Shown here: positions 1-64,000 of the stretch, one piece after another
Numbering within the stretch: position 1 is the first letter of the stretch
Layout of the letters: every line of letters begins with the position of its first letter
DNA from: Amphiscolops sp. MND2022
Taxonomy: Eukaryota
DNA length: 64,000 nt
NCBI GenBank assembly: GCA_964187785.1
Contig: OZ076409.1
Location: 930,001-994,000, forward strand
Direction of reading: 5' to 3'
The notes under the pieces: model-generated
Seen by the model: only the letters and a program-made list of their open reading frames with translations
Databases searched by the model: none
Told to the model about the DNA's origin: nothing
Translations under genes and position numbers: made by a program

Positions 1-2
1 AG

Positions 3-170
3 AGAAGAACTTACTTCCTAAGTACGAACTTTCATCAAGAAAACAGCCTCTAGTAGTAGAGAAGAAATCACTCCATTTATCAACGGTTGAGAACGCCAAG
101 TCATTCTCTTCTCTACTACTAGAAGCTGCTTTCTCGGTATGAGTTCGTACTAAGGATGTAAGTTCTTCTA
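3..170. repeat. Imperfect ~70-bp inverted repeat (long hairpin, MITE-like)
   Basis: Arm 3-72 (agaagaacttacttcctaagtacgaac...ctagtagtagagaagaaatcact) is the approximate reverse complement of arm ~99-170, with a ~25-nt loop. Confidence 0.75.
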
Positions 171-2380
171 TTTGTCAGTTCAAGTCATTGAAGCGTTGCT
201 CGATTCGAACCTTTTCATGATCTCTCTCACAATCAATCATTTGTTGATCATTGTTTCTGGCAATTAAGTTTTGCGAATCCAGGCAAACTGATGTCACCGA
301 CTTTATCGCTATATTCATCCATATTAGTAAAATTAGCTTGGTTGTTGCTAGCACTATGAGCTCTGGTGATCACGATTTGGAAAGTTATCTGAGTTTAAAT
401 ATTGAAATATTGAATTGATGAAACAAAGATGGTTTTGAAGGAAAGTGTTTATGTATAGTAGTGTAACTGTTTTGAAATCAAAGATGAATACTGAGAACGT
501 CTGTACGTGTTGCAATCCAAAAATCGTACTGAATTTCATTCGTACCTTTTGCGGTACTCACTCCTAATTATGCTTCGTTAGTTATCTGCTTTATGATTGG
601 TCGTTACATCAGGTGTTAATAACAGCGCAATTACAACTGCACGTTAAAGTTGTCAATAACCAACATATACATGCACATATATGTTTATTTGCGCCTGCTA
701 CAAACTAATTTGAGTAATTAGTTATCGATTTGCACTGCATTGTGGTAATAACACTAAATTATTGCAACTTCTAACCACGGTTGAGGTAATTTTACAATGA
801 TGAACGATTTTTTCTAAATGTATACTAAGCGACGCTTCAAGTACAATTGATGACCAACGACAATAGTCGTTGTTTTGTATTTCGATGCTTTCACAGTAAT
901 GAGTATTAAAACTACTCAATTGTAGAATTCGATGTTTCTTGACAAAAAATATGAACTGTGTTGGTTTTCATGAAACTGTTTGAATACTTGGCGACCGGTT
1001 AAGCCAGTCGTCTTGTCCTTCTTCTAATTGTTCCATGAATATTGATGAAATAAATGGTTGAGTTTTTGAGTTTGTGACGAGTGGAGGTAGTAGTCGTTCG
1101 TTCTATTCATGCTTTCGGGCATGACATAATGGGAGTGATAAATGGTACCATTTCGATACTCTCAACCTCAGGTTTACGCAACAAACGAACGGGCCTTATC
1201 TATCCCTCTCATAACCGTTTCTACTCAAACCCTTTCCTCTCAAAAACAGCTGAAAGAAGAAAACTCCATTATAGTCGAACACCTACACAGAACTTTCTAT
1301 TACACCTGTCTTCAGTGGCTAAAAATTCACATCAGTCATTTTGTAATAATTGAGGAAAAATTCTAGAGATGTTGAAAAATAAGAATTTACATGGAAAAGC
1401 ACGAGATTTAGTGCCATCGATGGATCTATAGTATTCGCAGCAGCCTTACTTTGCTGAGAATAAAAACCTTTTCTGTTCAATTGCACTTTCCAGTGTTGAC
1501 TCTGCGGGCTGTAGAAAACAACAAAAAGCAGCAATTAATACAGTTGAGAGCTTAAAGTTTGCAACAGTAGTCCGCTGGATGATCAAAGCACCAATTCCCT
1601 CTTCGCACAGACCATTATAAAGTGTTGGAAAATTACTTCCTTCAACTTGAACTTTATTTTCTGTGAGCGTCTGGTGTGGAAATTGAATACGTTAACACCA
1701 ACAGCAGTTCTTACCACTTAGCTTGGACTCGTTTGCTTTTAACTTTCCTCTAATTGCTCAAAATTTCGAACTTCTGAAGTTTTTTGAAGCTCCAATTTTG
1801 CTACCTTTAAAGGAATGCATATGTGTTAATGTTTTCCTTATGCATAGTTATAACCACAGTCTTTATTCAATCGAAATTTGTTATGTATTTACATGCCGCG
1901 GGCCTGCGGCCAATGTGTATTGCTTATTTCGAAAAAAAATAGAAAATTCAGAGACCTTGCTGTGAAAGATCTTGTAAAACTTCCCTGCATCTTGGAAAAT
2001 CCTGTCAGCATCTCACTGTTTTTTTGAAAAATGTCCCTTCAGCTTGTAAAGTCTTTGGAAAAAACGATTGGCTACTAATGGAAATAATGACGATGCAAGC
2101 ATAGACTATTTTTGGAGAAAAATCGATTCAGCGTTGAAAAAAAAACGGGAAAACGCTGATTGTGCTCATTTATCGTTTTTCTGCTGTAATTTCGTCGTAA
2201 ATGCAAGGAAAAAAGATGCGAAGTAGTGGGAAAACAGCCGTGGGATGCCAACTGCAGATAAAAGTTGCAGATAAAGTAAGAAAAGGGAGGCTGTTGCGGT
2301 TATGGTGTTACATGTACTTCCGAATTGGATGCATTCAGTATTGAAGGGGGTGATTTTTTTCAGAAGGTGATTTTTTTCAG

Positions 2381-2481
2381 GTGATCAAAGTGACGGTGGG
2401 AGTGTTTCTGGTCTTCACCATCTGCTGGCTACCCCTCAGACTGTACCAGGCCATCAAAATCATGTACCCCCCAATCACCAG
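2381..2481 (+). CDS. Exon of a class A (rhodopsin-like) GPCR, TM6; tachykinin/neuropeptide-receptor-like
   Basis: Acceptor tttttttcAG, donor GTAAAT. Translates VIKVTVGVFLVFTICWLPLRLYQAIKIMYPPIT, with the TM6 CWxP motif. Ends in phase 2 (AG). Confidence 0.85.
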
Positions 2482-2982
2482 GTAAATATTGCACCCAACA
2501 GCCCCACCCCCCACGCCAGCTGCTAGTCATCAAAAACAGTCACATGTTCCTCAATAGGCGAAGCAAAAAAATCCATGCAGGTACTTTTACTCGCGTTTAA
2601 TCATTCGATAACTGCGTTTACTTATTCCTAGAGAATGAAATTCTTTATTAGTTAATGATTAAACGTAAGCAAAAGTAACTGTATGGATCTTTTTGCTTAA
2701 GATGCTTCTCTTGATCTTAAGAGCTTCTCCAATTGGGGATAGTCAGAGAAAATTGCAAGTTTCATTGCGGCATTTTTGTTGCACATTTCAAAGTCCCACT
2801 GAATTCCAAGATTCTTGAGAAAAATTCATCATGTTTTTTATACAGCGCTCTAGTTTTTCATACCATCCAGTGAGTTTTTAATAGTAAACTACAGTTAAAT
2901 TGCAAACAAAACAAAAATCCTGGCAATTTGCAAATAAGGAAACGTGATATCACTAATCATAGATTTGACGCTAATCGCTAAT

Positions 2983-4797
2983 TGTCATGCCAGCATGATG
3001 GAAATATAATCTACTAAATATCTGTAATGTAAATAATATGTCTTATGTACTTAGATATGGGCAATATGATGTCATATAATAAGATCTATGGTTGTGAGCA
3101 ACCCTACGTTACTTGTACCTAACCCCCCATTCCCCATTGAGATTTTGAGCTATTTACTTATCTAAATACTGAGCATTCTAGTTCCGTTTGTCCGCAATTC
3201 ATGATCGTGCTAATAAGCAAATGATGCTATTTTATATTTAATAGCTTGTCACGAGAAAGGAAAGTAGTCTCTCGGTCAAACTGGACCGCCATAACGAATA
3301 GACAAGATGGATACTCGCTAGGGAACTCCTGCCTCAGAGGAAACTAGCGTGACAAGCCTCCTCTCTTTGGAATACATGAAACGATGAAATAAAGATGCTA
3401 TTAGTGCTAGAACTCGTGATTTGATTCAATCTAACTGGTTTCATCCATATTACATCGCTCAAACACGACCAGAACACCAAAAACGAGAGAATTGAAAAGA
3501 CGATGTAAAAGCGATGAAGCTACTTGATTGAATACTTGTGACCACATGTTTCATCGTTTATGCATCACTCACGCTTCTAAGCCCTGAAGAACAGTGCTAA
3601 ACTAGCGAACGATGGAAAAGCGATGGAAATCTTTCATCGTTTTCTCATCTACAGCTAAAATCACGCTTCTAGACCTGACTACAGTGCTGAACGGCGAACG
3701 ATGGAAAAGCGATGGAAATCTTTCATCGCTTTCCCATCTATAGCAAAAATCATCTTTTAACGATGATAAAGTGATGTAACTACTCCAGAATTATATTCAG
3801 TGCTCTCCCCGTAACTCAGTTCATCGTTTTCACATCTAGTTGATCACTTCAACACTAGAGCGAAGCTCATTCATCATTTCTGCATCCACAGACATACAAA
3901 CAGAATCAACTAGTGAAAACGATGTCTAAACGACAAAACTTGTTATAACTTGCATTTTAATCAGTTCAACGATGAATAAACGACAAAACTTGTCATAATT
4001 TGCCTTTTATCGATTCAGTGCTAGCAAATCATCATTTATACATCCCCGTGCCTCCGAATTTGAACTCTATCCATTTTAGACACTAATTTAGCGCAATTGC
4101 AGTAACTATCATGACTCAGAGAACGCCTGCTGACATTAGTTCATTATAAATTCATGATAATTGATTTGAATTGTGTTATTGCGCAATTGCTAATTGGTAG
4201 CCCTCTTGCGGCATGCAAAACAACCGGTCACGTGACCAAGTGCTAATTAGCACTCACCCGACATCCAATGAGAAGGAAGCGATGGTAAGAATTGCGTCTT
4301 ACCATCGATCTGGTGAGAAGGCTACCAACTAAGACACACGATTTGCTATACCAGCACGATACACTTACATTCTCTGTTAGTTCTACAACACGTATAAAAT
4401 TGCCTTAGTCTTACTACATACTCTCATAATTCAACTCTTATCCGACATTCCTGTTTTTCATTGCTCATGAGTGTCGAATCTACTAAAACACTTCGAAACG
4501 GAAAAGTATTATCTAATTCTTTACCAGAAACTTCCTCGATCGACGCGAATAATATTCCCAATATTAACATGGAATCCTCAAATAATTTCTCAGAAGGGAT
4601 AAGCCGATCGGGTAGGAATTCGCCGACGAACGAAGATCATACTCAAGCGGCGAACGAAGAAAGATTTAATCGTCTGCAAGACGAAATGTCGATACTGAAG
4701 TCTCTGATGGAAAAGATCATCAGTCAAAACGAGGAACGAAACAAGCAAAACGGTGGTTCCTTTGCGACGTCGTCTTACGCCGTAGGGACCTCCAACA
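2983..4797 (+). repeat. 5' LTR (1815 bp)
   Basis: Begins TGTCATGCCAGC, ends GACCTCCAACA. Nearly identical to 17449-19263 (about 14 substitutions counted by eye). Contains an ~90-bp tandem duplication at ~3570-3750. Confidence 0.97.
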
Positions 4798-5948
4798 TGG
4801 TGACAGGAGTCAACAGGACTCACAGAAATCAACGACATCATTTCCAAGACGAAGAAGACGAAGACGACTACGAAGACGCACCCAGCAACACTACGGAATC
4901 TGCACTGCTCAACGCCATCCAGGATCTGCCTCGAAAATTGCAGAAAACCAACACAAAACTTCTTCAAACTCACGTGCCAAATTTCCGCGGATCAAAAGAC
5001 AAATACAACGAGTTCGAACACTTACTACTCAATCATTTCCGCCCCATCGCCAATAAAATCACGGAAGAAGATAAAATCCACTTCTTCCAGAGCTTACTTC
5101 GAGACGAGGCCATCGATTTTTGGCAAACTATCACTATAAGCTCAACAACGACACTGCAAGATGTCCTCCAACTATTCCGAAAAGAATTCGCAAAAGAAGA
5201 CATGAGGGAAGTTGCCAGATACAAATGGAACGAAGCCAAATACGACCCAACCACTCAATCATTCGGAGACTTTCTAAAAGACCTTAAGAAAATCGCCAAA
5301 CAAGCCTATGGCGACGAAGCTGATAAATGTATCAAGATGTTCCTTTTCGGAAAATTACCCGTAGACATCCAACAAGAGCTGACGATGGCTAATAAAGAAG
5401 ACAGCAGCCCTGAAGAGATAAAAACATACCTCCTCCGAAAATACCAATACCAAAACGTTATACAACAATCAACTTCGACATACCAGCCGTTCAACCAGAT
5501 GTCCGATAACAGCACCAAAAAAGAATTCACCCGATCTGACCAATCCCAATCCAAAACCGAGAACAAACAAAAAGGCAAATGTTTCTACTGCGGGAAACAA
5601 GGACATAGAAAACAAGAATGCCGAGGACGACAACGAGATGAGGCTAATGGCACAACCAAACCAGACGCCATACAACCAGCCAAACGACAAGACGACGACA
5701 AACCGAAATACAATCCAAAACTCGTTTGTCAGATTTGCGGATACACCGGACATTCCGCTAGAGATTGCCGAAAACGAATTCCCAAACAAACCAGCACTCC
5801 ATATGGACAACTCCCATACAAACGAACTGACGACCAGGAAAACAAAGAAAGACGACGTGAATTAAAACAACAACAACGCCCAATGAACCAACTGGAAATC
5901 CAAGATGACAACGCAGACCTGTCCTCAGAAGAACAGGATTTTCAGTAA
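4467..5948 (+). CDS. gag: Gag with two CCHC zinc knuckles
   Basis: ORF 4461-5948, first ATG at 4467. Capsid-like core (VPNFRGSKDKYNEFEHLL...LLRDEAIDFW); knuckles CFYCGKQGHRKQEC and CQICGYTGHSARDC. Confidence 0.93.
   Translation: MSVESTKTLRNGKVLSNSLPETSSIDANNIPNINMESSNNFSEGISRSGRNSPTNEDHTQAANEERFNRLQDEMSILKSLMEKIISQNEERNKQNGGSFATSSYAVGTSNMVTGVNRTHRNQRHHFQDEEDEDDYEDAPSNTTESALLNAIQDLPRKLQKTNTKLLQTHVPNFRGSKDKYNEFEHLLLNHFRPIANKITEEDKIHFFQSLLRDEAIDFWQTITISSTTTLQDVLQLFRKEFAKEDMREVARYKWNEAKYDPTTQSFGDFLKDLKKIAKQAYGDEADKCIKMFLFGKLPVDIQQELTMANKEDSSPEEIKTYLLRKYQYQNVIQQSTSTYQPFNQMSDNSTKKEFTRSDQSQSKTENKQKGKCFYCGKQGHRKQECRGRQRDEANGTTKPDAIQPAKRQDDDKPKYNPKLVCQICGYTGHSARDCRKRIPKQTSTPYGQLPYKRTDDQENKERRRELKQQQRPMNQLEIQDDNADLSSEEQDFQ
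4798..4810 (+). promoter_or_regulatory. Primer binding site (tRNA-Leu-like)
   Basis: TGGTGACAGGAGT directly after the LTR-terminal CA. TGG pairs with tRNA CCA, and the rest resembles the complement of tRNA-Leu 3' ends (recalled, not searched). Confidence 0.7.
5936..5942 (+). other. Putative -1 ribosomal frameshift slippery site G_GAT_TTT at the gag/pol junction
   Basis: GGATTTT lies just before the gag stop. The -1 frame is open from here to the protease ORF at 6125. Confidence 0.65.
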
Positions 5949-7282
5949 AGCCACAATTTCACTCCGCGAACAACCAACGTGCGCACCCATACTCTGACTC
6001 AACAACTCACTCTACTCGACAAACTCAACACAATCGTCTTCAGAGGTCTTGGCAGCCCTCTGGTGATTCCCGCAAAGCAGACGAAGTCTATCTGCGAAGA
6101 CACAAACAACCCGATGAACAACCGATGAAGTCGATGAAAACCAACAACAGGTTCACTCCATTGGAAAATTCACACGATGAGCAAACGATGAACTGGCATA
6201 ACGACGCATTGAGGCCTGCGCACGATGCCAAAGAGATGTCCCCACATCTACAATCAACAGACCGACTCTCAACCGATGACAAATCGACAAAACGAATTAG
6301 TAGTAAAACACATGCAAACGACAAGAATAGTATTCCAAAAACTAAAAAACATGCAACCAATAACCAATTTCACGTGCTTAGTCCCACTTTACATTTAAAT
6401 AAAAAGGATAAGATGTTGTTTGTCCCCCTCCAGTTTAACAATTACGAGAACCAAGGTCTTTTAGACACCGGAGCAGTGCAAAGCGCACTCTCAGAAGCGG
6501 AATTACGCAAAATCACCTCTGCTCATCCTGAAGCAGTGCTAGACGAACTACCACCCCCTAACTTTAAAGTTCAGATAGCCAACGGCAATCTAGTCCCAAT
6601 TCGAAAACAAGTTCTTTTGCGCTTTTTCATAGCAGGAAAAGTCTTTGAAGAAGTCTTTTTAGTCCTCCCCACGATGGGAACGATACTGATTGGCATGTCG
6701 TTTTTTGAAAAATACTCTGTCAACCTGGACATTAAAAATCACCTAGTCCATTTCCCTAATCACATGATGTCAATGCAAGTGAGACAACAGACGAATAAGA
6801 AGTTCAAAACTGGGTTAATTGATTTGTATTCCAGCTGCAGAACAATCATCCCTCCCCGCCATCAAGTACTGATTGAGGTCCACAGTGACGCGGACATCTC
6901 ACGTACAACTGGCACGGTCGAAGGGACTCCAGCATTCATGCGCAAGACGTGCCTCTTGGTGTCTCCAGCAGTGGTTGACCTAGACGATGGAAAAACGATG
7001 ATTCAGGTCACCAACCCCAATGAGCACGTGTACACACTCGAGGCCAACACGAACCTGGCCAATTTCAGAATACCAACGCCCCATCAAGCAGCCAACATAA
7101 CGCCGATGCCAGTAGAGCACTTGAAGTTGATCACAGACCACCCCGAGGATGCAGCAGCCGTGATCAATCAACTTTTTGTGAATCCGGAGATGAAGTCTAC
7201 AAAATGGTACCCGACGCCAGAGACGTGTAGTGAGCCAGACAAACTCAACCAGATCGAAAGACTCAAATTTCATTTTCGATGA
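5936..7282 (+). CDS. pol: Pol N-terminal part: aspartic protease plus beta-rich linker
   Basis: LLDTGA protease motif and ILIGMSFF. Separated from the RT frame by a frameshift near 7260-7275. Confidence 0.88.
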   Translation, partial: GFSVKPQFHSANNQRAHPYSDSTTHSTRQTQHNRLQRSWQPSGDSRKADEVYLRRHKQPDEQPMKSMKTNNRFTPLENSHDEQTMNWHNDALRPAHDAKEMSPHLQSTDRLSTDDKSTKRISSKTHANDKNSIPKTKKHATNNQFHVLSPTLHLNKKDKMLFVPLQFNNYENQGLLDTGAVQSALSEAELRKITSAHPEAVLDELPPPNFKVQIANGNLVPIRKQVLLRFFIAGKVFEEVFLVLPTMGTILIGMSFFEKYSVNLDIKNHLVHFPNHMMSMQVRQQTNKKFKTGLIDLYSSCRTIIPPRHQVLIEVHSDADISRTTGTVEGTPAFMRKTCLLVSPAVVDLDDGKTMIQVTNPNEHVYTLEANTNLANFRIPTPHQAANITPMPVEHLKLITDHPEDAAAVINQLFVNPEMKSTKWYPTPETCSEPDKLNQIERLKFHFR

Positions 7283-10200
7283 GATTGTGGCTCTCAGAGA
7301 ACTGGAGAAGCTCGATCCCGCCCGCTCCCATGACGAACGAGTCAAGTTCCTGCAGAACTTCAAGTGGGACGAATCGCTTCTCTCTCCGTCTCAACAAGCT
7401 CAGGTAGAGGAGTTGCTGGTAAAGTACAACTCCATTTTTGCTAGACATCGTTTAGACATCGGCATGAATACTGATTTTAAGGTAAAACTAACTCCCCAGC
7501 ATGAAGAACCAGTTTACTCTCAAAGTCTCCCTACTCCCACTAACCTAAAAGATGACTTGCTTGTAGAATTAGCGTTAATGCAGGAGTACGGGATTATAAC
7601 TACTCTTCCTTGCAGCAAATACTCTTCACCGATATTTGCACAACATAAACCGAATGGTAAACTAAGGATTTTAGTTGACTTGCGGAGAATCAACCACCTG
7701 ATCAAGAACGATTACGGAGAACATAACCACCCCGTTACAACTGTTGCAGACGCTGCTCAGCATATGGCCGGGAAAAAATACTTCTGTAAACTAGATTGTT
7801 CCCAGGCCTACCATTGCATTCCAATGGCCGATGAGCAGTCGATACAACTTTTGTCTTTTAATTTTGGATCACGTACCTTTGCCTTTCTTAGGCTAGCTCA
7901 AGGTCTTAACCGTTCTCTTTCAGCCTTCACGAGCGTAGTCCGTGAGTACTTGGACCCCTTGGTCAAAGCGGACCGCTGTGCCCAGTATGTTGACGACATA
8001 GGCATAGCAGCAAACACGCCTGATGAATTGATTGAAAATTTAGAACTTGTTTTTCAGCAGTTGACCAAAGCTGGATTGAAACTCAGCATGAATAAATGTG
8101 AATTTGGCCAACAGCAAATTGAATACCTTGGCAAATCTATTTCTAGCACCGGAATAGCACCCATCGAAAAACGAATAACAGATTATTTGAAAAAGCTCAA
8201 ACCACCCAATTCAGTTAAAGCTCTCCAACGGTACTTAGGATTTGTCAACTTTTACAGGTCCTATATTCCCCGGTTGGCCGACAAAACAGCCGTTTTTCAC
8301 GAGTTAATCAAAAAAGACACCATTTTTAAATTAGAACAACGCCACAAAGATGTAATTTTTGACATCAACGAAAGTTTACTCAAGGCTACTAAACTGTCAT
8401 TGAAACTTCCCCTCCCGGACAAACAACTAGTAATCATGTGTGACGCGAGTGAGCATGCAGCAGGTTATGTCCTTCTGATAGAAGACTACTCTGAAACACA
8501 ATCGGGTAGCTTAAAGAAGTACGCGCCAGTTGCCTCTGGCTCTAAGAAATTTCAGGGTGGACAGATGTCATTAACAATGTACGCCAAAGAGTTTTTGGCT
8601 ATGCATTTCGCATTCGATGAGTTCGGTCACAATCTGTGGGGTTCGAAGAAGCCTATAATTGTAATGACAGATAATAAAGCACTCACCCGTTTCTTTCAGG
8701 CCAAACACATACCACCGTCACTTTGGAATTTTTGCGACCAGACACTCCAATTTAATTTTATTTTAGCACATGTACCAGGTATCGAGAATCCCGCGGCGGA
8801 TTACCTATCCAGATTGGAAATTAGACCTGAAGAACGTGTTCATTTAAAATTAACTGATTCCATTCCAGTCCATTACATAGAGATCGACATTGCCTCGAAG
8901 ACGCCAAAGCAGGAGGACGATGAACCAGACTACTTCCCTCCAAGCGAACCACTGAGACAGAGGAAGTCACACAATGTAAAAACGATGAAAGTGACCAACC
9001 CTGAGACACTGATGCTCGACGATGGCAAACCGATGAAAACAGTTGACGTGGAGACGACGACAATTAATGACGATGACAAAACGATGAATTGTGTAAAATC
9101 AGCACCACAGGCCTCTGAGAACGACCACACAAGCTGCCCTCAGATCTACCGACTCATGACTGATGATCAATCACCAGTGTACACAAAATTCATCATTAAA
9201 ACATCGTTACTAAACCCAGTAACGAAGGAGGTTAGCCCCTCCGGGGGAGTCGATCTAATTTTAGCTCAAAAAACAAATAGCGACATACAACTGATGTTAA
9301 AAATTTTGTCTGGAGAAACTACCTTGAACCACTCTGTAAACTTGATGTCAATTTTTTTCCAAAAACTTCACAAAATTCGAAAACGCCTTGAAAATGTAAA
9401 CGGAGTCCTGTACCGTATCTTTTATGACCATACAGGCCTTGAGTCCCATAAACAAATTGTTGTACCTGAACAAGTGATGTTAGAAATAATCAGGTTTTTC
9501 CACAACAACCCCGTGCAGGGACACCCTGGTTCTAAAAAGATGCTACATGAACTACGAAAACGCTACTACTCTCCCAGTTTAGCCGAAAAAACACAAAAAA
9601 TTCTAGAAAGTTGTGAAAATTGCATGCGATCAAAATCTACGAATGAATCAAACCTACGCCCGCCGTTGCAGAAGATATACGATCCGTGTAACGGCCCTAC
9701 TGACCTTCTGGAGATAGATATAGTTGGACCACTGCCCGCTTCGAACGGCTTTACCCACATTTTGACCGCAATCGACGTATTTTCGCGTTATATGTTTGCC
9801 GTACCACTGCGTAAACCTGACACAAAGTCTGTTATCAACGCCCTTCTGTCGGTATTCGCCAAACACGCATACGTTCCAACACACATCCTCACAGATAAAG
9901 GATCCGTTTTCACCGCTGAACTGTTGGAACAACTCATAAAAACCGCCGGCATTGAAATCTCCCATGCAACGATAAAACATGCACAAACTATAGGCATGGT
10001 CGAGAGAAGTCATGCAAAACTTAAAAAGATTTTAAAAATACATGTAAATGTAGACAGACCACAATGGGACCGCTATGTCGACATAGCAATCATGGCCCAC
10101 AACACCACGTACCACGCTTCTCTGAAATGTTCACCAACTGAGATCTTTCACGGACGCACTCCATACAACGCTTTGGACCTAAAATACTCTAACCCTGAAA

Positions 10201-11105
10201 GAAGAGTCGACACCAAATTTGGAGACGTCAACGAAATCTTAGACCGCATGAACGAAATTTACCGCGACAACACCGACAACATAGTAGCTGCGTACCACAA
10301 GTACAAAGCTTACTATGACAGAAAAGCCAAAGCCCAACCTCTCAAGGTAAACGACTTTGTTTTCCTACTTGACCCCAAATACGACTCTCAGGGTTGTAAA
10401 GAAGAGTTCAAGACCTTCCACTGGAAGGGTCCGTTCAAAGTGATGAAAGTGCTATCCGACAGTAACTACATCCTTCGGAAAGTAGGAACGTTCAAGACAC
10501 AATGCGTTCATCGCATACGATTGAAAATTTTCAAACCAGAATTCCCTGTAAAAGACGTAGACATTGGTAACCAGCCAGTATACGCTGACACGGATCGCAC
10601 TGAAGACTCTGATATTTTCGACTCGCACGTACCGAGACAACCTGAAACAACCTCGGAACCGGATGAACCAGAAACTGATGAAGAAACACCAGTTGACAGA
10701 GTCATTCGACTAAATTCTCCAGATTACAGACAGGCACTCAGACGCGACAGACCGCTAAATCGACTACCGAACCGACTGTCGTTAACACCACAACCGGAAA
10801 TAATCATCGACGACCCACCTCAAAAAGGCCCACAGGTGCAGTTCAATGAAAACGATGAGATAATTCCACAAGATATCACTGAAGACACATCAAAACCGCC
10901 AAAACCATTAAAAATACCTACCAACACCGAGACACCCCAACAGGTGAACAATGACGAAACGCCAAATCTGATAGCAACAAGGACAAATAAAAGCAAATAT
11001 AGTCTACGCGAAAATCCTCAACCGAAACGCTACTCAGACTTCCTAATTCACGAAATCTCAACTGCTCGAAACGCTCTACGTAAAACAAACACTGTTCTGC
11101 AGTAA
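7230..11105 (+). CDS. pol: Pol: reverse transcriptase, RNase H, integrase
   Basis: RT LRILVDLRRIN / KLDCSQAYH / YVDD; RNase H CDAS...TDNKAL...ADYLSR; integrase H-H-C-C (HNNPVQGH...CENC), IDIVGP / TDKGSVF / VERSH DDE core, GPF motif. Confidence 0.96.
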   Translation: MSQTNSTRSKDSNFIFDEIVALRELEKLDPARSHDERVKFLQNFKWDESLLSPSQQAQVEELLVKYNSIFARHRLDIGMNTDFKVKLTPQHEEPVYSQSLPTPTNLKDDLLVELALMQEYGIITTLPCSKYSSPIFAQHKPNGKLRILVDLRRINHLIKNDYGEHNHPVTTVADAAQHMAGKKYFCKLDCSQAYHCIPMADEQSIQLLSFNFGSRTFAFLRLAQGLNRSLSAFTSVVREYLDPLVKADRCAQYVDDIGIAANTPDELIENLELVFQQLTKAGLKLSMNKCEFGQQQIEYLGKSISSTGIAPIEKRITDYLKKLKPPNSVKALQRYLGFVNFYRSYIPRLADKTAVFHELIKKDTIFKLEQRHKDVIFDINESLLKATKLSLKLPLPDKQLVIMCDASEHAAGYVLLIEDYSETQSGSLKKYAPVASGSKKFQGGQMSLTMYAKEFLAMHFAFDEFGHNLWGSKKPIIVMTDNKALTRFFQAKHIPPSLWNFCDQTLQFNFILAHVPGIENPAADYLSRLEIRPEERVHLKLTDSIPVHYIEIDIASKTPKQEDDEPDYFPPSEPLRQRKSHNVKTMKVTNPETLMLDDGKPMKTVDVETTTINDDDKTMNCVKSAPQASENDHTSCPQIYRLMTDDQSPVYTKFIIKTSLLNPVTKEVSPSGGVDLILAQKTNSDIQLMLKILSGETTLNHSVNLMSIFFQKLHKIRKRLENVNGVLYRIFYDHTGLESHKQIVVPEQVMLEIIRFFHNNPVQGHPGSKKMLHELRKRYYSPSLAEKTQKILESCENCMRSKSTNESNLRPPLQKIYDPCNGPTDLLEIDIVGPLPASNGFTHILTAIDVFSRYMFAVPLRKPDTKSVINALLSVFAKHAYVPTHILTDKGSVFTAELLEQLIKTAGIEISHATIKHAQTIGMVERSHAKLKKILKIHVNVDRPQWDRYVDIAIMAHNTTYHASLKCSPTEIFHGRTPYNALDLKYSNPERRVDTKFGDVNEILDRMNEIYRDNTDNIVAAYHKYKAYYDRKAKAQPLKVNDFVFLLDPKYDSQGCKEEFKTFHWKGPFKVMKVLSDSNYILRKVGTFKTQCVHRIRLKIFKPEFPVKDVDIGNQPVYADTDRTEDSDIFDSHVPRQPETTSEPDEPETDEETPVDRVIRLNSPDYRQALRRDRPLNRLPNRLSLTPQPEIIIDDPPQKGPQVQFNENDEIIPQDITEDTSKPPKPLKIPTNTETPQQVNNDETPNLIATRTNKSKYSLRENPQPKRYSDFLIHEISTARNALRKTNTVLQ

Positions 11106-11200
11106 GTAGAAAACGGCAGAAAACATGTAAAAGACGATCTCACATCAAATCGATGGTTAAATAACACTCCATCGTGAAGAAACAGTAACATTACGAAAAA

Positions 11201-12140
11201 GCGATGTAAATCCGATGGAACTTTTCCATCGGAGCCACATCGCCAGCAATCCACTGAAAAGACCAAAAATGTTTAAATGATGGATCACGCCCACCGTTTG
11301 TACATCCTTACCTTCTCTTTGACCATGCCACAGTAATATGCTGAAGCTTTCTCATCTGGTTATTAGTAATTCGTAGGCCTCGCCTCGTGCCAACTCAGGT
11401 AGGTAACACAGCCGCTAGCACGGTTCACACAAATGTACACATGAAACGATGGAAAACAGATACGCCATCGACCTCTTTAAAACAAAACAGTTAAACGATG
11501 TAAAAGTGCTGGAAATCCTCCATCGTTTCTACATCCCCCTATCTCTCTACACTTACCTTCAATAAAAAGAGAATCAATCCTCAATCGTCAACAGACCATA
11601 GGCTTTGCCTTGGGTTGACTCACGGTTCATTACCGCCCTGATTGAGGACACCGAATACATACAAATAATCCCATTAAAAGGATCATAAAACGCCAAAGAA
11701 TGAGAACGATGAAAAAACGATGGAAATCCTTCATCGTTAACTCATCGTCAAATTCTCCCCAACACAAACGTACCTAGTCATCAACTAAACGATGCGAATA
11801 CGATGAAAATGTTTCATCGTTCTCTCATCGTTGCACTTACCACCAGACGAACCAAACACACTAATCGCAACGATGCCAAAACGATGGAAAATCCCCATCG
11901 TTCACATCACGATACACGAAACTACCTAGAAAGTACTACGATGGAAAAACGATGGAAATTTCCCATCGGTTGCCCATCGCTGATAAAATCCTAAGAAAAA
12001 TTCAACAATCCTCACTCAACGATGGAGTATCGATAAAATCTCTTCACCGATACACCCATCGTCTCCTAAATCAACGCCACACTCACAAAACCCTCCAGAA
12101 CGATGTGATTACGATGGAAATTTCCCATCGCCTACACATC
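11201..12140 (+). repeat. Array of ~45-nt CGATG...CATCG hairpin units with unique spacers, downstream of pol
   Basis: Units start at ~11201, 11494, 11705, 11788, 11869, 11937, 12018, 12099; the last six are 68-83 nt apart. Consensus aACGATG-N4/5-ACGATGgAAAT-N3/4-CATCG-N4/5-CATC(G). Confidence 0.85.
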
Positions 12141-12536
12141 TCTTCAAAAGTACATGAAAACGATAAAAGCATGTAAATAAACGTCCACACATGAAAATTA
12201 AACGAATACATTCTCTGCTAAGCGGAAATACAAACGAAACATGCATTCCAAAAGGTGCTCCTATACCGCCCTATCAAACAACCTTATAAACTGTATATGG
12301 AACAAAAACCAAAACTCAAAGCCCTTACAAATTCCTTGAACTTACTCGAAACAAAAGATCGGAGTAAAAATCAATTACCCACCGAATTACACAGTCTTCA
12401 ATTTAAAATTCTCTCTATCTACAAACGCAAATGGCCAACAATGTTAATACAGTGTAAGCGCTCTGCACTTACCAAACAGAATAAAATGTACATAATCTAT
12501 CAAGTTCACAGTCTAACAAAATAAATATCACGATCT

Positions 12537-15500
12537 TCAAATTCTGTGTTCCCCTCCAATTTCTGGACTTTCAACTCTTCCTCCTTCTACGGTAAAACTC
12601 ATTCGTTCCATAACTGAATCTCGGTATCCATCCGCAGCGACTCCTCCGACTTCCTTCCATAACTCTCCCAAAGTAATAGTCCGCAAATCATTCACTCTTC
12701 CAAGAGCAGCTACACATTCCGCCACTAATCCATCCGGAATACTTTGTAGACTCCTCACTCCACGAGAAGTACACCAACTCAGAACAGTACGGAACATGCT
12801 TGACAATGACTCTGACGATAGACTAGGCAAACCGAAATTATCCAGATTCCAACTCTGGCTGACTCCACCACTCAAACAGAACACAAACTGCATCAATCGT
12901 CTCAAACTCACATTAGTCGCCCCATACTGCCACAATTCGTGCTCATGCCCAGATAAATCATATTCTGCCACGTGGTCATCTCTAAACTGCCCAACAAACC
13001 GCACAAATGAGTCTATCATAGCTGTCTTTTCGGCATACAACACTCGACCACTACACTCTAGAGCTTCGACTAAATAACCGACAGTCTCTTCTAACTCCGA
13101 CACACGTCCATACATCAGAACTTCCGGACTCCAACAACTAAGTGCCATGTTAATTTGATCGGACACCTGCGGCATCTGCAGAAGATTGAGAGCAACTGTC
13201 ATAAAAAATTCTTCGACAACAGTGACTGCATGTTGATATTCCCCCCCACAAGGATAATACACTCGGTGCGACTCAAAAGTTCGAAACATAAGCCCTTCTT
13301 TTGCAGCACTCAAACGAAGACTGCTTAGCCGAAAATTTGCCCAGCGTTGCAATTCGTAAGCTTGAGGTACCGTCCCAGGCTCAGCAACCAGCAGACACAG
13401 CTCACGCACTGCAGCAAATACCTCGTAGACAATGTGTAGCCCTCGATACAATCCTTCACCAAAGGTCCGCTTCATCTTCTCAAACACTAAAACAGACAAG
13501 AACAACGATAACCAACGCGATTACAAGAAACGATGTCTTTCCAATGAATCCAAAGTATTCCTATTTTCTTGTCTTTGTATATCACAGTACTAAAACAGGA
13601 CGATGACGAACAGATGCAACATACCTACAAATCCATAATTATCTTAATAGTACTTCCACCCAACTTAGTTACAAATGAAAAACACCAATAATAACCGATC
13701 GTATACACCAATTCCATAGCATGCAACTTGAGCGACAGTCCAACTTCCTTCGAGATCAGTAGCTCCATCCGCAAGGGATCCACACTTCGAGACACATGGT
13801 CAAGCCGTTCCACCAATGCCAATATGTCGTTCCACGATCCTCGCAACTCGTTTAGTACCGCCACAATTTCCCAATTCGAAATCTCGCCATTCACAGTACA
13901 CTAAAATAAAACACTCAGAAAGTCAGCCTAGCCATAAACATAAAAATCCATACACCCTCCATCCTACACACGAAACCACTCTCACGCTAACAGATCAAGA
14001 TCCCTAACCCATACGACTTAAAAATTACATCAGAAATTCATACTAACACGCAACAATGCAGGACAAGATGATAAGAGGGGATCAGTCATACTATCGCGCA
14101 GTTTCGTCAAAAAGAAGTTCATAACCACATGCACGTCCTGCCCAGGGAACACAGACAATCCAGTCGTAGTAACCACACGCAACAATGACTCCAACTGCAG
14201 TGGATTCACATCCAAACATCTCCGTCCGCCTTCTTTCTCCATTAATCCTCGTATTGAAGGCACTTTTACACAACTGAAACCCACTGGCGCAAGCTCTTCT
14301 GCAAAACAACACCAGTAATCCGCGAGCCACTCTGACATCCTCTCTTCCCAGTCTCTGATAGCTACAAGCTCGAACAACACATACCCTTGCAACGCCTCGG
14401 TGTCCGCTACTGTCACTGAACATCGAACCACATTCCGCTTTAGCTCCAAATAGAAACCAACAGGGCACTCTCCACATAAAGCCATCGAAATAGATCGTAC
14501 CACGTATGGCCATACCCCGAAAATCAAAAGCGCCTAAAACACATGTAAAACAAAATAACCAAACAGAACTAACACCAGCACACCGTTATAACACAAATAT
14601 CACCCTTGTTCTAAGCAAATTCACACATACAAACATGTAACCTATGTAACACATGTATTTCATGTAACATATACTCACAATAACGTCCTCTTTTCGACAT
14701 ACGCCTCCGAAGAGACTCCCGTAGGAAGCATCAGTTGTTGCGACGGAATCCCATAAATCTGTGACGCTCGTAACATCTCCGCCTCGGTAGAGAGCATCGA
14801 CAACGAAACACAGAAACAGACGCAAACTGCGCTCGCTGTCAGGCACTTCGAGTACACCCGAGTCCCAGATACTGCCGCCTCTTGCTTCCGCCGCAAACAC
14901 CTCTTGCACCGAAAAAGCCGGACACACCTCCACATCTGGCACAGATAGACCTCGAATCTCTTCTTCCATGTCCGCTGCTTCCACGGCGCTCATCATTGCC
15001 CCGGTCCTCCGACGCAGAAACAAACCACGCCGAGAACGCACAACGCAGTCTAACTTGTGATGGACCACACCACGACAATGCTCTAGAAAGGTCGAAAGGC
15101 CTCGGCTCCCGACCTTCAGATCACTCCGGCACAGCAGACATCGTACGTACGCATCGGACGACCTATGAGTCCGTGCGAAACCCAGAGACATCCCTGCGTA
15201 CGGATCTTGGAACCAGCTTGCTCTAATGCTGTTCCTTGCAACTAAAACAAAGTTTGATGATAAAACGATGAAACCCCTCGCTCTAGCAGCTAACCCACGT
15301 TCTCCGCTTGCGTAAAACGATGAAAAAACGATGTTTTCACTTAACGCTAACAACAAAATTAGAACGATGAAAAACCGATGTTTCTACTGCAAAAAGCCAG
15401 AAAACGCCCTAAGACGACAAAAGACGGCCACCAAAACGCAAAGTACGAAAAATAATCAAAAACCCGAAAACAAAACTAAAATGTTTAACTAAACACTTCA

Positions 15501-16492
15501 ACCGATAAGTTCAGTAACCTGATAACATTAACATATTGAAATTACGGTGAATCACATGATCCTTGAAGCTGTTTAGTTTAACTGACCGAACGAGACGACG
15601 GGTGGAAACTACAGCATTGTCAACAGATGAACTGCCCCCGTCAGATGTGCTTGATTCATCACCAGCAGACAGGGCTCCTGGAACTACACAACCACCCACA
15701 ACAGCCTCAACACTTGATACACCAGCATCCATCGGAACTTGCTCTTCTGCATCGACGCCTGCTGGATCCATTCGACTGCTGGGTGAAGACTCAATTGAGA
15801 ACTCACGTACTGTTTGTGTGGCGACACTCTGCGGAGCCCCTTCCTGGTCAGAACCACACGCCACAGACATCATGTGGCGAACGACAGGCCTCTCCAAGCC
15901 ATACGCCTCTCGCGGGACTGAAAGCAACAGAGTTCATCATTGTTACATCGCGGAATCCACTTCGCTGACAAAGAGATGAATCTAATGCGAATCCACTTAA
16001 ATTGCTACAACAGGCGATTTAAAACCACGAATACAAACAAAAGTGTCACTTACTGGCACTGGCAAGCTCTTCTCGCATTACATGCCGAAAGTAACCGTCA
16101 TACCAATGCAATGACAGCGACCCAAGAGATTGCTGCCACGGAGAATACACTGAAACGACATCATGAATGAATAACGATGATTGAACGATGGAGAACATAA
16201 GTTGGCACACTTCTCGAAAAGAACGGCAGTCGACTCACTCTGTGGATACAAGGGCATGAACGGCTGAGGTCCCGATGGAGTCTGAATGGGCGTCATGGGC
16301 CCCACCCCCGTCAGTTGGGTATACACCCTAGGGCTCCCAGACCCAGAAGGCGTCGCTTGATCTGCAACAGCTAAACGAAATTTATCCACATTAGAGTTGC
16401 ACCAATCCACCACAGACGTGAAGATGAAGAATGAATAACTAACGAATTGGGTTAGAATCACCGAAAGGATTCATATGTTGGTCGTCATACAT
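12537..16492 (-). CDS. Spliced antisense accessory gene of the retrotransposon (~1016 aa; BED-like zinc finger plus hAT-transposase-like body)
   Basis: Hand-built exons on the minus strand: 16492-16444, 16370-16197, 16149-16054, 15917-15587, 15306-14679, 14533-14048, 13900-13629, 13589-13525, 13486-12537. All introns GT-AG, all phases compatible, 3051 nt with no internal stop. The 5' exons are less certain than the last five. Confidence 0.8.
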
Positions 16493-17448
16493 CTTGACGA
16501 TGACAAATGGAAACAACGATTGCAATCTGAAAGAAAACACGACACGATTGAAAGAAGGATAGTAAATGTGAACTCAATTTGAAGAAACGAAATCAACAGT
16601 AATCGACAAATATAATGGCCTGATCAACCGTGATATGAGATCGATTTCAACCTTAAAATATCAAAGAAGCAAAACGTTTCGACTACATCTAACAATACAC
16701 TCTCAAAAGACAAAAAATCTGCTCAAAATTCTTCAATATTGATTCAATTTCACTGCCTCCTTCCACCAACTAGCAGAGGAAACACCAGTTTGAATGGACC
16801 AATTTACTCAAAATACTGTGGAAATTTTCTCAAAGTGTTAGATGCAGCTGCCAGCGTCGTTAGCAATTTGAATGATTTACACACTCAGCGGAAAGACGCA
16901 CTCGAAATTGTGGCTACTTTATTTACTTAATAACTCATCAAGATAACTGAACGTTTCCGTCTCGCACACAGTTGGCATTACTGCCGCTCCACCACGCAAG
17001 TTATTACATAATATTTTGTTCACGCTTATTCAACTCTCCATCACAAGTTCATCGCTCTCCGGTCACGTGTTATTCATTCTCTCCAATCTATCAGACGAAA
17101 CGATGCTACCAATTCCAATTGTGAACAAATTCCAGCGAGATTCTACAAATCACTCCTGACAGCTATTTTCAAGCCGATCTGCGGACAATCGACGGGCCAA
17201 GAACTAGAACTGACGCGTCCAAACTTAACCGAAATAACCGAGCTCACACCAGATACCAAACCGATGAAACACGTCTCCTTCTCAGAGAAGACACAAATGA
17301 GACAGAACCAACGAAGGCACAAAACCATTGAGAACCAACGAAGGCCACTCCCCTGAGACCAGCGAAGGAACATGTCAAAGCCCACGCTGCGACAACCATC
17401 CTCTGCACATTTGGCCCCTGCACTCCTCTTCCAAATTCCCCCCGGGAG

Positions 17449-19263
17449 TGTCATACCAGCATGATGGAAATATAATCTACTAAATATCTGTAATGTAAAT
17501 AATATGTCTTATGTACTTAGATATGGGCAATATGATGTCATATAATAAGCTCTATGGTTGTGAGCAACCCTACGTTACTTGTACCTAACCCCCCATTCCC
17601 CATTGAGATTTTGAGCTATTTACTTATCTAAATACTGAGCATTCTAGTTCCGTTTGTCCGCAATCCATGATCGTGCTAAAAAGAAAATGATGCTATTTTA
17701 TATTTAATAGCTTGTCACGAGAAAGGAAAGTAGTCTCTCGGTCAAACTGGACCGCCATAACGAATAGACAAGATGGATACTCGCTAGGGAACTCCTGCCT
17801 CAGAGGAAACTAGCGTAACAAGCCTCCTCTCTTTGGAATACATGAAACGATGAAATAAAGATGCTATTAGTGCTAGAACTCGTGATTTGATTCAATCTAA
17901 CTGGTTTCATCCATATTACATCGCTCAAACACGACCAGAACACCAAAAACGAGAGAATTGAAAAGACGATGTAAAAGCGATGAAGCTACTTGATTGAATA
18001 CTTGTGACCACATGTTTCATCGTTTATGCATCACTCACGCTTCTAAGCCCTGAAGAACAGTGCTAAACTAGCGAACGATGGAAAAGCGATGGAAATCTTT
18101 CATCGTTTTCTCATCTACAGCTAAAATCACGCTTCTAGACCTGACTACAGTGCTGAACGGCGAACGATGGAAAAGCGATGGAAATCTTTCATCGCTTTCC
18201 CATCTATAGCAAAAATCATCTTTTAACGATGATAAAGTGATGTAACTACTCCAGAATTATATTCAGTGCTCTCCCCGTAACTCAGTTCATCGTTTTCACA
18301 TCTAGTTGATCACTTCAACACTAGAGCGAAGCTCATTAATCATTTCTGCATCCACAGACATACAAACAGAATCAACTCGTGAAAACGATGTCTAAACGAC
18401 AAAACTTGTTATAACTTGCATTTTATTCAGTTCAACGATGAATAAACGACAAAACTTGTCATAATTTGCCTTTTATCGATTCAGTGCTAGCAAATCATCA
18501 TTTATACATCCCCGTGCCTCCGAATTTGAACTCTATCCATTTTAGACACTAATTTAGCGCAATTGCAGTAACTATCATGACTCAGAGAATGCCTGCTGAC
18601 ATTAGTTCATTATAAATTCATGATAATTGATTTGAATTGTGTTATTGCGCAATTGCTAATTGGTAGCCCTCTTGCGGCATGCAAAACAACCGGTCACGTG
18701 ACCAAGTGCTAATTAGCACTCACCCGACATCCAATGAGAGGGAAGCGATGGTAAGAATTGCGTCTTACCATCGATCGGGTGAGAAGGCTACCAACTAAGA
18801 CACACGATTTGCTATACCAGCACGATACACTTACATTCTCTGTTAGTTCTACAACACGTATAAAATTGCCTTAGTCTTACTACATACTCTCATAATTCAA
18901 CTCTTATCCGACATTCCTGTTTTTCATTGCTCATGAGTGTCGAATCTACTAAAACACTTCGAAACGGAAAAGTATTATCTAATTCTTTACCAGAAACTTC
19001 CTCGATCGACGCGAATAATATTCCCAATATTAACATGGAATCCTCAAATAATTTCTCAGAAGGGATAAGCCGATCGGGTAGGAATTCGCCGACGAACGAA
19101 GATCATACTCAAGCGGCGAACGAAGAAAGATTTAATCGTCTGCAAGACGAAATGTCGATACTGAAGTCTCTGATGGAAAATATCATAAGTCAAAACGAGG
19201 AACGAAACAAGCAAAACGGTGGTTCCTTTGCGACGTCGTCTTACGCCGTAGGGACCTCCAACA
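17449..19263 (+). repeat. 3' LTR (1815 bp)
   Basis: Begins TGTCATACCAGC, ends GACCTCCAACA, followed by TSD CTAAT. Confidence 0.97.
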
Positions 19264-19286
19264 CTAATAGCGCCGCTTTAGCGTAA
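18933..19286 (+). pseudogene. Copy of the gag N-terminus carried in the 3' LTR, running into flanking DNA
   Basis: Matches the first ~110 gag codons (MSVESTKTLRNGK...AVGTSN), then diverges at the LTR end. Confidence 0.9.
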
Positions 19287-19686
19287 GCGAGGGATTACAT
19301 TAGCGGAAATGAGTTAGCGAAATACAAATTAACTAGCGACCGCTTAGCAATGGCGTTTTCCTAATTTTCCATAACAACGCTTGATTTTGCATCGAACATT
19401 ACACACAAATCACAACTTGTCTCTCCATTTACTGATTCCTCCCAAGAACTGTTATATATTATCATTTATTTATCTTTACTATGTTTTAAACATAGTTCTA
19501 CACAGTAAACAGTAATGAATTATTTTTCAGATGGATTTTTAAACATAATGTGAATTGAACTTTTCACTGAAGATTTTAATTAGCGTAAGCGATTAGCGAC
19601 TATCAATTAGCGAAGTTAGCGATTAGCGATATATAATTAGCGTTAGTTAGCGATTATCGAAAAAAAATTAGCGAGTGAAATCTCTG
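19269..19686. mobile_element. Older MITE-like element with TTAGCG repeats, interrupted by the LTR element (left stub 2958-2982)
   Basis: Left stub catagatttgacgctaat resembles the reverse complement of the right end attagcgagtgaaatctctg. Many ttagcg repeats in 19269-19680. Confidence 0.6.
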
Positions 19687-20849
19687 CGTCCAGCTGCCGC
19701 GTAACCTGAATAAGTTACATGAATGGGAGGAACATAGAAGGATGGGGCTTCGTTGCAAGGGACTGGCTCCCATCTACCAGTAGGTCCATTATACCACCCT
19801 TGGTAACTGTCCCGTGTGGAGGAGGCACGCTTCGTGAGGATATCTTCCGACCTGTCTGTTACTTCCTAGTCTGTTACTGCTAACGATGACGGGAATTTTG
19901 ACTCTGCAGAACCACAGATCCCGTACCTTTCAACAAAGGCCAAGTGACAAACAGGTTCAACTTCCAGTGTTAACCATGGTTGCTATGAATAAGATCTAAC
20001 TGCAGAAGCCAGCTCACGAGCTCAAGTAAACAGACATAGTTGATAAAATGCTGTGAGACATTACAGTTACAATCCACGCAGATAGCATGCCGGTATGCCA
20101 AGCGCCGATGGTGGGTAATTACGCGAAGACACTCATTTTAAAGTTATCGGTACGTAAAGTAGTGTCTCGCCGAAACTCACTGAAAACTACATAAATACTG
20201 CAAACTAGATTTTATTATCACATGCCGTCACGTGAGTCTACGGCAAAGATATTTCAGTTGGCTCTGTGCGAATACGTATATTTCCGTGTTCAACCGTTCT
20301 CTTCTCACATTTTATTTTATTGCAGGGCAGATCTACAAGTCACCGTGTTGATGATGGTTTCCTTCGCGTGGCTATCTGAATTTATTATTGTAATCTCAGG
20401 TAGCCGCGACAAAGGCATGGTTACTAAATTTAGGTCAGCCATGACATTGTCTATGGAAAACTATGGTCTGAAAATCGAAATCAAAAAGTAGCAAAAGTGC
20501 GACTGTGGGCTCGTGGTGCAGACTGTTCAGCTTGTGGACGAGTTTGAAGCTGAGAGAATTCAGGCGACTGTGGATTGTAGGTAGACCCATACCAGTTACA
20601 AAAACAGGGCTTACATAACTACGTAACCTGTCATCAACAAAGGCATCTTGGGTTCCACCTCTGCAGGGTAGCATACACTGAGTGACGATAGGTGATTTTG
20701 GGCCGCTGTCCAAAGCCACATGGTTGCAGATAGTCATTTGGTATTAGGCTTGCACATATCCCGTTTGATTTGGTGCCACGAGATTTGTTCGCGATAATAT
20801 ACCGGGTCAAACTATCTTCTGTCGGGATACTGCATTGACATGATTTTGA

Positions 20850-22252
20850 TTCTCCATTGACCAGAAAATCCCAGATGATTGGAACATAGCTGTCATTATC
20901 CCGTGCTATAAAAAGGGAGACAAAGCCAAATGCTCCGACTACCGTGGAATCAGCTTGATCGCCATTGCCCTGAAGGTTCTTGAAGCGGTCATCAAAAACC
21001 GTTTGGAACCATCTTACACGAACGCTGCCCGGATAAACTAAGCCGGCTTTAAGAAGGGTGGCGGCAAATACTGAAACAACGATATCAGTCCAGTCGATGG
21101 ACCGTCCTAATCTTTATCAGTTTCAAGGCGGCCTTCGACAGCGTTAACCGAGAAGCTCTCTGGACAATACTGTCGAACCTCGACCTTCACCCCATCATCA
21201 TTAACATCCTAAGAACCATGCAGGCAAAAGCAACCAGGAAAGTACGCGTAACCAACACCCTCTCACGCGATTTCGAAATAGCGAACGGAGTACGTCAGGG
21301 ATCAATAATTGGCCTATTTCTTGTTAACCTGGCGATTGATTGGATCATGCAAAACGCCCTTTGTCATGGAATACATGGTATTAGTCTAGACGATACGTAC
21401 GTGCCGTACCTTGACTTCGCCGATGATATCTGTCTTCTGGATGACAACGCCGAAGATGTTCAACCCTTACTCGTTAGTGTTTTCCATCAGCCCAAAAATT
21501 TCGGCTTGAAGATCAACGCGTCAAAGACCAAATTCTGCTCCATTGACCCCAACATCAATATCACCTGCTCTGGCGAACAACTGGAAAGAGTAGAAACATT
21601 CACCTACCTTGGCTCATCGATACAACCTGATAGCGACATCGCAGGAGAAATTAAACTCCGTTACGCGAAGTCTCTCGGCTCGATAAAGAAGCTGATAAAA
21701 TTCTGGCGTAGTCGCAATATTTCAACAACGATCAAATCAAAAGTTCACCACGCTTGCATCCGGAGCTCCCAACTGTATTGCTGTGAAACGTGGCCACTCA
21801 TAACATCTGTTATTAAAAAACTGGCAGCTTTGAGATCAGATGCGCCAGATCCATTCTCCACCCTAGTCGCCCCATCAAGACTTCTGACATCCGTGGAAAT
21901 CTTCAACTCGATAGCAGCGTCTCCAGGACCATCCAGAAGGACAGACTGAAATGGCTTGGTCATGAACTCCTCCATGTCCCCACTACTCTTCCAAACTCCG
22001 CCCTAGAAAAGGGACCCGACTGGACACGTCCCAGGGTCGGCATGAAGTCTGGTGAGACCTAGTCAAAGCGGATCTCAGCTCCATCCTCAAACCCGTGAAA
22101 ATGAATAAAGAAGTCTGGGACGCAGAATGGTTCTCGTTGGCCAGCGACGCGGCAAGAAACAGGCGCCAGTGGAACGCAATTATTCGTGACGTGCAAGAGG
22201 CGGGCAATGGGCAGTGACTGCTTGATACGCCCTAACTGGAACTGGAACTGGA
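20850..22252 (+). mobile_element. 5'-truncated, degenerate RTE-like non-LTR retrotransposon (LINE)
   Basis: PDDWNIAVIIPCYKKGDKAKCSDYRGISL, GVRQGS...NLAIDWIM, LDFADDICLL, FTYLGS, YCCETW. Stops and frameshifts present. 3' tail of (AACTGG)x3 at ~22233-22251. Confidence 0.88.
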
Positions 22253-22710
22253 TTCTTCATTGCAATTACTTCCTCGAATGGCACAATGGTCCTGCTACTA
22301 GACCTTTGGTAGAGATTGGTTGTCGGCATGGCGACTATATATCTAGGAAACCGAGCGCTGCTTGTACCTTAAAAGGTTCTTTTTAACGAGATGGTCAAAT
22401 CATTCAGCAAGCGGACGTAGAGTAAATATGAATTCTAGCAACGGAGTTTGATCTTGCCCCAATTACCGGTCAAGAGGATGAAAACAGTATTACCTCACTT
22501 TGACCTTCGTTCGCAAACTTTCAAGATATATTTTGGATACATTTTGGATATTTATTTTCAGTCGGCGTTTTCGAAGAAAATCCCGACTCTTACAGTGGCT
22601 AGTTTTTTTCGTCAGTTCAACGCGTAACGTCCACTTTTTGTGCAATAATGCACTTTTACCAACTTTTACCATATGTACTTAGTACTTCATTTTCAACGCA
22701 TCCAAAGCCT

Positions 22711-23082
22711 CTAACATGAGATAAAAAGCCATTCCAAAGGAGAAGGGTCCACTTTTTTTGACACTATGAGACTTTCCTCATTTTTTCGGCATTGTGAGAC
22801 TGATTTTTTCCGAAATTTTTTTGTTCTCCCCATCAATTTTTGATATTTTGCAACAGAATGGATGTTCAAAAAATCCCAAAGCGTCCCCCCTTTTACATTT
22901 TTCGGCACTATGCGACTTACCGGAAACTTCAAAAAAATTCGAAAAAAATTCGGATTTTTTTTTCTCAATTTTTAGTTTTTTTGAGAGCTTTTGTTGTCTC
23001 CAGTTGTAGAAAAAGTGGTTTTCGTTTTCGAGTCTTTTTGAGCCTTAGATATGGCGCCGACTTGGGCCGTTCCCGGCTTGTT
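22711..23082 (+). mobile_element. Copy of an abundant dispersed repeat (Helentron/HINE-like)
   Basis: Ends in gagccttagatatggcgccgacttgggccgttcccggcttgtt. Related termini at ~25071, 41735, 45389, 49260, 57588 (+) and ~47768, 61297, 61803 (-). Shared internal tttttcggcac(t)gtgcgact and aagggtcccc motifs. Confidence 0.6.
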
Positions 23083-26000
23083 TCTCTAGGAATAACACCA
23101 TGATCACAACAACTCTCGAACTTAACTATACAGTCACATACAACAATCAACAACACAGAACAATAACATTGCAGTCCTCACTAATAACAAGTTGGGGCTG
23201 TAACTACCGAAGGAAGCTAATTAAGCAGCAAAGCGCATTCTGTCAGTTTGCGCACTTGATGTAGCGTCTCCTTAAAATACAGCAATCATACATTAACTGC
23301 ACCAAAAAAGTATTTAGCACCTGCTAATTTGAGCCGTTATATTGAGTGCCCATGTCTGTCTAGTTCGAACTATACATCTTTTCACGTTCTCGGTTCCGCT
23401 ACTCTCTGCTTATACTTTCTTTTTCTTGCGGGTCTGGCAAACAATTCATGCTCAGTCATGACGTCAATTTGTTCAAGTTCAAACATGTCCTATTTTACGA
23501 GGATATCATTACACTTTATATGACGTCAATGTGTGCTTTGAAGTTATAGTTTTCCGAGTGTTCACAAATCACTTCTTTAGTATTCTGCCTTCTACGTTTT
23601 TCATGGCAAATCGAGTGGTTTGTTGGGGTTTCTCGCTCAATTACAATTAGCTGATTGCGCTTCCTGTACAATTAGCAATTACAACGCTAGAACTTTCTGT
23701 AAATATAAATGATCCATTTTAATTCTTTTGACTGATTCGTTTCTGACAATCAGTTGCCATTGTTAATCTTCAGAATGTTGAAGCTGTTCATTCTCTTTGA
23801 CAATCATTGCCAAGACGACGGATATTAATATTCATTAATCTCTAAGGGCTGCCTCTTCACTCTCGCAACATTTATTGATACTTTTTGGACATGGTCGACT
23901 TGTTCTTTTTCAAGCTATTTTATTCTGTTGTAAAGAGGTATCAGATTGTTTCCCTACAAAGACTCTGGTTCCATCGCAGAGGTGCAATTGTGGTATAATT
24001 CCTAGTCAAACCGGCACAGAAACAAGGAAGATAAGCCAGAGCCAATTTAGATAGCATTGTTGCGACTATAAAAGCGCAATTCACTACCCGTCGTCCTTGA
24101 AATCTTCAAGGGTCTTATCCCCACACAACGGCGACGTGGCCAACCAAAAATTCACATTTTGCACCATTGTCCTAATGTCGATAGCTTTCAATTAGATGCC
24201 AGGTTCTTAACAATAGGATAATTTCCGCTCTTTTCCTCAAAATGGAAGCACAGCCAAATTGCTTCAAAAAGCATAGAAATCGCCAAAAAACATTGACAAC
24301 CGATTTTGAACAGAATTCCTAAATTGTTTTTAGTTCTGTTCCATGTAATATTGGACTGTAACGGAAGCTGTACAATAATGGTTTTGAATTATAATATCTT
24401 TGAACTATACGTAGCTTTCTCCAAAGTTTTTATTGATTGATTTTTAGTTAATCAACCTGGGTTGAAAGCGTCCAAGAAATCTTTGTTAGTACATCGGAAA
24501 CTCAATTGGACCCCCTTTGGTTTTTTTCGAATTTATGCGACTTTTTTCTGAATTTTTTTGGCAGAAAGAAACAAAGCGTTTTGAGAGCATAGAGGGCCAC
24601 TTTATTTTTTTTGTAATATGCGACTTACCGACAAACTTTAAAAAATGAACGCTTCTTCAAAGTTTTCGAGACATTTTTCGCAATTTTTGCTTTTTTGAGG
24701 TTTTTTGTAAAGAAGAACTTTTTTCCGAGTCTTGAGGGTGACCTCTTTTTGATCCCGGGGAACTGAAAGTTTCTCTCAATGATTGTGGAAAAGATTAACA
24801 GCTTTTAATGGCAGTCTGCGGTTTTTCCTCGATAAAACTTTCAGTTCTTCAAAAAGTACCGCTTCACTTCAATAAGAGTTTCCGACTAGCAAAAACCGTT
24901 TGGCGTGCTTAAAGCTCTTTTTCCGGTATTGTGTGACTTTTTTCGTAGATTTGCTTCCTTGGAAACTTTAGTTGTTTTAAAAAGCATCTTTTTTGATGTT
25001 CCCAGTTAGGGAAAAAGCGGTTTTCCACTCTTATGCGCATCCCTTTGCATACTTAAAAAAAGTTGCTTTTAAACCTTGGGCGGGCGCCCGTTTGGGCCGT
25101 TCCCGGCTTTATAATATATGCATGATGAAGTAAAATGCCACTTAGTAGTGACTTTTTGTCTGGTGTTTTTTCTCTATCAATCCATTCGAAATGACTAAAG
25201 CCCTCTTAGTAGTAGTGGAAGGGGTGTTTAGACTAAATAAAGGATCCCAAAGTTCTAAGACAAAATTCTTAGACTCAATCATGGATCTCAAAACGCTAAG
25301 ACAGAATGCTTAGACTCAATCATGGATCCCTAATCTTAAAACGTGCTATTAGGCCGAAGTTCGAGAAGGACATGAACTTCGCTTAAATAACAAACCATGA
25401 CAGCTAAATAAATTTGCACTGATACAGAAAGTCAAATTTTTATGAAGTTTAACTAATTTTCTTTTCTTCATGCTTGACCTCAAAATAACTGTAAACGGTA
25501 AGATATCCCTCAAAACAGCAAACTCATCCTTGTGTTAGAAATTGTAACAAAAACTTCTAACACAGGTAACCAATTTGAGATACCATTTATGGTATAACTG
25601 CACAGTCCGAACAACCAATGCATACTCAAAATATCATGCACATTCCAAAACAGAATGCACGCTCCGACAGTGCTAATCGAAGTTCAACTTGAGAAAAACC
25701 ATAACTAAGGAAAAAAGGTATTGCATTACCTGGAAAATTGATAAGATTACTTTTCGTCACTGAAATCAGTCTCTAGTTAGACTTCGCCATGACCAGTATA
25801 TTTAGAGAAAATACTTCACACTTTTTATTATTTGGTGTATTTCGCGAAAGAAAGAAGAGACTTCAGGTCGGGAACTTCATGATCCACCGCCCTGCAAAGT
25901 AATCATATATGCAAATGAAATACTTCGACCAAAACTACCGGAGAGCCTCTGTCGCATGGTGAAGAGCCTATTCAACAACATTTTCTGTGAATAGAGTATC

Positions 26001-27751
26001 AGATTTCACAACACGGCCAAAAAGAGTGAAGCGGAAGATGAGTGTCCAATCGTTCTTGGAGAACACTATCACGATCTGTTCTACATTAAATCGTTCGTGG
26101 GCGCAAAGAAATTCATCAAAGACACAATAAATAACAACATCCTGAATCCACAAAAAGAAACAAAAATAAAAGACAGTCTCGTGAAAGTATTCAACGTTTC
26201 TTACCAGGAAAATTGTCTTCAAACCGAAGCACGACTTGTTGGAAACCGTTTGTTCTTTCATGGGGAAAAGATGAAATCAATTTTGAAAAAGAAACTAACA
26301 ACTGATTTGGGATGCATTTATGAAATGTCATGGGAGATTAATGGCAGCTGTTACACAGAATTCGACGAAAGTGAAGACATTTAAAAACTTTCCTTCTTTA
26401 GCCAGCGATTAGCCGAGCTCGAGAAGTCTCCAGCAAATTTTAAAGACAGTGTACTCGATTTTATTGAGCTTCTCATGGGAGGATTTGGCACTATCAAGGC
26501 GTCTCATCACAATAATGTTTTGTCAGTAGACTTGGTTCTTTCTGACGCACAATGTCAATGTTTTGAATGCCAGCACAAATCAATTAGCTGCTATGGAGCC
26601 AGTTTCACCGCTAACGAACACAACGAATGTAATCTTAATAAGTTCTCTTTCGCTGATGAGAATGCACAATTTTTCTGATTGTCTAATTCATTTATTTCAT
26701 GTTTAGGTTTTTATAGGTTTTCAAAAACATAAGCAAGTTGACTATCGTGTGATGAAATCCTTTGATATTGTACAATCGGAGGGCACCTTCCAGCTTACAA
26801 ACTACTTGTCCCCTAAAAACTGTCAACATGAAAATGCATTTATAGCTGCCTGTTGGTGTTTAAACAAAGAAGTCAATCTTCATGATATATTCGATTTGGC
26901 AGGAGACAGCCTGATGGATAAGTGACTAAAACCTTGTAAAATATTTTTGCTACATGCAATATTTCACGATGTTTTTGGCTTCATGAGGAGTAACTTCGGC
27001 GTAGGACCAGGCTACGTATGTACCCTAAGTGAAAAACCAATTTTTGTGTACGACATGTTTTTTGGCCACATTACGGGATTGGCGTTTTGGTTTTGTCAAA
27101 AACTGTGAAATATAACCGTTTTAAGGTTTTGTCATTTTCTGTCACAGCCTCCACCAATTGCAGTCGCACAAAAGTCAGCCCACATTTCAGTTAACGTTCC
27201 TGCATCACCCAACACTAAATTATGCCTTGTTTTTCATCAAGAGGTCCTCAAGTTTTCATTGAACAGGTTCCGGCACTCAATAGCACAAAACTTCGAGCAT
27301 TCGCCTAAATTTCGAAGATCATTTACAGTTGCACAATTTGATTCAAATTTTGTACAACCTACACGTGTTAAAGAACCACCCAGCGATATGAACGACAATG
27401 CTTGCAAAACATCGGAAATATCCGACGAATCAACTATAGTGGCCTGTTTTGGGGACTGTGTTGATCATGCTAAAATCAACAACTTGATCTTAGATCACAA
27501 TGCTTAAGAATGGCCGCCTTTTAAAATAAATTGTGGTTGTTGCACTGATGGAAGTAACTGCAGCAGTTATTTTCTTGTGATATCAAAAACATACTTTTTA
27601 TTATTCATGGTAAACATTTGCTCATTTCTATATCTAGTATTGGCCGAGAACAGTTTGTATAAAACTGGAATAATAGTGTTTCTATCTACCTGCATTGCTT
27701 TTTTGATTCCGAAGTCTGACAAAAGAACAAGCGTATTCGAACGGATCCTCA

Positions 27752-28423
27752 ATGCTTCCTGTCAGTTGTCGGAACATGTGGAAGTGGGAAACTCAGTTAG
27801 TCTCAAAAATGCTAGTGAATCAATATAATGTTTTCAGACCTTATTTTGACAAACTTCTCTACTTGCACAACCATTTCCAACCGAACTTCGAAGAACTGCA
27901 ATCGAAATGTGTTCAATGTAAAGTACAAATCGAACTTTATCAAGGCCTCGACTGGAATGCAGTCAAACAGTATGAAGCGCAGAGCTTGCGGACTTTTTTG
28001 GTGAATAATGACCTCTACCAACAAGCATGCGAAGACGAATACTTTCTGAATTTGGTAATTGCAGGGAGACATCGATATATCCATTTGATTACTCTCAAAC
28101 ACAATCTCTTTCAACAATAGAAGCACTCAAAAACAATATAGCTAAACGTCACTCAATTTATTTGTTTCAAGAGCCCAGGAGATTTGGAGAAAATAATTGT
28201 TATGGGACGTCAAATGGGGGACAGACAATCGTTACTGGAAGCCTATAAAAGAGCAACTCGTGAAACGTTTGGTCAATTGCTGATTGACTTCGATCCTCAT
28301 ACAGACCGTAAACCTAAATACGCTTCCAAATGCTCAGGCAAGGAGACGTCGATCTTCTATTTAACTTTGAATCACACTTCGGGACAATTGAACAATGAGT
28401 CAACAAGAGCTTTATATGAATGA
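27752..28423 (+). pseudogene. Polinton packaging ATPase (A32/FtsK-like)
   Basis: Eroded Walker A region, then FRPYFDKLLYLHNHFQP, NLVIAGRHRYIHLITLKHNLFQQ and QLLIDFDP. Broken by a stop and a frameshift. Confidence 0.8.
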
Positions 28424-28727
28424 CTTTTTCTGCGATATGAAGCCAATTGTAAATCGACTGTATATTTCACATTGTTCTTTTGACAAAAGTAAATTTGTTT
28501 GCAAATGCATTTTAAATATTCTGAGCAGTAATATCAAGATGATTGCACCAGCTTCGAGGGAACAATTAAATCCGCATAGGAAACTAATTGATCTTCTGAA
28601 CAACAAAAAACTCAGAATACGGCCAAAACGGCATTCTCCCTCAACAACTAATGGTCTCCGGCTGTTGAGAATAATACAACCATCCGTTTCTAATCATTTG
28701 AAAAAGCGACAATTTATTAAACAGTAG
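28419..28727 (+). CDS. Small basic Polinton ORF after the ATPase
   Basis: FVCKCILNILSSNIK...HRKLIDLLNNKKLRIRPKR resembles the conserved small ORF of Polintons (recalled pattern) and sits in the expected position. Confidence 0.55.
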   Translation, partial: NDFFCDMKPIVNRLYISHCSFDKSKFVCKCILNILSSNIKMIAPASREQLNPHRKLIDLLNNKKLRIRPKRHSPSTTNGLRLLRIIQPSVSNHLKKRQFIKQ

Positions 28728-29382
28728 CGCAAAAGACTTCATTCTAATCACAGCTGAAGAGTATTCACCGTTATCGTTACTTCGCTAATCAGAAGGAGCA
28801 GAGCGGGCAGCAACAACTGACTTGAAGGAAAACATAAATACATCAATATCAGAGCTCGAAAAAAAGGGAAAAATAGCTTGCGTCATCAGAATGTGCACAA
28901 TGGAATTTGAATTCCTGATACAAAAAAAGATCGCAACACGCGACAAACCCATCTCATTTCAAAAAGACAGACGCAGCATCACAATCGTCCAAATGTGAAA
29001 ACGTCATTATTGAACAATTATCTGTGGGACTCAGTGGTGGAAAAGTTGAACGCTGTCGACAAATACTTCGCAAGGTTAACGATACTGAAAACGTTTCAAT
29101 CGATAAAAGCGGGAAGAATTCTATTACACGACCGCGACGCCTAGGTGTCTGTTTTTGATTTCTTCTACTATCTGCAGACAACAAGGAAAAATTTAAACGA
29201 CTCTACGCTTGACTCAATTTGCCGCTTGCAATTGCCAGAGTACGTTTTAGCGACGACGAATGCTCAAAACGTATCTGCTGAAATCAAAAGAACAATTTTT
29301 AACGAAGAGGACTCGCAAGACCAATCTGAATTGTTCAGCTATCAAGCCAAGTGGCTGCGTCCTTACTAAAGCGTCCATCCTT

Positions 29383-30594
29383 ATGGAACAAAGCATCAGA
29401 AAAACACAAACAAGGAGAACCAACAAACGGGAATACTTTTGCAGCAGCTGTGCGCATTCGTTGGGAAAAGGAACACGTCGAACGCCATTAATCTCGTGTA
29501 ACGTTTGTGGCTGGGTTCACTTCAAATGTAGCGGTCTGAGCAGTGCAGCCGACTATCACAAAACTTCAGAGTTTTATGTGTTCGAAGTGTTCAAAAACCA
29601 AACGACTGATACCACCGAATGCGGTTTCAAATGCTTACAGCAAGTTACACTCTCTTTACACTTCATGTCACAATCCGGCAGCGTTTGGAAGCCGTGAGTC
29701 ACTGAAAAAGTACTCGAACTGCAGTTATGAACAAGTAGACATTTACTTTCATAAGAATGGGACTCACTCAAAGTTCAAACAAAGTAAGAAGAAACTTCTT
29801 CGCCTCAAAGTTCAAACATTCAGACTCAATGAGGTTTGGTCGGTCGACTCGGCTGTTATTCAGCAGCCTGCTCAACCAAACAATGGCGTCAATTTTTTTT
29901 CGTCGCGATGGATATACTCAGCCAATTTCGTTGGGTCCGACCGAATAAACGAAAAACTGCCGATGCATGTAGAAATGCATTGAAGGAGATAATTTCAGAC
30001 ATCAAAGACGAATCACCCTTTATGCATCCACTTTTCTGTACCTGCAGTGCCTGGGAACCGGAACAAATTTGGGTGGACAAGGGCCGAGAATTTGCTAAAA
30101 ATTTGCATCATTCTGCCTTAACGCAGCCATTTATTTGTACTCAACAAACAGTGAAACAAAATCAGTATTTGCAGAGCGAAATATTCGCTAGCTAAAATCT
30201 ATCATTTTCAAGTATCTCAATAAAAACAGCACTGAAGTCTACATTGACAGGATGCAGAGTTTTGTTAACGTGATAAATTTTCGAGTTAACAGATTTACCA
30301 AAATGGCACCCAAGCAAGTGCAAAAGTCAGACGAAGCGTTTCTTGTTTTACAACAAAATTCCAATGCCGTGCAAAAACCAAGTTTTAAAATTGGACAGCA
30401 CGTTAAAAATAGGGCGAAAACTTGACCTTATTCATCGTGTCTACCGCATCCACTTCACTGTAAATATCTTTGAACTTGTGGCGGTCAAAACCTTGAACCC
30501 TTCCACGTACTTGCTCAAAGACGCTGATGAGCAGTTGATTGAAGGCAACTTTCAAGTGAGAGCGCTTGTTCGGTTTGAAGCTGAAAACGTTTGA
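29383..30594 (+). pseudogene. Polinton rve integrase with N-terminal PHD-type finger
   Basis: CSSC...CNVCGWVHFKC...CSKC, then LYTSCHNPAAFGS, EVWSVD, VAMDILS, PEQIWVDKGREF, AERNIR, TYLLKDADEQLIEGNF. Several frameshifts. Confidence 0.85.
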
Positions 30595-30679
30595 CCGGAC
30601 GAAATCAAGTCCAAAACAGCAGCGGCGGACTGCAGTCGTCGTCTCGGAATAACTTTACAATTCTTTTAGTTTCCAAGGC

Positions 30680-31516
30680 ATGGAGAAATCTTTACCAGAA
30701 AACTCTCTGACACACTTCACAACACTACTTCCTGAACAAATGAAACTACATGGGACATGGGAGATTGCCGTTGTCAAAATTTCGTGGTCCAATATGATAA
30801 AAATCGTGACAGGGGGCCAATTTACCGTCCAAGAAGATTGTGCACTCACCACTGAAGCGAGCTCGATAAAACGACACCCACACAGAGGTTACACACCGGG
30901 ACTTGTGATCATGTCCGATACGGGCAAACGTACGCACTCGATTCTCCAAGAAAACAAATTCGAAAAGGAAGAACCACATTTTATACCATGTGGGTGCTAT
31001 CCAACGATTGATTTCTTGCTGGAAACGATGTTTCGCCAAATGTTCAACAGAGCTGACCACACAACTTTGCCCGTGGAATGGAACATTTGTCCAATTTCTC
31101 AAATTATGAATGTCAATTTCACATGTTCCTCGGAGGATGCATTGAAAGTAAGACTTGTGTCAAAAGATTTACAAAACATTTTGGCATCGCAAAATCTAAT
31201 TGACTGTGGAGGGCAGAAGAAAGCCAACAGTCATCATGACGTTGTCGAAAATGGAAAAATTGATAAGAAGTCCAAAATGAATAGTAGTAAAGAGCAAAGT
31301 AATGACGCCCAAAAGAAAAAGTATCCAGTTGACTTGACAGCTGGATGCCACACAAAGTTTCTCTACTGTGATTTGGTCCACAATGAAATTTTGGGCGGAA
31401 CGCGATCAGCTTCGTTGCGCGCTATACCTCTTTCAACTACAATCAGCGAACTTTTTCCAAGCTTCAATGACGACGCCTCATCAATTGTTACATTCAATCA
31501 ATCACTATATCGCTAA
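30680..31516 (+). pseudogene. Polinton minor capsid (penton-like) protein
   Basis: ENSLTHFTTLLPEQMKLHGTWEIAVVKISW at the N-terminus and FLYCDLVHNEILGGTRSASLRAIP near the C-terminus. Confidence 0.75.
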
Positions 31517-31701
31517 GAAGTGAGACTGGTGATTTTATTGCAATCCTCAGTCGCGGACGCACAAATGTGACTTTACAATTCAAACGATGCAGCTAAATTT
31601 GCTTCCTCCTTTTTGTGTAACACATCTCATTCAGAAATCATTTGATGACTACAGATCAACGGGAACGGTTGCTTCAATTTCAACAAAAACTATAAAACCC
31701 A

Positions 31702-32170
31702 ATGGATCAGCATTATGATAGCCGGTTCCTTCAAAGGTATCCTCCAGCGCAACTACGTTCCGAGGACCCGCTCGCCAATACGGTTCATGGGGGGACTAAG
31801 ATCCTTTGCAATGAGAATGGGCTGCGTCGCTGTGCCATTGGTGAAAAAGAATTATGTTCCTGTGGCAAAAGAATTTGGCCGAAATCTAGTTTCCACATTT
31901 GTGCCTGAAATTCCTAAAATTGTTGCCGAAAAAAAGCAGCCCAGGAAAGCGTTGAATGAATCACTCAAATTGTCAGTCAAAAAAACTGTCAAAACATCTG
32001 GTCGATCCAACCCACTCCCTTAACGCGCGGACGCGCGGACCGGGCGAGCTGGCGGGCGCGGAGGAAGTGCAAATCCGGTGCAACCGAGTAGAAAAATAAA
32101 AAAGCAACAATTTTGCCATTTCAAACAAAAACGTTTCCAAAAGAAATAGCTCCGACATTTTGTCTAGTGT
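31702..32170 (+). pseudogene. Polinton small basic core-like protein
   Basis: GGLRSFAMRMG...PLVKKNYVPVAKEFGRNLV with a basic tail, lying between the two capsid genes. Confidence 0.55.
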
Positions 32171-32249
32171 TGCATTCACTGGAGCCTAGAATTTTTCAAA
32201 GTCATCAACATCATCACAAGCGTCCGCGCCAATAACATTCAGTGGAGCA

Positions 32250-33220
32250 TGTTCTGAAACTGCCAATCATGTAACGCACAGTTCTTTGGACTTTTTGAGA
32301 AACCGTCAGTGCTCATCAATCACGAAGGTTCGCCTGATCAAGAAGTACTCCCACACGTTGACTGTCGCGGGCCCCAGTTGGATTTTTTTGTGACTGCCGA
32401 TAGCAAAAAGATGCATCAACTTGAACAGATTATGTCTCTCATTTGAAGTGACCCTGTACAAACCAAACGGAACAGATCGCCTCGATGGATCAGAAAACAT
32501 CACCTTTGCCAACAATACTCTTCACTCTATATTTTCTCACTTACCCAACCTTTGCGCAATGGAAAACTTCACAGCTCTGAATGCAGCGGTTGTGAAAGAT
32601 TTGGAACAAAATGCCCCCACAGTGACCATAGAGAAAGTTTTCCCGTTTGTCAATAAAATTGTCTTGTCTGATGCCTAGCGGTCTATCCGTATATTGAAAA
32701 CTTGACAAAAAGATTCATTGTTCAGGCCGGTCAAAACTGCTTTGTGAAGGAAAACATTTTTGGCACAGAACCTAGTTGTAGACTGACTCTGTGTATTGCT
32801 CGAAATAGTTTCTTAGAGGAACTACTTTAGCTTCCACGCCATTCCATAACGAAAAATTCAGCTTGCAAAAAGTAGAACTGCAGCGTGGGAATGGCTTGCC
32901 CATAGCGGGCACGCCGCTAGACACTACCAACAATTCAAGACTGGATTACAATGTGATAACGGCTCTAGGGTTTGACCGGAGCGGCAACGGAATCACCTTG
33001 GATGAACACGAGGACAATCATTTCTTTCTCGTGTTCAACCTAGCTTCCACAAGAGAGGCAAGTAACTGCTTGAACTTGTTACTGGAGCTGACTGGGGCTG
33101 GATTGACAATGAAACTTTTGCAACCACCCCAGAAGCAGTAGAATTACTTCTCGTTGGCGAACGCTACAGTCAGGTTACTATCGAAGCGAGCAGAAACATT
33201 TTGAAAAACTCTGAATTTTG
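32250..33220 (+). pseudogene. Polinton major capsid (hexon-like) protein, internally deleted
   Basis: GPQLDFFVTAD, NRLCLSFEVTLYK...ITFANNTLHSIFSH, GNGITLDEHEDNHFFLVFNLAST. Much shorter than an intact major capsid gene. Confidence 0.75.
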
Positions 33221-33224
33221 ACCA

Positions 33225-33800
33225 ATGGACAATGAAACGTTGATTCAACTCACACAGCGTTGCTGCCCTTTGCTATTTAGCAAAAACTTGGGCGTCGCTC
33301 CTGCCGACAACTTCCTCGTCGAGAAACACTTTATATAAAGCTTTCAACAATCTGGAGCCATTAATTTTTTGTCAAATTGTAAACACTTCCACGTCTGACT
33401 AAATTGGCCAACATTAGTTACTAATTTGCCTCGTTTCGGTTGGAAGGGAGTTTGACCATTGCAAAACAAGAAAAGATACGGCGCGAAGGTTTTGTTTGAA
33501 AACATGGATGAAAAAGTTTGTCAGCATTTGGGTTTGAGACCCATTTGGACATTTAGATTCACAAACGCTCGAGCCAGCTCTCAAAAAAAACTGTCAATGT
33601 CGACGTTATCTATTTTCCTCAATAAAGTCCTAGTTCAAACCTGTGTGGATTGTGTTGCCTTCTAATGGCTCACACTTGTTTTTTAAATAGCACTTCACTT
33701 TGAAGCTTGTCACATGAAACGTTGATGAAGAAATTTCTCGCGAAACTTAGTACTATGAAAATGTTTTCGGAAATTGATTTGGTTAGTTTTTGTAAAATTC
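33225..33800 (+). pseudogene. Polinton adenain-like cysteine protease remnant
   Basis: MDNETLIQL...LGVAPADN...IVNTSTSD*IGQH*LL...QTCVDCVAF. Position after the major capsid gene is as expected. Confidence 0.6.
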
Positions 33801-34339
33801 TTTAAACATCATTCGAGGTGTCACTTTCACTATAAGACACTAGGCGTATCAAGGTTGTGCGTTTGCTCTTGACAGTTACAATATTCCCATTGTCTTGAGT
33901 ATCACTACCACCGGCTTCGATGGCCAGGTAGTCAATAAAGGGACAAGCTGATGCTTTGGCATCATATTTTTCTTTTGCTGCCAACATTTCGTCATAGTCA
34001 TCCCAGTCCAAACAGGATATTTGCGCCCTTTGCGACAACTGATGAAAACCAGGGTCCTGTCGACCTAAAGAACAAAACTTTTTTGTTGCCACATTTTTTC
34101 GTGAAGGAATCAACTAATTCCAGGAGAGAGAACAGGATACACAGCAGTGACAGGCTCATCGTCATCGTCAGATTCGGTAGACGAGGTTAGGGAAGAGTCA
34201 GTTGGAGACGACCGAGACGAGACACTTCTCTCACTATCGGATTCATAAACCGACCATCGAGATGGCCCTGTAGCAGTTATGAACAGTTTGAACAAGAAAC
34301 ATTTCAATGTAGGAGACGATCTGAATAGAACTAACCATT

Positions 34340-37300
34340 TTCATAAAAACTTCTCAGTATATAATGCCCATAACCTAGAGACCGTGCTCTATCTTCAAAT
34401 TGTCATTATAGAAACTGACGGCTACTTTAATGACCCGTTTGACATCAATTTGATGGTTTTCGGACTTCAATTGTGTCGTCGACTTTCGAACAGGCTGCTT
34501 ACCCAACAAGCAGGACTTGGACAAATCGTGGTGGAGAGTCTTTTTCACACTCTTTTGAACGCCCTTGGTTCTCTGCTTGACGCCGCCTTGGAATTGAATA
34601 CTGTACATTTTTGATCGTAAGCTAACAATTTCAGTCAACACCTTTCTTGCAGCTCGTCGGTCATTCATTGTCGTTGGCACTTTTTTGTTTACCTTATCAT
34701 GGAGGAAAGGTGTCTCTGGATATTAAGATAAATCGTGCAAGTGTTTGAATGACATTATCTCAGTATATAGATCTTTCGTTTTTATACGGTAAAGGAGAGA
34801 GTCTGTATCTGTGTAACGAACCTTTAAGTTTTAGTGATAACGAGTTTTTCATTTCTTCGTAATAAAACTTGTACAGACAAAATTTCGAGAGTTCATGAAT
34901 AGACGCACCCAAAGGAGTTGGTTTGTTGCAGAGTTATTTGGATGGAATCATAGTTATAGACACCAAATTGTCGTGAATGATTTGAAACCCCCTTGAAGGT
35001 TGGCTTTTAAAACGCTTTCTCATCCTCCTTTGTTTTGCCGAATCAAGCATTGCTCATCAGTTTGTAAAAGTTTTTCTCAAAGTCATTGACTGCTTGCTTC
35101 CTCAATACTGTGTTTTTTGATTTTATTCTCCGAGCCATTTCATCTGTCTGAACTGGATCACGCGATGCAGCCTCTTAACTTTCAGGCCATATTTGAGGTG
35201 AAATTTCAAATTATGATAGTGGCATACATAATTGTTCTCGTCAAAGAGTGTTTCAATCAGCTTCTTTGAACCATCTGATGACACTATAATACCAAAAATT
35301 TGCGCAAATGAGGAAAGCCAAGACTGTTTGGTCATGAGCTTTTCACGTGCCAAGGAAGATCACTGTGTTTATCTTGCATTGAGGCTGGATATTCCAAATC
35401 AACATCCACAAAGTATCCCACTGGAGAATCCTCGTCAGTCTGAACAATTTTTGAGAGTGTTATAGCGTAATTCCAGGCATATTGATCGAGTGGGAGCATT
35501 TGCAGCATTGTTCCAGCATACAACGACGCCACATCAAAGAAGACGCCAAAGACCGAAGGCATTTTGTCGTCGAAGGAATCCCTATAAGAGTTGTTGGCTT
35601 CAAAATGACGCAATTCGCCAATTCCATTTTTTTTCCACGAATGCATCTCTCGAAAAAAAGCAGCATGTCCACATCTGACAAAAGACCCAGTGTTGCTCGC
35701 GTTGTTATGAGCATTGCCTCCCAGCTCATATTGGGTGCCGAAAAGAAATGCGGTGGATCCAGGGAATACACTTTCATACAAACTTTCCTAAGCAGTTGAA
35801 ACACATCGGCTAGGATGAAAACGTCTATTTTCAGATATTTGTCATGATAGTCGCCATGACATTTGCATTGAAAAAAGTTATAAATATGGAGTGCCTGGGC
35901 GTATTGTGCTTCAGTTATATCAACCTTTCCAGTAAATGAATTTTTCCAACAGTATCCAAAGGGTGGCAAGGGTTCCTTAAATTTTCCAAAAGAACCTAAA
36001 TAGCTCTATGGAAAAACCCTTTCTCAGTAAGCAGCGTCTATTCCACCTCGGGATTGGTTTGAGTGAATTGATCTTCCAAAAGCAGAAAGTTTTCCTTCTT
36101 TAATGTTTTCGCTAAAGCATTGAGACCTTGAGTCATGAACTGGAACCTATTGAGAAAACTCAGAGCGTTGGAAACATTAACCTTTACCTTTCTTAGTTGC
36201 TTAGGAGCACAAAGGAACTGTAATTGAAAACGAAATAAAAACTTCATCGGTTCTAGAAACAGCAGACAATTTTTTTATTTTCCTTCAGCAACAAATTTTT
36301 GATGATATGATGTGAATCACAACGAGGGGTTATGAAAAAAGACAGGCAAATAGGTGACAGATCGCGCTTTCAAATTACATTCAGAATAAGCCACCCCAAA
36401 AACGAAACCCGTGATGATGCACAACTCTGAGACCCTGATCTACCTTGGCTCCACAGATACAACAGTCGATTTCAGGCGCAGACATCAACTGCTTTCGCTC
36501 CGATTGTGACAATTTCAATTGGCGATGTTTTTGCCTCTGACTGTAAGTCCAAGACAACCAACTTCTCAACTTGTCCATCAAATGCTCTAAACAGTCCTTT
36601 TTTTACAAAATAAGCACTAAGTTAGGCTAGAACTTCGTTGATCGAAAAGAACAGCATCAAAACGTGCCGGATATTGTTTTTCAAATTCAGTTTTGTGTGA
36701 AGTTCTTCGCGTTTGTTGAGAACCGTTGTCACTCGGAACATCGATATCTTTCAAGTCTGCATAGACAACAAAAAGACACCAATGTGTTCTTTGCCAATTG
36801 TTGAACGACAATGTCGTATCGCATTAAGGCATTGTAATTTCCAGTGGTTGGTGATCCTCGCAAAACTCAAGATGTTTCCTGTAGTTTGATCGGATGATGG
36901 GTTGAAAGCAATCGCCGCAACATTTACTCTTCGGGCCTTTACGTCGCTTTCTTGAAGATCGATGCAATTGGTACATTAAGTTCGAAAAGTTTTTGATCAG
37001 GCAGTAGTGACTTTTCTGCACGTCCAACAACAAAAAAAATTATTTCTCCGACGACTTGTTTGATTTTTTGAGTGATAAACATTTTGCAATGCCTCATTTT
37101 CGATTCGATACACGGTAATCGACAGATCATTGCGTTTTTCGAAGAAGCGTCTTTTGCTCAAACACATTGGAAAGTCATATTCTGGAAACGTAGTTCATCG
37201 TATTTATCTATATAAGATGATGGTCCATCAACATTCTTCTTGTGAGGATACAAGTTAGCCAATACAGAATACAGAGAGCAAAACTCTTCCCGTTTGTTCT

Positions 37301-37960
37301 GCACATTCAATATGCTTCCTCGTAGACCACTGAGAGAGGCGGGAGTCTCAATATAGGAAGATCCCGTCTCCCTAATGGTGGCAGCGACCTTGATTTCGAC
37401 AGCTAAAAGTGATGCAACAACCCAGCCACAACCGGCAGTACAGTAAAAGTTCCATTGAGAAATCAATTGGTCCACGAAATGATTGTAATCGTCTTCAAAA
37501 TCTTCATGCCCGAATTGTTCCATTTTGGTGTGAAAATAAACGACCACTTTTTCGCCCTCCCGAGGCTTACAGAGTTGCACATGAAATGTTTGACCGATGC
37601 GAGAGCTTCCGTCATCCGGCAGCTTTGCGTTTATGGAAGTAACATAATGTTTGGCGTTGGATATCCAATAGTGAAAAGGTTCCACGTCGTTCTTTTCAAG
37701 ATCCAAATGTTACACTGTAAAGGAAGACTTTTTTGCAGTTTTGAGGGCAGAAGCTGAAACACTTTCACTAAAGTTCAATCGCTTCGTAACTTGACTATTT
37801 GATTGCATGGAATGGAAAGTGCGCAAATGTTCATTGACGGGAACTTGAGCTCCAAAAATGGTTGAACAACAAATGCATTTAAAAATGCCAGAAAGGTTAT
37901 TTTTTCATTTTTCAAATGGCGATGTACATTGCTCGTTGAAACAAATTCGGTCTCACAGTG
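34340..37960 (-). pseudogene. Protein-primed family B DNA polymerase (pPolB), fragmented, with N-terminal C2H2 fingers
   Basis: VVYADL (ExoI), FFDVASLYAGTM, GYFVDVDLEYP, NYVCHYHNLK, FYKLMSNA*FG, RYTDTDSLLY (~34790-34820), VSLRSKMYS...KGVQK. C2H2 remnants at ~37780-37970. Confidence 0.93.
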
Positions 37961-39298
37961 ACCACATCGAAATTTTAGTTAGGACAAGGTTGGTTCTTTT
38001 CCATGCTTTTTTTCGAATATGCTAATAGAGTGACTTTTTAGAAGCAAAAAGTCTCTGGCAGTCGTCAGAGCGATGCATCTTTTTCAGAACAATCAAATCT
38101 TCACGCTTTGATTTTTTCACTTGCACCAAAAAAGAAAACCATTTTTCAAGTTTTAGGTTATCGGAAAAAGCGCGGAGGAGTTTGTTGATTCTCGAAATTA
38201 CTTTCAGATTGTTTTTGAATTGTTTAAAGTTTGTCAGAAAACATTCGGCGTTGGCCTTTCAAATCTGCTTTGTTTCTGTCAACGATGGTTTAATTCGATA
38301 ATTGAATAACAGAGTTAAAATTCCATGATTGATTCTAGGAATTCTATCTTAGATTTTTGGGTTCCATGATTGAGTCTAAAAATTCTCTTAGAATTCTGGG
38401 ATCCTTTATTGAGTTAGGTAAAGACCTTTTCAGGGTACCCGCGCTGACAGCCCAGGGCAACCCACAGGTGGCCACCGCACTTCCCATCGCAGCCCCCCAG
38501 TTAGGAAAAATCCAAACGTTTTCCGAGTCTAAAGTGGCCGGAGAAACCATGCTTGAAAAAATCTTTCTAAAAAAGGCCTTTTAGAGATCTTTCGGAGACA
38601 TACTTAATTGTACGTTCCAGTCTGCATTTGCTACTAGTATGGGAAAATACGCTCTCAAATCAAAATTTAAGTCGACTCGCTCGGAAGAGTTTTTTGTTAT
38701 GTAGTCTTGGCACTAGAAGATTTTCTCAGAAACTGTTTTGTATAACTTCGATGTTGTCGTCAAGCATTTTGGTAAAGTGGCCAGTGGTTACTGGACTCAA
38801 ATTCAAACTCACTGAAGTGCTGAATGTGAATGAATAACCGTGGGTCAAATACCCGTTAGTCGAGAAAAAGATTACATACATCTACCATTACAAAACATAG
38901 TACAAAAATTGCACGATACCGCTCCTTTTTTGGTCATTTTTTTGGATTAATCCTGGAATTTTGGATCAAAATAGCCGGTACAATTCGTTTTAGAACGATT
39001 TAATGCGAAATGCAGGCAGCGCCATAAGATTTATGAATAATTTCTGTAGTTTTTCTAGGTTCTGTTACGTTTCTATAAATTTAACCACTGTATTGTTTCA
39101 ATTTCTTCTCTTTTGACGGATTTTGGGTTCCTGGCAAACTGTATAATGAAAGAAGCCTTTGGGACTAAAATTGTAAATTCAGCCTGCGATGGAAGGAGAC
39201 GAAAAAGAAAGTAAAAATTTGAGTTGTTGTGTAACGTCAAGCAAAAGGGGCATTATCTAGATGCTTCAGTTGCCGAGGCAAGAAATTTTGGTCCTACA

Positions 39299-40391
39299 GT
39301 AATCTAATCATTAGTTTTTACCAACAAATATGGTCTCCTAGGGAGACTTTTCAAATTTCGAGGAGGTTGCTTAATTTAGAGCTTCAGGGCGACGTGCCGC
39401 CACACTCCAAGTCCGGACAAGTCGCCCAAACACATAAAAACGAATTCTGAGTGTTCCAACATTTTTCCGTGGTCTGAAATTGGCAATTAGGCGTAATATG
39501 ATCAATTGGTCTTAATAAGCAAAAAAGTAAAGATCTTCAACATCCGACGTTTACAAACACTTGAAAAGCAATATTAAGACTCGCGATCCTGCCAGTAAAC
39601 ATACCAAATCAAGACCTCGGTGAGACCCTGATCGGTGGATTAATTTATACCTTGTATAAAATAATCCGTTGTTAACGATTCTCCGGACGAAAGCGGCGGG
39701 ATGTAATCTCATCATTTTCGGGTTCTACGGGTTGTATTCAATGGTATTGTAGTGATACGGCTCTGTACATGTTTATCTGGGTGTACGCGATGGTGCGACT
39801 TGTGTGTTCAATGTTTTTCGTCTCCGGTACTAACTGTGGGGGGTACCTGCCAATTTGCAAGGTCACGTTACAAAACTCTTTTCTGGCCGATCGATTTTGA
39901 ATGAATTTTTGGTCAGCAGGCTAGTGGACCTTACACTGCTTCAATATTATTTGAACGAAATTGATAAAGCTAACAGATTTTATCATGGTAACTATCGATA
40001 CTTGATAGCCAAAGATTATTGGATCTTCAAATATATGAAACAATATCCAAAAAGATACCCGTGCTGACATGACAACCCATGGTAACCCACCACTGGCCAT
40101 CGGTGGACCACCGGTGACCACCGGTTGAGGCAGTTTTGAATAATCAGTCACTATTTCCACCGGTGGTCACCAAAGGATTTTTTTTCAAAAACATGAATTG
40201 TGAATTATGGAAAATTATTGTAAATTATTATTTCATTACGGAATCTGAAGGTTATTCAAATTTTCAAAAAATTACTCCTGTAATGTAATCATTAGTTTTT
40301 ACCAACAAATATGGTCTCCAGAGAGACGTTTCAAATTTCGAGGAGGTTGCTTAATTTAGAGCTTCAGGGCGACGTGCCGCCACACTCCAAG
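39299..40391 (+). repeat. Pair of ~112-bp direct repeats (39299-39411 and 40280-40391)
   Basis: taatcattagtttttaccaacaaatatggtctcc...gacgtgccgccacactccaag occurs twice with few mismatches. Confidence 0.9.
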
Positions 40392-40486
40392 CCAACACTC
40401 TTGTTTTCGTTGCATTCGTTCCTGAATAAGGTGGGTGTTTCGTCTCTAATTAGGTGGAATGTTTGTGAGTGGCGTCTACGTTTCAG

Positions 40487-40581
40487 GTGGCGCTACATAT
40501 CCAAGGTGTACCTGCTCGCCTACTGGCTGGGAGTGAGCAATGCCGCGTGGAACCCCCTCATCTACTCTTACTACTACGTAC
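40487..40581 (+). CDS. Next exon of the same GPCR, TM7
   Basis: Acceptor gtttcAG, donor GTGAGT. Starts in phase 2 (AG+G = Arg) and reads WRYISKVYLLAYWLGVSNAAWNPLIYSYYYV, with the NPxxY motif. Phase matches the 2381-2481 exon. Confidence 0.85.
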
Positions 40582-40681
40582 GTGAGTATGGTGAAATGAA
40601 AAAACTATCAAAAAATTGGTGTTTGCTAACTATAAAAACAAAATAGACGCTTATTGCATTGTTATATGTTCGCTTGAAATA

Positions 40682-41350
40682 CAGTAGTGTGAACAAAAAC
40701 CGACCCTTTAAGCGATGAGCGTCGTTATCAACCAATTAGAATTGTTTATTTGCTCTCACTTTCAATTCTCATTGGCGCATCAAGTGGCAATTCAGGCGGA
40801 GATAGAACCTTTCAGACCTTTCCTAGTTTTGAGCAGGTTTTTGAATTGTTTTTCGGAAAATTTTAGATTCAGTGAATTCTGCAGATTGTCTAGAATCAAG
40901 TGGTATGGCTTTTGTGACATTCTAAGATGATATAATGAACGCAGTTTTTCAACGCGAAAATTTAACCTAATTTTTCATGTTGATACTAAATTGAAGAAAT
41001 TTCACTTTTCGAGCCTGATATTTCAAAATCGGCTGATCAATTTTGAAATCGGAATTTATCTATGGCTTCAGTAGATTTGGGGAACTTAATCGAGTATAAA
41101 ACATACCAAAACAGCTGTATGTAAAACACAGAAATTGGAAGAACGCTATAGTAAAACCAAGTTCCAATTTGGCTCAAACTTAACTATATGTAACTTTCAC
41201 AACTTTCATCTAAGAAGTTTGGAAAATACTAATGTAAACTAGATAAAATTCTAAGAAGCTTTTATTCTTTGATGTTATTCAAAATTTTCAACCATTTTCG
41301 AGAGAATCGAGCGTAAAAACGCCCGGGAATGATTTTGTATTCACACTACC
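40682..41350. mobile_element. MITE, diverged relative of 52571-53244
   Basis: Starts cagtagtgtgaa. Shares internal sequence (gtcgttatcaaccaattagaa...aatgtaaactagat) with the 52571 copy. Confidence 0.7.
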
Positions 41351-43478
41351 ACATTTAGTTTCCAGTGTAGAGTATGGTATCCTTCGATTTAGGACGATTA
41401 CCGTGACAGTAGTTTTCTATCGTTTTTCTCCAGACCACAGCTTACACTTGAAAATCCACTTTTTAGATTTTTTAGGAATGAGGAATAGAGTGTACAAATA
41501 AAAGGGTCCCCTAAAGTATGCACATAAGTACTTCAACTGAAAACTATAGAAACAACGAGTCTTGGGTGCTTTTTCGGCACTGTGCGAGTTTCTTTTCAAT
41601 TTTTAAAAATATATGGCCAAAAAGTACTTGATTTTTCTGATGTCTTTGGTTTCGAAACACCTTTTTAATTAATTTTTTTTGAATAAATGAGAATTTCCTT
41701 GAAAACAACTTTTCAACCTCTGAACGATCTTTTGAGCTTCACCCGGACGCTGAATTGGCACGTTTTCGTTTTGTTGAAACTTCTTGTCATCAGCTCATTG
41801 GTTGACACCTTTTTTGCCTTTTTGGACCGACTGTTCGTATTAGATGCTCGTCATGTCGTTCTGACTGATTGAATTTAGGCATCAATCAGCAGCAGATGAT
41901 TGCTTTCAATTTGTGAGTTAATTCACAAAAGATAAAATTTCCAACCATCTAGATTATCAAAAGACTGGAAGACCAACAAAAAGGGTTTGTGATTGATTTT
42001 TCATGATTTGTCAAACGAGTGATAATAGCTAGTCAATGTACTCAAGGGACAATGCACAGAACTCAAACTAAGCCATAACATTAGAGAACATGATTTATAC
42101 GTCAAACTGAGTAAGTTTTGCAAACGGGATTGACTGTCGTTAATTTTATCTAACAGTGTTTTAGTGATTGCCCTGGTTGATACTGATTGAACTTTTTTTG
42201 AAAGTGGATGGACGCTGCGTTGTAATGCTACAAAATGTTTTCAGGCAGTCTCCCGGAATTTGCAATGTTTCGTCAAAAGACGTTACCCTTGTCTACATAA
42301 AAGCCGCATGAAAACTTCCCATCAAATTCAACTAGGATTATGTATTTTTACATATTATTTACTAAATATGGTTGTGTTTATTTCCCGAATCGAAGTCTCA
42401 ATGAGACCATTCTTGGTGTCGTTCGTTTTTAGTCGGGGCGCTTTTCTTTGGAAAAGAGCGTCTATAGTTGTGGTATTTCGTCAGTTTTTTTTTCATTTTT
42501 GCCAAGTCAGACAGTCACTTGGACTAGTGGTTAGCGCGGTCTAAGAAGCAGGGGTATGTTGGCTCGAGTCTCGCTCTGAGCCAAAAACAGTGATTTGCAA
42601 AAGCAAGGGGAGACCAAAGGGCTCCAGCTTTAGATTTTTTTCGTCACTCTGAGACTTTTTCACAGATATTTTCAAACCTAAACTCGATTTTCAGCAGAAA
42701 CAAGTGTTCTGTGAGCAAAGATGGCCACATTTACTTTTTTCGGCACTATGCGATTTTCCGAGTGACTTCGGCACTCTTTCGACCCTCGACGGTACTTTCG
42801 TCCACAATTGAGAACGCTAGTATAGTTGAAGTCTGTATTCTTTCATTTATGTTACGTAATACTACCGGCAATCGGAAGCAAGTAAAATATTCATATAGAA
42901 TTACGAAGCATTTCAAAGTTGACAAAACAATTGGAAAACGAAATCTTCAAGGCTGATGACAAAAACCTATAAACTTTCACAGAGTCGTGTCAAATGAACG
43001 AAGAAACGTTCGCACTGAGGTTTAATTAGATTTTCATTAATATTGCATATCATAAGAATTGAGTTACGTAATTCATTCAAAATTGCAAAATTGATTGCAA
43101 GTTTTTCTACTGAACGCAATTGTTAGCGAAAAATGACTTCAATTAAGGACATTTCAGGGCTCTTTTCTGTTTTCCCCCCATCACTAAAATTTTTTTTGAA
43201 AAATAAGTGAAACTCTTTTAACAAAAAGACTTGAATACAAACCAGACAGCTTCAAATTAACTTTTGTTTTTAGTGTGACAGATTAGGCTTCGGATACAAA
43301 CGTTCCTCACGTTTTTTCAATATGTAGTCACGCATTTTTGATGAAGAGCCCATTTCAGACTTTAAACCATAAAATGACTGCCCAATTTATCAACTACTAA
43401 AAACTATAATTTCAGATATGTTTTCTTGTTCCGTCACAAAAATTGAAGTTAACTTTTGTTACGATTAGAAATAACTTC

Positions 43479-45140
43479 ATGGCAAAATATTCTCGCTTAT
43501 AGTGATTGGGAAAACGATTTTGATCTAAATGACTTGGTCTTTGAGACACATAGGGGCAGTGTAGCAGGAAGTGATGACCCAAATTTTTCAACCAATGATA
43601 TCTTGGAAAACTGTCGCTATTTGTTTGATTTATCTACACCTAATGAAATTAAAAGTTACCATTCTGATTCTGGAGATGCAGAATCATTATCAGCTTATTC
43701 CTTAGAAAACAATGAAAAACGTTTTCCAGCAGAATTGTTCCCGAAATTGACTTGTATGAAGCTTCCATGGTCGATTTCAACTGCAAACCACTCTTAAAAG
43801 GGTTGCTGGATTACTTTCCTATTCAATTCATCAACAAAATTGCGCAGTATAAAGGTGAGAAAGCTGCTGGTAATGGAGCAGAAATTGTTATTAATATAAC
43901 ATTCAATGACTTATATTATACAAACTGCTTTCGCTGACATATAGTTTCGCCAACTAACTTGGTGATCTTGGAGGTCAAACATTCATGGAAAACAAGCTTT
44001 TTTTCAAAATCAGAGCCAAATTGAAATGCGTTCGAAACGTGGACGTAAACATGCTCTCTAAACAAAATGATCCGTTTTGGACCGGTTTTGGACTCATTCA
44101 AGCGTGTCAAGTTGGAAACACCTCGAAACCCGGAGACTTTTTGCATAGATGAACAGATCGTTCCTTTGACTGGTGGAATGCCATACAAAGTTGTTATCAA
44201 ATCTAAACCTTATCCTGTTGGGTTCAAACTTTTCTGTCTCGTCGATCTTCCGGGAACCATTCTGAGCTTCATTCACTACATAGGTGCAAGAAGTTGACGG
44301 GGCGTGACTACCTTCTAAATAACAAGGGGAACAGTATCTGTGAGAATGCTGAAAGAGGATGCACGAGTTATCTGGACCGTTTTTTTCACTAGACCGGGAG
44401 TTCTCAAATTTCTACAGGAACATAACTTGAATGTGACAGGAACTGTCCGAACAACAGATTACCGAAAAGTGTGAGAGACAAAACTTTGCCAGAAAAAGCT
44501 GGAAGAGGCTCGTCGCGTCTGCTGATCAATCGAAGTCAGGATATAGCACTAACATGTTGCAAAAAATCAGTCGCGTTGTTCTTTTGCTGAGTTCCTGTCA
44601 CGCAATTTACAGGGAAACATCATGCAAAAGATGGACAAAAACGCAAAAAATAATGAAAACCTTCAGACAACCCGATTCCGTGGCGACATTCAATGCGAAG
44701 ATGGATAGTAGTGTGGATCTAATGGGTTGCATGTTTGCCCTTCATCCACATTTCGCATGCAGGACAAATAAGTGGACTTTTCGCGTAATTTTACATTGCT
44801 TCATGCTTGCCGCCATAAATACATGCTTTGAAGGAGTAAAACCCATGCGCTGATTCGATCACACTATACTTCTCACGGACGAGATATTATTTCACGCTAA
44901 AAAACTCGAAACGCGGTCTGGATCTTCAGTGGAGATATTCTAAGAATTCAACCCCCACCAGTGCCATCCGAATGCGTTTCCAACGGGCAACTTCTTGTTC
45001 ACTGCAGCAACAAGAATGCCAATTGATGTCGTTACATAAACCCTCAGAAAAAGTCGTGTGGTAGAAGTTTCATGCGGTGGATGTGCATGAAAAAATGTCT
45101 ATATCAAGTGACAAATCAAAGTTTCAGCAGTTGTGACATC
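43479..45140 (+). pseudogene. piggyBac transposase remnant
   Basis: FCIDEQIVPLTGG...KSKPYPVGFKLFCL, DRFFT, NVTGTVR, PDSVATFNAKM...VDLM, NKWTFRVILH. Many stops and frameshifts. Confidence 0.85.
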
Positions 45141-48100
45141 TGACAAGGCTACGGCTCTCTGCGTCTTTTTTCCGAACCTTTCATTTGGTCAAAGGCTACC
45201 CTTCGCTTTCATAGCTTATTTCTGCTTGAGAATAATTGACAAAAAATAATTTCCAAATATGGATTTTTTGTCTTTCCAGTGGTGGAAAAAGTGGTTTCCA
45301 AGTCTTATGCGTATCCCTTGTGGGTCTTTTTCGTCACTGATAAATTGGTAAAAGTTTGAAATAGTGTCCTTTGCATATTTAAGAAACTTGAGCGTGGCGC
45401 CGACTTGGGCCGGTCCCGGTTTGTTTATAAATGAAAAAGAAAACTGTTTTCAATGGCGTTCGTTTATGTTCACCTTTTCAACAATTTGTAAAACATTCCC
45501 ACAATTTTTTGAATGCGTGAAGCTAAAAATAGCAAGACATAAAAAACTCTGAGTGTTCGGCGTGATTCAAGGTAACAATATACTTCGATCCTTCAATCAG
45601 TGATTTCCTTCAAAGATGTATCCCATTCTATTTTTGAATAAATTGAACATTAGTTGACCTTTGGGAAAGGCGATCTGATAAAAATACGGTCAAAAAGAAA
45701 CATGTTTAATAATTTTCAACTGACCAAGACCGGCAATTCTGATCTCAAGCAACTATTTCATCACATTTTATCGATTTTCTCGACTAAGCAAGCAAGCCAC
45801 AAAATCAATGCTTTTCCCTAACTAAGACTTTGGTCGGAAACAGAGAATGAAATCAATTCCATGCAAGGCTTAAGATGTTCGTCTGGCCACAACCAAAAGT
45901 GGAATCAATCATAATTTATTCATTTGTAGGCGGTTGGATGATCCTTCGTATCAAAACTGCTGAAAGAAAATTACTTTGAATGAAGAAAGCTTTTTACTTC
46001 TTTGATGAGCTGCTGTTTGGAACAGATTTTGATAAATTTTCTTTTCAATATTTTCCATGCCTCTGTGTCCCCTTGAACCTCCAATCATTCAACGTGTGAC
46101 CTTGGAAAAGGCCAGTTTATATGTACATTGAAATTATCGAAGCATCACCGAAATACTGGATAATTTCCACTTTTCATTTTTAGCCAGAATTTCACCATTT
46201 TTTGGACGTCAAGTTTCATGAAGCTTTGCTATTGAGGATTCAAATGACACATTACATGCATTGGTAAAGTCTATTTCCAGTGGACTTTTTGGGTTCTGCA
46301 AACCTCCCGATTGGCTACTACACTCACTTTGTTTCACGACAGGGCAAATGCGGGATAAGATTTTCGGCCAAAGTCGTACGATATATTCTTTAGCAAAAAG
46401 TGAACTACTTAAGGGGGTGGGAAAAAAGTGTTCGAATTATTGAACAAGAGACCGGTGTCTTACTAAACCGTGGGAAAAGTTTTTACCCAAAAGTGGTAAC
46501 CTGGTGAACTTTTTTATCAACCACTTTTAACAATGTGCGCAAACTGGAAATGCGAAGACCAACTTTGGAGTTTTTGGATGTTTCTCCAACTTCCAAATTT
46601 TTGTAGACTGGTCTTGCAGTAAACCATCCAATTGGGATTTTGAGCCTATAAATAAATCCTATAATCCACCCATATCCATGAGTCCTCGAAACACTTTCTT
46701 GCTTGGAAACGTATGGACCTTTATGGTCTTCTTCCTTCATCGCTTCTAAAGAGAGTAATTATGATAACATAGCCGAAAATAAAGTTATAGTGTGAAGCTG
46801 ACATATGTTTTCTGGTATTTTTGGGCTAGTTCAAAAAGCACCAAATACCAATGCACTCACTTTCAGTTCGCATGGCTCATTTTCAACCTCTTCATCATTT
46901 ACATAAAATCCAGGGATTACTATTGTCATCGGAGCTGCCTTCTCAATGTACGTTCACTCAGACGAAAAATATTCAGACGTTTTTTGGTGTTTTGCTCGTT
47001 TTTGGTCTATTGTGCAATTTGCATTTTTGGGTAACTGAAGCCTCAAAGAAAGAGAATCTGAATTACTTTAGAAAGCGACATCAATCTACCGGTCTCACTT
47101 GACTACTAAATATTAAGTTGACGAAACCTACGTAGCTGCATTATAACGCTTGCGTTCCAACATTTTTGCTTGCATAACATTTTTTGCTTCATTAAAAAAC
47201 TAGCTGGAAATCCAAGTTACACAAAATGCATGGATTTAGGGCTTTGCCAAATGTTTTGTTTTCGTGATCACTAGAGCAAATTTTCTAATTCAACTTATAA
47301 CTCATGATTTTGCTTGATCTACGTCGAAAACTTCAACTTTTCTTCAACCTACAACCAAAACATGAAAATGTCAATCTGATCATGTGCCCAATATATCTCA
47401 ACTCAGTGACGGGACTAACAAACTACTTTTGGCCTTTTGAACCGATACAAACAATGATGCCACTAATCAACGGGAAAATCTTCTCTTGCATTTTTCACTT
47501 TGTTCCACTGGACAATCTCAGCATCCGACTTGTTGCAAATATCATATAAAACGGAGGGGACACCTCGGAGAAATTAAAAAGTTTTTCGAAAGAAATTTCA
47601 CAGTGCCCAAAAAATAAAAAGGGGCTCCTAAATCTCGTCCGGTTTTGAATGTTACGTTAAAAAAGAAAAGAATAAAAAGGGGACCCTTTGCAAAAGCGGA
47701 TGCGTTTCCGAAGTATTAGTTTAGCTGAACAAGTTGAACAAAAATTTCGCGAATGTCCTTATAAAAAAGAAGACGGGAACGGACCGAGTCGGCGCCTCGT
47801 TCAAAGTTCTAAACGAGCAAAATACATGACAGGCTACCCTTGCGACTCAAAAATAGCTCTTTCTGAATTGAAAACGTTAAAAAACGTATATGTTGGAAAA
47901 ACTTCAATTTGTTTTCTTTCAAACAGAGTCGCAGAGTGCCGAAAAAAAGATGGAGGTCTTTTGCTCAACTATTGAGAAGACTCTCGTCAGTCCCACAGGA
48001 CTCAACCAAAAGCCTCTCAAAAAACCAAAAATTGGGAAAGAACATTTTTCGAAACTTGGAAAATTTTCAGAGAAAATGTCTTCGGTAAGTCGCATAGTGC

Positions 48101-49409
48101 CGGAAAAACCCTCTAAGTCCTCTATGCTCGCAAAACGTTTCGTTTCTAGTAAAAATCGAGGGAGAAATATGACGTGCATTTTCCAAATTTGGAAGGAAAC
48201 GAAACATCGGAACAGACAAGATTCGAACCCCCGTCTCCTTCCTGGTAAACGCAAATCACTTCGGATATAACGTCGAATTTCAGGTATAGCGCAATGTTTT
48301 TGACCCTCCAGCTTCTTCTTAGTAAACCGCAATATACTTCGGATATAAGGACAAATTTTATGATATAGCGAGTCTAGAAAGATTATATAGGAAAGCGTAG
48401 AAACTTAGTATAGCCTAATTATAAGTATAGACTAATTTTATCTGCCTCTTAAGAAATAGCCACTGGTATTGTCGGTTCTTCTCTTCCAAAGGCGCCGACT
48501 AAAAATCAACCAGATACAGATATACAGTCAGAGGAATTTTGTTCTTGCGGTATGCATAGTCAAATTCAACTCATATGATGAGGTTGCCAAGCGAAAGATA
48601 TTCATTTTTATTCGGCGCTCTGTCAAACAAATCGCGACTACTATTATCACTTTTTGTCGTGTTTTTTTTCAATCCAGTCGAAGTGACAATTTCGTGCTGA
48701 ACGCCAATTTTTACGAAATTCGTGTAAATTGGCAAATTGTTCGTCGGGGCCCTCTCCTTCAAATCTTGAATAACTTGAACTTTTTTTAATGAACAAAAGA
48801 TGTTGAGCGAGTTGTTTTCGGTGCTGTGACATTTTTTTGTGCATTTAAAAAAATTTTTTACACGTGTCCCTTTTTCAGAGTAAGATAAAGCGTTTTTGAG
48901 GCTAAACACCTTAGAGTTTTTCAGCACGGTGCGACTTTGATTTTTTTTGTTTTTCACCTTTTTTACCCATTTTGTTGTTTTACGTTGAAAAACCCTGTCA
49001 TAACCAAAGGGTCCATTCTGTAGATTTTTCGGAATTGTGCGACTTTTTGGAAAACTTTTCTTTTCAGAAACGTGTTCTCGCTTTGGTTTTGTCCTATGTT
49101 TCAGGTGGGGAAAGAAGTCGGAAAACTTTGGTCTTTTGATGAAAGCAAAAAAGCTCTTTCAAGTCGAAATATTTCCTCTTTGGGTTTTATTGGGTGAAGG
49201 GAAATTGAGACTTCAATCAAAAGAGAGTCCTTGACGCTTTGAAGTCTTTTGCTGTATTCGAGCCCTAAGTGGGGCACTGGCATATGCAGTTCCCGGCTGG
49301 TCTTTTCACCCCGTTTTGCAAAATGCTTTTTTTCTGCGCAGTGGGTAATAACGAACTACCCGACATTCGCCGCAACACGTTAATACCCGGATCCAAATTA
49401 ATAAGTCTT

Positions 49410-49620
49410 CCATGCGATTCCATGCATGGAACCATATGGTTTCATACAATAATTTCATGCCGTTTCCATGCATGGAATCGCATGGAATAATATGGTTCCA
49501 TGCATGGAATCGCATGGAATCATATGGTTCCATGCATGGAATCGCATGGAATCATATGGCTCTATGCATAGGATCGTATGGAATCATATGGTTCCATGCA
49601 TGGAATCGTATGGAATTATA
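49410..49620. repeat. Tandem minisatellite, ~32-bp unit (ccatgcatggaatcgcatggaatcatatggtt)
   Basis: About 6 imperfect copies with a palindromic ttccatgcatggaa core. Confidence 0.9.
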
Positions 49621-50086
49621 TAATTGTAGGCATGAAATCGGATTGAATCATGTGGAAAATGAAGGAAACCACAGTAATGACATCCGAAAATATCGAAAAC
49701 ATTAAAATAATATCTAAAACAACAGGAAGAACCCCTAGAATAAGATCTAAAATTACTGAAAAAACCACTGGAACAAGGTCTAAGAAAAAACGGAAATCAC
49801 ATCCGAAAATGTCGGACTCGGTTCCAAACTGCAAGCATAGTTTGCAGAAGCTGAAATACGAAGTCCTTATATTGAAATTTTGGAGGCACTCCGCAAGTGA
49901 GACTTGAAAGATCTCACATGACAGGACCCACGACGAGAACGTGGCCTCCGTTGGGCTCCAAAGCTGAGAACAAAACCAAATATAGGGTTTCGTTCGGGCT
50001 AGGCCATCAAGTTTATGAACAACTGCAAGATCATTCGCGGGGTCAGAATGATCTTGAATCTGTTTTTACACCCGGTAGGAAAATAT

Positions 50087-50515
50087 GGTGTCAGGACATT
50101 TCATCCTATGCAATTTCAATCGCTGCCATTTCAACCGCTCACAATTTCAACCTATTGCATTTTCAACCTTCCGCAATTTCGACCTTAACTAATTTTGGTT
50201 AATTGATCCTAATTAGTTATAATTTCTTTAGATGCTTTTCATTTTCATACATTTTTAAATTCAAAGTGCTATTTTTACGCCAGTTTTGATACGTTTTGGC
50301 TTCTTCATAAATATTTACCAAAAATTAAAGCTGTTCAATTCATTACCAACTATTGTAATAATAACTCAATCGAATTTGGAGTAATTATCCAAAATTGGTA
50401 TAGGTCGAAATTTCGGAAGGTTGAAAATGCAATAGATTGAAATTGTCAACGGTTGAAATGGCGACGGTTGAAATTGCATAGGCTGAAATCGCATAGGACG
50501 AAATGTCATGTAACC
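50087..50515. mobile_element. Mutator-type MITE
   Basis: ~100-bp TIRs with ~15-bp atttcaacc subrepeats; exact 9-bp TSD GGAAAATAT at 50078-50086 and 50516-50524. Confidence 0.85.
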
Positions 50516-51559
50516 GGAAAATATATGTTAGAGCAACGGTTGTAATCAAATAGGACGCACGCTGCTTCTAAAACAATTGCCTCATTGGACATTCAGGTGA
50601 AAGTCTTAATTTAACTAATTATCCACCTGCTTCTAATTCCTTTACCAAGTAGTGAAAAGTTTTCGAGATTCCTTAATTGGCAAAATTCGGCTTCTTGCAA
50701 ATTGGAGGCTTTATTGCGTTCAAATATGACTCAGCCATCTTCAGAAGGTTTCAATTGAATTTACTATATTCTGTTAAAAACTCAAATCTACTGTATAGCA
50801 GTTATATAACTCAATAGCGCTTTTATAGAAATGTTTTGCCTGAGTATTCCTCAATAATGCAAGTTCTTTTTTGACCATTGGTAATAATAAAAATGCCCAC
50901 TAAGTTATTAATTTTGCATTCATTGAATGAAAACCAAGATTTACTTCTGTTGATAATTGTCACCTTTATTCATTTCTGATTCAGTCAGCCTGATTGGCAA
51001 TTTCTATAATAATTTGACGAAAATCTACTGCAGTTATTGATTCGTTATTCATGTCTAAATGTATTGCAACCATTTCTGTGAACAGATTAGAGGTTTGATT
51101 TTTGCATCTGAGGAAAGTTATTGGAAATGAAAGTTTTTGACGACATTCTTTCACTCAAAGCAATTGCCAACTGAGGTATCAAGTTTTTCAGACTTTACAT
51201 TGAAAAAATTGCTTTTAACCCATAGAGGAGTAAAAAGATGCCATTTTGGGGATATCACTGAAGCAACAGTGTGAAGAACTTATTTTGGGAGAAAAAGATG
51301 AAGCAGAGCAGAAACTTATTCCTTGGTTGTACATAAAAAACGTCAAAAGGAAGAATTTACCCGGAGGGTTGAAAGACACAAAGACTTTTGACAAAGTTGA
51401 ATATCTCAAATGATTCTGCAAACTGGAAACGTCAAACAAAAAAGTCAGCTTTTGCAAACCCAGTTTCTGAACTTGGTAATGGCACGTCGCTTGAGTCCGC
51501 TTTTAGGGCACCTCCCTAATGCAAAGTATGTCGAAACTCTTGCCAAGCTCTTGTTTTTT

Positions 51560-51885
51560 CGGTACTCCTGACAAAGTATGGTCCATAGCGACTTCACCTT
51601 CTAAGTGTGGTCCCTATTTTATAAGTGTGGTCCCTGCATATTTTGTCGGAAATATTATTACGTCGTCGGCTATGTTCACATACCCCTAGTGTGTCTTAAA
51701 TGCAGGAGCGAAGCGAAGCGGAGCGACGTGCCATATGGGCATGCCCCAATGTTGCTACTTGGCGAAGGGAGCGAAGCGAAGCCATACAACAAATATGCCA
51801 ACCTCTTCTAGGGACCACACTTAGTCAGGAGTTTTCAGGCAGGCTGCATAAATTTTGTAGGGACCATACTTAGTCAGGAGTACCG
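51560..51885. mobile_element. MITE (Tc1/mariner-type ends)
   Basis: TIRs cggtactcctgacaaagtatggtcc / ggaccatacttagtcaggagtaccg; internal aagtgtggtccct repeats; TA on the right flank. Confidence 0.8.
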
Positions 51886-52570
51886 TATATTGCTACTTAT
51901 TCCCGTTTACAATTGGAAGCCTTGATAAGATCATGTATAATCTTGCTTCACACAGACCTCTTGAACTCTTTTAGGAATCTGGGAAAGAGTCTAATCGAGA
52001 ATGTCAAGCCTAGTCAAAACAGCCGAAACTTTTTTCATGCTGAAGGCGTGAAAGAAGGATAATTTCTAATAAAAAACCGTCAAAAATTCATTAAGTTTCC
52101 GGTGTTGAACCTCCAAGGATTACATTGCAGTTTCAACTATTGTAATTAAAAGAAAAAATTCTTTTCATTTCCTTAGCAACGGTGCATTCACATTTTGATT
52201 TCTCAAGTACTCATCTGATGTAATGACCGCTTCTCAAATTGCACGCCGAGGATGACGCTAATTTGCATTTTATATTGAGACTGAAAATATTTTGCATGAA
52301 AATGGTAGTGAGCAACTCCGTTGCATCTAAAAACAGAATTCCTTCCTAATGACAAACTTTTGAAGCTTCAAATTTTTTCCAAATTTAGCATGCTTCTTTC
52401 AAGCAGATTCATAACAATCGAATAGAACTAAAAATATTTTCCCATAGAAATTTACGTTGGAATTTTATTAGAAAATCAATTTAAAAGTTGGTGGCAACTT
52501 TTAAAAACAAAAGGTTCAAGCAACTTCAACAAGTGAAGAGATTGAATAACTTGTAGAACAAACAACAATA

Positions 52571-53244
52571 CAGTACTGTGATTAAGAAATCGTCCCCCTA
52601 TGCGCTGAACGTCGTTATCAACCAATTAGAATAGCTTATTCGCTCTCATTTTCAATTCATATTGGCGCATCAAGAGAAATCTCCGGCGCAGAAAGAACAC
52701 TTCTGCTATTTTCCCAGTTTTGGGCAGGTTTTTGAAATATTTTTCTGAAAATTGTAAATTCATCGAATTCTGCAGATTGTACAGATTTGAATGATATATT
52801 TTTGGTTTCAAAAACATTCTAAATGGAAAAATAATTGCAGTTTTCAGCCGCGAAACGTTCATTTCCTATCTTAATACATGTAAATTGACGAAGTTTTACC
52901 TTTCGATTATGATATTTCAAAAAAGGTTGATAATTTTTGAAATCTAAAAATACCCATAGATTCAGTAGATTTGTGCGAGTTATTTGAGCATAAAACTTGC
53001 CGAAAAAACTGTGGATAAAACGGTCAAAAATTGGTAAAACGGAAAAAAAGCCCCAAATTTGCTCAAAATCAGCTATTTGTAACTTTCTCAATTTTTGTCC
53101 CAGAAAAATTTAAAAAACACTAATGTAAACTAGATGAAATTCTAAGAAACTTTTATTTCTTATGTTTTACAAAATTCTCAACAGATCTCGAGAAATTTGA
53201 GCCTAAAATTGCCCCGGGGGACGTTTTTCTTAATCACAGTACTG
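52571..53244. mobile_element. Tc1/mariner (pogo-like) MITE
   Basis: TIRs cagtactgtgattaagaaatcgtccccc / gggggacgtttttcttaatcacagtactg, flanked by TA on both sides. Confidence 0.88.
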
Positions 53245-53895
53245 TATTGTTTGAAATTACTTTGTTAATCTTCCAACTATCAGCTACAGTATCATTCTTT
53301 GAAGTGTTGGTTATACGACAACTCATATTCAGGGCGGCGTGCTAGCTTGGTTGGTAGTGTGAACGGCTGCGGCATAATAGGTTCGCTGGTCGAACTGTAC
53401 AATAGGCGTTGTTGTTTGGTTGTTTGTTTTTATTCACTTTTGTTAGCTTCTCCCTTGAAACTTTGATACTTGTATGCACTTGGTGTCTGTTGGATTTCGC
53501 TACCACCTCGTTGCCGAAAAACGTTTTAGCGGTCAGGTTATAACTGATTCCGTTATATAAATAGGCTGTCAGTCATTCGTATGATTTTTGTAGAACTAAA
53601 ATACCTTTAGACTTACTATACTTACTGATAACATCAAAATACAAGTACGTTTAACAGTACGTTTTATCCTAATTATATACGTTTATTATATTAATAATTT
53701 TATATTACACTTTATATCATATGTTGTAATTATAATAATCGACTCGCATCGAGTTTAATGTTACCATAGTAAAGAGATCGTTTCGAAGAAAGATTACATC
53801 ACGTTCATTTTCTTAAACATTTTTGGCAATGGAGAAACTGCTTAGTTAATCTAGTCTACAGGTAACTAAAACGGATGAAAACCTGTCTAACTTCT

Positions 53896-55842
53896 TGTCA
53901 CGACCCGCTCCCGGCGGGTGCAACTTTTGCAACGAAGGAATGCATAAACGCACAATCGGACTTGGACACGGGAAATGTGACTCCTAGAGAAAAGTAAATA
54001 TCTTACCTTATCTTAAACCACAGAACGACAAATAATTAACGCTGAAACATTTTTTCAATAAACGTAACACTCACGCAAATGCTCAAAATGATTTTCTAAA
54101 AAGACAAAATTTCCGGTCTATTATTTCACGTCTAGAGATTTTTACTTCCGGTCTCAGTCCTAACCTTCTTCCATATCAACCTAAAAAATTAAAAGATTAA
54201 AAAGCGAAATAGAAGTAACTTCCTTTTCACATCCTGAAAAACAAAACAAAGATCAATATTTGAATCCGCGATCCCAACGGATAACATTGTCCAATCTAAA
54301 ATTGAGAAATGCAAAACACAAAAGAGATGGCACAATAGTAGTTGAAGTAGCTGTTAAAATCTATTGAGATTACAAGCACGTAATCTAAATAAACATCAAC
54401 AACGTAATGGACGCGGAGCGTACCGAGATTGAAGTTCGAATTTCTATTTTTACGAACCAATAGCGTTGCTTCCCCGCTGAACTGTTTGAGCTCAATCCAA
54501 TAAGGCGCCAGCTCAATCTTATTACGATGTTGCCATAGCAACACCAATTAAATAGGAGAAAGAGAATGAACGCTTACGCGTTCCGCACAATCCCCGCTCG
54601 CTCTCGTTTAATTATAATTAATCTTAATACGTACGGAGTAACTGCGGGGCTGATTGTAAAATTGGAGATTGCTAAGCTAACCATAGCCAATCTTAATACG
54701 TACGGGGAAAATACGGGACAGTTTGTTTAGCCACGAACTAATCTCAACTACCTTATGTAGCCCTGACAAATACGGAATTATAACGGAATAATCAATATGA
54801 GACAATATTAGATTTCTGTATTCCGCTTGATTCCCGGTTCGGTAAGATTGATTAGTCATGCTGAAGGTTAAGAAAAGGAAGTAGTCGCGTGGGAAACGTC
54901 TTATTGAATACCTAAAGGTGTTGTTCTCATAAAATTTGTTGTTTAAATCCTTAATTTGGCTGATTTATCAATTTATTGAATGCCTGATTAAGCAGTTGTC
55001 ACTGATGCTTGTTAATTGTTGTTGATATGAAAGTTTGTAATTGTCTTTGGAGCTTGCCAATTGTTGCGCTGAGTCGTTGTTCACGCTGGCGTGCAATCTT
55101 AGGCAGAATTTCATTTAGACTTTTACTTTGCCGCCATTTCTTCAACTAAACCGGAAATGTGATTGTTGAACAAAAATGTTTTCAACTGACGATCCGCAAG
55201 AGAGCCGTGATCAGGAATTGCAATACCTGAATTAATGATCAGAGGGTTAAAATAATAATGATGATTAAGTATTTTTGTGAACAAAACCGATTTTTAAGAT
55301 TCCTAGGAGTATTTAGGTGAGGATCGAATGATGCTGAGAAAGTATATATCTTTAGAACACATGTAAAAGAGGGAATCTAATCTTTTGTTGTTGCGCTAAC
55401 ACTTCTTTGATAAAATCTTTTCTTTGAAGAATTCTACATTCCCAAAGAATATCTTTCGCCTCTATATCAATATGACCACTAGAAGTCAGGAAAGGAAGGC
55501 CGTAGAGCAATTGGTGTCGGTCGAGTAGGTGGGGATATCCAAATAGAGAATCCCGTAGCAGGAACGAGCAAATCCTCAAGAGTTCAGAGAGAAAATCTAG
55601 AGGAAATGAAATCCACCCTTAGGAATAAAAAAGCCTCTCTGATCTCACTAGAATTCTGGCCGAGAACCAAAAGGAAGTACTAAAACTAGTTGCACCTGTC
55701 GCTAAGAAACAGGCCACGCTAACTGTACCTGAAGATTCAGATTCTGAAAACGAGAACGCTCCGCTAACTGCAACATCAACACCTGTTAAACCCAAAACTA
55801 CTACGGTTAATCCAAAAATCACACCGGTAAATAGCCGTAACA
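53896..55842 (+). mobile_element. Probable solo LTR (~1.95 kb) of a second Gypsy family, ending in a gag-like N-terminal frame
   Basis: TGTCACG...CGTAACA ends; flanks CTTCT / CCTCT (4 of 5 match). Broken frame from ATG 55472 (MTTRSQERK...ILAENQKEVLKLVAP...TPVNSRN) runs up to the terminal CA. Confidence 0.65.
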
Positions 55843-56610
55843 CCTCTGCCACACTATAGAAACACCTTAAAATGTTTCAGGAAAGTTTTTCTATTATTTT
55901 GAATAACAAAAAAAAAAGAAAACAAAAAACAGAATAAATTTTTTTGTTTATATTCATTTTTCTTCTGGAAAAGTCTTTGAGCTTCTAGGAAATCTGTTCA
56001 GGCGAATTATTTTATAATTTTTTCACTGTCATCGTTAATTGTTTTCATTATACATGTATTTTACTGCCCTCCGGTGAATTAGATTATTATTTCTTCTATA
56101 TCATTATCAATGTTATATTATATATCAATGTTTTTATCATTCAATAGTCGATTTCCAAGTATTAGTGTGTTGTTTTGATACCATATGGTAACAAATATCT
56201 AGCGCTGCTAGTTTCGCAGATTTTAGGATTTAGCCTAGTGGGAAATTCAATGCTCATCATTTGGAATTGAAACAGCAGCAGAAGATTTTGTTCTTTTCTC
56301 AACCGAGTCTGTACGGAAGCACTTCCTAACTGTTAATTAAAAACTCGAATTGAACTTACACTTGACTTTTATCGGCCGGAAATGGAGGCGGGAAGCATGT
56401 CGATATTGTAATTTCCAACTGATGCACCATTGTTTCAAGCGGCGGCGGGTGGGGAATAAGAAACGAGGTTCAAAAGCCATTATGTCGACATAGATGGCGT
56501 TGGCATTTCCGTTCGATCAAATAATTGATGTCGATATACTCCCTTCATTTACATTAATTCACAGTCAAAAATGGCCCATTTTAAGTAGGCGATTTTGAAA
56601 GAAAAGAGTG

Positions 56611-56985
56611 GGGGGAGCATGGCGTAGTGGTTAGAGCATTCGGCCTGTACTGGGGCGGTATCACGTTAGAATCTCTCTCAACTCACCATTGTTGGTCCTT
56701 AAGCAAGTCCTTTATCCCTAGCTTAGTGGTATGATCAATGACAAAAAATAACGCATTTGGCGGAGAAAAGCAAAATAAAAAGAGCAACAGTGAGCAGTAA
56801 GACCTTTGTGACCTTGAGCAAGTCACCCTGAAACCACAGCTTCAAGTCAACCATTACCTGACCACTTAGTTGCAAATATGGTACCATAGTTTGCTATGGG
56901 GAGAGTATCAGAAAGGGCGCCGACTTGGAAAGGCAGAACTGCTTATTCGGCGTCCACCCCCGCGGTAATGGGGAAATTAACTGCT
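56611..56985 (+). mobile_element. tRNA-derived SINE
   Basis: A-box head gggagcatggcgtagtggttagagc, then core-like ggtccttaagcaagtc / gaccttgagcaagtcac, ending in a (CT)n tail. Confidence 0.65.
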
Positions 56986-57156
<171 letters not shown>

Positions 57157-58134
57157 CGACACTATAGTCATGACTTTTCGTCAGTGTTTTTTTCGATACA
57201 CCTTAAGTGACCAAAATAGTTCTACTCAAAGTTCTAGAAAATTTTGAATTGTACCTGTTGGCCCAGGGAATCGAATCAAAAAAGTTTTTGCCTTTTTTTC
57301 CGCGTAGCATATAATACCGGGTGAGACCAAAGAGTCCTCCTTCCAGTTTTTTTCGGCATTGTGAGATTTTAAAAAAATACCAAAGGGTCCCCCATTCAAT
57401 TTTTTGATGTTTTGCAACAATGGATGTTTAAAAAATCCCAAAAAATGCCGATGATTTGCGACAGAATGAATGAAAAATCTCAAAGGTTCCCCCGTGGCGC
57501 GCCAATTCGGTCCAACTTATGGGTCTTTCGGGCACTTTAAGTTGTAGTAGACAATACTTTAAAATTTGAAGTCCTTCCGCTGTTTTTGAGCCTTAGATAT
57601 GGCGCCAACTTGGGCCGGTCCAGGTTTGTTACTTTGTGGCGGAGAAAATATGCATTAAAATAGGGGCCTTTGTCCATACTTTGGCCTGTACCATGAAACA
57701 TTTTGTTCTTGAAGAAAACTATTCCATTAATAAGAGAAAATTAAATGAATGTAAATACTTCGAAAAGGCGTGAAATTCTGCTATTTTGGACAATAATATC
57801 AAAAAATTAGGGTCATGTTTTTGCAAGAAGTGTGAAAACAGTTATAGAAACAATCCTCGAAGTATTTACATTCATACAATATTCTCTTTTTGGTGGAATA
57901 ATTTTCTTCTTTAAGATTAAAATGTTCTTTCGTGTTGGGGGATTCGAAACAAGGAGTACCTGGGGGGAAATGAAATAAAAGACGTGGCCCCAACTCTTTT
58001 TAATGTCCTCTCTCAGATACTCGGGGGGGTGTGTTTGGGGGGTGGCGAATTGCGAATTGGAGAGACGATAGATGGACGGCTAACTTCAATTAATTCAGTC
58101 CCCTTCTAACATACGCATGGAAGTTCAGAGCATA

Positions 58135-59279
58135 CCCGGGTTGACCCTCTTACTAGCATCTTAGCTGTCTTGGCAAGATCTTGCCAAAATCTTAATACGT
58201 CTTGGCAACCATGGATCCCATGGCAAGATTCTTATTAAGATCTTACTAAGATAATACTTTTTCCAAGATCGTATCTTATCACGATGGACAAAATTTTAAG
58301 ATTATAAAAAACATTATACCTTCAGTACAAGCAGCCGAGACTCAATCTAAAGGCTCATTTCACCCAACAACGACTATTTCTACTCGTTTTCATAATCAAA
58401 ATGCTTAAACCTGCTGAAAAAATTTTGCATGCAAAAATGCGTGAAAAATTACGATAACGTAGTCTGGCTTCCAAAATTTTGACGATAATCCTAATAACTG
58501 CTCACCTGTTTAGGACTGAGAAATGCGAATGTACCAAATGAAAGGTCATTTCAAGGGCTTTCCAAAACTTGTAATTTATCACTCCTGTCGAGTCCAGAGG
58601 CGGAGAAATATGCTCTCAAACGTCCAGACCCACTATCGGAAAATTACAAAGGAAAGACCTTAAAATCCTGAAATTTTTGTAAAAAATCATATTTCCAGCT
58701 TTCTTTGAGCCTGTTTCAGCAGCCTTATTACTACTAGAAACGGCGGTCATTGCTCTAATTTGGGTAATGATTCAGCTCAAGGCTTCTCTGACGCCGTTGT
58801 TGGCGACAGTTTTGCAATTGAAAGAACAATATCGATATCGAAATGGTTGTAAAAATCATTCAGTAATTTTGTTTTGAGTGATGTCTAGATTATTTTTCCA
58901 TAACTCTTAAATTAATGGTTTTCTGATTCTACTTTTTCTCGATATCGAGCAGTTCATAGCAATTTTTGTCTTGCCATATTCGGCTTCTTAGTTAGATTTT
59001 TCTTGCCATATTGGGCTTCTTAGTAAGATTTTTCTTGCCATATTCGGCTTCTTAGTTAGATTTTTCTTGCCATATTAGGCTTCTTAGTAAGATTTTTCTT
59101 GCCATATTGGGCTTCTTAGTAAGATTTTTCTTGGAAACATGGCTCTCTTGATAAGACCTTACCATGGCATCTTACAATTCTTGGCAATATCTTGTCACGA
59201 TCGTAGCTAAGATTTTTCCAAGATCTTGGCAAGATCTTGCCAAGATCTTACTAAGATATCCATGGAGGGTCGACCCGGG
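58135..59279. mobile_element. Non-autonomous DNA transposon with internal 32-bp tandem repeat
   Basis: TIRs cccgggttgaccctc / gagggtcgacccggg with TA flanks; subterminal tcttggcaagatcttgcc palindromes; five 32-bp units (ttgccatatt(c/g/a)ggcttcttagt(t/a)agatttttc) at 58971-59130. Confidence 0.85.
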
Positions 59280-62200
59280 TAATTAACGTTATTTTTTTAA
59301 AAAAAAAATCAGTTACATTTCCTGTCTGAATTTTCTTAAAAAACTGATCAAAACGGCTTCACGTGAAGAAGTTAATCTCAGAACAGAGCCCAGACGCCAT
59401 TTCGAAGAGTAGTTGTTAATTTTGAAAATTGGACAGAGAACTTTCAAGATGTGCAAAAGGTTGACACAAAACTGATAGCTCAATTTCACGTAGCTGCTTT
59501 TTCTGTAATCCGAATTTCACCGAATTCAGTGAACTTAGCTGGAGAAAAATTCCATTCCTTAGACTTGGCCTGTTAGGAACTTGCAGCAGTCAGTTTTTCT
59601 CTGTGCTACTCAGGTAATTGAGGTCAAAGATTTCCATCTGTAGTTTCTAAAAATAACGTTTTGCGTGATTGTTAAGCTGAAAATGATAGACCTAAATAAC
59701 AAAGTTAGGGCAATTAGTTTTTCTGGAAATTGAACTAGCAATAAGTCGCTTTTTTGTTTGAAGAAAATCAATAATAATTTCTCCTTTTGTGAGAAAAAAA
59801 CACAATTTTTGCAAACTTCTTATGAATAATTTTGTCAGATGTTTCTGAAAAACTATATTCAAACAAATATTTGACATCCGTGAGCAGGAACAGCAATATG
59901 TTTGGATTTTCGGCATTGCTTCCTTGGTTACTGACGGGCTGAAATGAAAACAATTTCGTTAAAAATTATAGTGAACGACAATTTTGCTGGGAAAATTCGT
60001 TTCATGCAGCTGCCCGATAACTTTAACCTTTTGTTGGACGAAACTTGTGATTTCTGTTTATATGCATGACAAGGCCCGGGATGTTAAAAAATTAATTGAA
60101 TAAAAATTAATTGCAATTAATTGAGTTTTTAAATTGATTGCAGAGTCTCCACTTAATTCAAGTATAATTGAGACAAACCCATTTAATTGCACAAAACCAG
60201 TTAGAGTCGTTTCAATTGCAACTAAATTGGCGGATTTTCTCAGAAAAGCAAACGCATTTCTAAGAAATCCGATTGTGAGAAAACCATTTCTGAGAAAACC
60301 GTTATTACCAATAGAAATATAAAACTGCTATTACCAATGAACTTGGAAATACAACTCTTTCTGATGGATGGTTAATCATCGTTTCTGGAATGAGCTGATT
60401 GTTGATACTACTGTATAGTTAATGCACCTGGAAGCTGAAAGCGAAATAATTGCAATTATAATTGTTTTCTTGTCACATGGCAACTTTAGACCCTTTTAAA
60501 AGTTCGCATCAAAATTCGTTCACTTTTTCTCAGAACAAGGCTTTAGCACTGTAGCTCAAGCTAACATTTTGCCAAACGTCGAGGGTAATTGATCAAAAAT
60601 GGCGCTTTCATCCTCTTAGACAATAATGGAAAAAATTGGGGAAATCCGTATTTTGTTGGTTGCATAGTAACATAGATTGTGAAGAAAAAAAGTTGACCAA
60701 AATTTCTATCTGATTGTATTTTCCTCATTTCTGGCGGGCAAGAATCATATCATAGAGCGGTAGAAAACAACCATGGGTCCAGAAAACGTTCGTCCGCATA
60801 TTTTTTCAACAGTACAAAAAAAATTTGCTTTGTGGTATATGCTCATTAAGTACGCTAGGAGTTTCTATACAAACTATCAGTCACCAACAGTTGAAGTATG
60901 AAGGAAATTAAACAAGAAACACTATCATCGTTTTCAAAAATAAACAAGTCGGAATCGGTTGAAAAAAAGAGGAATCTGAATATTTATCAGACAAGCATGT
61001 TTGTGGCGGTTTATGGTAGCGCAGTTCACCTCTTTAAAAAATACAAAGAAATTGCAGTTGGCCAGGTTCGAACCCTCGACCTTCAACTGTCCAATAGAAA
61101 CAACGTTTTTGAACTTGGTCCGAACCGAACGCATGAACTTCAGCATAAAACTCCTCTGATCAGTAGGGCATTTCATATGTGAAAACATCGAATGAACCAA
61201 GGCGATCCCTTTGGTGGAAGAAACAGGAAAATAAGCAGAGTGCTGACAAATCTGAAGGGGACCTTTAGTCTCATATAATCTCGTAGAATATGTAAAACAA
61301 GCAGCGAACGGCCCAAGTTGGCGCCCCGCTCAAGGTTCAAACAGAGGAAAGTGTTATAACTATGCTAAAGGACTCTTTCATGGAAATGTTTATCAAATTT
61401 ACTCCGATAAAAATACCCAACGTCAGAAGTTCGGACATAACATTCAGGGCCACATAAGAGCGCTTTTTTCGAACCGTACTAAACAGGGTAAAACGAGTAG
61501 GAAGCGAATAACGGGGCATGAAAAAAAACTGGAAAAAAGCTTATGAAATATGTCAGTTCGCCAGTATTTTTTTAAAAAACCCACTGCTATTGTCGGTTCT
61601 AAAAGCGCATGAAAATTTGAAAGGCGACTCTGGCTGGCTAAGGATTGTTTAGATCCTAAACGTAAAAAGGTACAACCTAGTTCATCTATTTTTCTCACTT
61701 CGGACGAATTGAGAGGTAAACCAAAAGAAGAAGAAAAAATCACCATAATACGTTTTCATGTAGCGCTAAAAAATTCAGCGTCAGCTTTGAAGATCAAAAC
61801 GAAACAAGAACGCCAAGTCGGTGCGCCCTGTTTTGGGCTCGAAGATACCAAAGTCTCAATGAAATGTCTTCATAAACTTCAGAGTGTCAAAAGATTGTAA
61901 AGGCGCCCTTTCCCTTGTTGAAATTGAATGAATTGTTTACATGTTCTTCAAAGTTGCCATCTTTCACGTGAAGAGACTCTCATGTGAAAATATTTACGTG
62001 TTGTATTCGATTTTTATCAAATTGCTTCAAAGATTCATGGAAAATTTTGTGACAATTTCAAGGCCTTACGTTTTGCAATTTGCATCAAGGAGCAGTTCTA
62101 CTTTGGATTGCATAGGATTTTACCAATTTTGCCCGAATTCGAATTGACTTCAATCACGGAAACGTTAACTGAACAATGGATGTCAGAGAACCAATTATGA

Positions 62201-63119
62201 TAAAGGAAAGGAAGCTAATACTGAATGACATAATGCTTTTAAGAGCAAACACATCGCTCATTCAATTTTGAAATTATTCTAGGTTTTCAAACCTTTAGTT
62301 TGTTAAATTCACTAGGAGGTCCTAATTTTACTAACAGTAGAAACGATTTGGATGTATAATTCAAAGAAATCTTCAGTCCTCAATTACATAGATTCATTGA
62401 TTTCTCAAGAAAAGTTGCACATTGCCGAAAAACTCAATGACAGACCTTTTAGGTCGAAAACTGTGTTTCCTAAAGTGATAGTATTTCAAAAAAAGTGAAG
62501 TCGCACAGTGCCGAGAAAAACCCGAGGTACACTTCGGTCTCATATAGTCTTGGGGACAAGGCAAAACTAATAAAAAAACTCAAAAAGAGAAAACTTCGGT
62601 CTGTGATCTGACAAAAAATCTTGCCCCTATAAGAGTCGGGCACTTTTTGATACAAAAGCGCTGAATAAAAAACGCCCACCGACAACAGAGTTTCCTGCCG
62701 TTTTGAAATTGCCTAGCAACACTTCATATTTAGAGCTCTATGATATTTTGAGGCCACGAGGCATTTTAACCCATTTACTCCTGTCTTCAGCCACTCTACG
62801 GGCCAACAAAACGGGTCACGTATCTTTTTGCTTTGAATAGAAGAAAAACTTGTCACTGCAATAGTCGGGAACAATCGGTTTCAACATGCGCCGAATAAAT
62901 ACATGAACTTGATGCTACAGTCACTGAACAGAATAGTTGTTCCGTCTTGAAAAAATGAAATGTTTAATACAGCAACTTTGAATTAGGATAAATGAACCTG
63001 AACACAACTGGGTTCAAATATTTTCGCTTGTTAATACTTCTGCAATTGCCCATTCATGCGAACCACTTTTTTCATTCATCGGGGCTGGATATCATGCAAA
63101 TTTTTGAGGTTTTCTAGGG

Positions 63120-63640
63120 GATTTGCGTAGAATAATTCTGAAAACTTTTGAAATAGCCACTCAAAACTCTTGAAAGGGTGTTCTTTAGTTTTCGCTCACA
63201 ATACAATCATACGTTTTGAATGATGCTCCAATTGGGAGACTGCCGACAACGTTGACCTTTATTTATATAATTTAGACGGAAGAATTGACTGTGTAAGCTG
63301 ACGCTTGAACACTCGCGTTGTCTTGTTCAAAAATGTAAGGGTGACCAGAGAAACTTCAATTGAGGGCACGTAAAATTGTCGCCATGATGCCACTGTATTC
63401 TCCGGAATCAACTATTTCCGACGTTTTGCAGATGAAATTAGGTCCATGAGTTTTTCCTGCCAGTTCAGATTTCCGCAGTTTTCAGCCAGTTTCTTGGATA
63501 TTCTTAATGCGGTGAATGATTTTTGTGGTACAAGAATCTCAGCGATGCGTACTTTTTCAAACCCGTGTGTAAATCGGTGTTCCAAGTCTGGTTGTTATTT
63601 TTCATTCATGACTTCAGCTGAAAATCATTTTTAAAAAGGT
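63120..63640 (-). pseudogene. Tc1-family transposase remnant
   Basis: Minus strand gives HPYIFEQDNASVQ and, after a frameshift, QSPNWSIIQNV*LYCERKL, matching the Tc1 QDNA / SPDLNPIENxW motifs. Confidence 0.7.
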
Positions 63641-64000
63641 AACAAATACACTTGAAGCAATCTGATTTTTTTCTAATTGGGACAGCTATTCTCGTAGCTC
63701 GTACTCAAAACTCCTAAAATTTGCAAAATGCGTGAAAACAACAGCTGTAAAAGTTTGTTAAAATATAATGAAAAAGAACATAAGTTACCTCGAGCAAAAT
63801 ATCTTGAGACGCTTGCCAATATCTTGCATATCGTTACATAGTACTGTTAACTCGCGAAAAACTTGTTTATTCATGTACAAACTTCTTGAAATTCGTACTA
63901 AAGTCTTGTTTAGAATCAATTCAAGATTTTCAAGGAAAATAATTCCCTTGTAAAGCAAGCAACAATTTGTGTCCAGTCACTTTGCTATTGTTCACGCAAC

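Follow-up and report, generated by a model that had tools for sequence, protein, structure and literature searches.

Direct pairs of the tetranucleotide GATG, spaced exactly 11 bp from start to start (GATG-N7-GATG), are concentrated in a 16.3-kb Ty3/Gypsy LTR retrotransposon lying in a 64,000-nucleotide stretch of an animal genome (the whole stretch analysed, hereafter the window). Equivalent pairs occur in three related families of the same genome, some of them at positions conserved beyond background, and all four families also carry a conserved, constrained gene in antisense whose best-conserved exon encodes a CCHH zinc finger. The pairs are tentatively read here, with slightly less than even confidence, as selected protein-binding sites at the DNA level, whose probable reader would be the element's own antisense finger protein in a self-recognition circuit.

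The element and its paired sites

The element (about 16 kb) occupies positions 2983-19263, and the boundaries drawn in an earlier sequence-only reading are correct. Its 1815-bp 5' LTR (2983..4797, plus strand, TG..CA) aligned locally with the 3' LTR (17449..19263, plus strand) over 1815 columns with 14 mismatches and no gaps, the ends being TGTCAT...CAACA, and a target-site duplication, CTAAT, was read from the flanks at 2978-2982 and 19264-19268. A putative TATA-like box (TATAAAA, 4393..4400, plus strand) was read from the LTR. On the plus strand, the gag frame (4468..5948) contains two CCHC zinc knuckles (PF00098, zf-CCHC, E 1.3e-6); its ATG at 4468 falls within the LTR, the frame is open from 4398 and includes a putative primer-binding site (TGGTGACAGG..., from 4798). 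The protease frame (5909..7282, plus strand) matched gag-asp_proteas at E 7.8e-5, below the Pfam cut-off, and the reverse transcriptase-RNase H-integrase frame (7194..11105, plus strand) matched the Pfam profiles RVT_1 (1.1e-23, residues 151-313), RT_RNaseH (3.4e-14, 408-514), Integrase_H2C2 (1.7e-13, 757-815) and rve (2.2e-14, 834-926). This domain order, gag CCHC, protease, RT, RNase H and integrase, is that of Ty3/Gypsy elements. The 6.3 kb between pol and the 3' LTR (11106-17448) hold antisense coding sequence and tandem arrays. CpG is not depleted in the element (0.047 per base at 43% GC).

The hexamer ACGATG, which the sequence-only reading had described as saturating the element and much rarer around it, is indeed found 50 times inside against 8 times in the remaining 47.7 kb of the window, and CATCGT 17 times against 7. 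With one LTR counted, 43 copies of ACGATG in 14.5 kb compare with the 8 in 47.7 kb, and the k-mer count proposed as a check ranks it as the most enriched 6-mer of element versus flank (Poisson p 6e-37). First-order Markov simulation of the element led to an expectation of 4.5 copies, and none of the 200 runs gave more than 11.

The true unit is the direct pair. GATG-N7-GATG occurs 51 times in the window, for which 1.55 were expected and the largest count in 100 shuffles was 6. Of these copies 50 lie in the element; the flanking 47.7 kb, a small stretch and the sole "elsewhere" examined, contain one pair. Enrichment is confined to the 11-bp spacing, with 22 + 17 pairs per non-redundant element (about 39 in all) against 0-2 at any other spacing from 5 to 20, and CGATG follows CGATG at exactly 11 bp 17 times in the element versus 0 in 44.7 kb of flank. 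This distance equals one helical turn, and the spacer is A-rich. Both orientations are used, 27 pairs being plus and 23 minus.

Every location named for ACGATG in the sequence-only reading contains it: the hairpin units of the LTR (3609/3635 and 3698/3724, with further copies at 3760-3969), the gag-protease linker (6174, 6185 and 6222), the RNase H-integrase linker (8982, 9019, 9070 and 9081, where the pol translation reads KTM/KPM), the 3' array (11446-12111) and the surroundings of the antisense gene (15265-15364). The pairs themselves are located in the LTR U3, in three poorly conserved coding stretches, in an array after pol and beside the antisense finger exon. From the site list, the U3 array (3383..4044) comprises 12 pairs that alternate in orientation at intervals of about 60 bp; two palindromic units of four sites (3611-3649 and 3700-3738) belong to it, and the putative TATA-like box follows it 350-1000 bp downstream; its copy in the 3' LTR (17849-18510) has 11 pairs. 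An 89-bp tandem repeat is present in the LTR at 3569-3752. Three pairs lie in the poorly conserved N-terminal linker of the protease frame (6113-6127, 6176-6190 and 6224-6238) and another further along that frame (6986-7000), two in the RNase H-integrase linker (9021-9035 and 9072-9086), and two minus-strand pairs in the RT-integrase frame (7446-7460 and 9191-9205). Six of the eight coding-region pairs are sense-oriented. The post-pol array (11203..12140, 12 pairs, from the site list) is built mostly of units of about 46 bp, CGATG-N6-CGATGGAAA / TTTCCATCG-N6-CATCG, in which two direct sites are followed by two inverted ones, repeating roughly every 80 bp. Three plus-strand pairs (15256..15380, starting at 15256, 15319 and 15366) stand directly upstream of the finger exon, within a candidate intron (15518-15242) or promoter, and two more, 15935-15949 (minus) and 16176-16190 (plus), fall amid possible upstream antisense exons.

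An antisense gene with a CCHH finger

A multi-exon gene on the minus strand is, from frame-specific conservation and substitution patterns, real and under purifying selection, and it was found in all four families compared, namely family A (the window element) and its relatives B, C and D. The finger exon (14679..15241), delimited by conservation with a candidate acceptor at 15242 and a candidate donor at 14678, is the best-conserved antisense block, sharing 76% amino acid identity with B over 202 aa (pN 0.10-0.14, pS 0.71-0.79). Two middle coding blocks, 14533-14048 and 13900-~13628 (13628..14533 together), are predicted from frame-specific conservation of 54-65% at the amino acid level, and a candidate intron runs from 14047 to 13901 between open frames with GT..AG candidates. 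The last exon (12537..13520) was defined by its open reading frame of 327 codons, with the stop at 12537-12539, and by comparison with B (pN 0.26-0.27, pS 0.68-0.76); a Pfam scan of it showed no known domain, and its 25 relatives are all unnamed. Upstream exons may exist within 15514..16350, where a weak frame preference and 50-72% amino acid identity suggest a Ser/acid-rich frame (15933-15519) and two weaker blocks (16350-16222 and 16165-16028). Between A and C or D, the finger exon retains about 50% amino acid identity versus 24-34% for the other antisense exons.

The encoded finger reads W12 F13 ... C37-x2-C40-x16-H57-x5-H63; after it come a basic stretch and a helical bundle, and its structure models reached pLDDT 84. 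W12 and F13 do not vary among families A-D, and C37, C40 and H57, followed by H63/H64, are nearly invariant in 30-31 relatives. The elements of a BED signature are in place, a BED finger being reportedly defined by Aravind in 2000 as Cx2C-Xn-Hx3-5[H/C] after conserved aromatic residues. The suggestion that this is a BED finger is nevertheless not demonstrable from profiles or folds. No Pfam family matched the finger exon at E <= 0.1, and none was found in any of the seven antisense frames scanned, nor did the antisense protein match a named family; zf-BED (PF02892) appeared at E <= 5 in 6 of the 31 relatives, always sub-threshold, the best at 0.0045 with 17.4 bits against a cut-off of 20.6. 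The finger protein had no sequence match in the PDB and no Foldseek match at E <= 0.001. Its closest solved folds, all weak, are of the RNA-binding U1/matrin type (TUT4 Z 5.4, SF3A2 4.4, TUT1 4.2 and JAZ 3.0), and the BED domains rank below them, likewise weakly (ZBED1 and ZBED2 Z 2.4, Hermes BED Z 2.2), ZBED3 giving a non-significant fold match (TMt 0.58 at E 1.7). These weak fold matches and the absence of a Pfam, PDB or Foldseek class count against self-recognition. The same is true of two remote paralogous finger genes in this genome, about 25% identical, which lack arrays in the 2 kb examined upstream of the finger exon.

Conservation of the sites in four families

The direct pair is common to all four families, with 39 copies per element in A, 38 in B, 56 in C and 49 in D, and the GATG core and the 11-bp spacing are unchanged throughout. 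Between A and B, ACGATG/CATCGT was kept in 18 of 30 cells of the LTR against 0.30 for all 6-mers, in 38 of 63 cells of the 3' array against 0.29, and in 13 of 27 cells of the antisense region against 0.09, these cells being drawn from three B copies that are mutually non-independent. Inside the arrays, spacer and flanking bases have diverged, but not the GATG cores. Of the eight coding-region pairs, four are found at matching alignment positions in C as well as in D. The background rate of 4+4 identical bases is 0.074, and synonymous divergence between A and C/D is saturated (pS 0.72-0.78); the three protease-linker pairs are among the sites that keep their aligned place in C and D. Such retention supports conservation of the sites beyond background between diverged families. 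The counterpart of the 15256-15380 cluster of A in C and D is a set of six pairs repeating every 70 bp. In these two families the tandem periods of the arrays are 60 and 70 bp, and the LTR arrays are nearly all minus-oriented while the internal arrays are plus-oriented.

Two parts of the sequence-only reading changed with this comparison. The hairpin units, which consist of two direct sites and then two inverted ones at convergent spacings of 14, 25 and 36 bp, are present in the LTR as described but conserved only in A and B, A having 25 convergent arrangements and B 23, with none in either C or D. The CpG proposed as a feature of the recognised motif falls outside the conserved core, since the base before GATG is C in 74-77% of the half-sites of A and B but in only 27-41% of those of C and D. 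This difference also bears on the prediction that a divergent finger would be accompanied by a different motif: the preceding base shifts modestly, whereas core and spacing stay the same.

Possible readers of the sites and comparable systems

Under self-recognition, a sequence-specific protein would bind the sites as a head-to-tail pair, or through two recognition modules that face the same side of the helix; selection would keep the sites and tandem duplication would multiply them. The antisense finger protein could then mark all copies of the family and regulate them, possibly by activating the LTR promoter with feedback on the antisense gene, or alternatively by countering silencing, as VANC does in VANDAL transposons; Tas acting at the foamy-virus LTR and internal promoter offers another model. 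Points in its favour, besides the strict spacing, the retention of the sites, the direct pair common to all four families and the strongly constrained finger exon, are the site clusters abutting the finger exon (15256-15380 in A, and those of C and D), the U3 array upstream of the TATA-like box, and the modest shift of the base before GATG alongside the protein between A/B and C/D. The motif co-occurs with the conserved antisense gene in all four families examined; because the families are related, this co-occurrence represents linkage rather than independent evidence.

A serious rival, somewhat less probable than self-recognition, is that the element exploits a host transcription factor, perhaps one of the germline or early embryo, and that the pairs serve it as arrays of enhancer or insulator type, the antisense protein having some unrelated function. 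The densest array lies in U3 upstream of the TATA-like box, the usual place for host-factor sites in an LTR, and in Drosophila gypsy 12 binding sites of the host zinc-finger protein Su(Hw) form a cluster. Moreover, a constant core and spacing would be expected of a conserved host reader, so that their persistence, with the finger exon no more than about 50% identical from A to C/D, is explained equally well by a host factor. Against this stand the single pair in 47.7 kb of flanking host DNA, small as that stretch is, and the retention of sites in coding linkers and beside the finger exon in four families, which an LTR enhancer would not need. The differing preference for C before GATG between A/B and C/D would be unexpected, though possible, for a single factor.

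An RNA-level function is improbable. GAUG pairs or hairpins might be bound by the Gag knuckles, the antisense finger, or export or packaging factors, or the hairpins might feed small-RNA pathways; the predominance of sense-oriented pairs in gag-pol (six of eight) leaves room for such a role, the units of A and B, imperfect palindromes some 46 nt long, would fold, gag carries two CCHC knuckles, and the closest solved folds of the finger are RNA-binding (Z 4.2-5.4). However, C and D have no convergent pairs at 14, 25 or 36 bp and yet more direct pairs, and the hairpins of A combine conserved cores with 6-nt spacers that are not complementary between the arms, the opposite of what selection on structure predicts. 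The 11-bp phase agrees with the helical repeat of B-DNA. In addition, with the mixed orientation in A and the opposed LTR and internal arrays in C and D, no single transcript would carry all sites in one sense; the absent hairpins and these opposed orientations are more readily explained by strand-blind recognition of DNA than by a signal that a single RNA strand carries. Least probable of all is a functionless origin, in which replication slippage or template switching happened to multiply a short unit that was then simply inherited in all its copies: the arrays are partly plain tandem repeats (89 bp at 3569-3752 in A, 60-70 bp in C and D), but isolated coding pairs outside them keep their positions across families at saturated synonymous sites, spacers and flanks in the arrays have diverged around conserved cores, and only one spacing is enriched.

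Self-recognition by the antisense protein has its closest counterpart in the VANC proteins of Arabidopsis VANDAL elements, which are Mutator-like DNA transposons. VANC21 binds a short motif densely arrayed in its own transposon, introns and upstream regions included (PMC5735166). The likeness covers a short motif concentrated in the DNA of the element itself and scarce outside it (here, in the 47.7-kb flank), its multiplication by tandem-repeat formation (89 bp in the LTR, 60 and 70 bp in C and D), sites located partly in introns or upstream regions of the accessory gene (here 15256-15380), and an accessory protein from the same element with a conserved core and a fast-evolving remainder. The present system differs in its animal host, in being an LTR retrotransposon whose accessory gene is antisense with introns, and in a strictly phased pair that also occupies coding linkers; homology to VANC was not found, the antisense protein having no Pfam match. 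The VANC-like proposal of the sequence-only reading keeps its element-specific arrays, tandem duplication, conservation and co-occurrence with the antisense gene, and loses the BED class, the CpG core and the generality of the hairpins.

In the available account, Retand elements likewise have an extended pol-to-3' LTR interval with tandem arrays and an antisense gene for a putative nucleic-acid-binding protein. The element described here differs in its host, an animal by 47 cadherin-repeat matches, and in a single bipartite motif common to arrays, LTR and coding linkers, a feature unreported in that account. An antisense gene of the Retand TRP28 type was considered and rejected, as Transposase_28 (PF04195) was not detected in the seven antisense frames scanned.

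Hermes, Ac and other hAT transposases recognise subterminal repeats, and the Hermes BED-DNA structure 8eb5 was among the structures met in the fold comparison of the finger. The likeness to BED-finger proteins lies in Cx2C...Hx5H after the aromatic W12 F13 and in multiple, clustered sites; unlike BED/hAT proteins, the antisense protein has no transposase domain after the finger, and zf-BED stays sub-threshold in the six relatives. BEAF-32B, a BED-finger protein, binds clusters of CGATA (PMC5021357), from which the CGATG of A and B is one base away.

Retroviral regulators provide a looser analogy. Foamy virus Tas/Bel1 is a transactivator with sites in its own LTR and internal promoter, and HTLV-1 HBZ is an antisense retroviral gene. 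HBZ is also mentioned in PMC11963269. An antisense accessory gene in the 3' part and an element-encoded regulator, with its own LTR and an internal or antisense promoter as its proposed targets here, would be shared with Tas and HBZ, whereas sequence and fold are unrelated, the antisense gene contains introns, and the element belongs to an endogenous family with thousands of copies.

An LTR retrotransposon sown with phased GATG pairs

The element at window 2983-19263 is a complete Ty3/Gypsy-type LTR retrotransposon comprising LTRs, gag, protease, RT-RNase H-integrase, and an antisense gene. The 5' LTR (2983-4797) and the 3' LTR (17449-19263) are both 1815 bp long with TG..CA ends and show 14 gap-free differences, and a CTAAT target duplication is present at both flanks. 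The internal frames follow in the order gag (with CCHC knuckles), protease, and RT-RNase H-integrase, and the 6.3 kb after the integrase frame holds a repeat array together with an opposite-strand gene of several exons. A TATA-like box (4393-4400) lies inside the 5' LTR, as does the gag ATG at 4468 (frame open from 4398; LTR end 4797), and the first 110 gag codons are duplicated in the 3' LTR (frame 18864-19286). Because the gag frame opens inside the LTR, the putative primer-binding site falls within the gag coding sequence. The insertion site is a short-unit repeat, with GCTAATCGCTAAT immediately preceding the element (2950-2982), and ATTAGCG-type tandem repeats with 7-, 16-, and 31-bp units are found downstream at 19579-19674.

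The saturation of this element with ACGATG, proposed in the sequence-only reading, was confirmed by k-mer counting, in which the element contained 50 copies of ACGATG, as against 8 in the remaining 47.7 kb of this one window, the whole of the outside comparison; the corresponding counts for CATCGT were 17 and 7. With one LTR counted, ACGATG was the top enriched 6-mer of the element (43 vs 8), well above the element's own dinucleotide expectation (mean 4.5, maximum 11 in 200 simulations). Every location named for the motif contained ACGATG/CATCG on checking, and in the RNase H-integrase linker it does translate to KTM/KPM peptides.

From the site positions, the hexamer proved to be one half of a longer signal. 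CGATG-CGATG at exactly 11 bp was counted 17 times in the element, 15 times in a relative of 78% identity, and not once in 44.7 kb of flank. For the pair GATG-N7-GATG, whose two half-sites start 11 bp apart, 50 of the 51 occurrences in the window lie within the element, against 1.55 expected and a largest value of 6 in 100 dinucleotide shuffles. The sole pair outside the element is at 417-431, and a separate reverse-transcriptase fragment outside it (21053-21949, plus strand; RVT_1, E 3.2e-18) has no GATG pairs in or near it. In the non-redundant element, spacing 11 yields 22 plus-strand and 17 minus-strand pairs, compared with 0-2 for each of the other GATG spacings from 5 to 20. The pair spacer is A-rich, and in family A, comprising the window copy and copies 95-98% identical, C precedes GATG in about three quarters of the half-sites.

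Twelve of the pairs occupy U3 (3383-4044), where they alternate in orientation at intervals of about 60 bp upstream of the TATA-like box, and another 12 form the array after pol (11203-12140). The gag-protease linker holds three, the protease one (6986), the RNase H-integrase linker two, and the RT-RNase H-integrase frame two on the minus strand (7446 and 9191), while three lie directly upstream of the finger exon of the antisense gene (15256-15380) and a few more occur singly elsewhere.

Conservation of the pair in related families

The element has many copies in the 1.07 Gb host genome, where first-look searches returned 187 candidates for the array query and 2165 for the finger-exon query. 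Three related families were compared with family A, each by 1-3 copies: family B, with about 78% nucleotide identity to A, and families C and D, whose RT is 85-88% and 77% identical at the amino-acid level and whose LTRs measure about 2.2 and 1.8 kb, respectively. Per non-redundant element, A carries 39 pairs, B 38, C 56, and D 49. In C and D the pairs are arrayed at 60- and 70-bp periods; nearly all those in the LTRs are minus-oriented, and those of the post-pol stretch and of the stretch immediately 5' of the finger exon are plus-oriented.

The hairpin units described from the sequence do exist, as two direct followed by two inverted sites (CGATG-N6-CGATGGAAA / TTTCCATCG-N6-CATCG), but the unit common to A-D is the direct pair. 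Convergent, hairpin-type arrangements with spacings of 14, 25, or 36 bp were counted 25 times in A, 23 times in B, and 0 times in both C and D, and their absence from the latter two makes the direct pair, not the hairpin, the common feature of the clade. The hairpin was also rejected as a functional unit, being missing from C and D and having non-complementary spacers. The CpG, which had been regarded as part of the site, is not essential to it across the clade: C precedes only 27-41% of half-sites in C and D, below the level in A, and CpG is therefore a family feature outside the conserved core.

Retention of ACGATG/CATCGT cells was compared with that of all 6-mers in the same regions of an alignment of family A with three family B copies, which amounts to effectively one comparison because these copies are closely related to one another. 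Retention reached 18/30 cells in the LTR (0.30 for all 6-mers), 38/63 in the 3' array (0.29), and 13/27 in the antisense region (0.09), whereas gag-pol coding sequence showed no excess (22/45 vs 0.48) and none of six sites was retained in the short segment preceding the 3' LTR. Between A and the more distant C and D, gag-pol synonymous sites are saturated (pS 0.72-0.78). Four of the eight coding-region pairs of A nonetheless have a counterpart pair in C and D alike, at the corresponding place in the alignment, against a background of 0.074 for eight identical bases, and all four sit in poorly conserved linkers.

The antisense gene and its zinc finger

At least four antisense coding blocks on the minus strand (15248-14643, 14542-14033, 13909-13679, and 13463-12537) were recognized by frame-specific conservation between A and B, and possible further blocks extend up to 16350. 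The exon structure is provisional and rests on this conservation together with splice-site candidates, of which GT..AG joins were found at two block junctions; the donor of the third block was not located. Between A and the family B copies, synonymous sites of the antisense exons (12537-15248) are saturated (pS 0.68-0.79), whereas gag, protease, RT, and integrase (4398-11105) give pS 0.26-0.49. This gap suggests either that the 3' module is separate and older, owing to inter-lineage recombination, or that it evolves much faster.

The finger exon is the best-conserved antisense block, sharing 76% identity with B and about 50% with C and D, compared with 24-34% with C and D for the other exons, and it is strongly constrained (pN 0.10-0.14 vs pS 0.71-0.79). 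Residues W12, F13, C37, C40, H57, H63, and H64 are invariant in A-D, and C37, C40, and H57 are nearly invariant across 30 more distant relatives. A Pfam scan of the antisense frames matched no family, and neither a named relative nor a longer homologue of the protein was found. An exhaustive HMMER search of 1.84 billion representatives gave 97 matches, nearly all short unnamed ORFs; the exceptions were a 564-aa protein, weakly matched by zf-BED and ZNF592-like profiles, and two repeat proteins judged spurious. For the last exon, 25 relatives were found, all unnamed; its candidate kinship with viral RdRp, based on low-recognition ESM Atlas clusters (recognition 1958, about 130 shared features), was treated as noise.

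The finger was compared with the BED class. The signature Cx2C-X16-H-X5-H with upstream aromatic residues matches the BED definition, but zf-BED, the only Pfam family recurring among the relatives (6/31), always stays below the cut-off, and BED folds rank behind another finger type in structural comparison. Confident AlphaFold models (pLDDT 84) predict a beta-beta-alpha finger with a long helix after it. Neither model had a Foldseek match at E <= 0.001, and the finger profile, run against the PDB sequences, matched 0 entries at E <= 10. In VIA-align, where all finger scores fall within the range that the tool labels common, the best neighbours were RNA-binding U1/matrin-type fingers (TUT4, Z 5.4; SF3A2, 4.4; TUT1, 4.2; JAZ, 3.0), ahead of the BED domains of ZBED1, ZBED2, and Hermes (Z 2.2-2.4). 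In VIA-align with the 190-residue model, the matches listed were helical-bundle ones to residues 132-190, uninformative on the finger. The antisense finger is a CCHH finger that these scores assign to no subclass, and DNA versus RNA binding is not deducible from it.

The host genome also contains a much larger finger-exon superfamily; a query sharing only about 25% identity with the window exon drew 3894 first-look candidates, many of them in open frames of 200-480 codons. Two remote paralogues (C6:15207231-15210324 and C5:68739603-68742624) showed no phased motif arrays within 2 kb in the 3 kb covered per gene, a result that neither favours nor disfavours co-evolution of finger and motif.

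Possible readers of the paired sites

The exact one-turn phasing points to sites read by a sequence-specific protein, as do cores that stay conserved where spacers and flanks diverge and isolated pairs that persist in coding linkers. Mixed orientation, together with the inversion of the C and D arrays between LTR and interior, favours double-stranded DNA over a single transcript as the thing recognized. Transcriptional control is suggested by the placing of the arrays, the densest lying upstream of the putative promoter and another at the antisense gene. Besides Gag and integrase, the antisense finger protein is the only element-encoded sequence-specific candidate. Since, in the four families compared, the antisense gene is always present where the pairs are, the finger is the most constrained part of its protein, and the small site shift at -1 tracks the split between A/B and C/D, the element and this protein may form a self-recognition circuit of the kind known from the Arabidopsis VANC proteins or the foamy-virus transactivator Tas, a reading we hold tentatively, at somewhat under even chances.

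A serious rival, somewhat less likely, is that a host factor reads the paired sites. The GATG core is unchanged across fingers only 50% identical, and the co-occurrence of pairs and gene in related families amounts to linkage. Were the sites read by a host factor, the roughly 50 of them that each element carries in strict phase, repeated over many copies, would constitute a large sink or regulatory network for it. Action of the sites at the RNA level is unlikely: the sense bias of the coding-region pairs (6/8) and the U1/matrin-type neighbours of the finger would fit it, and the orientation of the arrays speaks for DNA. Functionless repeat expansion would account for the tandem arrays, but the conserved isolated pairs do not fit it, and this reading is the least probable.

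Self-motif-recognizing transposon proteins are experimentally established in plant DNA transposons, namely as VANC, and the VANC/VANDAL system is the closest working analogue of the paired-site element; in structure, the nearest analogue is found among plant Gypsy elements, in the Retand lineage. A VANC protein binds a 9-base motif that is dense and singly oriented in the transposon's own non-coding DNA, including introns, and VANDAL motif arrays expand by tandem duplication, with co-evolution of the protein and its motif (PMC5735166). BEAF-32B reads CGATA through its BED finger (PMC5021357), and the likeness to the element's CGATG is suggestive only. Among the matches listed in literature searches there was no animal LTR element with an antisense DNA-binding gene and matching site arrays, which does not prove unpublished status.

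By analogy, a giant animal Gypsy clade might run its own sequence-specific recognition circuit as a VANC counterpart, a broader proposal that we regard as speculative and rather unlikely. Here, an intron-containing antisense gene would encode a CCHH-finger protein of a new class, which would bind GATG-N7-GATG as a phased tandem pair sown about 40-55 times through the LTRs, the linkers within the coding frames, and an intron of the antisense gene itself. In this way the protein would tag every family member genome-wide, activating it or shielding it from silencing, and such circuits would have originated independently in plants, fungi, and animals. If the system is VANC-like, animal LTR retrotransposons can bear a private transcription or anti-silencing factor with its binding-site arrays, which would account for long, otherwise unexplained pol-3'LTR regions with antisense genes and repeats in several kingdoms. 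In the two GATG cores 11 bp apart, an orphan zinc-finger family present in thousands of copies in the genome gains an unusually clean candidate DNA code.

Apart from the element, 47 cadherin-repeat matches above the Pfam cut-off were observed in the host genome and mark it as that of an animal; a let-7 search gave no match, and neither did its control. The cadherin repeats cluster at C3:21.52-21.58 Mb, C9:30.95 and 49.50 Mb, and C1:60.28-60.47 Mb, where very long open frames, reaching 1831 codons, suggest clustered, large-exon protocadherin-like host genes.

Follow-up and report, generated by a model that had tools for sequence, protein, structure and literature searches.

What maintains a regularly spaced array of hairpin-like units between two convergent genes, the fold or the letters that make it? 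We asked this of a 64,000-nt stretch of the 1.07-Gb genome of Amphiscolops sp. MND2022 (contig OZ076409.1, positions 930,001-994,000; hereafter the window), in which a preliminary description had reported such units and had taken their pairing, apparently kept despite sequence change, as a sign of selection on structure or on a palindromic binding site. Having followed the units through the window, through related elements of the same genome and through a sister family, we suggest on sequence evidence that what had looked like covarying RNA hairpins is better read as arrays of a phased, putatively protein-binding word, which happen to be palindromic in the window's own family.

The host element

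The array is hosted by one young 16.3-kb LTR retrotransposon of the Ty3/gypsy type, with an LTR pair 99.2% identical, ends TG..CA and a 5-bp target duplication, CTAAT. Its main parts are the following.

2983..4797, plus strand: 5' LTR, 1815 bp
4461..11105, plus strand: gag (with zinc knuckle), protease and RT-RNase H-integrase frames, assigned with Pfam
12537..15383, minus strand: antisense cargo gene, with frames at 12537-13520, 13625-13900, 14030-14533 and 14586-15383
17449..19263, plus strand: 3' LTR, 1815 bp

Pfam recognised zf-CCHC, RVT_1, RT_RNaseH, Integrase_H2C2 and rve in the sense frames, with gag-asp_proteas below its cut-off. The array fills the gap between the convergent coding regions, from the pol stop at 11105 to the stop of the antisense gene at 12537. 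ARAGORN detected no tRNA within the element, and the minus strand of 10900-12700 holds no AATAAA or ATTAAA poly(A) signal.

Units and spacers of the array

The hairpin-capable units of this gap comprise six with a double stem (11201, 11706, 11789, 11938, 12019 and 12100), two partial ones (11870, whose outer 3' arm has decayed, and the irregular 11495) and three single or decayed hairpins (11150, 11446 and 11274), the last of which is intact in close copies of the element. They are arranged as follows.

11150..11175, unstranded: single hairpin CGATGG..CCATCG (folding z -2.15; 95.8% paired in 47 copies)
11201..11244, unstranded: first double-stem unit, a plus dimer followed by a minus dimer (folding z -8.8)
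11446..11536, unstranded: single hairpin (11447/11466) and irregular double unit (11496..11535)
11575..11650, plus strand: most conserved intergenic block, a predicted three-way junction that is not built of GATG
11706..12143, unstranded: regular block of six units (11706, 11789, 11870, 11938, 12019 and 12100) with unrelated spacers

A repeat search returned a 44-nt family of seven copies (11201, 11266, which is degenerate, 11706, 11789, 11870, 11938 and 12100), a second, 16-nt family that adds a copy at 12019, and the inverted arms inside the 44-nt units. Start-to-start distances in the regular block are 83, 81, 68, 81 and 81 nt. Aligned with one another, the units score 0.40 against -0.17 after shuffling (0 of 200 shuffles as high), whereas the spacers score -0.186 on average against -0.184, with 103 of 200 shuffles as high; Tandem Repeats Finder reported no period near 80 nt and only two 11-nt two-copy repeats. 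On the plus strand all ten units tested have a better folding energy than their dinucleotide shuffles (z -2.2 to -8.8), none of 200 shuffles folding as well for nine of them, and the minus strand folds about equally well.

Much of the preliminary description is borne out by these results: the units at 11201-12140 (over the whole gap we count about 11), the run of six at spacings of roughly 80 nt (68-83 nt as measured), the lack of similarity among spacers beyond the shuffle level, and the two hairpins quoted from 11201 and 12018, both of which fold as written. Its placing of the array was correct for the region and slightly late for the start, which lies near 11150. It had named mutually alignable spacers, the mark of a decayed tandem duplication, as the outcome that would overturn it, and the spacers do not align in that way.

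The block at 11575..11650 differs from its surroundings, in that identity over 11560-11650 reaches 86.9% compared with 65.7% in the other spacers. In it 97.2% of cells are paired and two pairs show double changes; it has no Rfam or tRNA match and is absent from the sister family. Scanned against Rfam at E <= 10, the segment 11000-12600 had ten matches, all sub-threshold; MIR447 scored best, with 31.1 bits where 200 are required.

A 15-bp word phased at 11 bp

Beyond the array, 73 of the 103 CGATG words of the window fall in the element, as do all 20 pairs of CGATG at a distance of 11 nt, and inverted partners accompany only those pairs that lie in the array and the LTRs. When the core is relaxed to GATG, the dimer GATG-N7-GATG occurs 51 times in the window compared with 1.55 +/- 1.38 times in shuffles, and 50 of the 51 lie inside the element, in both orientations. 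Among GATG-GATG spacings from 4 to 20, only 11 is enriched (27 on the plus and 23 on the minus strand, other spacings occurring 0-2 times), and the 47.7 kb flanking the element contain a single such pair on the plus strand and none on the minus. Whichever strand carries it, the word, taken in its own orientation, shows one A-rich linker and a C ahead of the second GATG, so that it can be written as 15 bp made of two half-sites rAAACGATG phased at 11 bp (tandem 11-mers rAAACGATGnn). Eleven base pairs are about one turn of the DNA helix. Genome-wide, the dimer with its inner inverted arm occurs 701 + 778 times, compared with 0 + 0 for the reversed control, which puts the palindromic units at about 1,500. 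Outside the array, the dimers of the window's element are distributed as follows.

3383-4044, both strands: 12 dimers in the 5' LTR, plus and minus alternating
3611/3635 and 3700/3724: tight palindromic pairs in the 5' LTR
6113..6238, plus strand: three dimers at the gag-pro junction
6986..7000, plus strand: single dimer in the protease frame, retained by six of the seven other aligned elements
7446..7460, minus strand: single dimer in the RT frame, CATCG-N6-CATCG, retained by six of the seven
9021..9086, plus strand: two dimers at a distance of 51 nt within the variable linker between RNase H and integrase
15256..15380, plus strand: three dimers immediately before the zinc-finger exon, at the 5' side of the cargo gene
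17849-18510: dimers of the 3' LTR, the same as in the 5' LTR

At the RT-frame site the seventh element differs by one letter, and in the RNase H-integrase linker the sister copies carry a third dimer upstream.

Selection on the word

The array region was aligned over 30 copies from the same genome, four near-identical and 26 at 75-80% identity. Between the window copy and the 26 diverged ones, positions of the CGATG/CATCG cores are 93.6% identical, other hairpin positions 78.2% and spacers 65.7%, and CpG dinucleotides are retained at 90.6% within the motif compared with 70.7% outside it. For the dispersed sites we compared seven further full-length elements from diverged families, in which the dimers occupy the same places. 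At the gag-pro junction (6113..6238) the GATG positions are identical in 120 of 120 cases over five diverged elements, compared with 89.9% for the rest; in the linker (9021..9086) they are identical in 64 of 64 cases over four diverged elements, compared with 83.0% elsewhere in 8900-9200. Upstream of the finger exon (15256..15380) the figures are 92 of 96 and 63.2%, and here the dimers, AAACGATGAAAAAACGATG, are kept in 8 of 8 elements, with flanks that align poorly. Chance does not account for the array, which is under selection. The selection that the preliminary description had suggested is real for the cores, and the evidence leans away from structure as the selected feature, as we set out below.

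The antisense cargo gene

The frame at 14586-15383 encodes a conserved zinc finger, C-x2-C-x16-H-x5-HH, and the dimers at 15256..15380 lie directly upstream of this exon in all eight elements. Between two types of cargo the 51-residue core of the finger is 68.5% identical, compared with 37.5-44% for the remainder of its exon and 26-29% for the other exons, so the finger appears to be the best-kept part of the antisense protein; conservation of this core would match a motif that has itself stayed constant.

The finger could, by its C-x2-C...H-x5-HH spacing, be of the BED type. Pfam assigned no family to the cargo at cut-off, and four cargo frames found none even at E <= 10; zf-BED (PF02892, cut-off 20.6 bits) appeared sub-threshold in 1 of 12 family members (E 0.069) and in 2 of 39 relatives (13.4-14.9 bits), with E values across the three sequences of 0.027-0.081. 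That the finger fits no family at cut-off is a point against the cargo protein as the binder of the word. Atlas gave a weak lead for the finger exon, PF18658 zf-C2H2_12 at 0.75, and for the C-terminal exon it returned viral polymerase clusters, an inconsistent set flagged as probably wrong, which we rejected. A finger-exon profile met nothing meaningful among PDB sequences (best E 0.99). The AlphaFold2 model of this exon (pLDDT 48.7) was too poor for a structure search, and that of the C-terminal exon (pLDDT 64.5, all-helical) had no Foldseek match in the PDB at E <= 0.001. A profile search of 1.8 billion proteins yielded 99 relatives, all of at most 282 aa, with no full-length annotated relative among them, and a search for longer homologous proteins found none. 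Transposase ancestry of the cargo is unsupported by Pfam or by Foldseek of the C-terminal exon, and the region around it (11000-17500) shows neither terminal inverted repeats besides the motif nor relic transposon ends.

The sister family and Gypsy elements without cargo

A large sister family, of which five elements were analysed, has an RT 91% identical to that of the window's element and a much diverged antisense gene (C-terminal exon 26%, a middle exon 29% and finger exon 46% identical). A full-length sister copy carries 53 dimers, a number like that in the window's family, with a looser core, NGATG, set in four regular arrays at distances of 59-70 nt. Sixteen dimers on the minus strand make up the array of the LTR region; a pair of arrays separates pol from the antisense gene, and the fourth lies upstream of that gene. 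None of the 122 plus dimers in the five sister elements has an inverted partner within 75 nt, compared with 4-13 of the 24-30 plus dimers per element in the window's family. Arrayed sites are thus mostly head-to-head pairs in the window's family, which is why its units look like hairpins, and head-to-tail arrays in the sister family. The word, its phasing and the regular arrays appear as the conserved features in this comparison and palindromy as a family trait, and the sister family would decide against the hairpin as an essential feature.

Dimers are present in 13 of 13 cargo-bearing stretches, with 44-55 in each of nine full-length and 28-30 in each of four half-length ones. Six cargo-less Gypsy elements of the same genome, from two families, have none inside their LTRs; their pol is about 26% identical (46% in part of the integrase of one) and they hold no relative of the antisense gene. 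Because the cargo-bearing elements all share a single pol lineage, with RT identities of 90% or more, the association of cargo and motif amounts to a single evolutionary event, and it would be explained by Gag, by integrase or by a host factor just as well as by the cargo protein; this too counts against the latter as binder. Divergent cargo types share the GATG-N7-GATG core, and the different words that might have been expected in them were not seen, so this comparison leaves both cargo and pol as candidate partners of the motif.

Probable protein sites on duplex DNA

We consider it probable that the array works at the level of DNA as a set of protein sites, counting the element's own protein and a host factor together. 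The word is alike in both orientations and the isolated minus-strand site at 7446 is conserved, as would be expected of duplex DNA more than of a single RNA strand. Within this reading we tentatively favour, while stopping short of calling it probable, the view that the conserved array provides binding sites on the element's double-stranded DNA for its own antisense-encoded zinc-finger protein. The cargo protein is the best candidate binder, given that finger and word are both conserved and that all eight elements have sites in front of the finger exon. We would expect a multimeric protein with sequence specificity to occupy the arrays cooperatively, and the likeliest effect would be control of the element's two promoters, by activation or by protection from silencing, since sites lie in the LTR and before the antisense gene. 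The large array between the convergent genes may then serve as a loading platform or a boundary.

A wider reading, about which we are doubtful, is that an animal lineage of LTR retrotransposons took up a zinc-finger gene derived from a DNA transposon and made it its own site-specific DNA-binding system with some 50 phased sites. The sites would then reach from the LTRs and the coding sequence to the promoter of the gene itself and a large platform between the genes, and the protein might coat or loop the provirus, so as to turn its promoters on, shield it from silencing or tether its DNA.

Host factors, folded strands and other explanations

The arrays might instead be clusters of sites for a host transcription factor or insulator protein, acting as an enhancer or boundary in the LTR and internal region. 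All of the motif evidence would suit any sequence-specific DNA binder, the LTR and the front of an internal gene are usual places for host-factor sites, and the Su(Hw) site array of Drosophila gypsy provides a precedent (PMC3384341). We nonetheless judge this unlikely. About 50 sites per element, some of them fixed in coding sequence, would be unusual for host-factor sites; the word occurs once in 47.7 kb of flanks and is missing from the six other Gypsy elements of the same genome; and no known factor with this word could be named, the Su(Hw) consensus YRYTGCATAYYY giving 0 matches.

Somewhat less likely again is that the units act as folded hairpins in element RNA or single-stranded cDNA, perhaps with a protein that reads CGAUG, in packaging, export, dimerisation or the ending of converging transcripts. 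Folding better than shuffles in ten of ten units speaks for this, as does pairing in 89.9% of stem cells over an alignment of 47 orthologous copies, compared with 21-55% when partners are slid. Yet the stems pair mainly because their letters are conserved. The check that the preliminary description had proposed, covariation across copies, gave no signal above controls when run on these orthologs: ten pairs changed on both sides compared with 8.1 +/- 2.0 in shuffles, 115 of 500 of which scored as high, and the covariation score of 0.038 lies within the 0.007-0.052 of slid controls. Its observation of pairing kept through change is correct for unit 12019, which it had quoted and where one pair shows the compensatory states AU (40), GC (3) and UA (3), and does not extend to an excess over controls across the array.

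A further point in favour of folding is the variable base beside the GATG core, which finds a complement in 8 of 10 unit lineages through the pair types G:C, U:A and A:U, the chance of this being below 0.01 by a rough binomial estimate; at the same position in 88 distinct full units, some of them at strand-uncertain loci, 78% are Watson-Crick compared with 32% when shuffled. The same complementarity in 8 of 10 lineages is not predicted by independent binding to each half-site, and it stands against that mode of binding. Mismatches comprise 151 G.U and 341 A.C cells, with 8 and 27 shared states, so that the plus strand has no excess of G.U; an excess of A.C as a signal of minus-strand folding was also considered and is explained by A/C-rich composition. 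Against a folded strand stand also the similar folding of both strands, the want of any Rfam family near threshold, the equal conservation of dimers that are not palindromic, and above all the sister family, in which 0 of 122 dimers have a hairpin arrangement despite arrays of the motif. Of the two alternatives in the preliminary description, the sequence evidence leans to the binding site over the structure, and among its proposed roles "dimeric protein sites" comes closest.

Small-RNA precursors, miRNA-like or siRNA, arising from a zone of sense and antisense overlap would agree with the hairpin shape and the position between convergent genes, but this is very improbable: at 6 + 9 bp the stems fall short of those in known precursors, the top score for a miRNA family is 31 bits where the threshold stands at 200, and both the conserved non-hairpin dimers and the sister family would be left unexplained. 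A decayed tandem duplication without function of its own, to which the varying number of units between families, an extra unit and spacer in 10 of 47 aligned copies and an 11-nt slippage in one copy (L014) might point, is barely credible given spacers that do not align mutually, cores kept far better than spacers, CpGs included, and a word kept at dispersed sites too.

Relation to known systems

Repeat arrays in this position are widespread in Gypsy elements with antisense genes. In plant Retand/Tat elements of the Ty3/gypsy type the region from pol to the 3' LTR holds tandem-repeat arrays together with antisense ORFs (TRP28), which are described as probably DNA-binding and bear a transposase-type domain name; the function of the arrays is stated there as unknown (PMC11963269). 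The element described here resembles them in having its repeat array at the same position and paired with an antisense gene. Judged by what defines the Retand/Tat/Ogre group, it has the location between pol and the 3' LTR with antisense ORFs and lacks at least three head-to-tail copies of a whole unit by Tandem Repeats Finder. The Retand arrays are head-to-tail, found by that program and family-specific, whereas here only a 15-bp word recurs among unrelated spacers, the word is common to families and it spreads over LTRs and coding sequence; the cargo, too, differs in its introns and zinc finger and has no TRP28 match. With the array reduced to a precise word, its 11-bp phasing and about 50 conserved copies per element, and with a candidate binder encoded next to it, a "hypervariable region" becomes a concrete protein-DNA hypothesis.

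In hAT elements of the Ac/Ds type, many subterminal AAACGG repeats are bound cooperatively by the N-terminal domain of the transposase (PMC3260210). The likeness lies in many short words in both orientations, clustered near a gene for a transposase or, here, a putatively transposase-like protein, and our half-site also starts with AAACG; the element here differs in the lack of terminal inverted repeats at the cargo, in the strict 11-bp pairing, and in sites that lie also in the LTRs and pol. The BED finger of BEAF binds CGATA clusters in flexible arrangements (PMC5021357). BEAF-32/DREF share with our system a clustered word containing CGAT, which in their case is bound by a multimeric zinc-finger protein with insulator and promoter roles. 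Here, in contrast, the word is CGATG (NGATG in the sister family), the pairing is fixed at 11 bp, and the match to BED is sub-threshold only.

The Su(Hw) array of Drosophila gypsy consists of 12 sites. It acts as an insulator carried by a Ty3/gypsy element (PMC3384341), and it is alike in being a regular array of zinc-finger sites whose spacers matter little. It differs in its host-protein binder, its single array in the 5' leader and its motif. Foamy-virus Tas has response elements in the LTR and internal promoter (PMC4929722). Tas offers the parallel of an accessory retroelement DNA-binding protein with sites in the LTR and before its own gene, the binder here being a candidate, and it differs in being sense-encoded, in having few sites without phased dimers or arrays, and in its unrelated sequence. 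Our literature search met no account of GATG dimers with this phasing, nor one of comparable arrays in the Gypsy elements of animals; this is not proof of their absence.

In working principle the nearest systems appear to be the Ac transposase with its AAACGG repeats and BEAF with its CGATA clusters, and the Su(Hw) array and the Tas sites stand close as well. If the proposed reading is true, it would show that a retrotransposon is able to take up a DNA-binding regulator of its own and retain it along with its sites, and an own DNA-binding system of this kind would be the retrotransposon counterpart of Tas and its response elements or of EBNA1 and oriP.

Possible exchange downstream of pol and changes in array length

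In E50 and E54, two other elements of the lineage (loci L069-L072), gag-pro and pol are almost identical to those of the window copy (window 6000-9200), but the C-terminal exon of the antisense zinc-finger cargo gene is only 56% identical to its counterpart there (window 12540-13520), a combination which fits an exchange between elements of the region downstream of pol. The array of hairpin-capable units lying between these genes varies in length. Across the alignment of 47 orthologous copies, one family carries an extra unit and spacer inserted in the array (alignment columns 786-868; L046, L048-L052 and L054-L058), and L014 holds three tandem 11-mers versus two in other copies, so its length shifts through gain or loss of entire units as well as through slippage of 11 nt.

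A conserved non-motif block within the array

Window 11575-11650: conserved block of 75 nt, inside the array, non-motif

Non-motif conservation peaked at 11560-11650, with 86.9% identity versus 65.7% in the other array spacers. The block has a predicted fold with a three-way junction, in which 97.2% of alignment cells are paired across the 47 copies; in three of these, a stem has both partners of a pair altered, from G:C to A:U. Rfam and tRNA searches gave no match to the block, and the sister family (RT 91% identical, different cargo) has no counterpart of it.

Composition and other short words

The element's plus strand is strongly A/C-rich over window 4001-18000 (minimum GC skew -0.37, maximum AT skew +0.27), a bias that may account for A.C mismatches outnumbering G.U ones in the array stems. 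Downstream of the array, at window 12140-12260, ACATG(A/C)AA recurs as a second short word. The intergenic region of the sister family (L083 ~2300-4500; F83 9500-11700) contains ATGCAA 13 times and TACATG 10 times over 2.75 kb.

Dimers outside the element and a Rel/NF-kB-like sequence

Window 417-431: GATGAAACAAAGATG, the sole GATG-N7-GATG dimer of the window outside the element
Window 11954-11963 and 12116-12125: GGAAATTTCC, inner arms and loop

The outlying dimer may reflect chance or a fragment of another element copy. An unrelated Gypsy element has five minus-orientation dimers directly past its 3' LTR, in the first ~1240 bases of L091 (G_C2 16764-17518); they probably belong to a piece of a motif-bearing element lying next to it. 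Within the units, GGAAATTTCC agrees with GGRRNNYYCC, the loose Rel/NF-kB-type consensus, although this agreement may simply arise because GATGGAA and TTCCATC lie opposite each other.

Follow-up and report, generated by a model that had tools for sequence, protein, structure and literature searches.

An antisense spliced gene, probably kept by selection, in a Ty3/gypsy retrotransposon clade of Amphiscolops sp. MND2022

A clade of Ty3/gypsy LTR retrotransposons in Amphiscolops sp. MND2022 very probably carries a genuine spliced protein-coding gene on the strand opposite to gag-pol, in the region from pol to the 3' LTR, which appears to have been kept by selection for a long time. The copy from which the analysis started lies in a 64,000-nt stretch of assembly GCA_964187785.1 (contig OZ076409.1, positions 930,001-994,000 of the forward strand), hereafter the window, and all coordinates are positions in it. 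The host is an animal, as matches to the Wnt family in its genome reach 163 bits. A preliminary description had proposed a maintained accessory gene in the slot of env, antisense and containing introns, and this proposal is upheld by conserved splice sites and reading frames, by purifying selection and by a constant tail-to-tail arrangement with pol.

The element occupies positions 2983-19263 (16.3 kb) and was assigned to the Ty3/gypsy group (Metaviridae) from its two TG..CA LTRs with a short target duplication, and from a CCHC-bearing gag followed by protease, RT, RNase H and integrase in Pfam order. Self-BLAST shows 99.2% identity between the 1815-nt 5' LTR (2983-4797, plus strand, TG..CA ends) and the 3' LTR (17449-19263, plus strand); the ends of both were read directly, as was the target-site duplication CTAAT on the left (2978-2982) and on the right (19264-19268). 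The gag gene with its CCHC zinc knuckle (4797-5948, plus strand) has a frame that is open from 4398, within the LTR. It is followed on the same strand by a pol frame bearing the protease (5909-7282; Pfam aspartyl protease, aligning with residues 1-258 of the related ORF P0062) and by a pol frame for RT, RNase H and integrase (7194-11105; Pfam RVT_1, RT_RNaseH, Integrase_H2C2, rve and Integrase_p58_C). The antisense gene (12537-16492, minus strand) is located between the end of pol at 11105 and the start of the 3' LTR at 17449, which is the position of an aORF-3R, the class of antisense additional ORFs in LTR retrotransposons. The strand skew of this region has the same sign as that of gag-pol, which fits a long residence in the element. 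In the remaining window, 13 long ORFs checked for host genes yielded one RT fragment only, and Rfam gave no match anywhere in the 64 kb.

Sister copies of the same genome favour a gene of eight exons and seven GT-AG introns, 2817 nt and 938 aa long, and this map is likewise open in the window copy. On the minus strand, exon 1 (16444-16492, 49 nt) holds the ATG, ends at a GTTAGT donor and comes from reproducing the path of the preliminary description. Exon 2 (16239-16370, 132 nt), followed by an 89-nt intron (16238-16150), ends at the conserved donor GTGAGT, and a 132-nt exon with a GT donor is found in the window and in 8/9 sisters. Exon 3 (16054-16149, 96 nt) has a TTTCAG acceptor and a GTAAGT donor in the window and in all nine sisters having the exon. 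Exon 4 (15582-15917, 336 nt) is acidic, Ser-rich and, by comparison with the sisters, poorly conserved; the conserved position of the intron-4 donor (15580-15581) is non-GT in the window and reads GTAAACTAAACA in 12/12 sisters. In the same comparison exon 5 (14679-15241, 563 nt) is the most conserved of all exons (pN/pS 0.15-0.19). Exon 6 (14048-14533, 486 nt) has both its splice sites at positions that the window shares with 10/10 sisters. For exon 7 (13696-13900, 205 nt, donor GTTATT), the 205-nt length and a GTTA donor are common to the window and 9/10 sisters, and sister comparison places a conserved single intron of 209 nt after it (13695-13487). Exon 8 (12537-13486, 950 nt including the TGA stop) was obtained from the reproduced path and the sister alignment.

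Conservation was assessed in 10 sister loci of full length, together with a distant lineage and two short pieces. The order of exons 2-7 and the last exon is identical in all 10 sister loci, with last-exon identities of 56-98%. Splice sites occupy homologous positions in the window plus 8/9 sisters for intron 2, 9/9 for intron 3, 10/10 for intron 6 and 9/10 for intron 7, and the intron-4 donor does so in 12/12 sisters. These sites and the open frames are shared between cassette types merely 55-80% identical in protein. Seven copies were modelled, among them the broken L031 and L033 and excluding the rearranged sisters L032, L034, L035 and L036; in five of the seven, the eight-exon model keeps its frame from exon 2 onwards and has no internal stop. 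Complete ATG-to-stop ORFs of 938, 936 and 926 aa were obtained for three cassette types. In ORF-style protein predictions conservation ends exactly at the acceptor and donor of exon 5, and directly upstream of this acceptor the spacing differs by 1 nt. In 6/7 copies the 400 nt next to the stop hold no canonical poly(A) signal. Like an aORF-3R, the antisense gene is found in conserved form in the majority of the family's copies.

Nucleotide changes in the last exon follow the pattern of a protein-coding sequence. In 28/30 copies the exon can be aligned over 945 nt with no gap; 22 of these 28 are stop-free, and nine pairwise alignments contain 0 gaps in it and many in the introns and flanks. Mean pN is 0.200 against a pS of 0.618, and the median dN/dS is 0.27 (75 unsaturated pairs), a value in which, as between any transposon copies, selection on the lineage is mixed with neutral decay after insertion. 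Control frames of the same exon give values of about 1-2, save the reverse frame that shares wobble positions. Between cassette types, pN/pS is 0.11-0.61 for every exon. The preliminary description had proposed splice sites and dN/dS in sister copies as a check, and the homologous sites and these last-exon values support a maintained gene. The last exon has at least 128 matches, and 28/38 full-length ones lack a stop. Of 46 near-full-length matches, 32 have a listed pol C-terminus at a distance of 1375-2054 nt on the other strand, so arranged that the two genes stand tail-to-tail. The same arrangement is seen in the distant lineage L042, whose last exon is 29% and whose pol C-terminus is 51% identical; exon order, splice sites and a zinc-finger motif are kept there.

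The antisense gene and the remainder of the element differ strongly in divergence. Relative to the commonest sister type, the window copy has a divergent cassette at 11830-16300, with 46-81% nucleotide identity within it and 94-99% outside, and with a sharp right edge at ~16300. When the same two elements are compared, pol dS is 0.02-0.05 and pS of antisense exons 5-8 is 0.67-0.80. Near-identical backbones thus bear cassettes whose synonymous divergence is saturated. Several deeply diverged cassette types would have moved by recombination between nearly identical gag-pol/LTR backbones.

The preliminary description had joined nine minus-strand exons (16492-16444, 16370-16197, 16149-16054, 15917-15587, 15306-14679, 14533-14048, 13900-13629, 13589-13525 and 13486-12537; the last is exon 8 of the conserved map) and had called the gene intact. 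We reproduced this path exactly: it has 3051 nt, 1016 codons and 0 internal stops, and all eight of its gaps (73, 47, 136, 280, 145, 147, 39 and 38 nt) are GT..AG. As the exact gene structure it does not hold, since 3/8 of its introns are not conserved among the sister copies. The parts without conservation are its exon 8 with the 39- and 38-nt introns, 42 nt at the end of its exon 2 and 65 nt at the start of its exon 5. The conserved GTGAGT donor of intron 2 is found 42 nt earlier, the conserved donor and acceptor of intron 4 are found 5 and 65 nt later, and in place of its exon 8 and mini-introns the sisters have a single intron of 188-250 nt after the 205-nt exon 7. Strong conserved sites lie near its own intron-2 donor (GTTCTC) and intron-4 acceptor (CAAG), both of which are weak and unconserved. 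Its exon 8 has no tblastn match in 9/10 sisters, matches to its exon 7 end at residue 54-75 of 90, and the exon-8 stretch is intron-like (42-62% identity, with gaps of 1, 15 or 20 nt). An open path is in itself weak evidence, because at the junction of exon 7 with the last exon 177 solutions with one or two GT-AG introns keep the window frame open; hundreds of alternative open paths exist. What speaks for the nine-exon map, apart from its open frame and GT..AG gaps, is that this copy, without the conserved intron-4 donor, could use the map's GTCAGT donor, and the map's acceptor restores the frame. We consider it very unlikely that the 1016-aa map with its 39- and 38-nt introns is right and the gene fully intact in the window copy. 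The lost GT of the intron-4 donor, present in 12/12 sisters, speaks against the claim of intactness, and the pol frame change that the preliminary description reported is confirmed: P0062, a single ORF, spans both window frames and is continuous (258 to 260) across the approximate site of change at 7262-7272 (plus strand). With both lesions, "intact" fits the frame and not necessarily the gene. Judged by its sequence, the window copy is a young yet decaying insertion.

The conservation among copies could instead reflect recent copying of a captured host gene, acquired by transduction or by a nested insertion in an ancestor and carried passively, of no use to the element. The introns are host-like, and searches by family, structure and fold assigned no function. 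Synonymous sites between cassette types are saturated, however, and yet frames, splice sites and the low pN/pS of every exon are kept; the gene is also found in a lineage with a pol C-terminus of only 51% identity, over which distance a passive passenger would have decayed, and no terminal inverted repeats flank it. We therefore regard passive capture as improbable. A nested DNA transposon as the source of the gene was rejected when flanking inverted repeats were not found. Alternatively, the antisense RNA itself, as a source of double-stranded or small RNAs tuning the element, might be what is selected, the open frame being secondary. Hairpin motifs are present in the introns and spacer, and regulatory antisense transcripts of retroelements are discussed in the available text of PMC7264820. 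The codon-position pattern of the last exon (pN 0.20 vs pS 0.62) is instead the signature of protein coding, and 0 indels over 945 nt in 28 copies, together with open frames of 926-938 aa in three diverged types, point the same way, which leaves selection on the RNA with a very slim chance. A spliced gene maintained for its protein product accounts better for these observations.

The protein predicted from the conserved eight-exon gene has ~926-938 aa and four parts. Its N-terminal fifth is rich in Pro, Ser, Gln and acidic residues and is probably disordered. There is one hydrophobic stretch. Borderline windows of hydrophobicity occur near residues 391 and 639. Exon 5 encodes a motif CX2CX16HX5H(H)X3C followed by a basic stretch (15045-15140, minus strand), in which C34, C37, H54 and H60 each reach at least 90% conservation across 28 sequences, and the motif is kept in L042. 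We call it zinc-finger-like from the motif, as the model of exon 5 has a pLDDT of 49. The CCHH spacing CX2CX16HX5H, present in the 28 sequences (at least 90%) and in L042, is that of the BED or Spin-doc fingers of hAT-derived proteins, and it is typical of BED fingers. A Spin-doc/GT2D2/BED finger (Atlas lead, 0.76) nevertheless found no support: hmmscan with PF18658 and PF02892 gave no match for exon 5, a genome search with PF18658 matched none of the exon-5 loci, and an hhalign comparison with an ORF from this genome that bears a Spin-doc finger returned a probability below 1%.

The C-terminal part is large and mainly helical, with no relatives detected outside its own family. The last exon is the only well-modelled part (pLDDT 72 overall, ~90 for residues 11-205), and its residues 11-205 model as an all-helical domain. 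No antisense exon matched Pfam at E up to 0.01, and none of the exons of the window, two sisters and three distant homologues did so at E up to 10; at the latter threshold TRP28 (Transposase_28, PF04195) gave no match for the antisense exons. Profile searches of solved-structure sequences returned nothing meaningful for the protein, and Foldseek searches of PDB and of viral models with the last-exon model stayed empty at an E threshold of 0.001. A wide VIA-align search with this model peaked at Z 6.1, for the XerD N-terminal domain, under the stated background for helical models, and Hermes (hAT transposase), at Z 4.9-5.1, is within that background. "Viral RdRp-like" clusters (Atlas 0.93, low recognition) were dropped for the last exon, having no fold or profile support. 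A retroviral or errantiviral env was likewise rejected, given the antisense orientation, the Pro/Ser/Gln-rich N-terminus and hydrophobic windows that are borderline only.

Between pol and the antisense gene lies a spacer with eight bipartite palindromes or hairpins with a CGATGG..CCATCG core (11151-12130), and motif counts found two more in each LTR (3621-3728 and 18087-18194), making 12 matches vs 0.35 expected. Their RNA folds have z values of -2.9 to -6.6, and 5-10 copies are found in the same flank in 29/30 sister loci. Hairpin motifs are also found within the antisense introns as well as the spacer. The LTR and spacer palindromes are candidate targets of the antisense protein, a link that we purely infer.

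On genomic (sense) RNA, antisense introns read CT..AC and are therefore not removed, and they survive reverse transcription. The introns of this gene would thus be copied through each round of reverse transcription, and, as they are retained in genomic RNA, the gene would be expressed only from integrated DNA by an antisense promoter of its own. The preliminary description had suggested a promoter in or near the 3' LTR, which is separated from the ATG by 957 nt. Selection on the element lineage has probably kept the gene over a long time. As the most likely single role we tentatively suggest that the protein binds nucleic acid and regulates the transcription or replication of its own element, in analogy with accessory proteins of retroviruses and with the antisense extra ORFs found in plant elements. 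A more specific version is unlikely: the zinc-finger protein would be a trans-acting, sequence-specific regulator recognising the CGATGG..CCATCG palindromes, and the anciently diverged cassettes would represent "specificity" or "immunity" types that frequency-dependent selection keeps alongside one another and that recombination passes between backbones. If true, a non-infectious animal element would house a modularly evolving system of accessory genes like that of a retrovirus.

The env gene of retroviruses and errantiviruses resembles the Amphiscolops gene in its slot between pol and the 3' LTR and as a module exchanged between backbones, whereas the latter is on the opposite strand and encodes an acidic protein with a zinc-finger-like motif, no N-terminal signal-like segment and one or two borderline hydrophobic windows. 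Deltaretrovirus antisense proteins are small and of the bZIP type, and a spliced form of HBZ exists. HTLV-1 HBZ and HTLV-2 APH-2 are also minus-strand protein-coding genes between pol/env and the 3' LTR, although deltaretroviruses are exogenous viruses of vertebrates, and the Amphiscolops gene has seven introns and no bZIP or other recognised domain. According to the available text of the sources, they have an antisense promoter in the 3' LTR (PMC7264820), and products of this type are nuclear and regulatory (PMC11963269).

Closer in setting are the antisense extra ORFs of plant Ty3/gypsy elements, namely maize Grande gene23, rice RIRE2, Retand of Silene and other plants (TRP28 domain) and PvRetro13, for which the available text of PMC7264820 and PMC11963269 gives a nucleic-acid-binding or regulatory role as suspected and unproven. 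As far as these texts go, the plant elements share with the Amphiscolops element the place and orientation of the gene, its presence in most family copies, and an unusually long region from pol to the 3' LTR holding repeat arrays. The Amphiscolops element differs in its animal host and in having no sequence relation to them and no Pfam domain, including Transposase_28. It differs further in its seven introns and ~940 aa; the word "intron" does not occur in either paper, and their available portions do not describe deeply diverged cassette types recombined onto near-identical backbones. Outside plants, brtn of the Boty-like gypsy elements of Botrytis cinerea is another additional antisense gene in a Ty3/gypsy element, a fungal one, likened here from the citation of Zhao et al. 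(2011, Virology 417:248) and mentions in PMC7264820 and PMC8365987.

Little is understood about the extra genes that LTR retrotransposons carry apart from env, and this includes the role of the antisense ones already documented in plants and one fungal family. In the literature searched, which ended short of subscription journals, no animal or multi-intron antisense extra gene was found. With many open copies in one genome, the Amphiscolops family provides unusually clear comparative proof of splicing and of selection at the protein level, for a protein whose relatives cannot be recognised. Among 1.84 billion protein representatives searched, the only matches to the antisense gene were single-exon ORF fragments, which indicates that repeat masking hides such genes and calls for caution in annotation. 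The diverged cassettes shuffled among near-identical backbones let one ask what selection maintains the types, and the conserved palindrome array offers a concrete, testable candidate target.

The nine segments proposed in the preliminary description for the minus-strand gene between pol and the 3′ LTR (window 12537-16492) do join into 3051 nt without internal stops, and the eight gaps between them are all GT..AG, of the lengths reported. An open GT-AG path by itself, however, is weak evidence for a gene model. At the last junction, 177 other one- or two-intron GT-AG solutions also leave the window frame open, and the same junction has 114-259 open-frame solutions among the sister copies listed. 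Because so many alternative paths are open, comparison with other copies is needed to settle the gene model. At least 128 matches to the last exon (315 codons) are present in the assembly (1.07 Gb, 1929 contigs), and 38 of them span essentially the full exon (28/38 stop-free, 56-100% identity). Ten loci covering the whole antisense gene (L031-L040) were compared, and exons 2-7 and the last exon follow an identical order in all ten.

The map conserved among these copies has eight minus-strand exons, at 16492-16444, 16370-16239, 16149-16054, 15917-15582, 15241-14679, 14533-14048, 13900-13696 and, for the last exon, 13486-12537. It amounts to 2817 nt and 938 aa, and its frame is open in the window as well. 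Introns recur at homologous positions in the sister loci. Intron 2 begins GTGAGT (GTAAGG once) after a 132-nt exon 2 in the window and in eight of the nine sisters having both exons, and intron 3 reads GTAAGT..TTT(C/T)AG in the window and 9/9 sisters. The intron-4 donor is GTAAACTAAACA in 12/12 sisters, two short extra loci counted in, with the acceptor TTT(T/C)AG in 11/11 copies among those listed. Donor and acceptor are at the conserved place in the window and 8/10 sisters for intron 5, and in the window and 10/10 sisters for intron 6. A 205-nt exon 7 ending at GTTA is followed by a single 188-250 nt intron in the window and 9/10 sisters. A short first exon of phase 1, starting with ATG, can be assigned in the window and seven of the eight sisters examined. 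Five of seven copies modelled keep the map in frame and free of stops from exon 2 onward, the rearranged L032, L034, L035 and L036 being excluded; L031 is broken by a nonsense codon as well as a 10-nt deletion, and L033 by a frameshift. Complete ATG-to-stop frames of 938, 936 and 926 aa occur in three cassette types, i.e., deeply diverged versions of the antisense gene region. Locus L035 (G000:C4:23280186-23287124) also carries an internal duplication of ~970 nt, comprising part of exon 5 and exon 6, as seen from two matches each to exon 5 and exon 6 and from a gap of 972 nt when it is aligned pairwise.

The nine-exon map therefore needs correcting. Its introns 3, 5 and 6 lie at conserved places, but its exon 8, intron-2 donor and intron-4 acceptor are unsupported by the sisters. 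The proposed exon 8 has no match in 9/10 sisters, matches to the proposed exon 7 end at residue 54-75 of 90, and the exon-8 stretch aligns as an intron does (42-62% identity, gaps of 1, 15 or 20 nt). The proposed intron-2 donor GTTCTC is not conserved, with a strong conserved site 42 nt away; the proposed intron-4 acceptor CAAG, a weak site, is not conserved either and lies 65 nt upstream of a strong conserved one.

The last exon aligns gap-free over 945 nt in 28 of 30 copies, 22 of these 28 being stop-free. Its mean nonsynonymous difference is 0.200 versus a synonymous difference of 0.618, and its median dN/dS is 0.27 (75 pairs with unsaturated dS). Control frames of the last exon gave 1.0-2.1, except for the wobble-sharing reverse frame (0.28, with lower pS). 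Between cassette types, pN/pS is 0.11-0.61 in every exon, with the minimum in exons 3 and 5. The last exon shows zero gaps in 9/9 pairwise nucleotide alignments, and introns and flanks show many. Among ORF-style protein predictions from public assemblies, conservation of exon 5 starts and stops exactly at the exon boundaries. The antisense gene is thus very probably real and conserved.

Intron 4 opens with 18 nt (GTAAACTAAACAGCTTCA; window 15564-15581, minus; L031-L040, L043, L044) that hardly vary between cassette types with exon identities of just 55-80%, and the initial 12 nt are the same in 12/12 sisters. Since this invariance exceeds the donor-site requirement, it points to an additional cis-acting role on one strand. 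An acceptor-like TTCTTTCAG precedes the start codon by ~35 nt (window 16528-16493, minus), so the gene may include an additional non-coding 5′ exon, closer to the 3′ LTR or within it.

Of the first 46 matches to the last exon, at least 32 have a pol C-terminus on the other strand at a distance of 1375-2054 nt; the pairing rests on 85 of 29,037 pol candidates scored, and the other 14 last-exon matches thus do not count against it. A distant lineage, 29% identical in the last exon and 51% in the pol C-terminus, shares the exon order and the zinc-finger motif and has homologous splice sites. In base skew, the antisense-gene region has the same sign as gag-pol, despite the gene's opposite strand. 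Relative to the commonest sister type, the window element is 94% identical over 7190-11830, 46-81% identical between 11830 and ~16300, and 94-99% identical from ~16300 through the LTR start. Faster protein evolution could be proposed as the cause, but it is excluded by the gap in synonymous divergence, with dS of 0.02-0.05 in pol versus pS of 0.67-0.80 in antisense exons 5-8. Rather, this gap shows that old cassette lineages have recombined onto closely related gag-pol/LTR backbones. The right cassette boundary falls within exon 2 and the left one within a palindrome array.

These bipartite palindromes (~40 nt) have an outer stem ACGATG..CATCGT and an inner stem CGATGGAAA..TTTCCATCG. Eight are in the spacer between pol and the antisense gene (window 11151-12130), two are in each LTR (3621-3728 and 18087-18194), and others are at 15264-15369 and 16173-16190, in introns 4 and 2. 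The core pattern occurs 12 times versus 0.35 expected, and the half-site AACGATG 55 times versus 9 expected, 49 of the 55 inside the element. Folded as RNA, the palindromes give z of -2.9 to -6.6. The same array is present in 29/30 sister loci.

The host element is a complete LTR retrotransposon (window 2983-19263, plus) with an LTR pair, target duplication and gag-pol. The genome that contains it is that of an animal: the assembly gives Wnt-family matches of up to 163 bits and none to chlorophyll a/b-binding proteins. The plus-strand LTRs (2983-4797 and 17449-19263; 1815 nt each, 99.2% identical) have TG..CA ends, with the 5-nt duplication CTAAT on their outer sides. The plus strand also carries, in Ty3/gypsy order, a gag frame with a CCHC knuckle, the protease frame of pol (5909-7282) and its RT-RNase H-integrase frame (7194-11105). 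The gag frame is also open for 400 nt within the 5′ LTR (4398-4797), with in-frame ATGs at 4467, 4569, 4686 and 4707; another ATG, at 4797, overlaps both the LTR end and the TGG of the primer-binding site. A separate reverse-transcriptase fragment (21053-21949; Pfam RVT_1, E 3e-18) close to the element, on its downstream side, is the remnant of another retroelement. A dispersed direct repeat of ~650 nt and 74% identity lies at 40678-41327 and 52567-53218.

The single-ORF pol relative P0062 matches the protease frame with residues 1-258 and the RT frame with residues 260-1514. As P0062 is continuous across two window frames, the pol frame changes near 7262-7272, in agreement with the frameshift noted earlier. 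The antisense gene of this copy had been called intact, which is not supported: its frame is open, but the conserved intron-4 donor has lost the GT retained in 12/12 sisters, including the window's three closest relatives (95-98%). The intron 4 proposed earlier pairs a cryptic donor, 5 nt before the conserved site, with the weak acceptor, and the frame happens to be restored. This copy of the gene is probably impaired, and with the pol frame change the element looks like a young insertion beginning to decay.

Plant elements, and likewise Boty of Botrytis, are known to carry antisense extra ORFs of unknown function in the interval from pol to the 3′ LTR (PMC7264820; PMC11963269). Introns go unmentioned in both papers, whereas the gene described here is multi-intron. 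No animal case was found in the literature searched, which covers few subscription journals and hence gives no proof of absence.

The antisense product has no family in Pfam and no relative of solved structure by sequence, and a fold search with the confidently modelled helical domain in the last exon gave no match above background. Among 1.84 billion protein representatives there are 47 relatives, all at most 367 aa and all from ENA assemblies, and no annotated multi-exon protein with its domain. An open frame of >1077 aa with a SET domain and a Spin-doc-type zinc finger (L045, G000:C7:41633000-41638400, ORF 1-3234) was ruled out as a relative, being unrelated by profile comparison. Its finger has five identical-scoring matches in ORFs of 832-1122 aa, which may represent a multi-copy or transposon-derived gene family. 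Exon 5 encodes a conserved CX2CX16HX5H motif with a basic stretch after it. In the predicted protein, the first 205 positions are enriched in Pro, Ser, Thr, Gly, Gln and acidic residues (0.55 versus 0.38 in the remainder), and there is no hydrophobic segment at the N-terminus. Because of these features, we favor the view that the antisense product would be a nucleic-acid-binding regulator.

What the first reader, a model, noticed from the sequence alone, without database searches (positions are those of the whole stretch)
12537..15150. The antisense protein looks like a captured, catalytically eroded hAT DNA transposase
Seen: a CxxC...H...H finger (YVRCLLCRSDLKVGSRGLSTFLEHCRGVVHH, ~15050-15150), a middle segment ILWIHWKDIVSLFEK, and C-terminal NMALSCWSPEVLM...ALECSGRV...MIDSFVRFV...SLRRLMQFVFCLSGG. 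Inference from recalled motif patterns: these occur in the order and spacing of the BED-type finger, the post-RW helix and the C-terminal dimerisation region of invertebrate hAT transposases, but the RW and final S-x-E-R-x-F-S catalytic motifs are not recognisable. That would be a class II transposase recruited by a class I element as a DNA-binding accessory factor.
Basis: inference. Interest (0 to 1): 0.85.

Follow-up and report, generated by a model that had tools for sequence, protein, structure and literature searches.

The report
Antisense zinc-finger gene inside Gypsy retrotransposon
A Gypsy-type jumping gene in an animal genome carries on its reverse strand a real eight-exon gene for a large zinc-finger protein that selection has preserved, but apart from the finger nothing that could be tested shows it to be a worn-out hAT transposase.

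The parts
2978..2982 (.). Target-site duplication, left copy (5 bp)
   Evidence: The same 5 bases flank both LTRs.
2983..4797 (+). 5' LTR (1815 bp, TG...CA)
   Evidence: Self-BLAST: 99.2% identical to 17449-19263. Ends read directly. A primer-binding-like TGG... follows directly after it.
4398..5948 (+). gag open frame (zinc knuckle); its first ATGs lie inside the LTR
   Evidence: ORF list. Pfam zf-CCHC E 1.3e-6.
5909..7282 (+). Protease frame
   Evidence: Pfam gag-asp_proteas E 7.8e-5, below the curated cut-off.
7194..11105 (+). pol: RT, RNase H, integrase
   Evidence: Pfam RVT_1 1.1e-23, RT_RNaseH 3.4e-14, Integrase_H2C2 1.7e-13, rve 2.2e-14.
11213..12119 (+). Array of CGATGRAA motifs between pol and the antisense gene's stop
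   Evidence: 13 of the window's 37 motif matches (10 on the + strand, 3 on the - strand) lie here. This is also where similarity to the L012 element drops from 89% to 69%.
12537..13486 (-).
   Evidence: AF2 model all-helical, pLDDT 80.9. 47 homologues in the 1.84-billion-protein library, all 367 aa or shorter.
13696..13900 (-). Exon 7
   Evidence: AG and GT conserved in 7 of 7 aligned copies. Junction to exon 8 confirmed by the intron-less homologues P0014 and P0034.
14048..14533 (-). Exon 6 (162 codons; strands then helices in a low-confidence model)
14679..15241 (-). Exon 5: zinc finger (15149-15057) plus basic stretch; the most conserved exon
   Evidence: dN/dS 0.049. 50 invariant columns in 15 sequences of three clades, including the Cys and His residues. 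BED-like.
15242..15581 (-). Intron 4 with three conserved CGATGAAA motifs (15266, 15318, 15365); non-canonical donor in this copy
   Evidence: One motif-bearing block is invariant in 7 diverged copies. Motif copies sit at fixed distances upstream of exon 5 in clades B and C. Donor state.
15582..15917 (-). Exon 4 (acidic, Ser-rich, fastest evolving)
   Evidence: dN/dS 0.38.
16054..16149 (-). Exon 3 (conserved PW..SLGS....WYD motif, also found in clades B and C)
16239..16370 (-). Exon 2 (Pro/Ser/Gly-rich)
16444..16492 (-). Exon 1 with the conserved start codon
   Evidence: ATG present in 9 of 9 aligned copies and donor GT in 9 of 9.
17449..19263 (+). 3' LTR
19264..19268 (.). Target-site duplication, right copy

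Best explanation
The finding sits in an accessory gene that belongs to a lineage of Ty3/Gypsy LTR retrotransposons of an animal genome. The gene lies between pol and the 3' LTR on the opposite strand. Its seven introns therefore survive retrotransposition, because they are antisense in the genomic RNA (inference from orientation). It encodes a 938-residue protein in four parts. First comes a Pro/Ser-rich and acidic, fast-evolving N-terminus. Then follow a nearly invariant BED-like CCHH(C) zinc finger and a conserved Arg-rich stretch. The last ~670 residues form an orphan body whose final 315 residues fold as a helical domain. Shown: the gene model, its conservation, purifying selection, its abundance, and its fixed tail-to-tail position next to pol. 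Inferred: the protein is made from its own antisense transcript, enters the nucleus and binds DNA through the finger. The likeliest targets are the CGATGRAA motif arrays that the element carries in both LTRs, behind pol, and in the intron just upstream of the finger exon. In that way it would regulate the element's own transcription or chromatin. The finger may have been taken from a hAT transposase or another BED protein. The rest cannot at present be assigned to any family.
For: Complete element with LTRs, TSD and gag-PR-RT-RH-INT. Eight exons give 2817 nt with no internal stop. The start codon and 13 of 14 splice dinucleotides are canonical here, and they are conserved in 8-9 of 9 copies. 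A copy with 62% protein identity keeps an intact 2490-nt exon 4-8 frame; dN/dS is 0.127 (dS 2.2) and 0.049 for the finger exon. Within clade B dN/dS is 0.074-0.168. 111 scored matches of the last exon are in the genome, 72 without a stop inside (my count from the listing). All 20 of 20 sampled distant loci have exons 5, 6 and 8, and 19 of 20 have exon 7, in the same order and size. 7 of 7 copies checked, window included, have pol on the other strand next to the gene's 3' end. Finger similarity to a BED finger exceeds the controls. The Cys and His columns and an R.RRGL.LR stretch are invariant. The motif CGATGRAA occurs 37 times against 6.0 +/- 2.1 expected, with 0 of 100 shuffles reaching 37; 35 of the 37 lie inside the element, in arrays with 11-bp spacing. 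The motif is conserved in the intron across clades.
Against: No transcript evidence could be obtained, so expression and splicing are inferred from conservation only. The window's own copy has a non-canonical donor at intron 4, where 4 of 4 near-identical copies are canonical, so this copy may not make the full protein. DNA binding is inferred from a finger that does not reach Pfam's zf-BED cut-off (14.9 against 20.6 bits) and that scores as well on three unrelated Pfam families. The link between protein and motif is pure inference. The motif could equally serve a host factor or act in the sense RNA.
Confidence: 0.6

Rival explanations
1. One reading: the whole protein descends from a hAT transposase (BED finger, RNase-H-like core, helical insertion domain, C-terminal dimerisation region) that lost its catalytic residues and diverged beyond sequence recognition.
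Confidence: 0.2
2. The protein is an accessory factor with a different job from transcription control. For example, it could tether the pre-integration complex to chosen chromatin, help nuclear import, or blunt a host silencing pathway.
For: The same conservation evidence as for the best explanation. The large orphan C-terminal body, two-thirds of the protein, is under selection and is unexplained by a simple DNA-binding role. The review of plant antisense aORFs lists nuclear localisation and possible roles in retrotransposition (PMC7264820, passages).
Against: Nothing here points to integrase contact or to any silencing factor. No domain is recognisable.
Confidence: 0.2
3. It is an independent DNA transposon (or other insertion) nested in this copy of the Gypsy element.
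For: None beyond the BED-like finger.
Against: No terminal inverted repeats bracket the gene. The only inverted pairs spanning it are 12-19-nt matches built on the CGATG motif, or have one arm inside an exon. The gene is in the same place and orientation in 7 of 7 elements of three clades whose pol proteins are 60-97% identical to the window's. The element has one 5-bp TSD at its LTR ends.
Confidence: 0.02
4. The open frames are a by-product: only the antisense RNA matters, or the frames are chance.
For: Antisense transcripts of retroelements can act as RNA (PMC7264820, passages).
Against: dN/dS is 0.07-0.17 with saturated or high dS, 938 codons are open across eight exons, and splice sites are conserved.
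Confidence: 0.02

Closest known systems
Antisense additional ORFs between pol and the 3' LTR of plant Ty3/Gypsy elements (Grande gene23, RIRE2, Retand ORF4, PvRetro13)
   Same: Same place, same orientation, present in most copies of a family, own transcription unit proposed, nuclear or regulatory role suspected, no clear database similarity (PMC7264820, passages read).
   Different: Here the host is an animal (75 rhodopsin-type receptor matches and no WRKY). The gene has eight exons and 938 codons, carries a BED-like finger, and shows no match to the transposase_28 domain reported for Retand or to any other Pfam family. No sequence comparison with the plant proteins was possible here.
brtn, the additional antisense gene of Boty-like Gypsy elements of Botrytis cinerea (Zhao et al. 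2011, Virology)
   Same: An antisense extra gene of a Gypsy element. Earlier notes of this scan report small spliced antisense cysteine-cluster genes in the same position in several fungi.
   Different: I saw brtn only as a methods passage and a reference in PMC8365987; the 2011 paper itself was not read. The fungal genes described in the scan notes are small six-cysteine proteins. This one is a 938-residue CCHH-finger protein of an animal element.
hAT transposases (Hermes; five full-length hAT ORFs of this genome, L049-L053) and their domesticated ZBED-type derivatives
   Same: N-terminal BED-like finger, overall size, a helical C-terminal half, and Hermes as weak first structural hit.
   Different: No hAT C-terminal dimerisation domain, no DUF659 or hAT RNase-H-like match, no conserved acidic triad, no TIRs, no 8-bp TSD. 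That ZBED genes derive from hAT is recalled, not tested.
Antisense genes of complex retroviruses (for example the HTLV antisense transcript from the 3' LTR)
   Same: A regulator encoded on the minus strand at the 3' end of a retroelement. The review notes the HTLV antisense promoter (PMC7264820, passage).
   Different: No sequence or domain relation. The retroviral proteins are small and not BED-finger proteins (recalled).

Membership tests
hAT transposase superfamily | C-terminal hAT dimerisation domain (Pfam PF05699) | tested here: not met
   hmmscan at E<=10 gave no hit for the last exon of the window, of two other clades, and of 7 distant homologues. In the same call two hAT ORFs of this genome scored 2.7e-15 and 3.9e-17. 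The exon-8 HMM scored -0.8 bits on the only one of five hAT proteins it reported.
hAT transposase superfamily | RNase-H-like catalytic core with a DDE triad, interrupted by an all-helical insertion domain | tested here: inconclusive
   The exon-6 AF2 model is too poor (pLDDT 43.6) and its fold search is uninformative. hhalign P 0.2 equals the controls. No acidic column is conserved across clades at the position paired with the first Asp. The full-length protein could not be folded.
hAT transposase superfamily | N-terminal BED zinc finger | tested here: inconclusive
   In favour: 10.7 bits, E 1.5e-5 on the BED finger of hAT ORF L052, against at most 1.1 bits on 105 controls. The hAT HMM's only match in 12 of 12 family members is the finger. 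hhalign P 0.03. Against: Pfam zf-BED reaches 14.9 bits at best, below the 20.6 cut-off, in 4 of 15 members, no better than EABR, DUF7830 or SLX1_C. No PDB sequence hit.
hAT transposase superfamily | Own terminal inverted repeats and 8-bp target duplication | tested here: not met
   No TIR pair brackets the gene. The only duplication is the 5-bp one at the LTR ends.
hAT transposase superfamily | Fold similarity to a solved hAT transposase (Hermes) | tested here: inconclusive
Ty3/Gypsy LTR retrotransposon (the carrier) | Two LTRs with TG..CA ends, short TSD, and gag then PR-RT-RH-INT in that order | tested here: met
Antisense additional ORF between pol and 3' LTR (aORF-3R of the plant literature) | Coding sequence on the opposite strand between pol and the 3' LTR, present in most copies of the family | tested here: met
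   Position in 7 of 7 elements. At least 111 copies. Purifying selection.
Antisense additional ORF between pol and 3' LTR (aORF-3R of the plant literature) | Transcribed from its own promoter | not testable with these tools
   No RNA run could be listed for this stretch.

The most novel reading that the evidence does not exclude
An animal retrotransposon lineage encodes its own sequence-specific regulator. This would be a BED-finger protein, possibly the last recognisable remnant of a captured hAT transposase, fused to an orphan 670-residue body. It would bind the 11-bp-spaced CGATGRAA arrays in the element's LTRs, behind pol and in its own intron. The result would be a self-contained transcription-factor and binding-site circuit that travels with the element and is swapped between element lineages by recombination.
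Probability: 0.25. Interest if true: 0.8.

Novelty: new variant of a known kind. Interest (0 to 1): 0.55.

Why it matters
Extra genes carried backwards by LTR retrotransposons are documented in plants and in a fungus, and their function is still unknown (PMC7264820, passages). Here is a large, intron-rich, strongly selected example in an animal genome. It has more than a hundred copies and three old clades, which makes it good material for asking what such genes do. It comes with a candidate DNA-binding finger and a candidate binding motif that can be tested directly. If the body turned out to be a transposase relic, it would be a case of a class I element domesticating a class II enzyme. If not, it is an orphan protein family of unknown fold that retroelements have maintained for a long time. 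My four full-text searches listed no description of such a gene in an animal Gypsy element. That rests on listings and a few passages only, so it is weak evidence of absence.

Tried and rejected
1. RNA evidence: no RNA holder was listed for window 12300-16100.

2. Dimer test of the last exon (complex prediction): no verdict (score 0.00; the alignment was not used and the fold was uncertain).

3. ESM Atlas. Exon 6 gave no usable hit. Exon 8 gave viral RdRP clusters at 0.91-0.93, but with recognition 2091 (below 2300) and 128-148 shared features. I judged these to be chance.

4. Foldseek on the exon-8 model found nothing at E<=0.001 against PDB or BFVD.

7. Word-index protein searches for longer, full-length relatives with exon 8 and with the exon-5 alignment found none. 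The tool calls this weak evidence.

8. HMM searches of PDB sequences with exons 8, 5 and 6 found nothing below E 0.5.

9. NCBIfam and PHROGs gave only noise.

10. Rfam and tRNA scans of the window found nothing.

11. Cluster look-up for names of homologues: all unnamed ENA ORFs.

12. Nested-transposon idea: rejected.

14. My own first guess that the 1815-bp repeat was an LTR plus the start of a second, truncated element: rejected. TG..CA ends and the 5-bp TSD show one complete element.

15. My guess that ORFs at 35332-37709 are a type-B DNA polymerase found no Pfam support.

Full report
**The carrier element**

A self-comparison of the window shows one direct repeat pair, 2983-4797 and 17449-19263, 1815 bp long and 99.2% identical. 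Both copies begin with TG and end with CA. The same five bases flank the pair on the outside, and a TGG... primer-binding-like sequence follows the left copy. Between the repeats, on the + strand, three open frames follow in order:
- a gag frame with a zinc knuckle;
- a protease frame;
- a 1303-codon frame with RVT_1, RT_RNaseH, Integrase_H2C2 and rve.

This is a complete, young Ty3/Gypsy element of 16,281 bp. The host is most likely an animal. The 1.07-Gb genome has 75 rhodopsin-type receptor matches at E<=1e-10 and no WRKY match.

**Checking the observation**

The finger peptide is on the minus strand at 15149-15057. The four C-terminal peptides are at 13151-12864. The 'middle segment' is not part of the protein. 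ILWIHWKDIVS (13558-13526) lies in another frame, in a stretch that is gapped and unconserved in diverged copies. Two foreign homologues that lack this intron join the neighbouring exons directly (P0014, P0034).

**The gene**

Aligning the minus strand with six other copies from the same genome (94% to 65% DNA identity) shows blocks of conservation bounded by invariant AG and GT dinucleotides. Joining the blocks gives five exons with a continuous 2496-nt frame. Further conserved blocks upstream add three more exons and a start codon.

The eight-exon model runs from 16492 to 12537 and reads 2817 nt, or 938 codons, without an internal stop. The start codon is present in 9 of 9 aligned copies. The upstream splice sites are kept in 8-9 of 9. 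The spliced upstream frame is open in 7 of 9 copies; two are disrupted. All seven introns (73-340 nt) are GT-AG here except the donor of intron 4. That donor is non-canonical in this copy only.

No Pfam family matches any of the exon frames, even at E<=10.

**Is it a working gene?**

Several lines of evidence agree.
- A copy on another chromosome (L012) keeps an intact 2490-nt frame for exons 4-8 at 62% protein identity. dN/dS is 0.127 with dS 2.2. By exon it is 0.38, 0.049 (finger exon), 0.14 and 0.18; the last exon is saturated.
- A search of the genome with a foreign homologue of the last exon scored 111 matches out of 1796 first-look candidates. By my count of the listing, 72 have no stop inside the match.
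- Twenty sampled loci all contain exons 5, 6 and 8, and 19 of the 20 contain exon 7, in the same order and with the same sizes. Protein identities to the window are 46-78% for exon 5, 24-62% for exon 6 and 25-61% for exon 8.
- Of the 26 loci examined, 11 had all four exons complete and stop-free. Together with the window they form three clades that are 33% identical to each other.
- Within the second clade dN/dS is 0.074-0.168.
- In all 7 elements examined (the window, three near relatives and three from the distant clades), the 3' end of a Gypsy pol lies just beyond the gene's stop on the other strand. These pol proteins are 60-97% identical to the window's.

The gene is therefore an old, integral part of this element lineage. 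It is not a passenger of one copy.

It is also not a nested DNA transposon. No inverted repeats bracket it, and there is no second target duplication.

**Is it a hAT transposase?**

*Finger.* In 15 sequences from three clades the two Cys, the His-Cys, the His-His pair, a further Cys and an R.RRGL.LR stretch are invariant or nearly so.
- Pfam zf-BED appears below threshold in 4 of 15 members (best E 0.028, 14.9 bits against a cut-off of 20.6). EABR (5 members), DUF7830 (4) and SLX1_C (4) do as well.
- I took five full-length hAT transposase ORFs from the same genome; the two I scanned (L051, L052) gave PF05699, zf-BED and DUF659 matches.
- A profile of the finger exon scores 10.7 bits (E 1.5e-5 for one comparison) on the BED finger of one of these ORFs. 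It scores at most 0.2 bits on the other four. The best of 105 reversed or shuffled controls is 1.1 bits.
- The hAT profile's only match in 12 of 12 family members is the finger (E 0.003-0.17).
- hhalign gives P 0.03 for the finger against 0.24-0.7 for controls.

I accept the finger as BED-like, with modest confidence.

*Body.*
- hhalign of exons 6, 7 and 8 against the hAT alignment gives P 0.2, 0.22 and 0.67. Controls give 0.38-0.91.
- HMMs of exons 6 and 8 score zero or negative bits on the hAT proteins.
- Profiles of exons 5, 6 and 8 find no solved-structure sequence.
- The exhaustive search of 1.84 billion representatives with the last exon found 47 proteins, all 367 residues or shorter. 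They are unnamed ORF pieces; none is a transposase-sized protein.
- AlphaFold2 on the last exon (29-sequence alignment) gives a confident all-helical model: pLDDT 80.9, 16 helices.
- Foldseek finds nothing at E<=0.001 in PDB or BFVD.
- The exon-6 model, where an RNase-H-like core would lie, is poor (pLDDT 43.6), and its search is uninformative.
- No acidic residue is conserved across clades where the non-significant hhalign alignment places the first catalytic Asp.

The core therefore remains untested at the level of fold. I put hAT descent of the body at about 0.2.

**How it most likely works**

*Shown:* a selected, spliced, element-borne gene with an invariant zinc finger followed by a basic stretch, a fast-evolving acidic and Ser/Pro-rich N-terminus, and a large orphan body.

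*Inferred:* a nuclear DNA-binding protein made from an antisense transcript that starts between exon 1 and the 3' LTR.

A candidate target was noticed. CGATGRAA occurs 37 times in the window against 6.0 +/- 2.1 expected (0 of 100 shuffles reach 37), and 35 of the 37 lie in the element. The motifs form arrays with 11-bp spacing in both LTRs and behind pol. Three copies lie in intron 4, just upstream of the finger exon. The intronic block is invariant across 7 diverged copies. Motif copies keep their distances to the finger exon in the distant clades. That the protein binds these arrays is a hypothesis, not a result.

**Comparison with what is known**

Antisense additional ORFs between pol and the 3' LTR are described for plant Gypsy elements: Grande, RIRE2, Retand and PvRetro13. 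They have unknown function, some nuclear localisation, and no clear database similarity (PMC7264820, passages). The antisense gene brtn of Botrytis is cited in PMC8365987 (passage and reference only).

Earlier notes of this scan report small spliced antisense cysteine-cluster genes in fungal Gypsy elements (AI notes, not checked here). The extra ORFs discussed in the rotifer passages I read lie downstream of pol, and none was described as antisense (PMC5408684, passages). An annelid survey mentions antisense aORFs only by citing the plant work (PMC8220671, passages). PMC11963269 was seen only as a listing. No supplements were consulted.

The present case is the same kind of thing in an animal, with an unusually large, intron-rich gene and a BED-like finger. 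I file it as a new variant of a known kind.

**Side observation**

The element is a mosaic. Its gag-pol is 88.7% identical to that of the L012 element (pol dS 0.197). The part carrying the antisense gene is only 69.1% identical (gene dS 2.2). The switch falls in the motif array behind pol.

Noticed in passing
window 3382-3728, 11213-12119, 15266-15372, 17848-18194: The 8-mer CGATGRAA occurs 37 times in the window against 6.0 +/- 2.1 expected, and 35 of the 37 lie inside the element. In each LTR an 89-bp unit repeated twice carries two direct copies and one inverted copy at 11-bp spacing. A motif-bearing block in intron 4 of the antisense gene is invariant in 7 copies that are otherwise 65-75% identical. 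Motif copies sit at fixed distances upstream of the finger exon in the two distant clades. Its function is unknown.
   Followed up: partly
window 3697-11830 versus 12249-17923, compared with L013+L012+L014: Mosaic ancestry. Against one other full-length element, gag-pol is 88.7% identical over 8180 nt (pol dS 0.197), while the 3' part with the antisense gene is 69.1% identical over 5814 nt (gene dS 2.2). The switch falls in the motif array behind pol. This fits recombination between element lineages.
   Followed up: partly
window 4398-4840: The gag open frame starts inside the 5' LTR (first in-frame ATGs at about 4467 and 4569; the LTR ends at 4797). It therefore runs through the LTR end and the primer-binding-like TGG... 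sequence.
   Followed up: no
window 15581-15580: In this copy the donor dinucleotide of intron 4 is non-canonical. It is canonical in 4 of 4 near-identical copies and in 6 of 6 diverged copies aligned.
   Followed up: yes
window 12001-16000: Strong strand asymmetry over the antisense gene: GC skew -0.37 and -0.25 on the + strand, against about 0 to -0.06 outside the element.
   Followed up: no
window 21053-21949; 29251-29697; 40678-41327 and 52567-53218: Other repeats lie in the window. There is a reverse-transcriptase fragment (RVT_1 3.2e-18), an ORF with a weak PHD-finger match (E 0.002, below cut-off), and a 650-bp direct repeat pair at 74% identity.
   Followed up: no
genome G000 (for example L049-L053): The genome holds at least 150 matches to the hAT C-terminal domain, including full-length ORFs of 597-697 codons with BED fingers. 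A hAT donor for the finger would thus have been at hand.
   Followed up: partly
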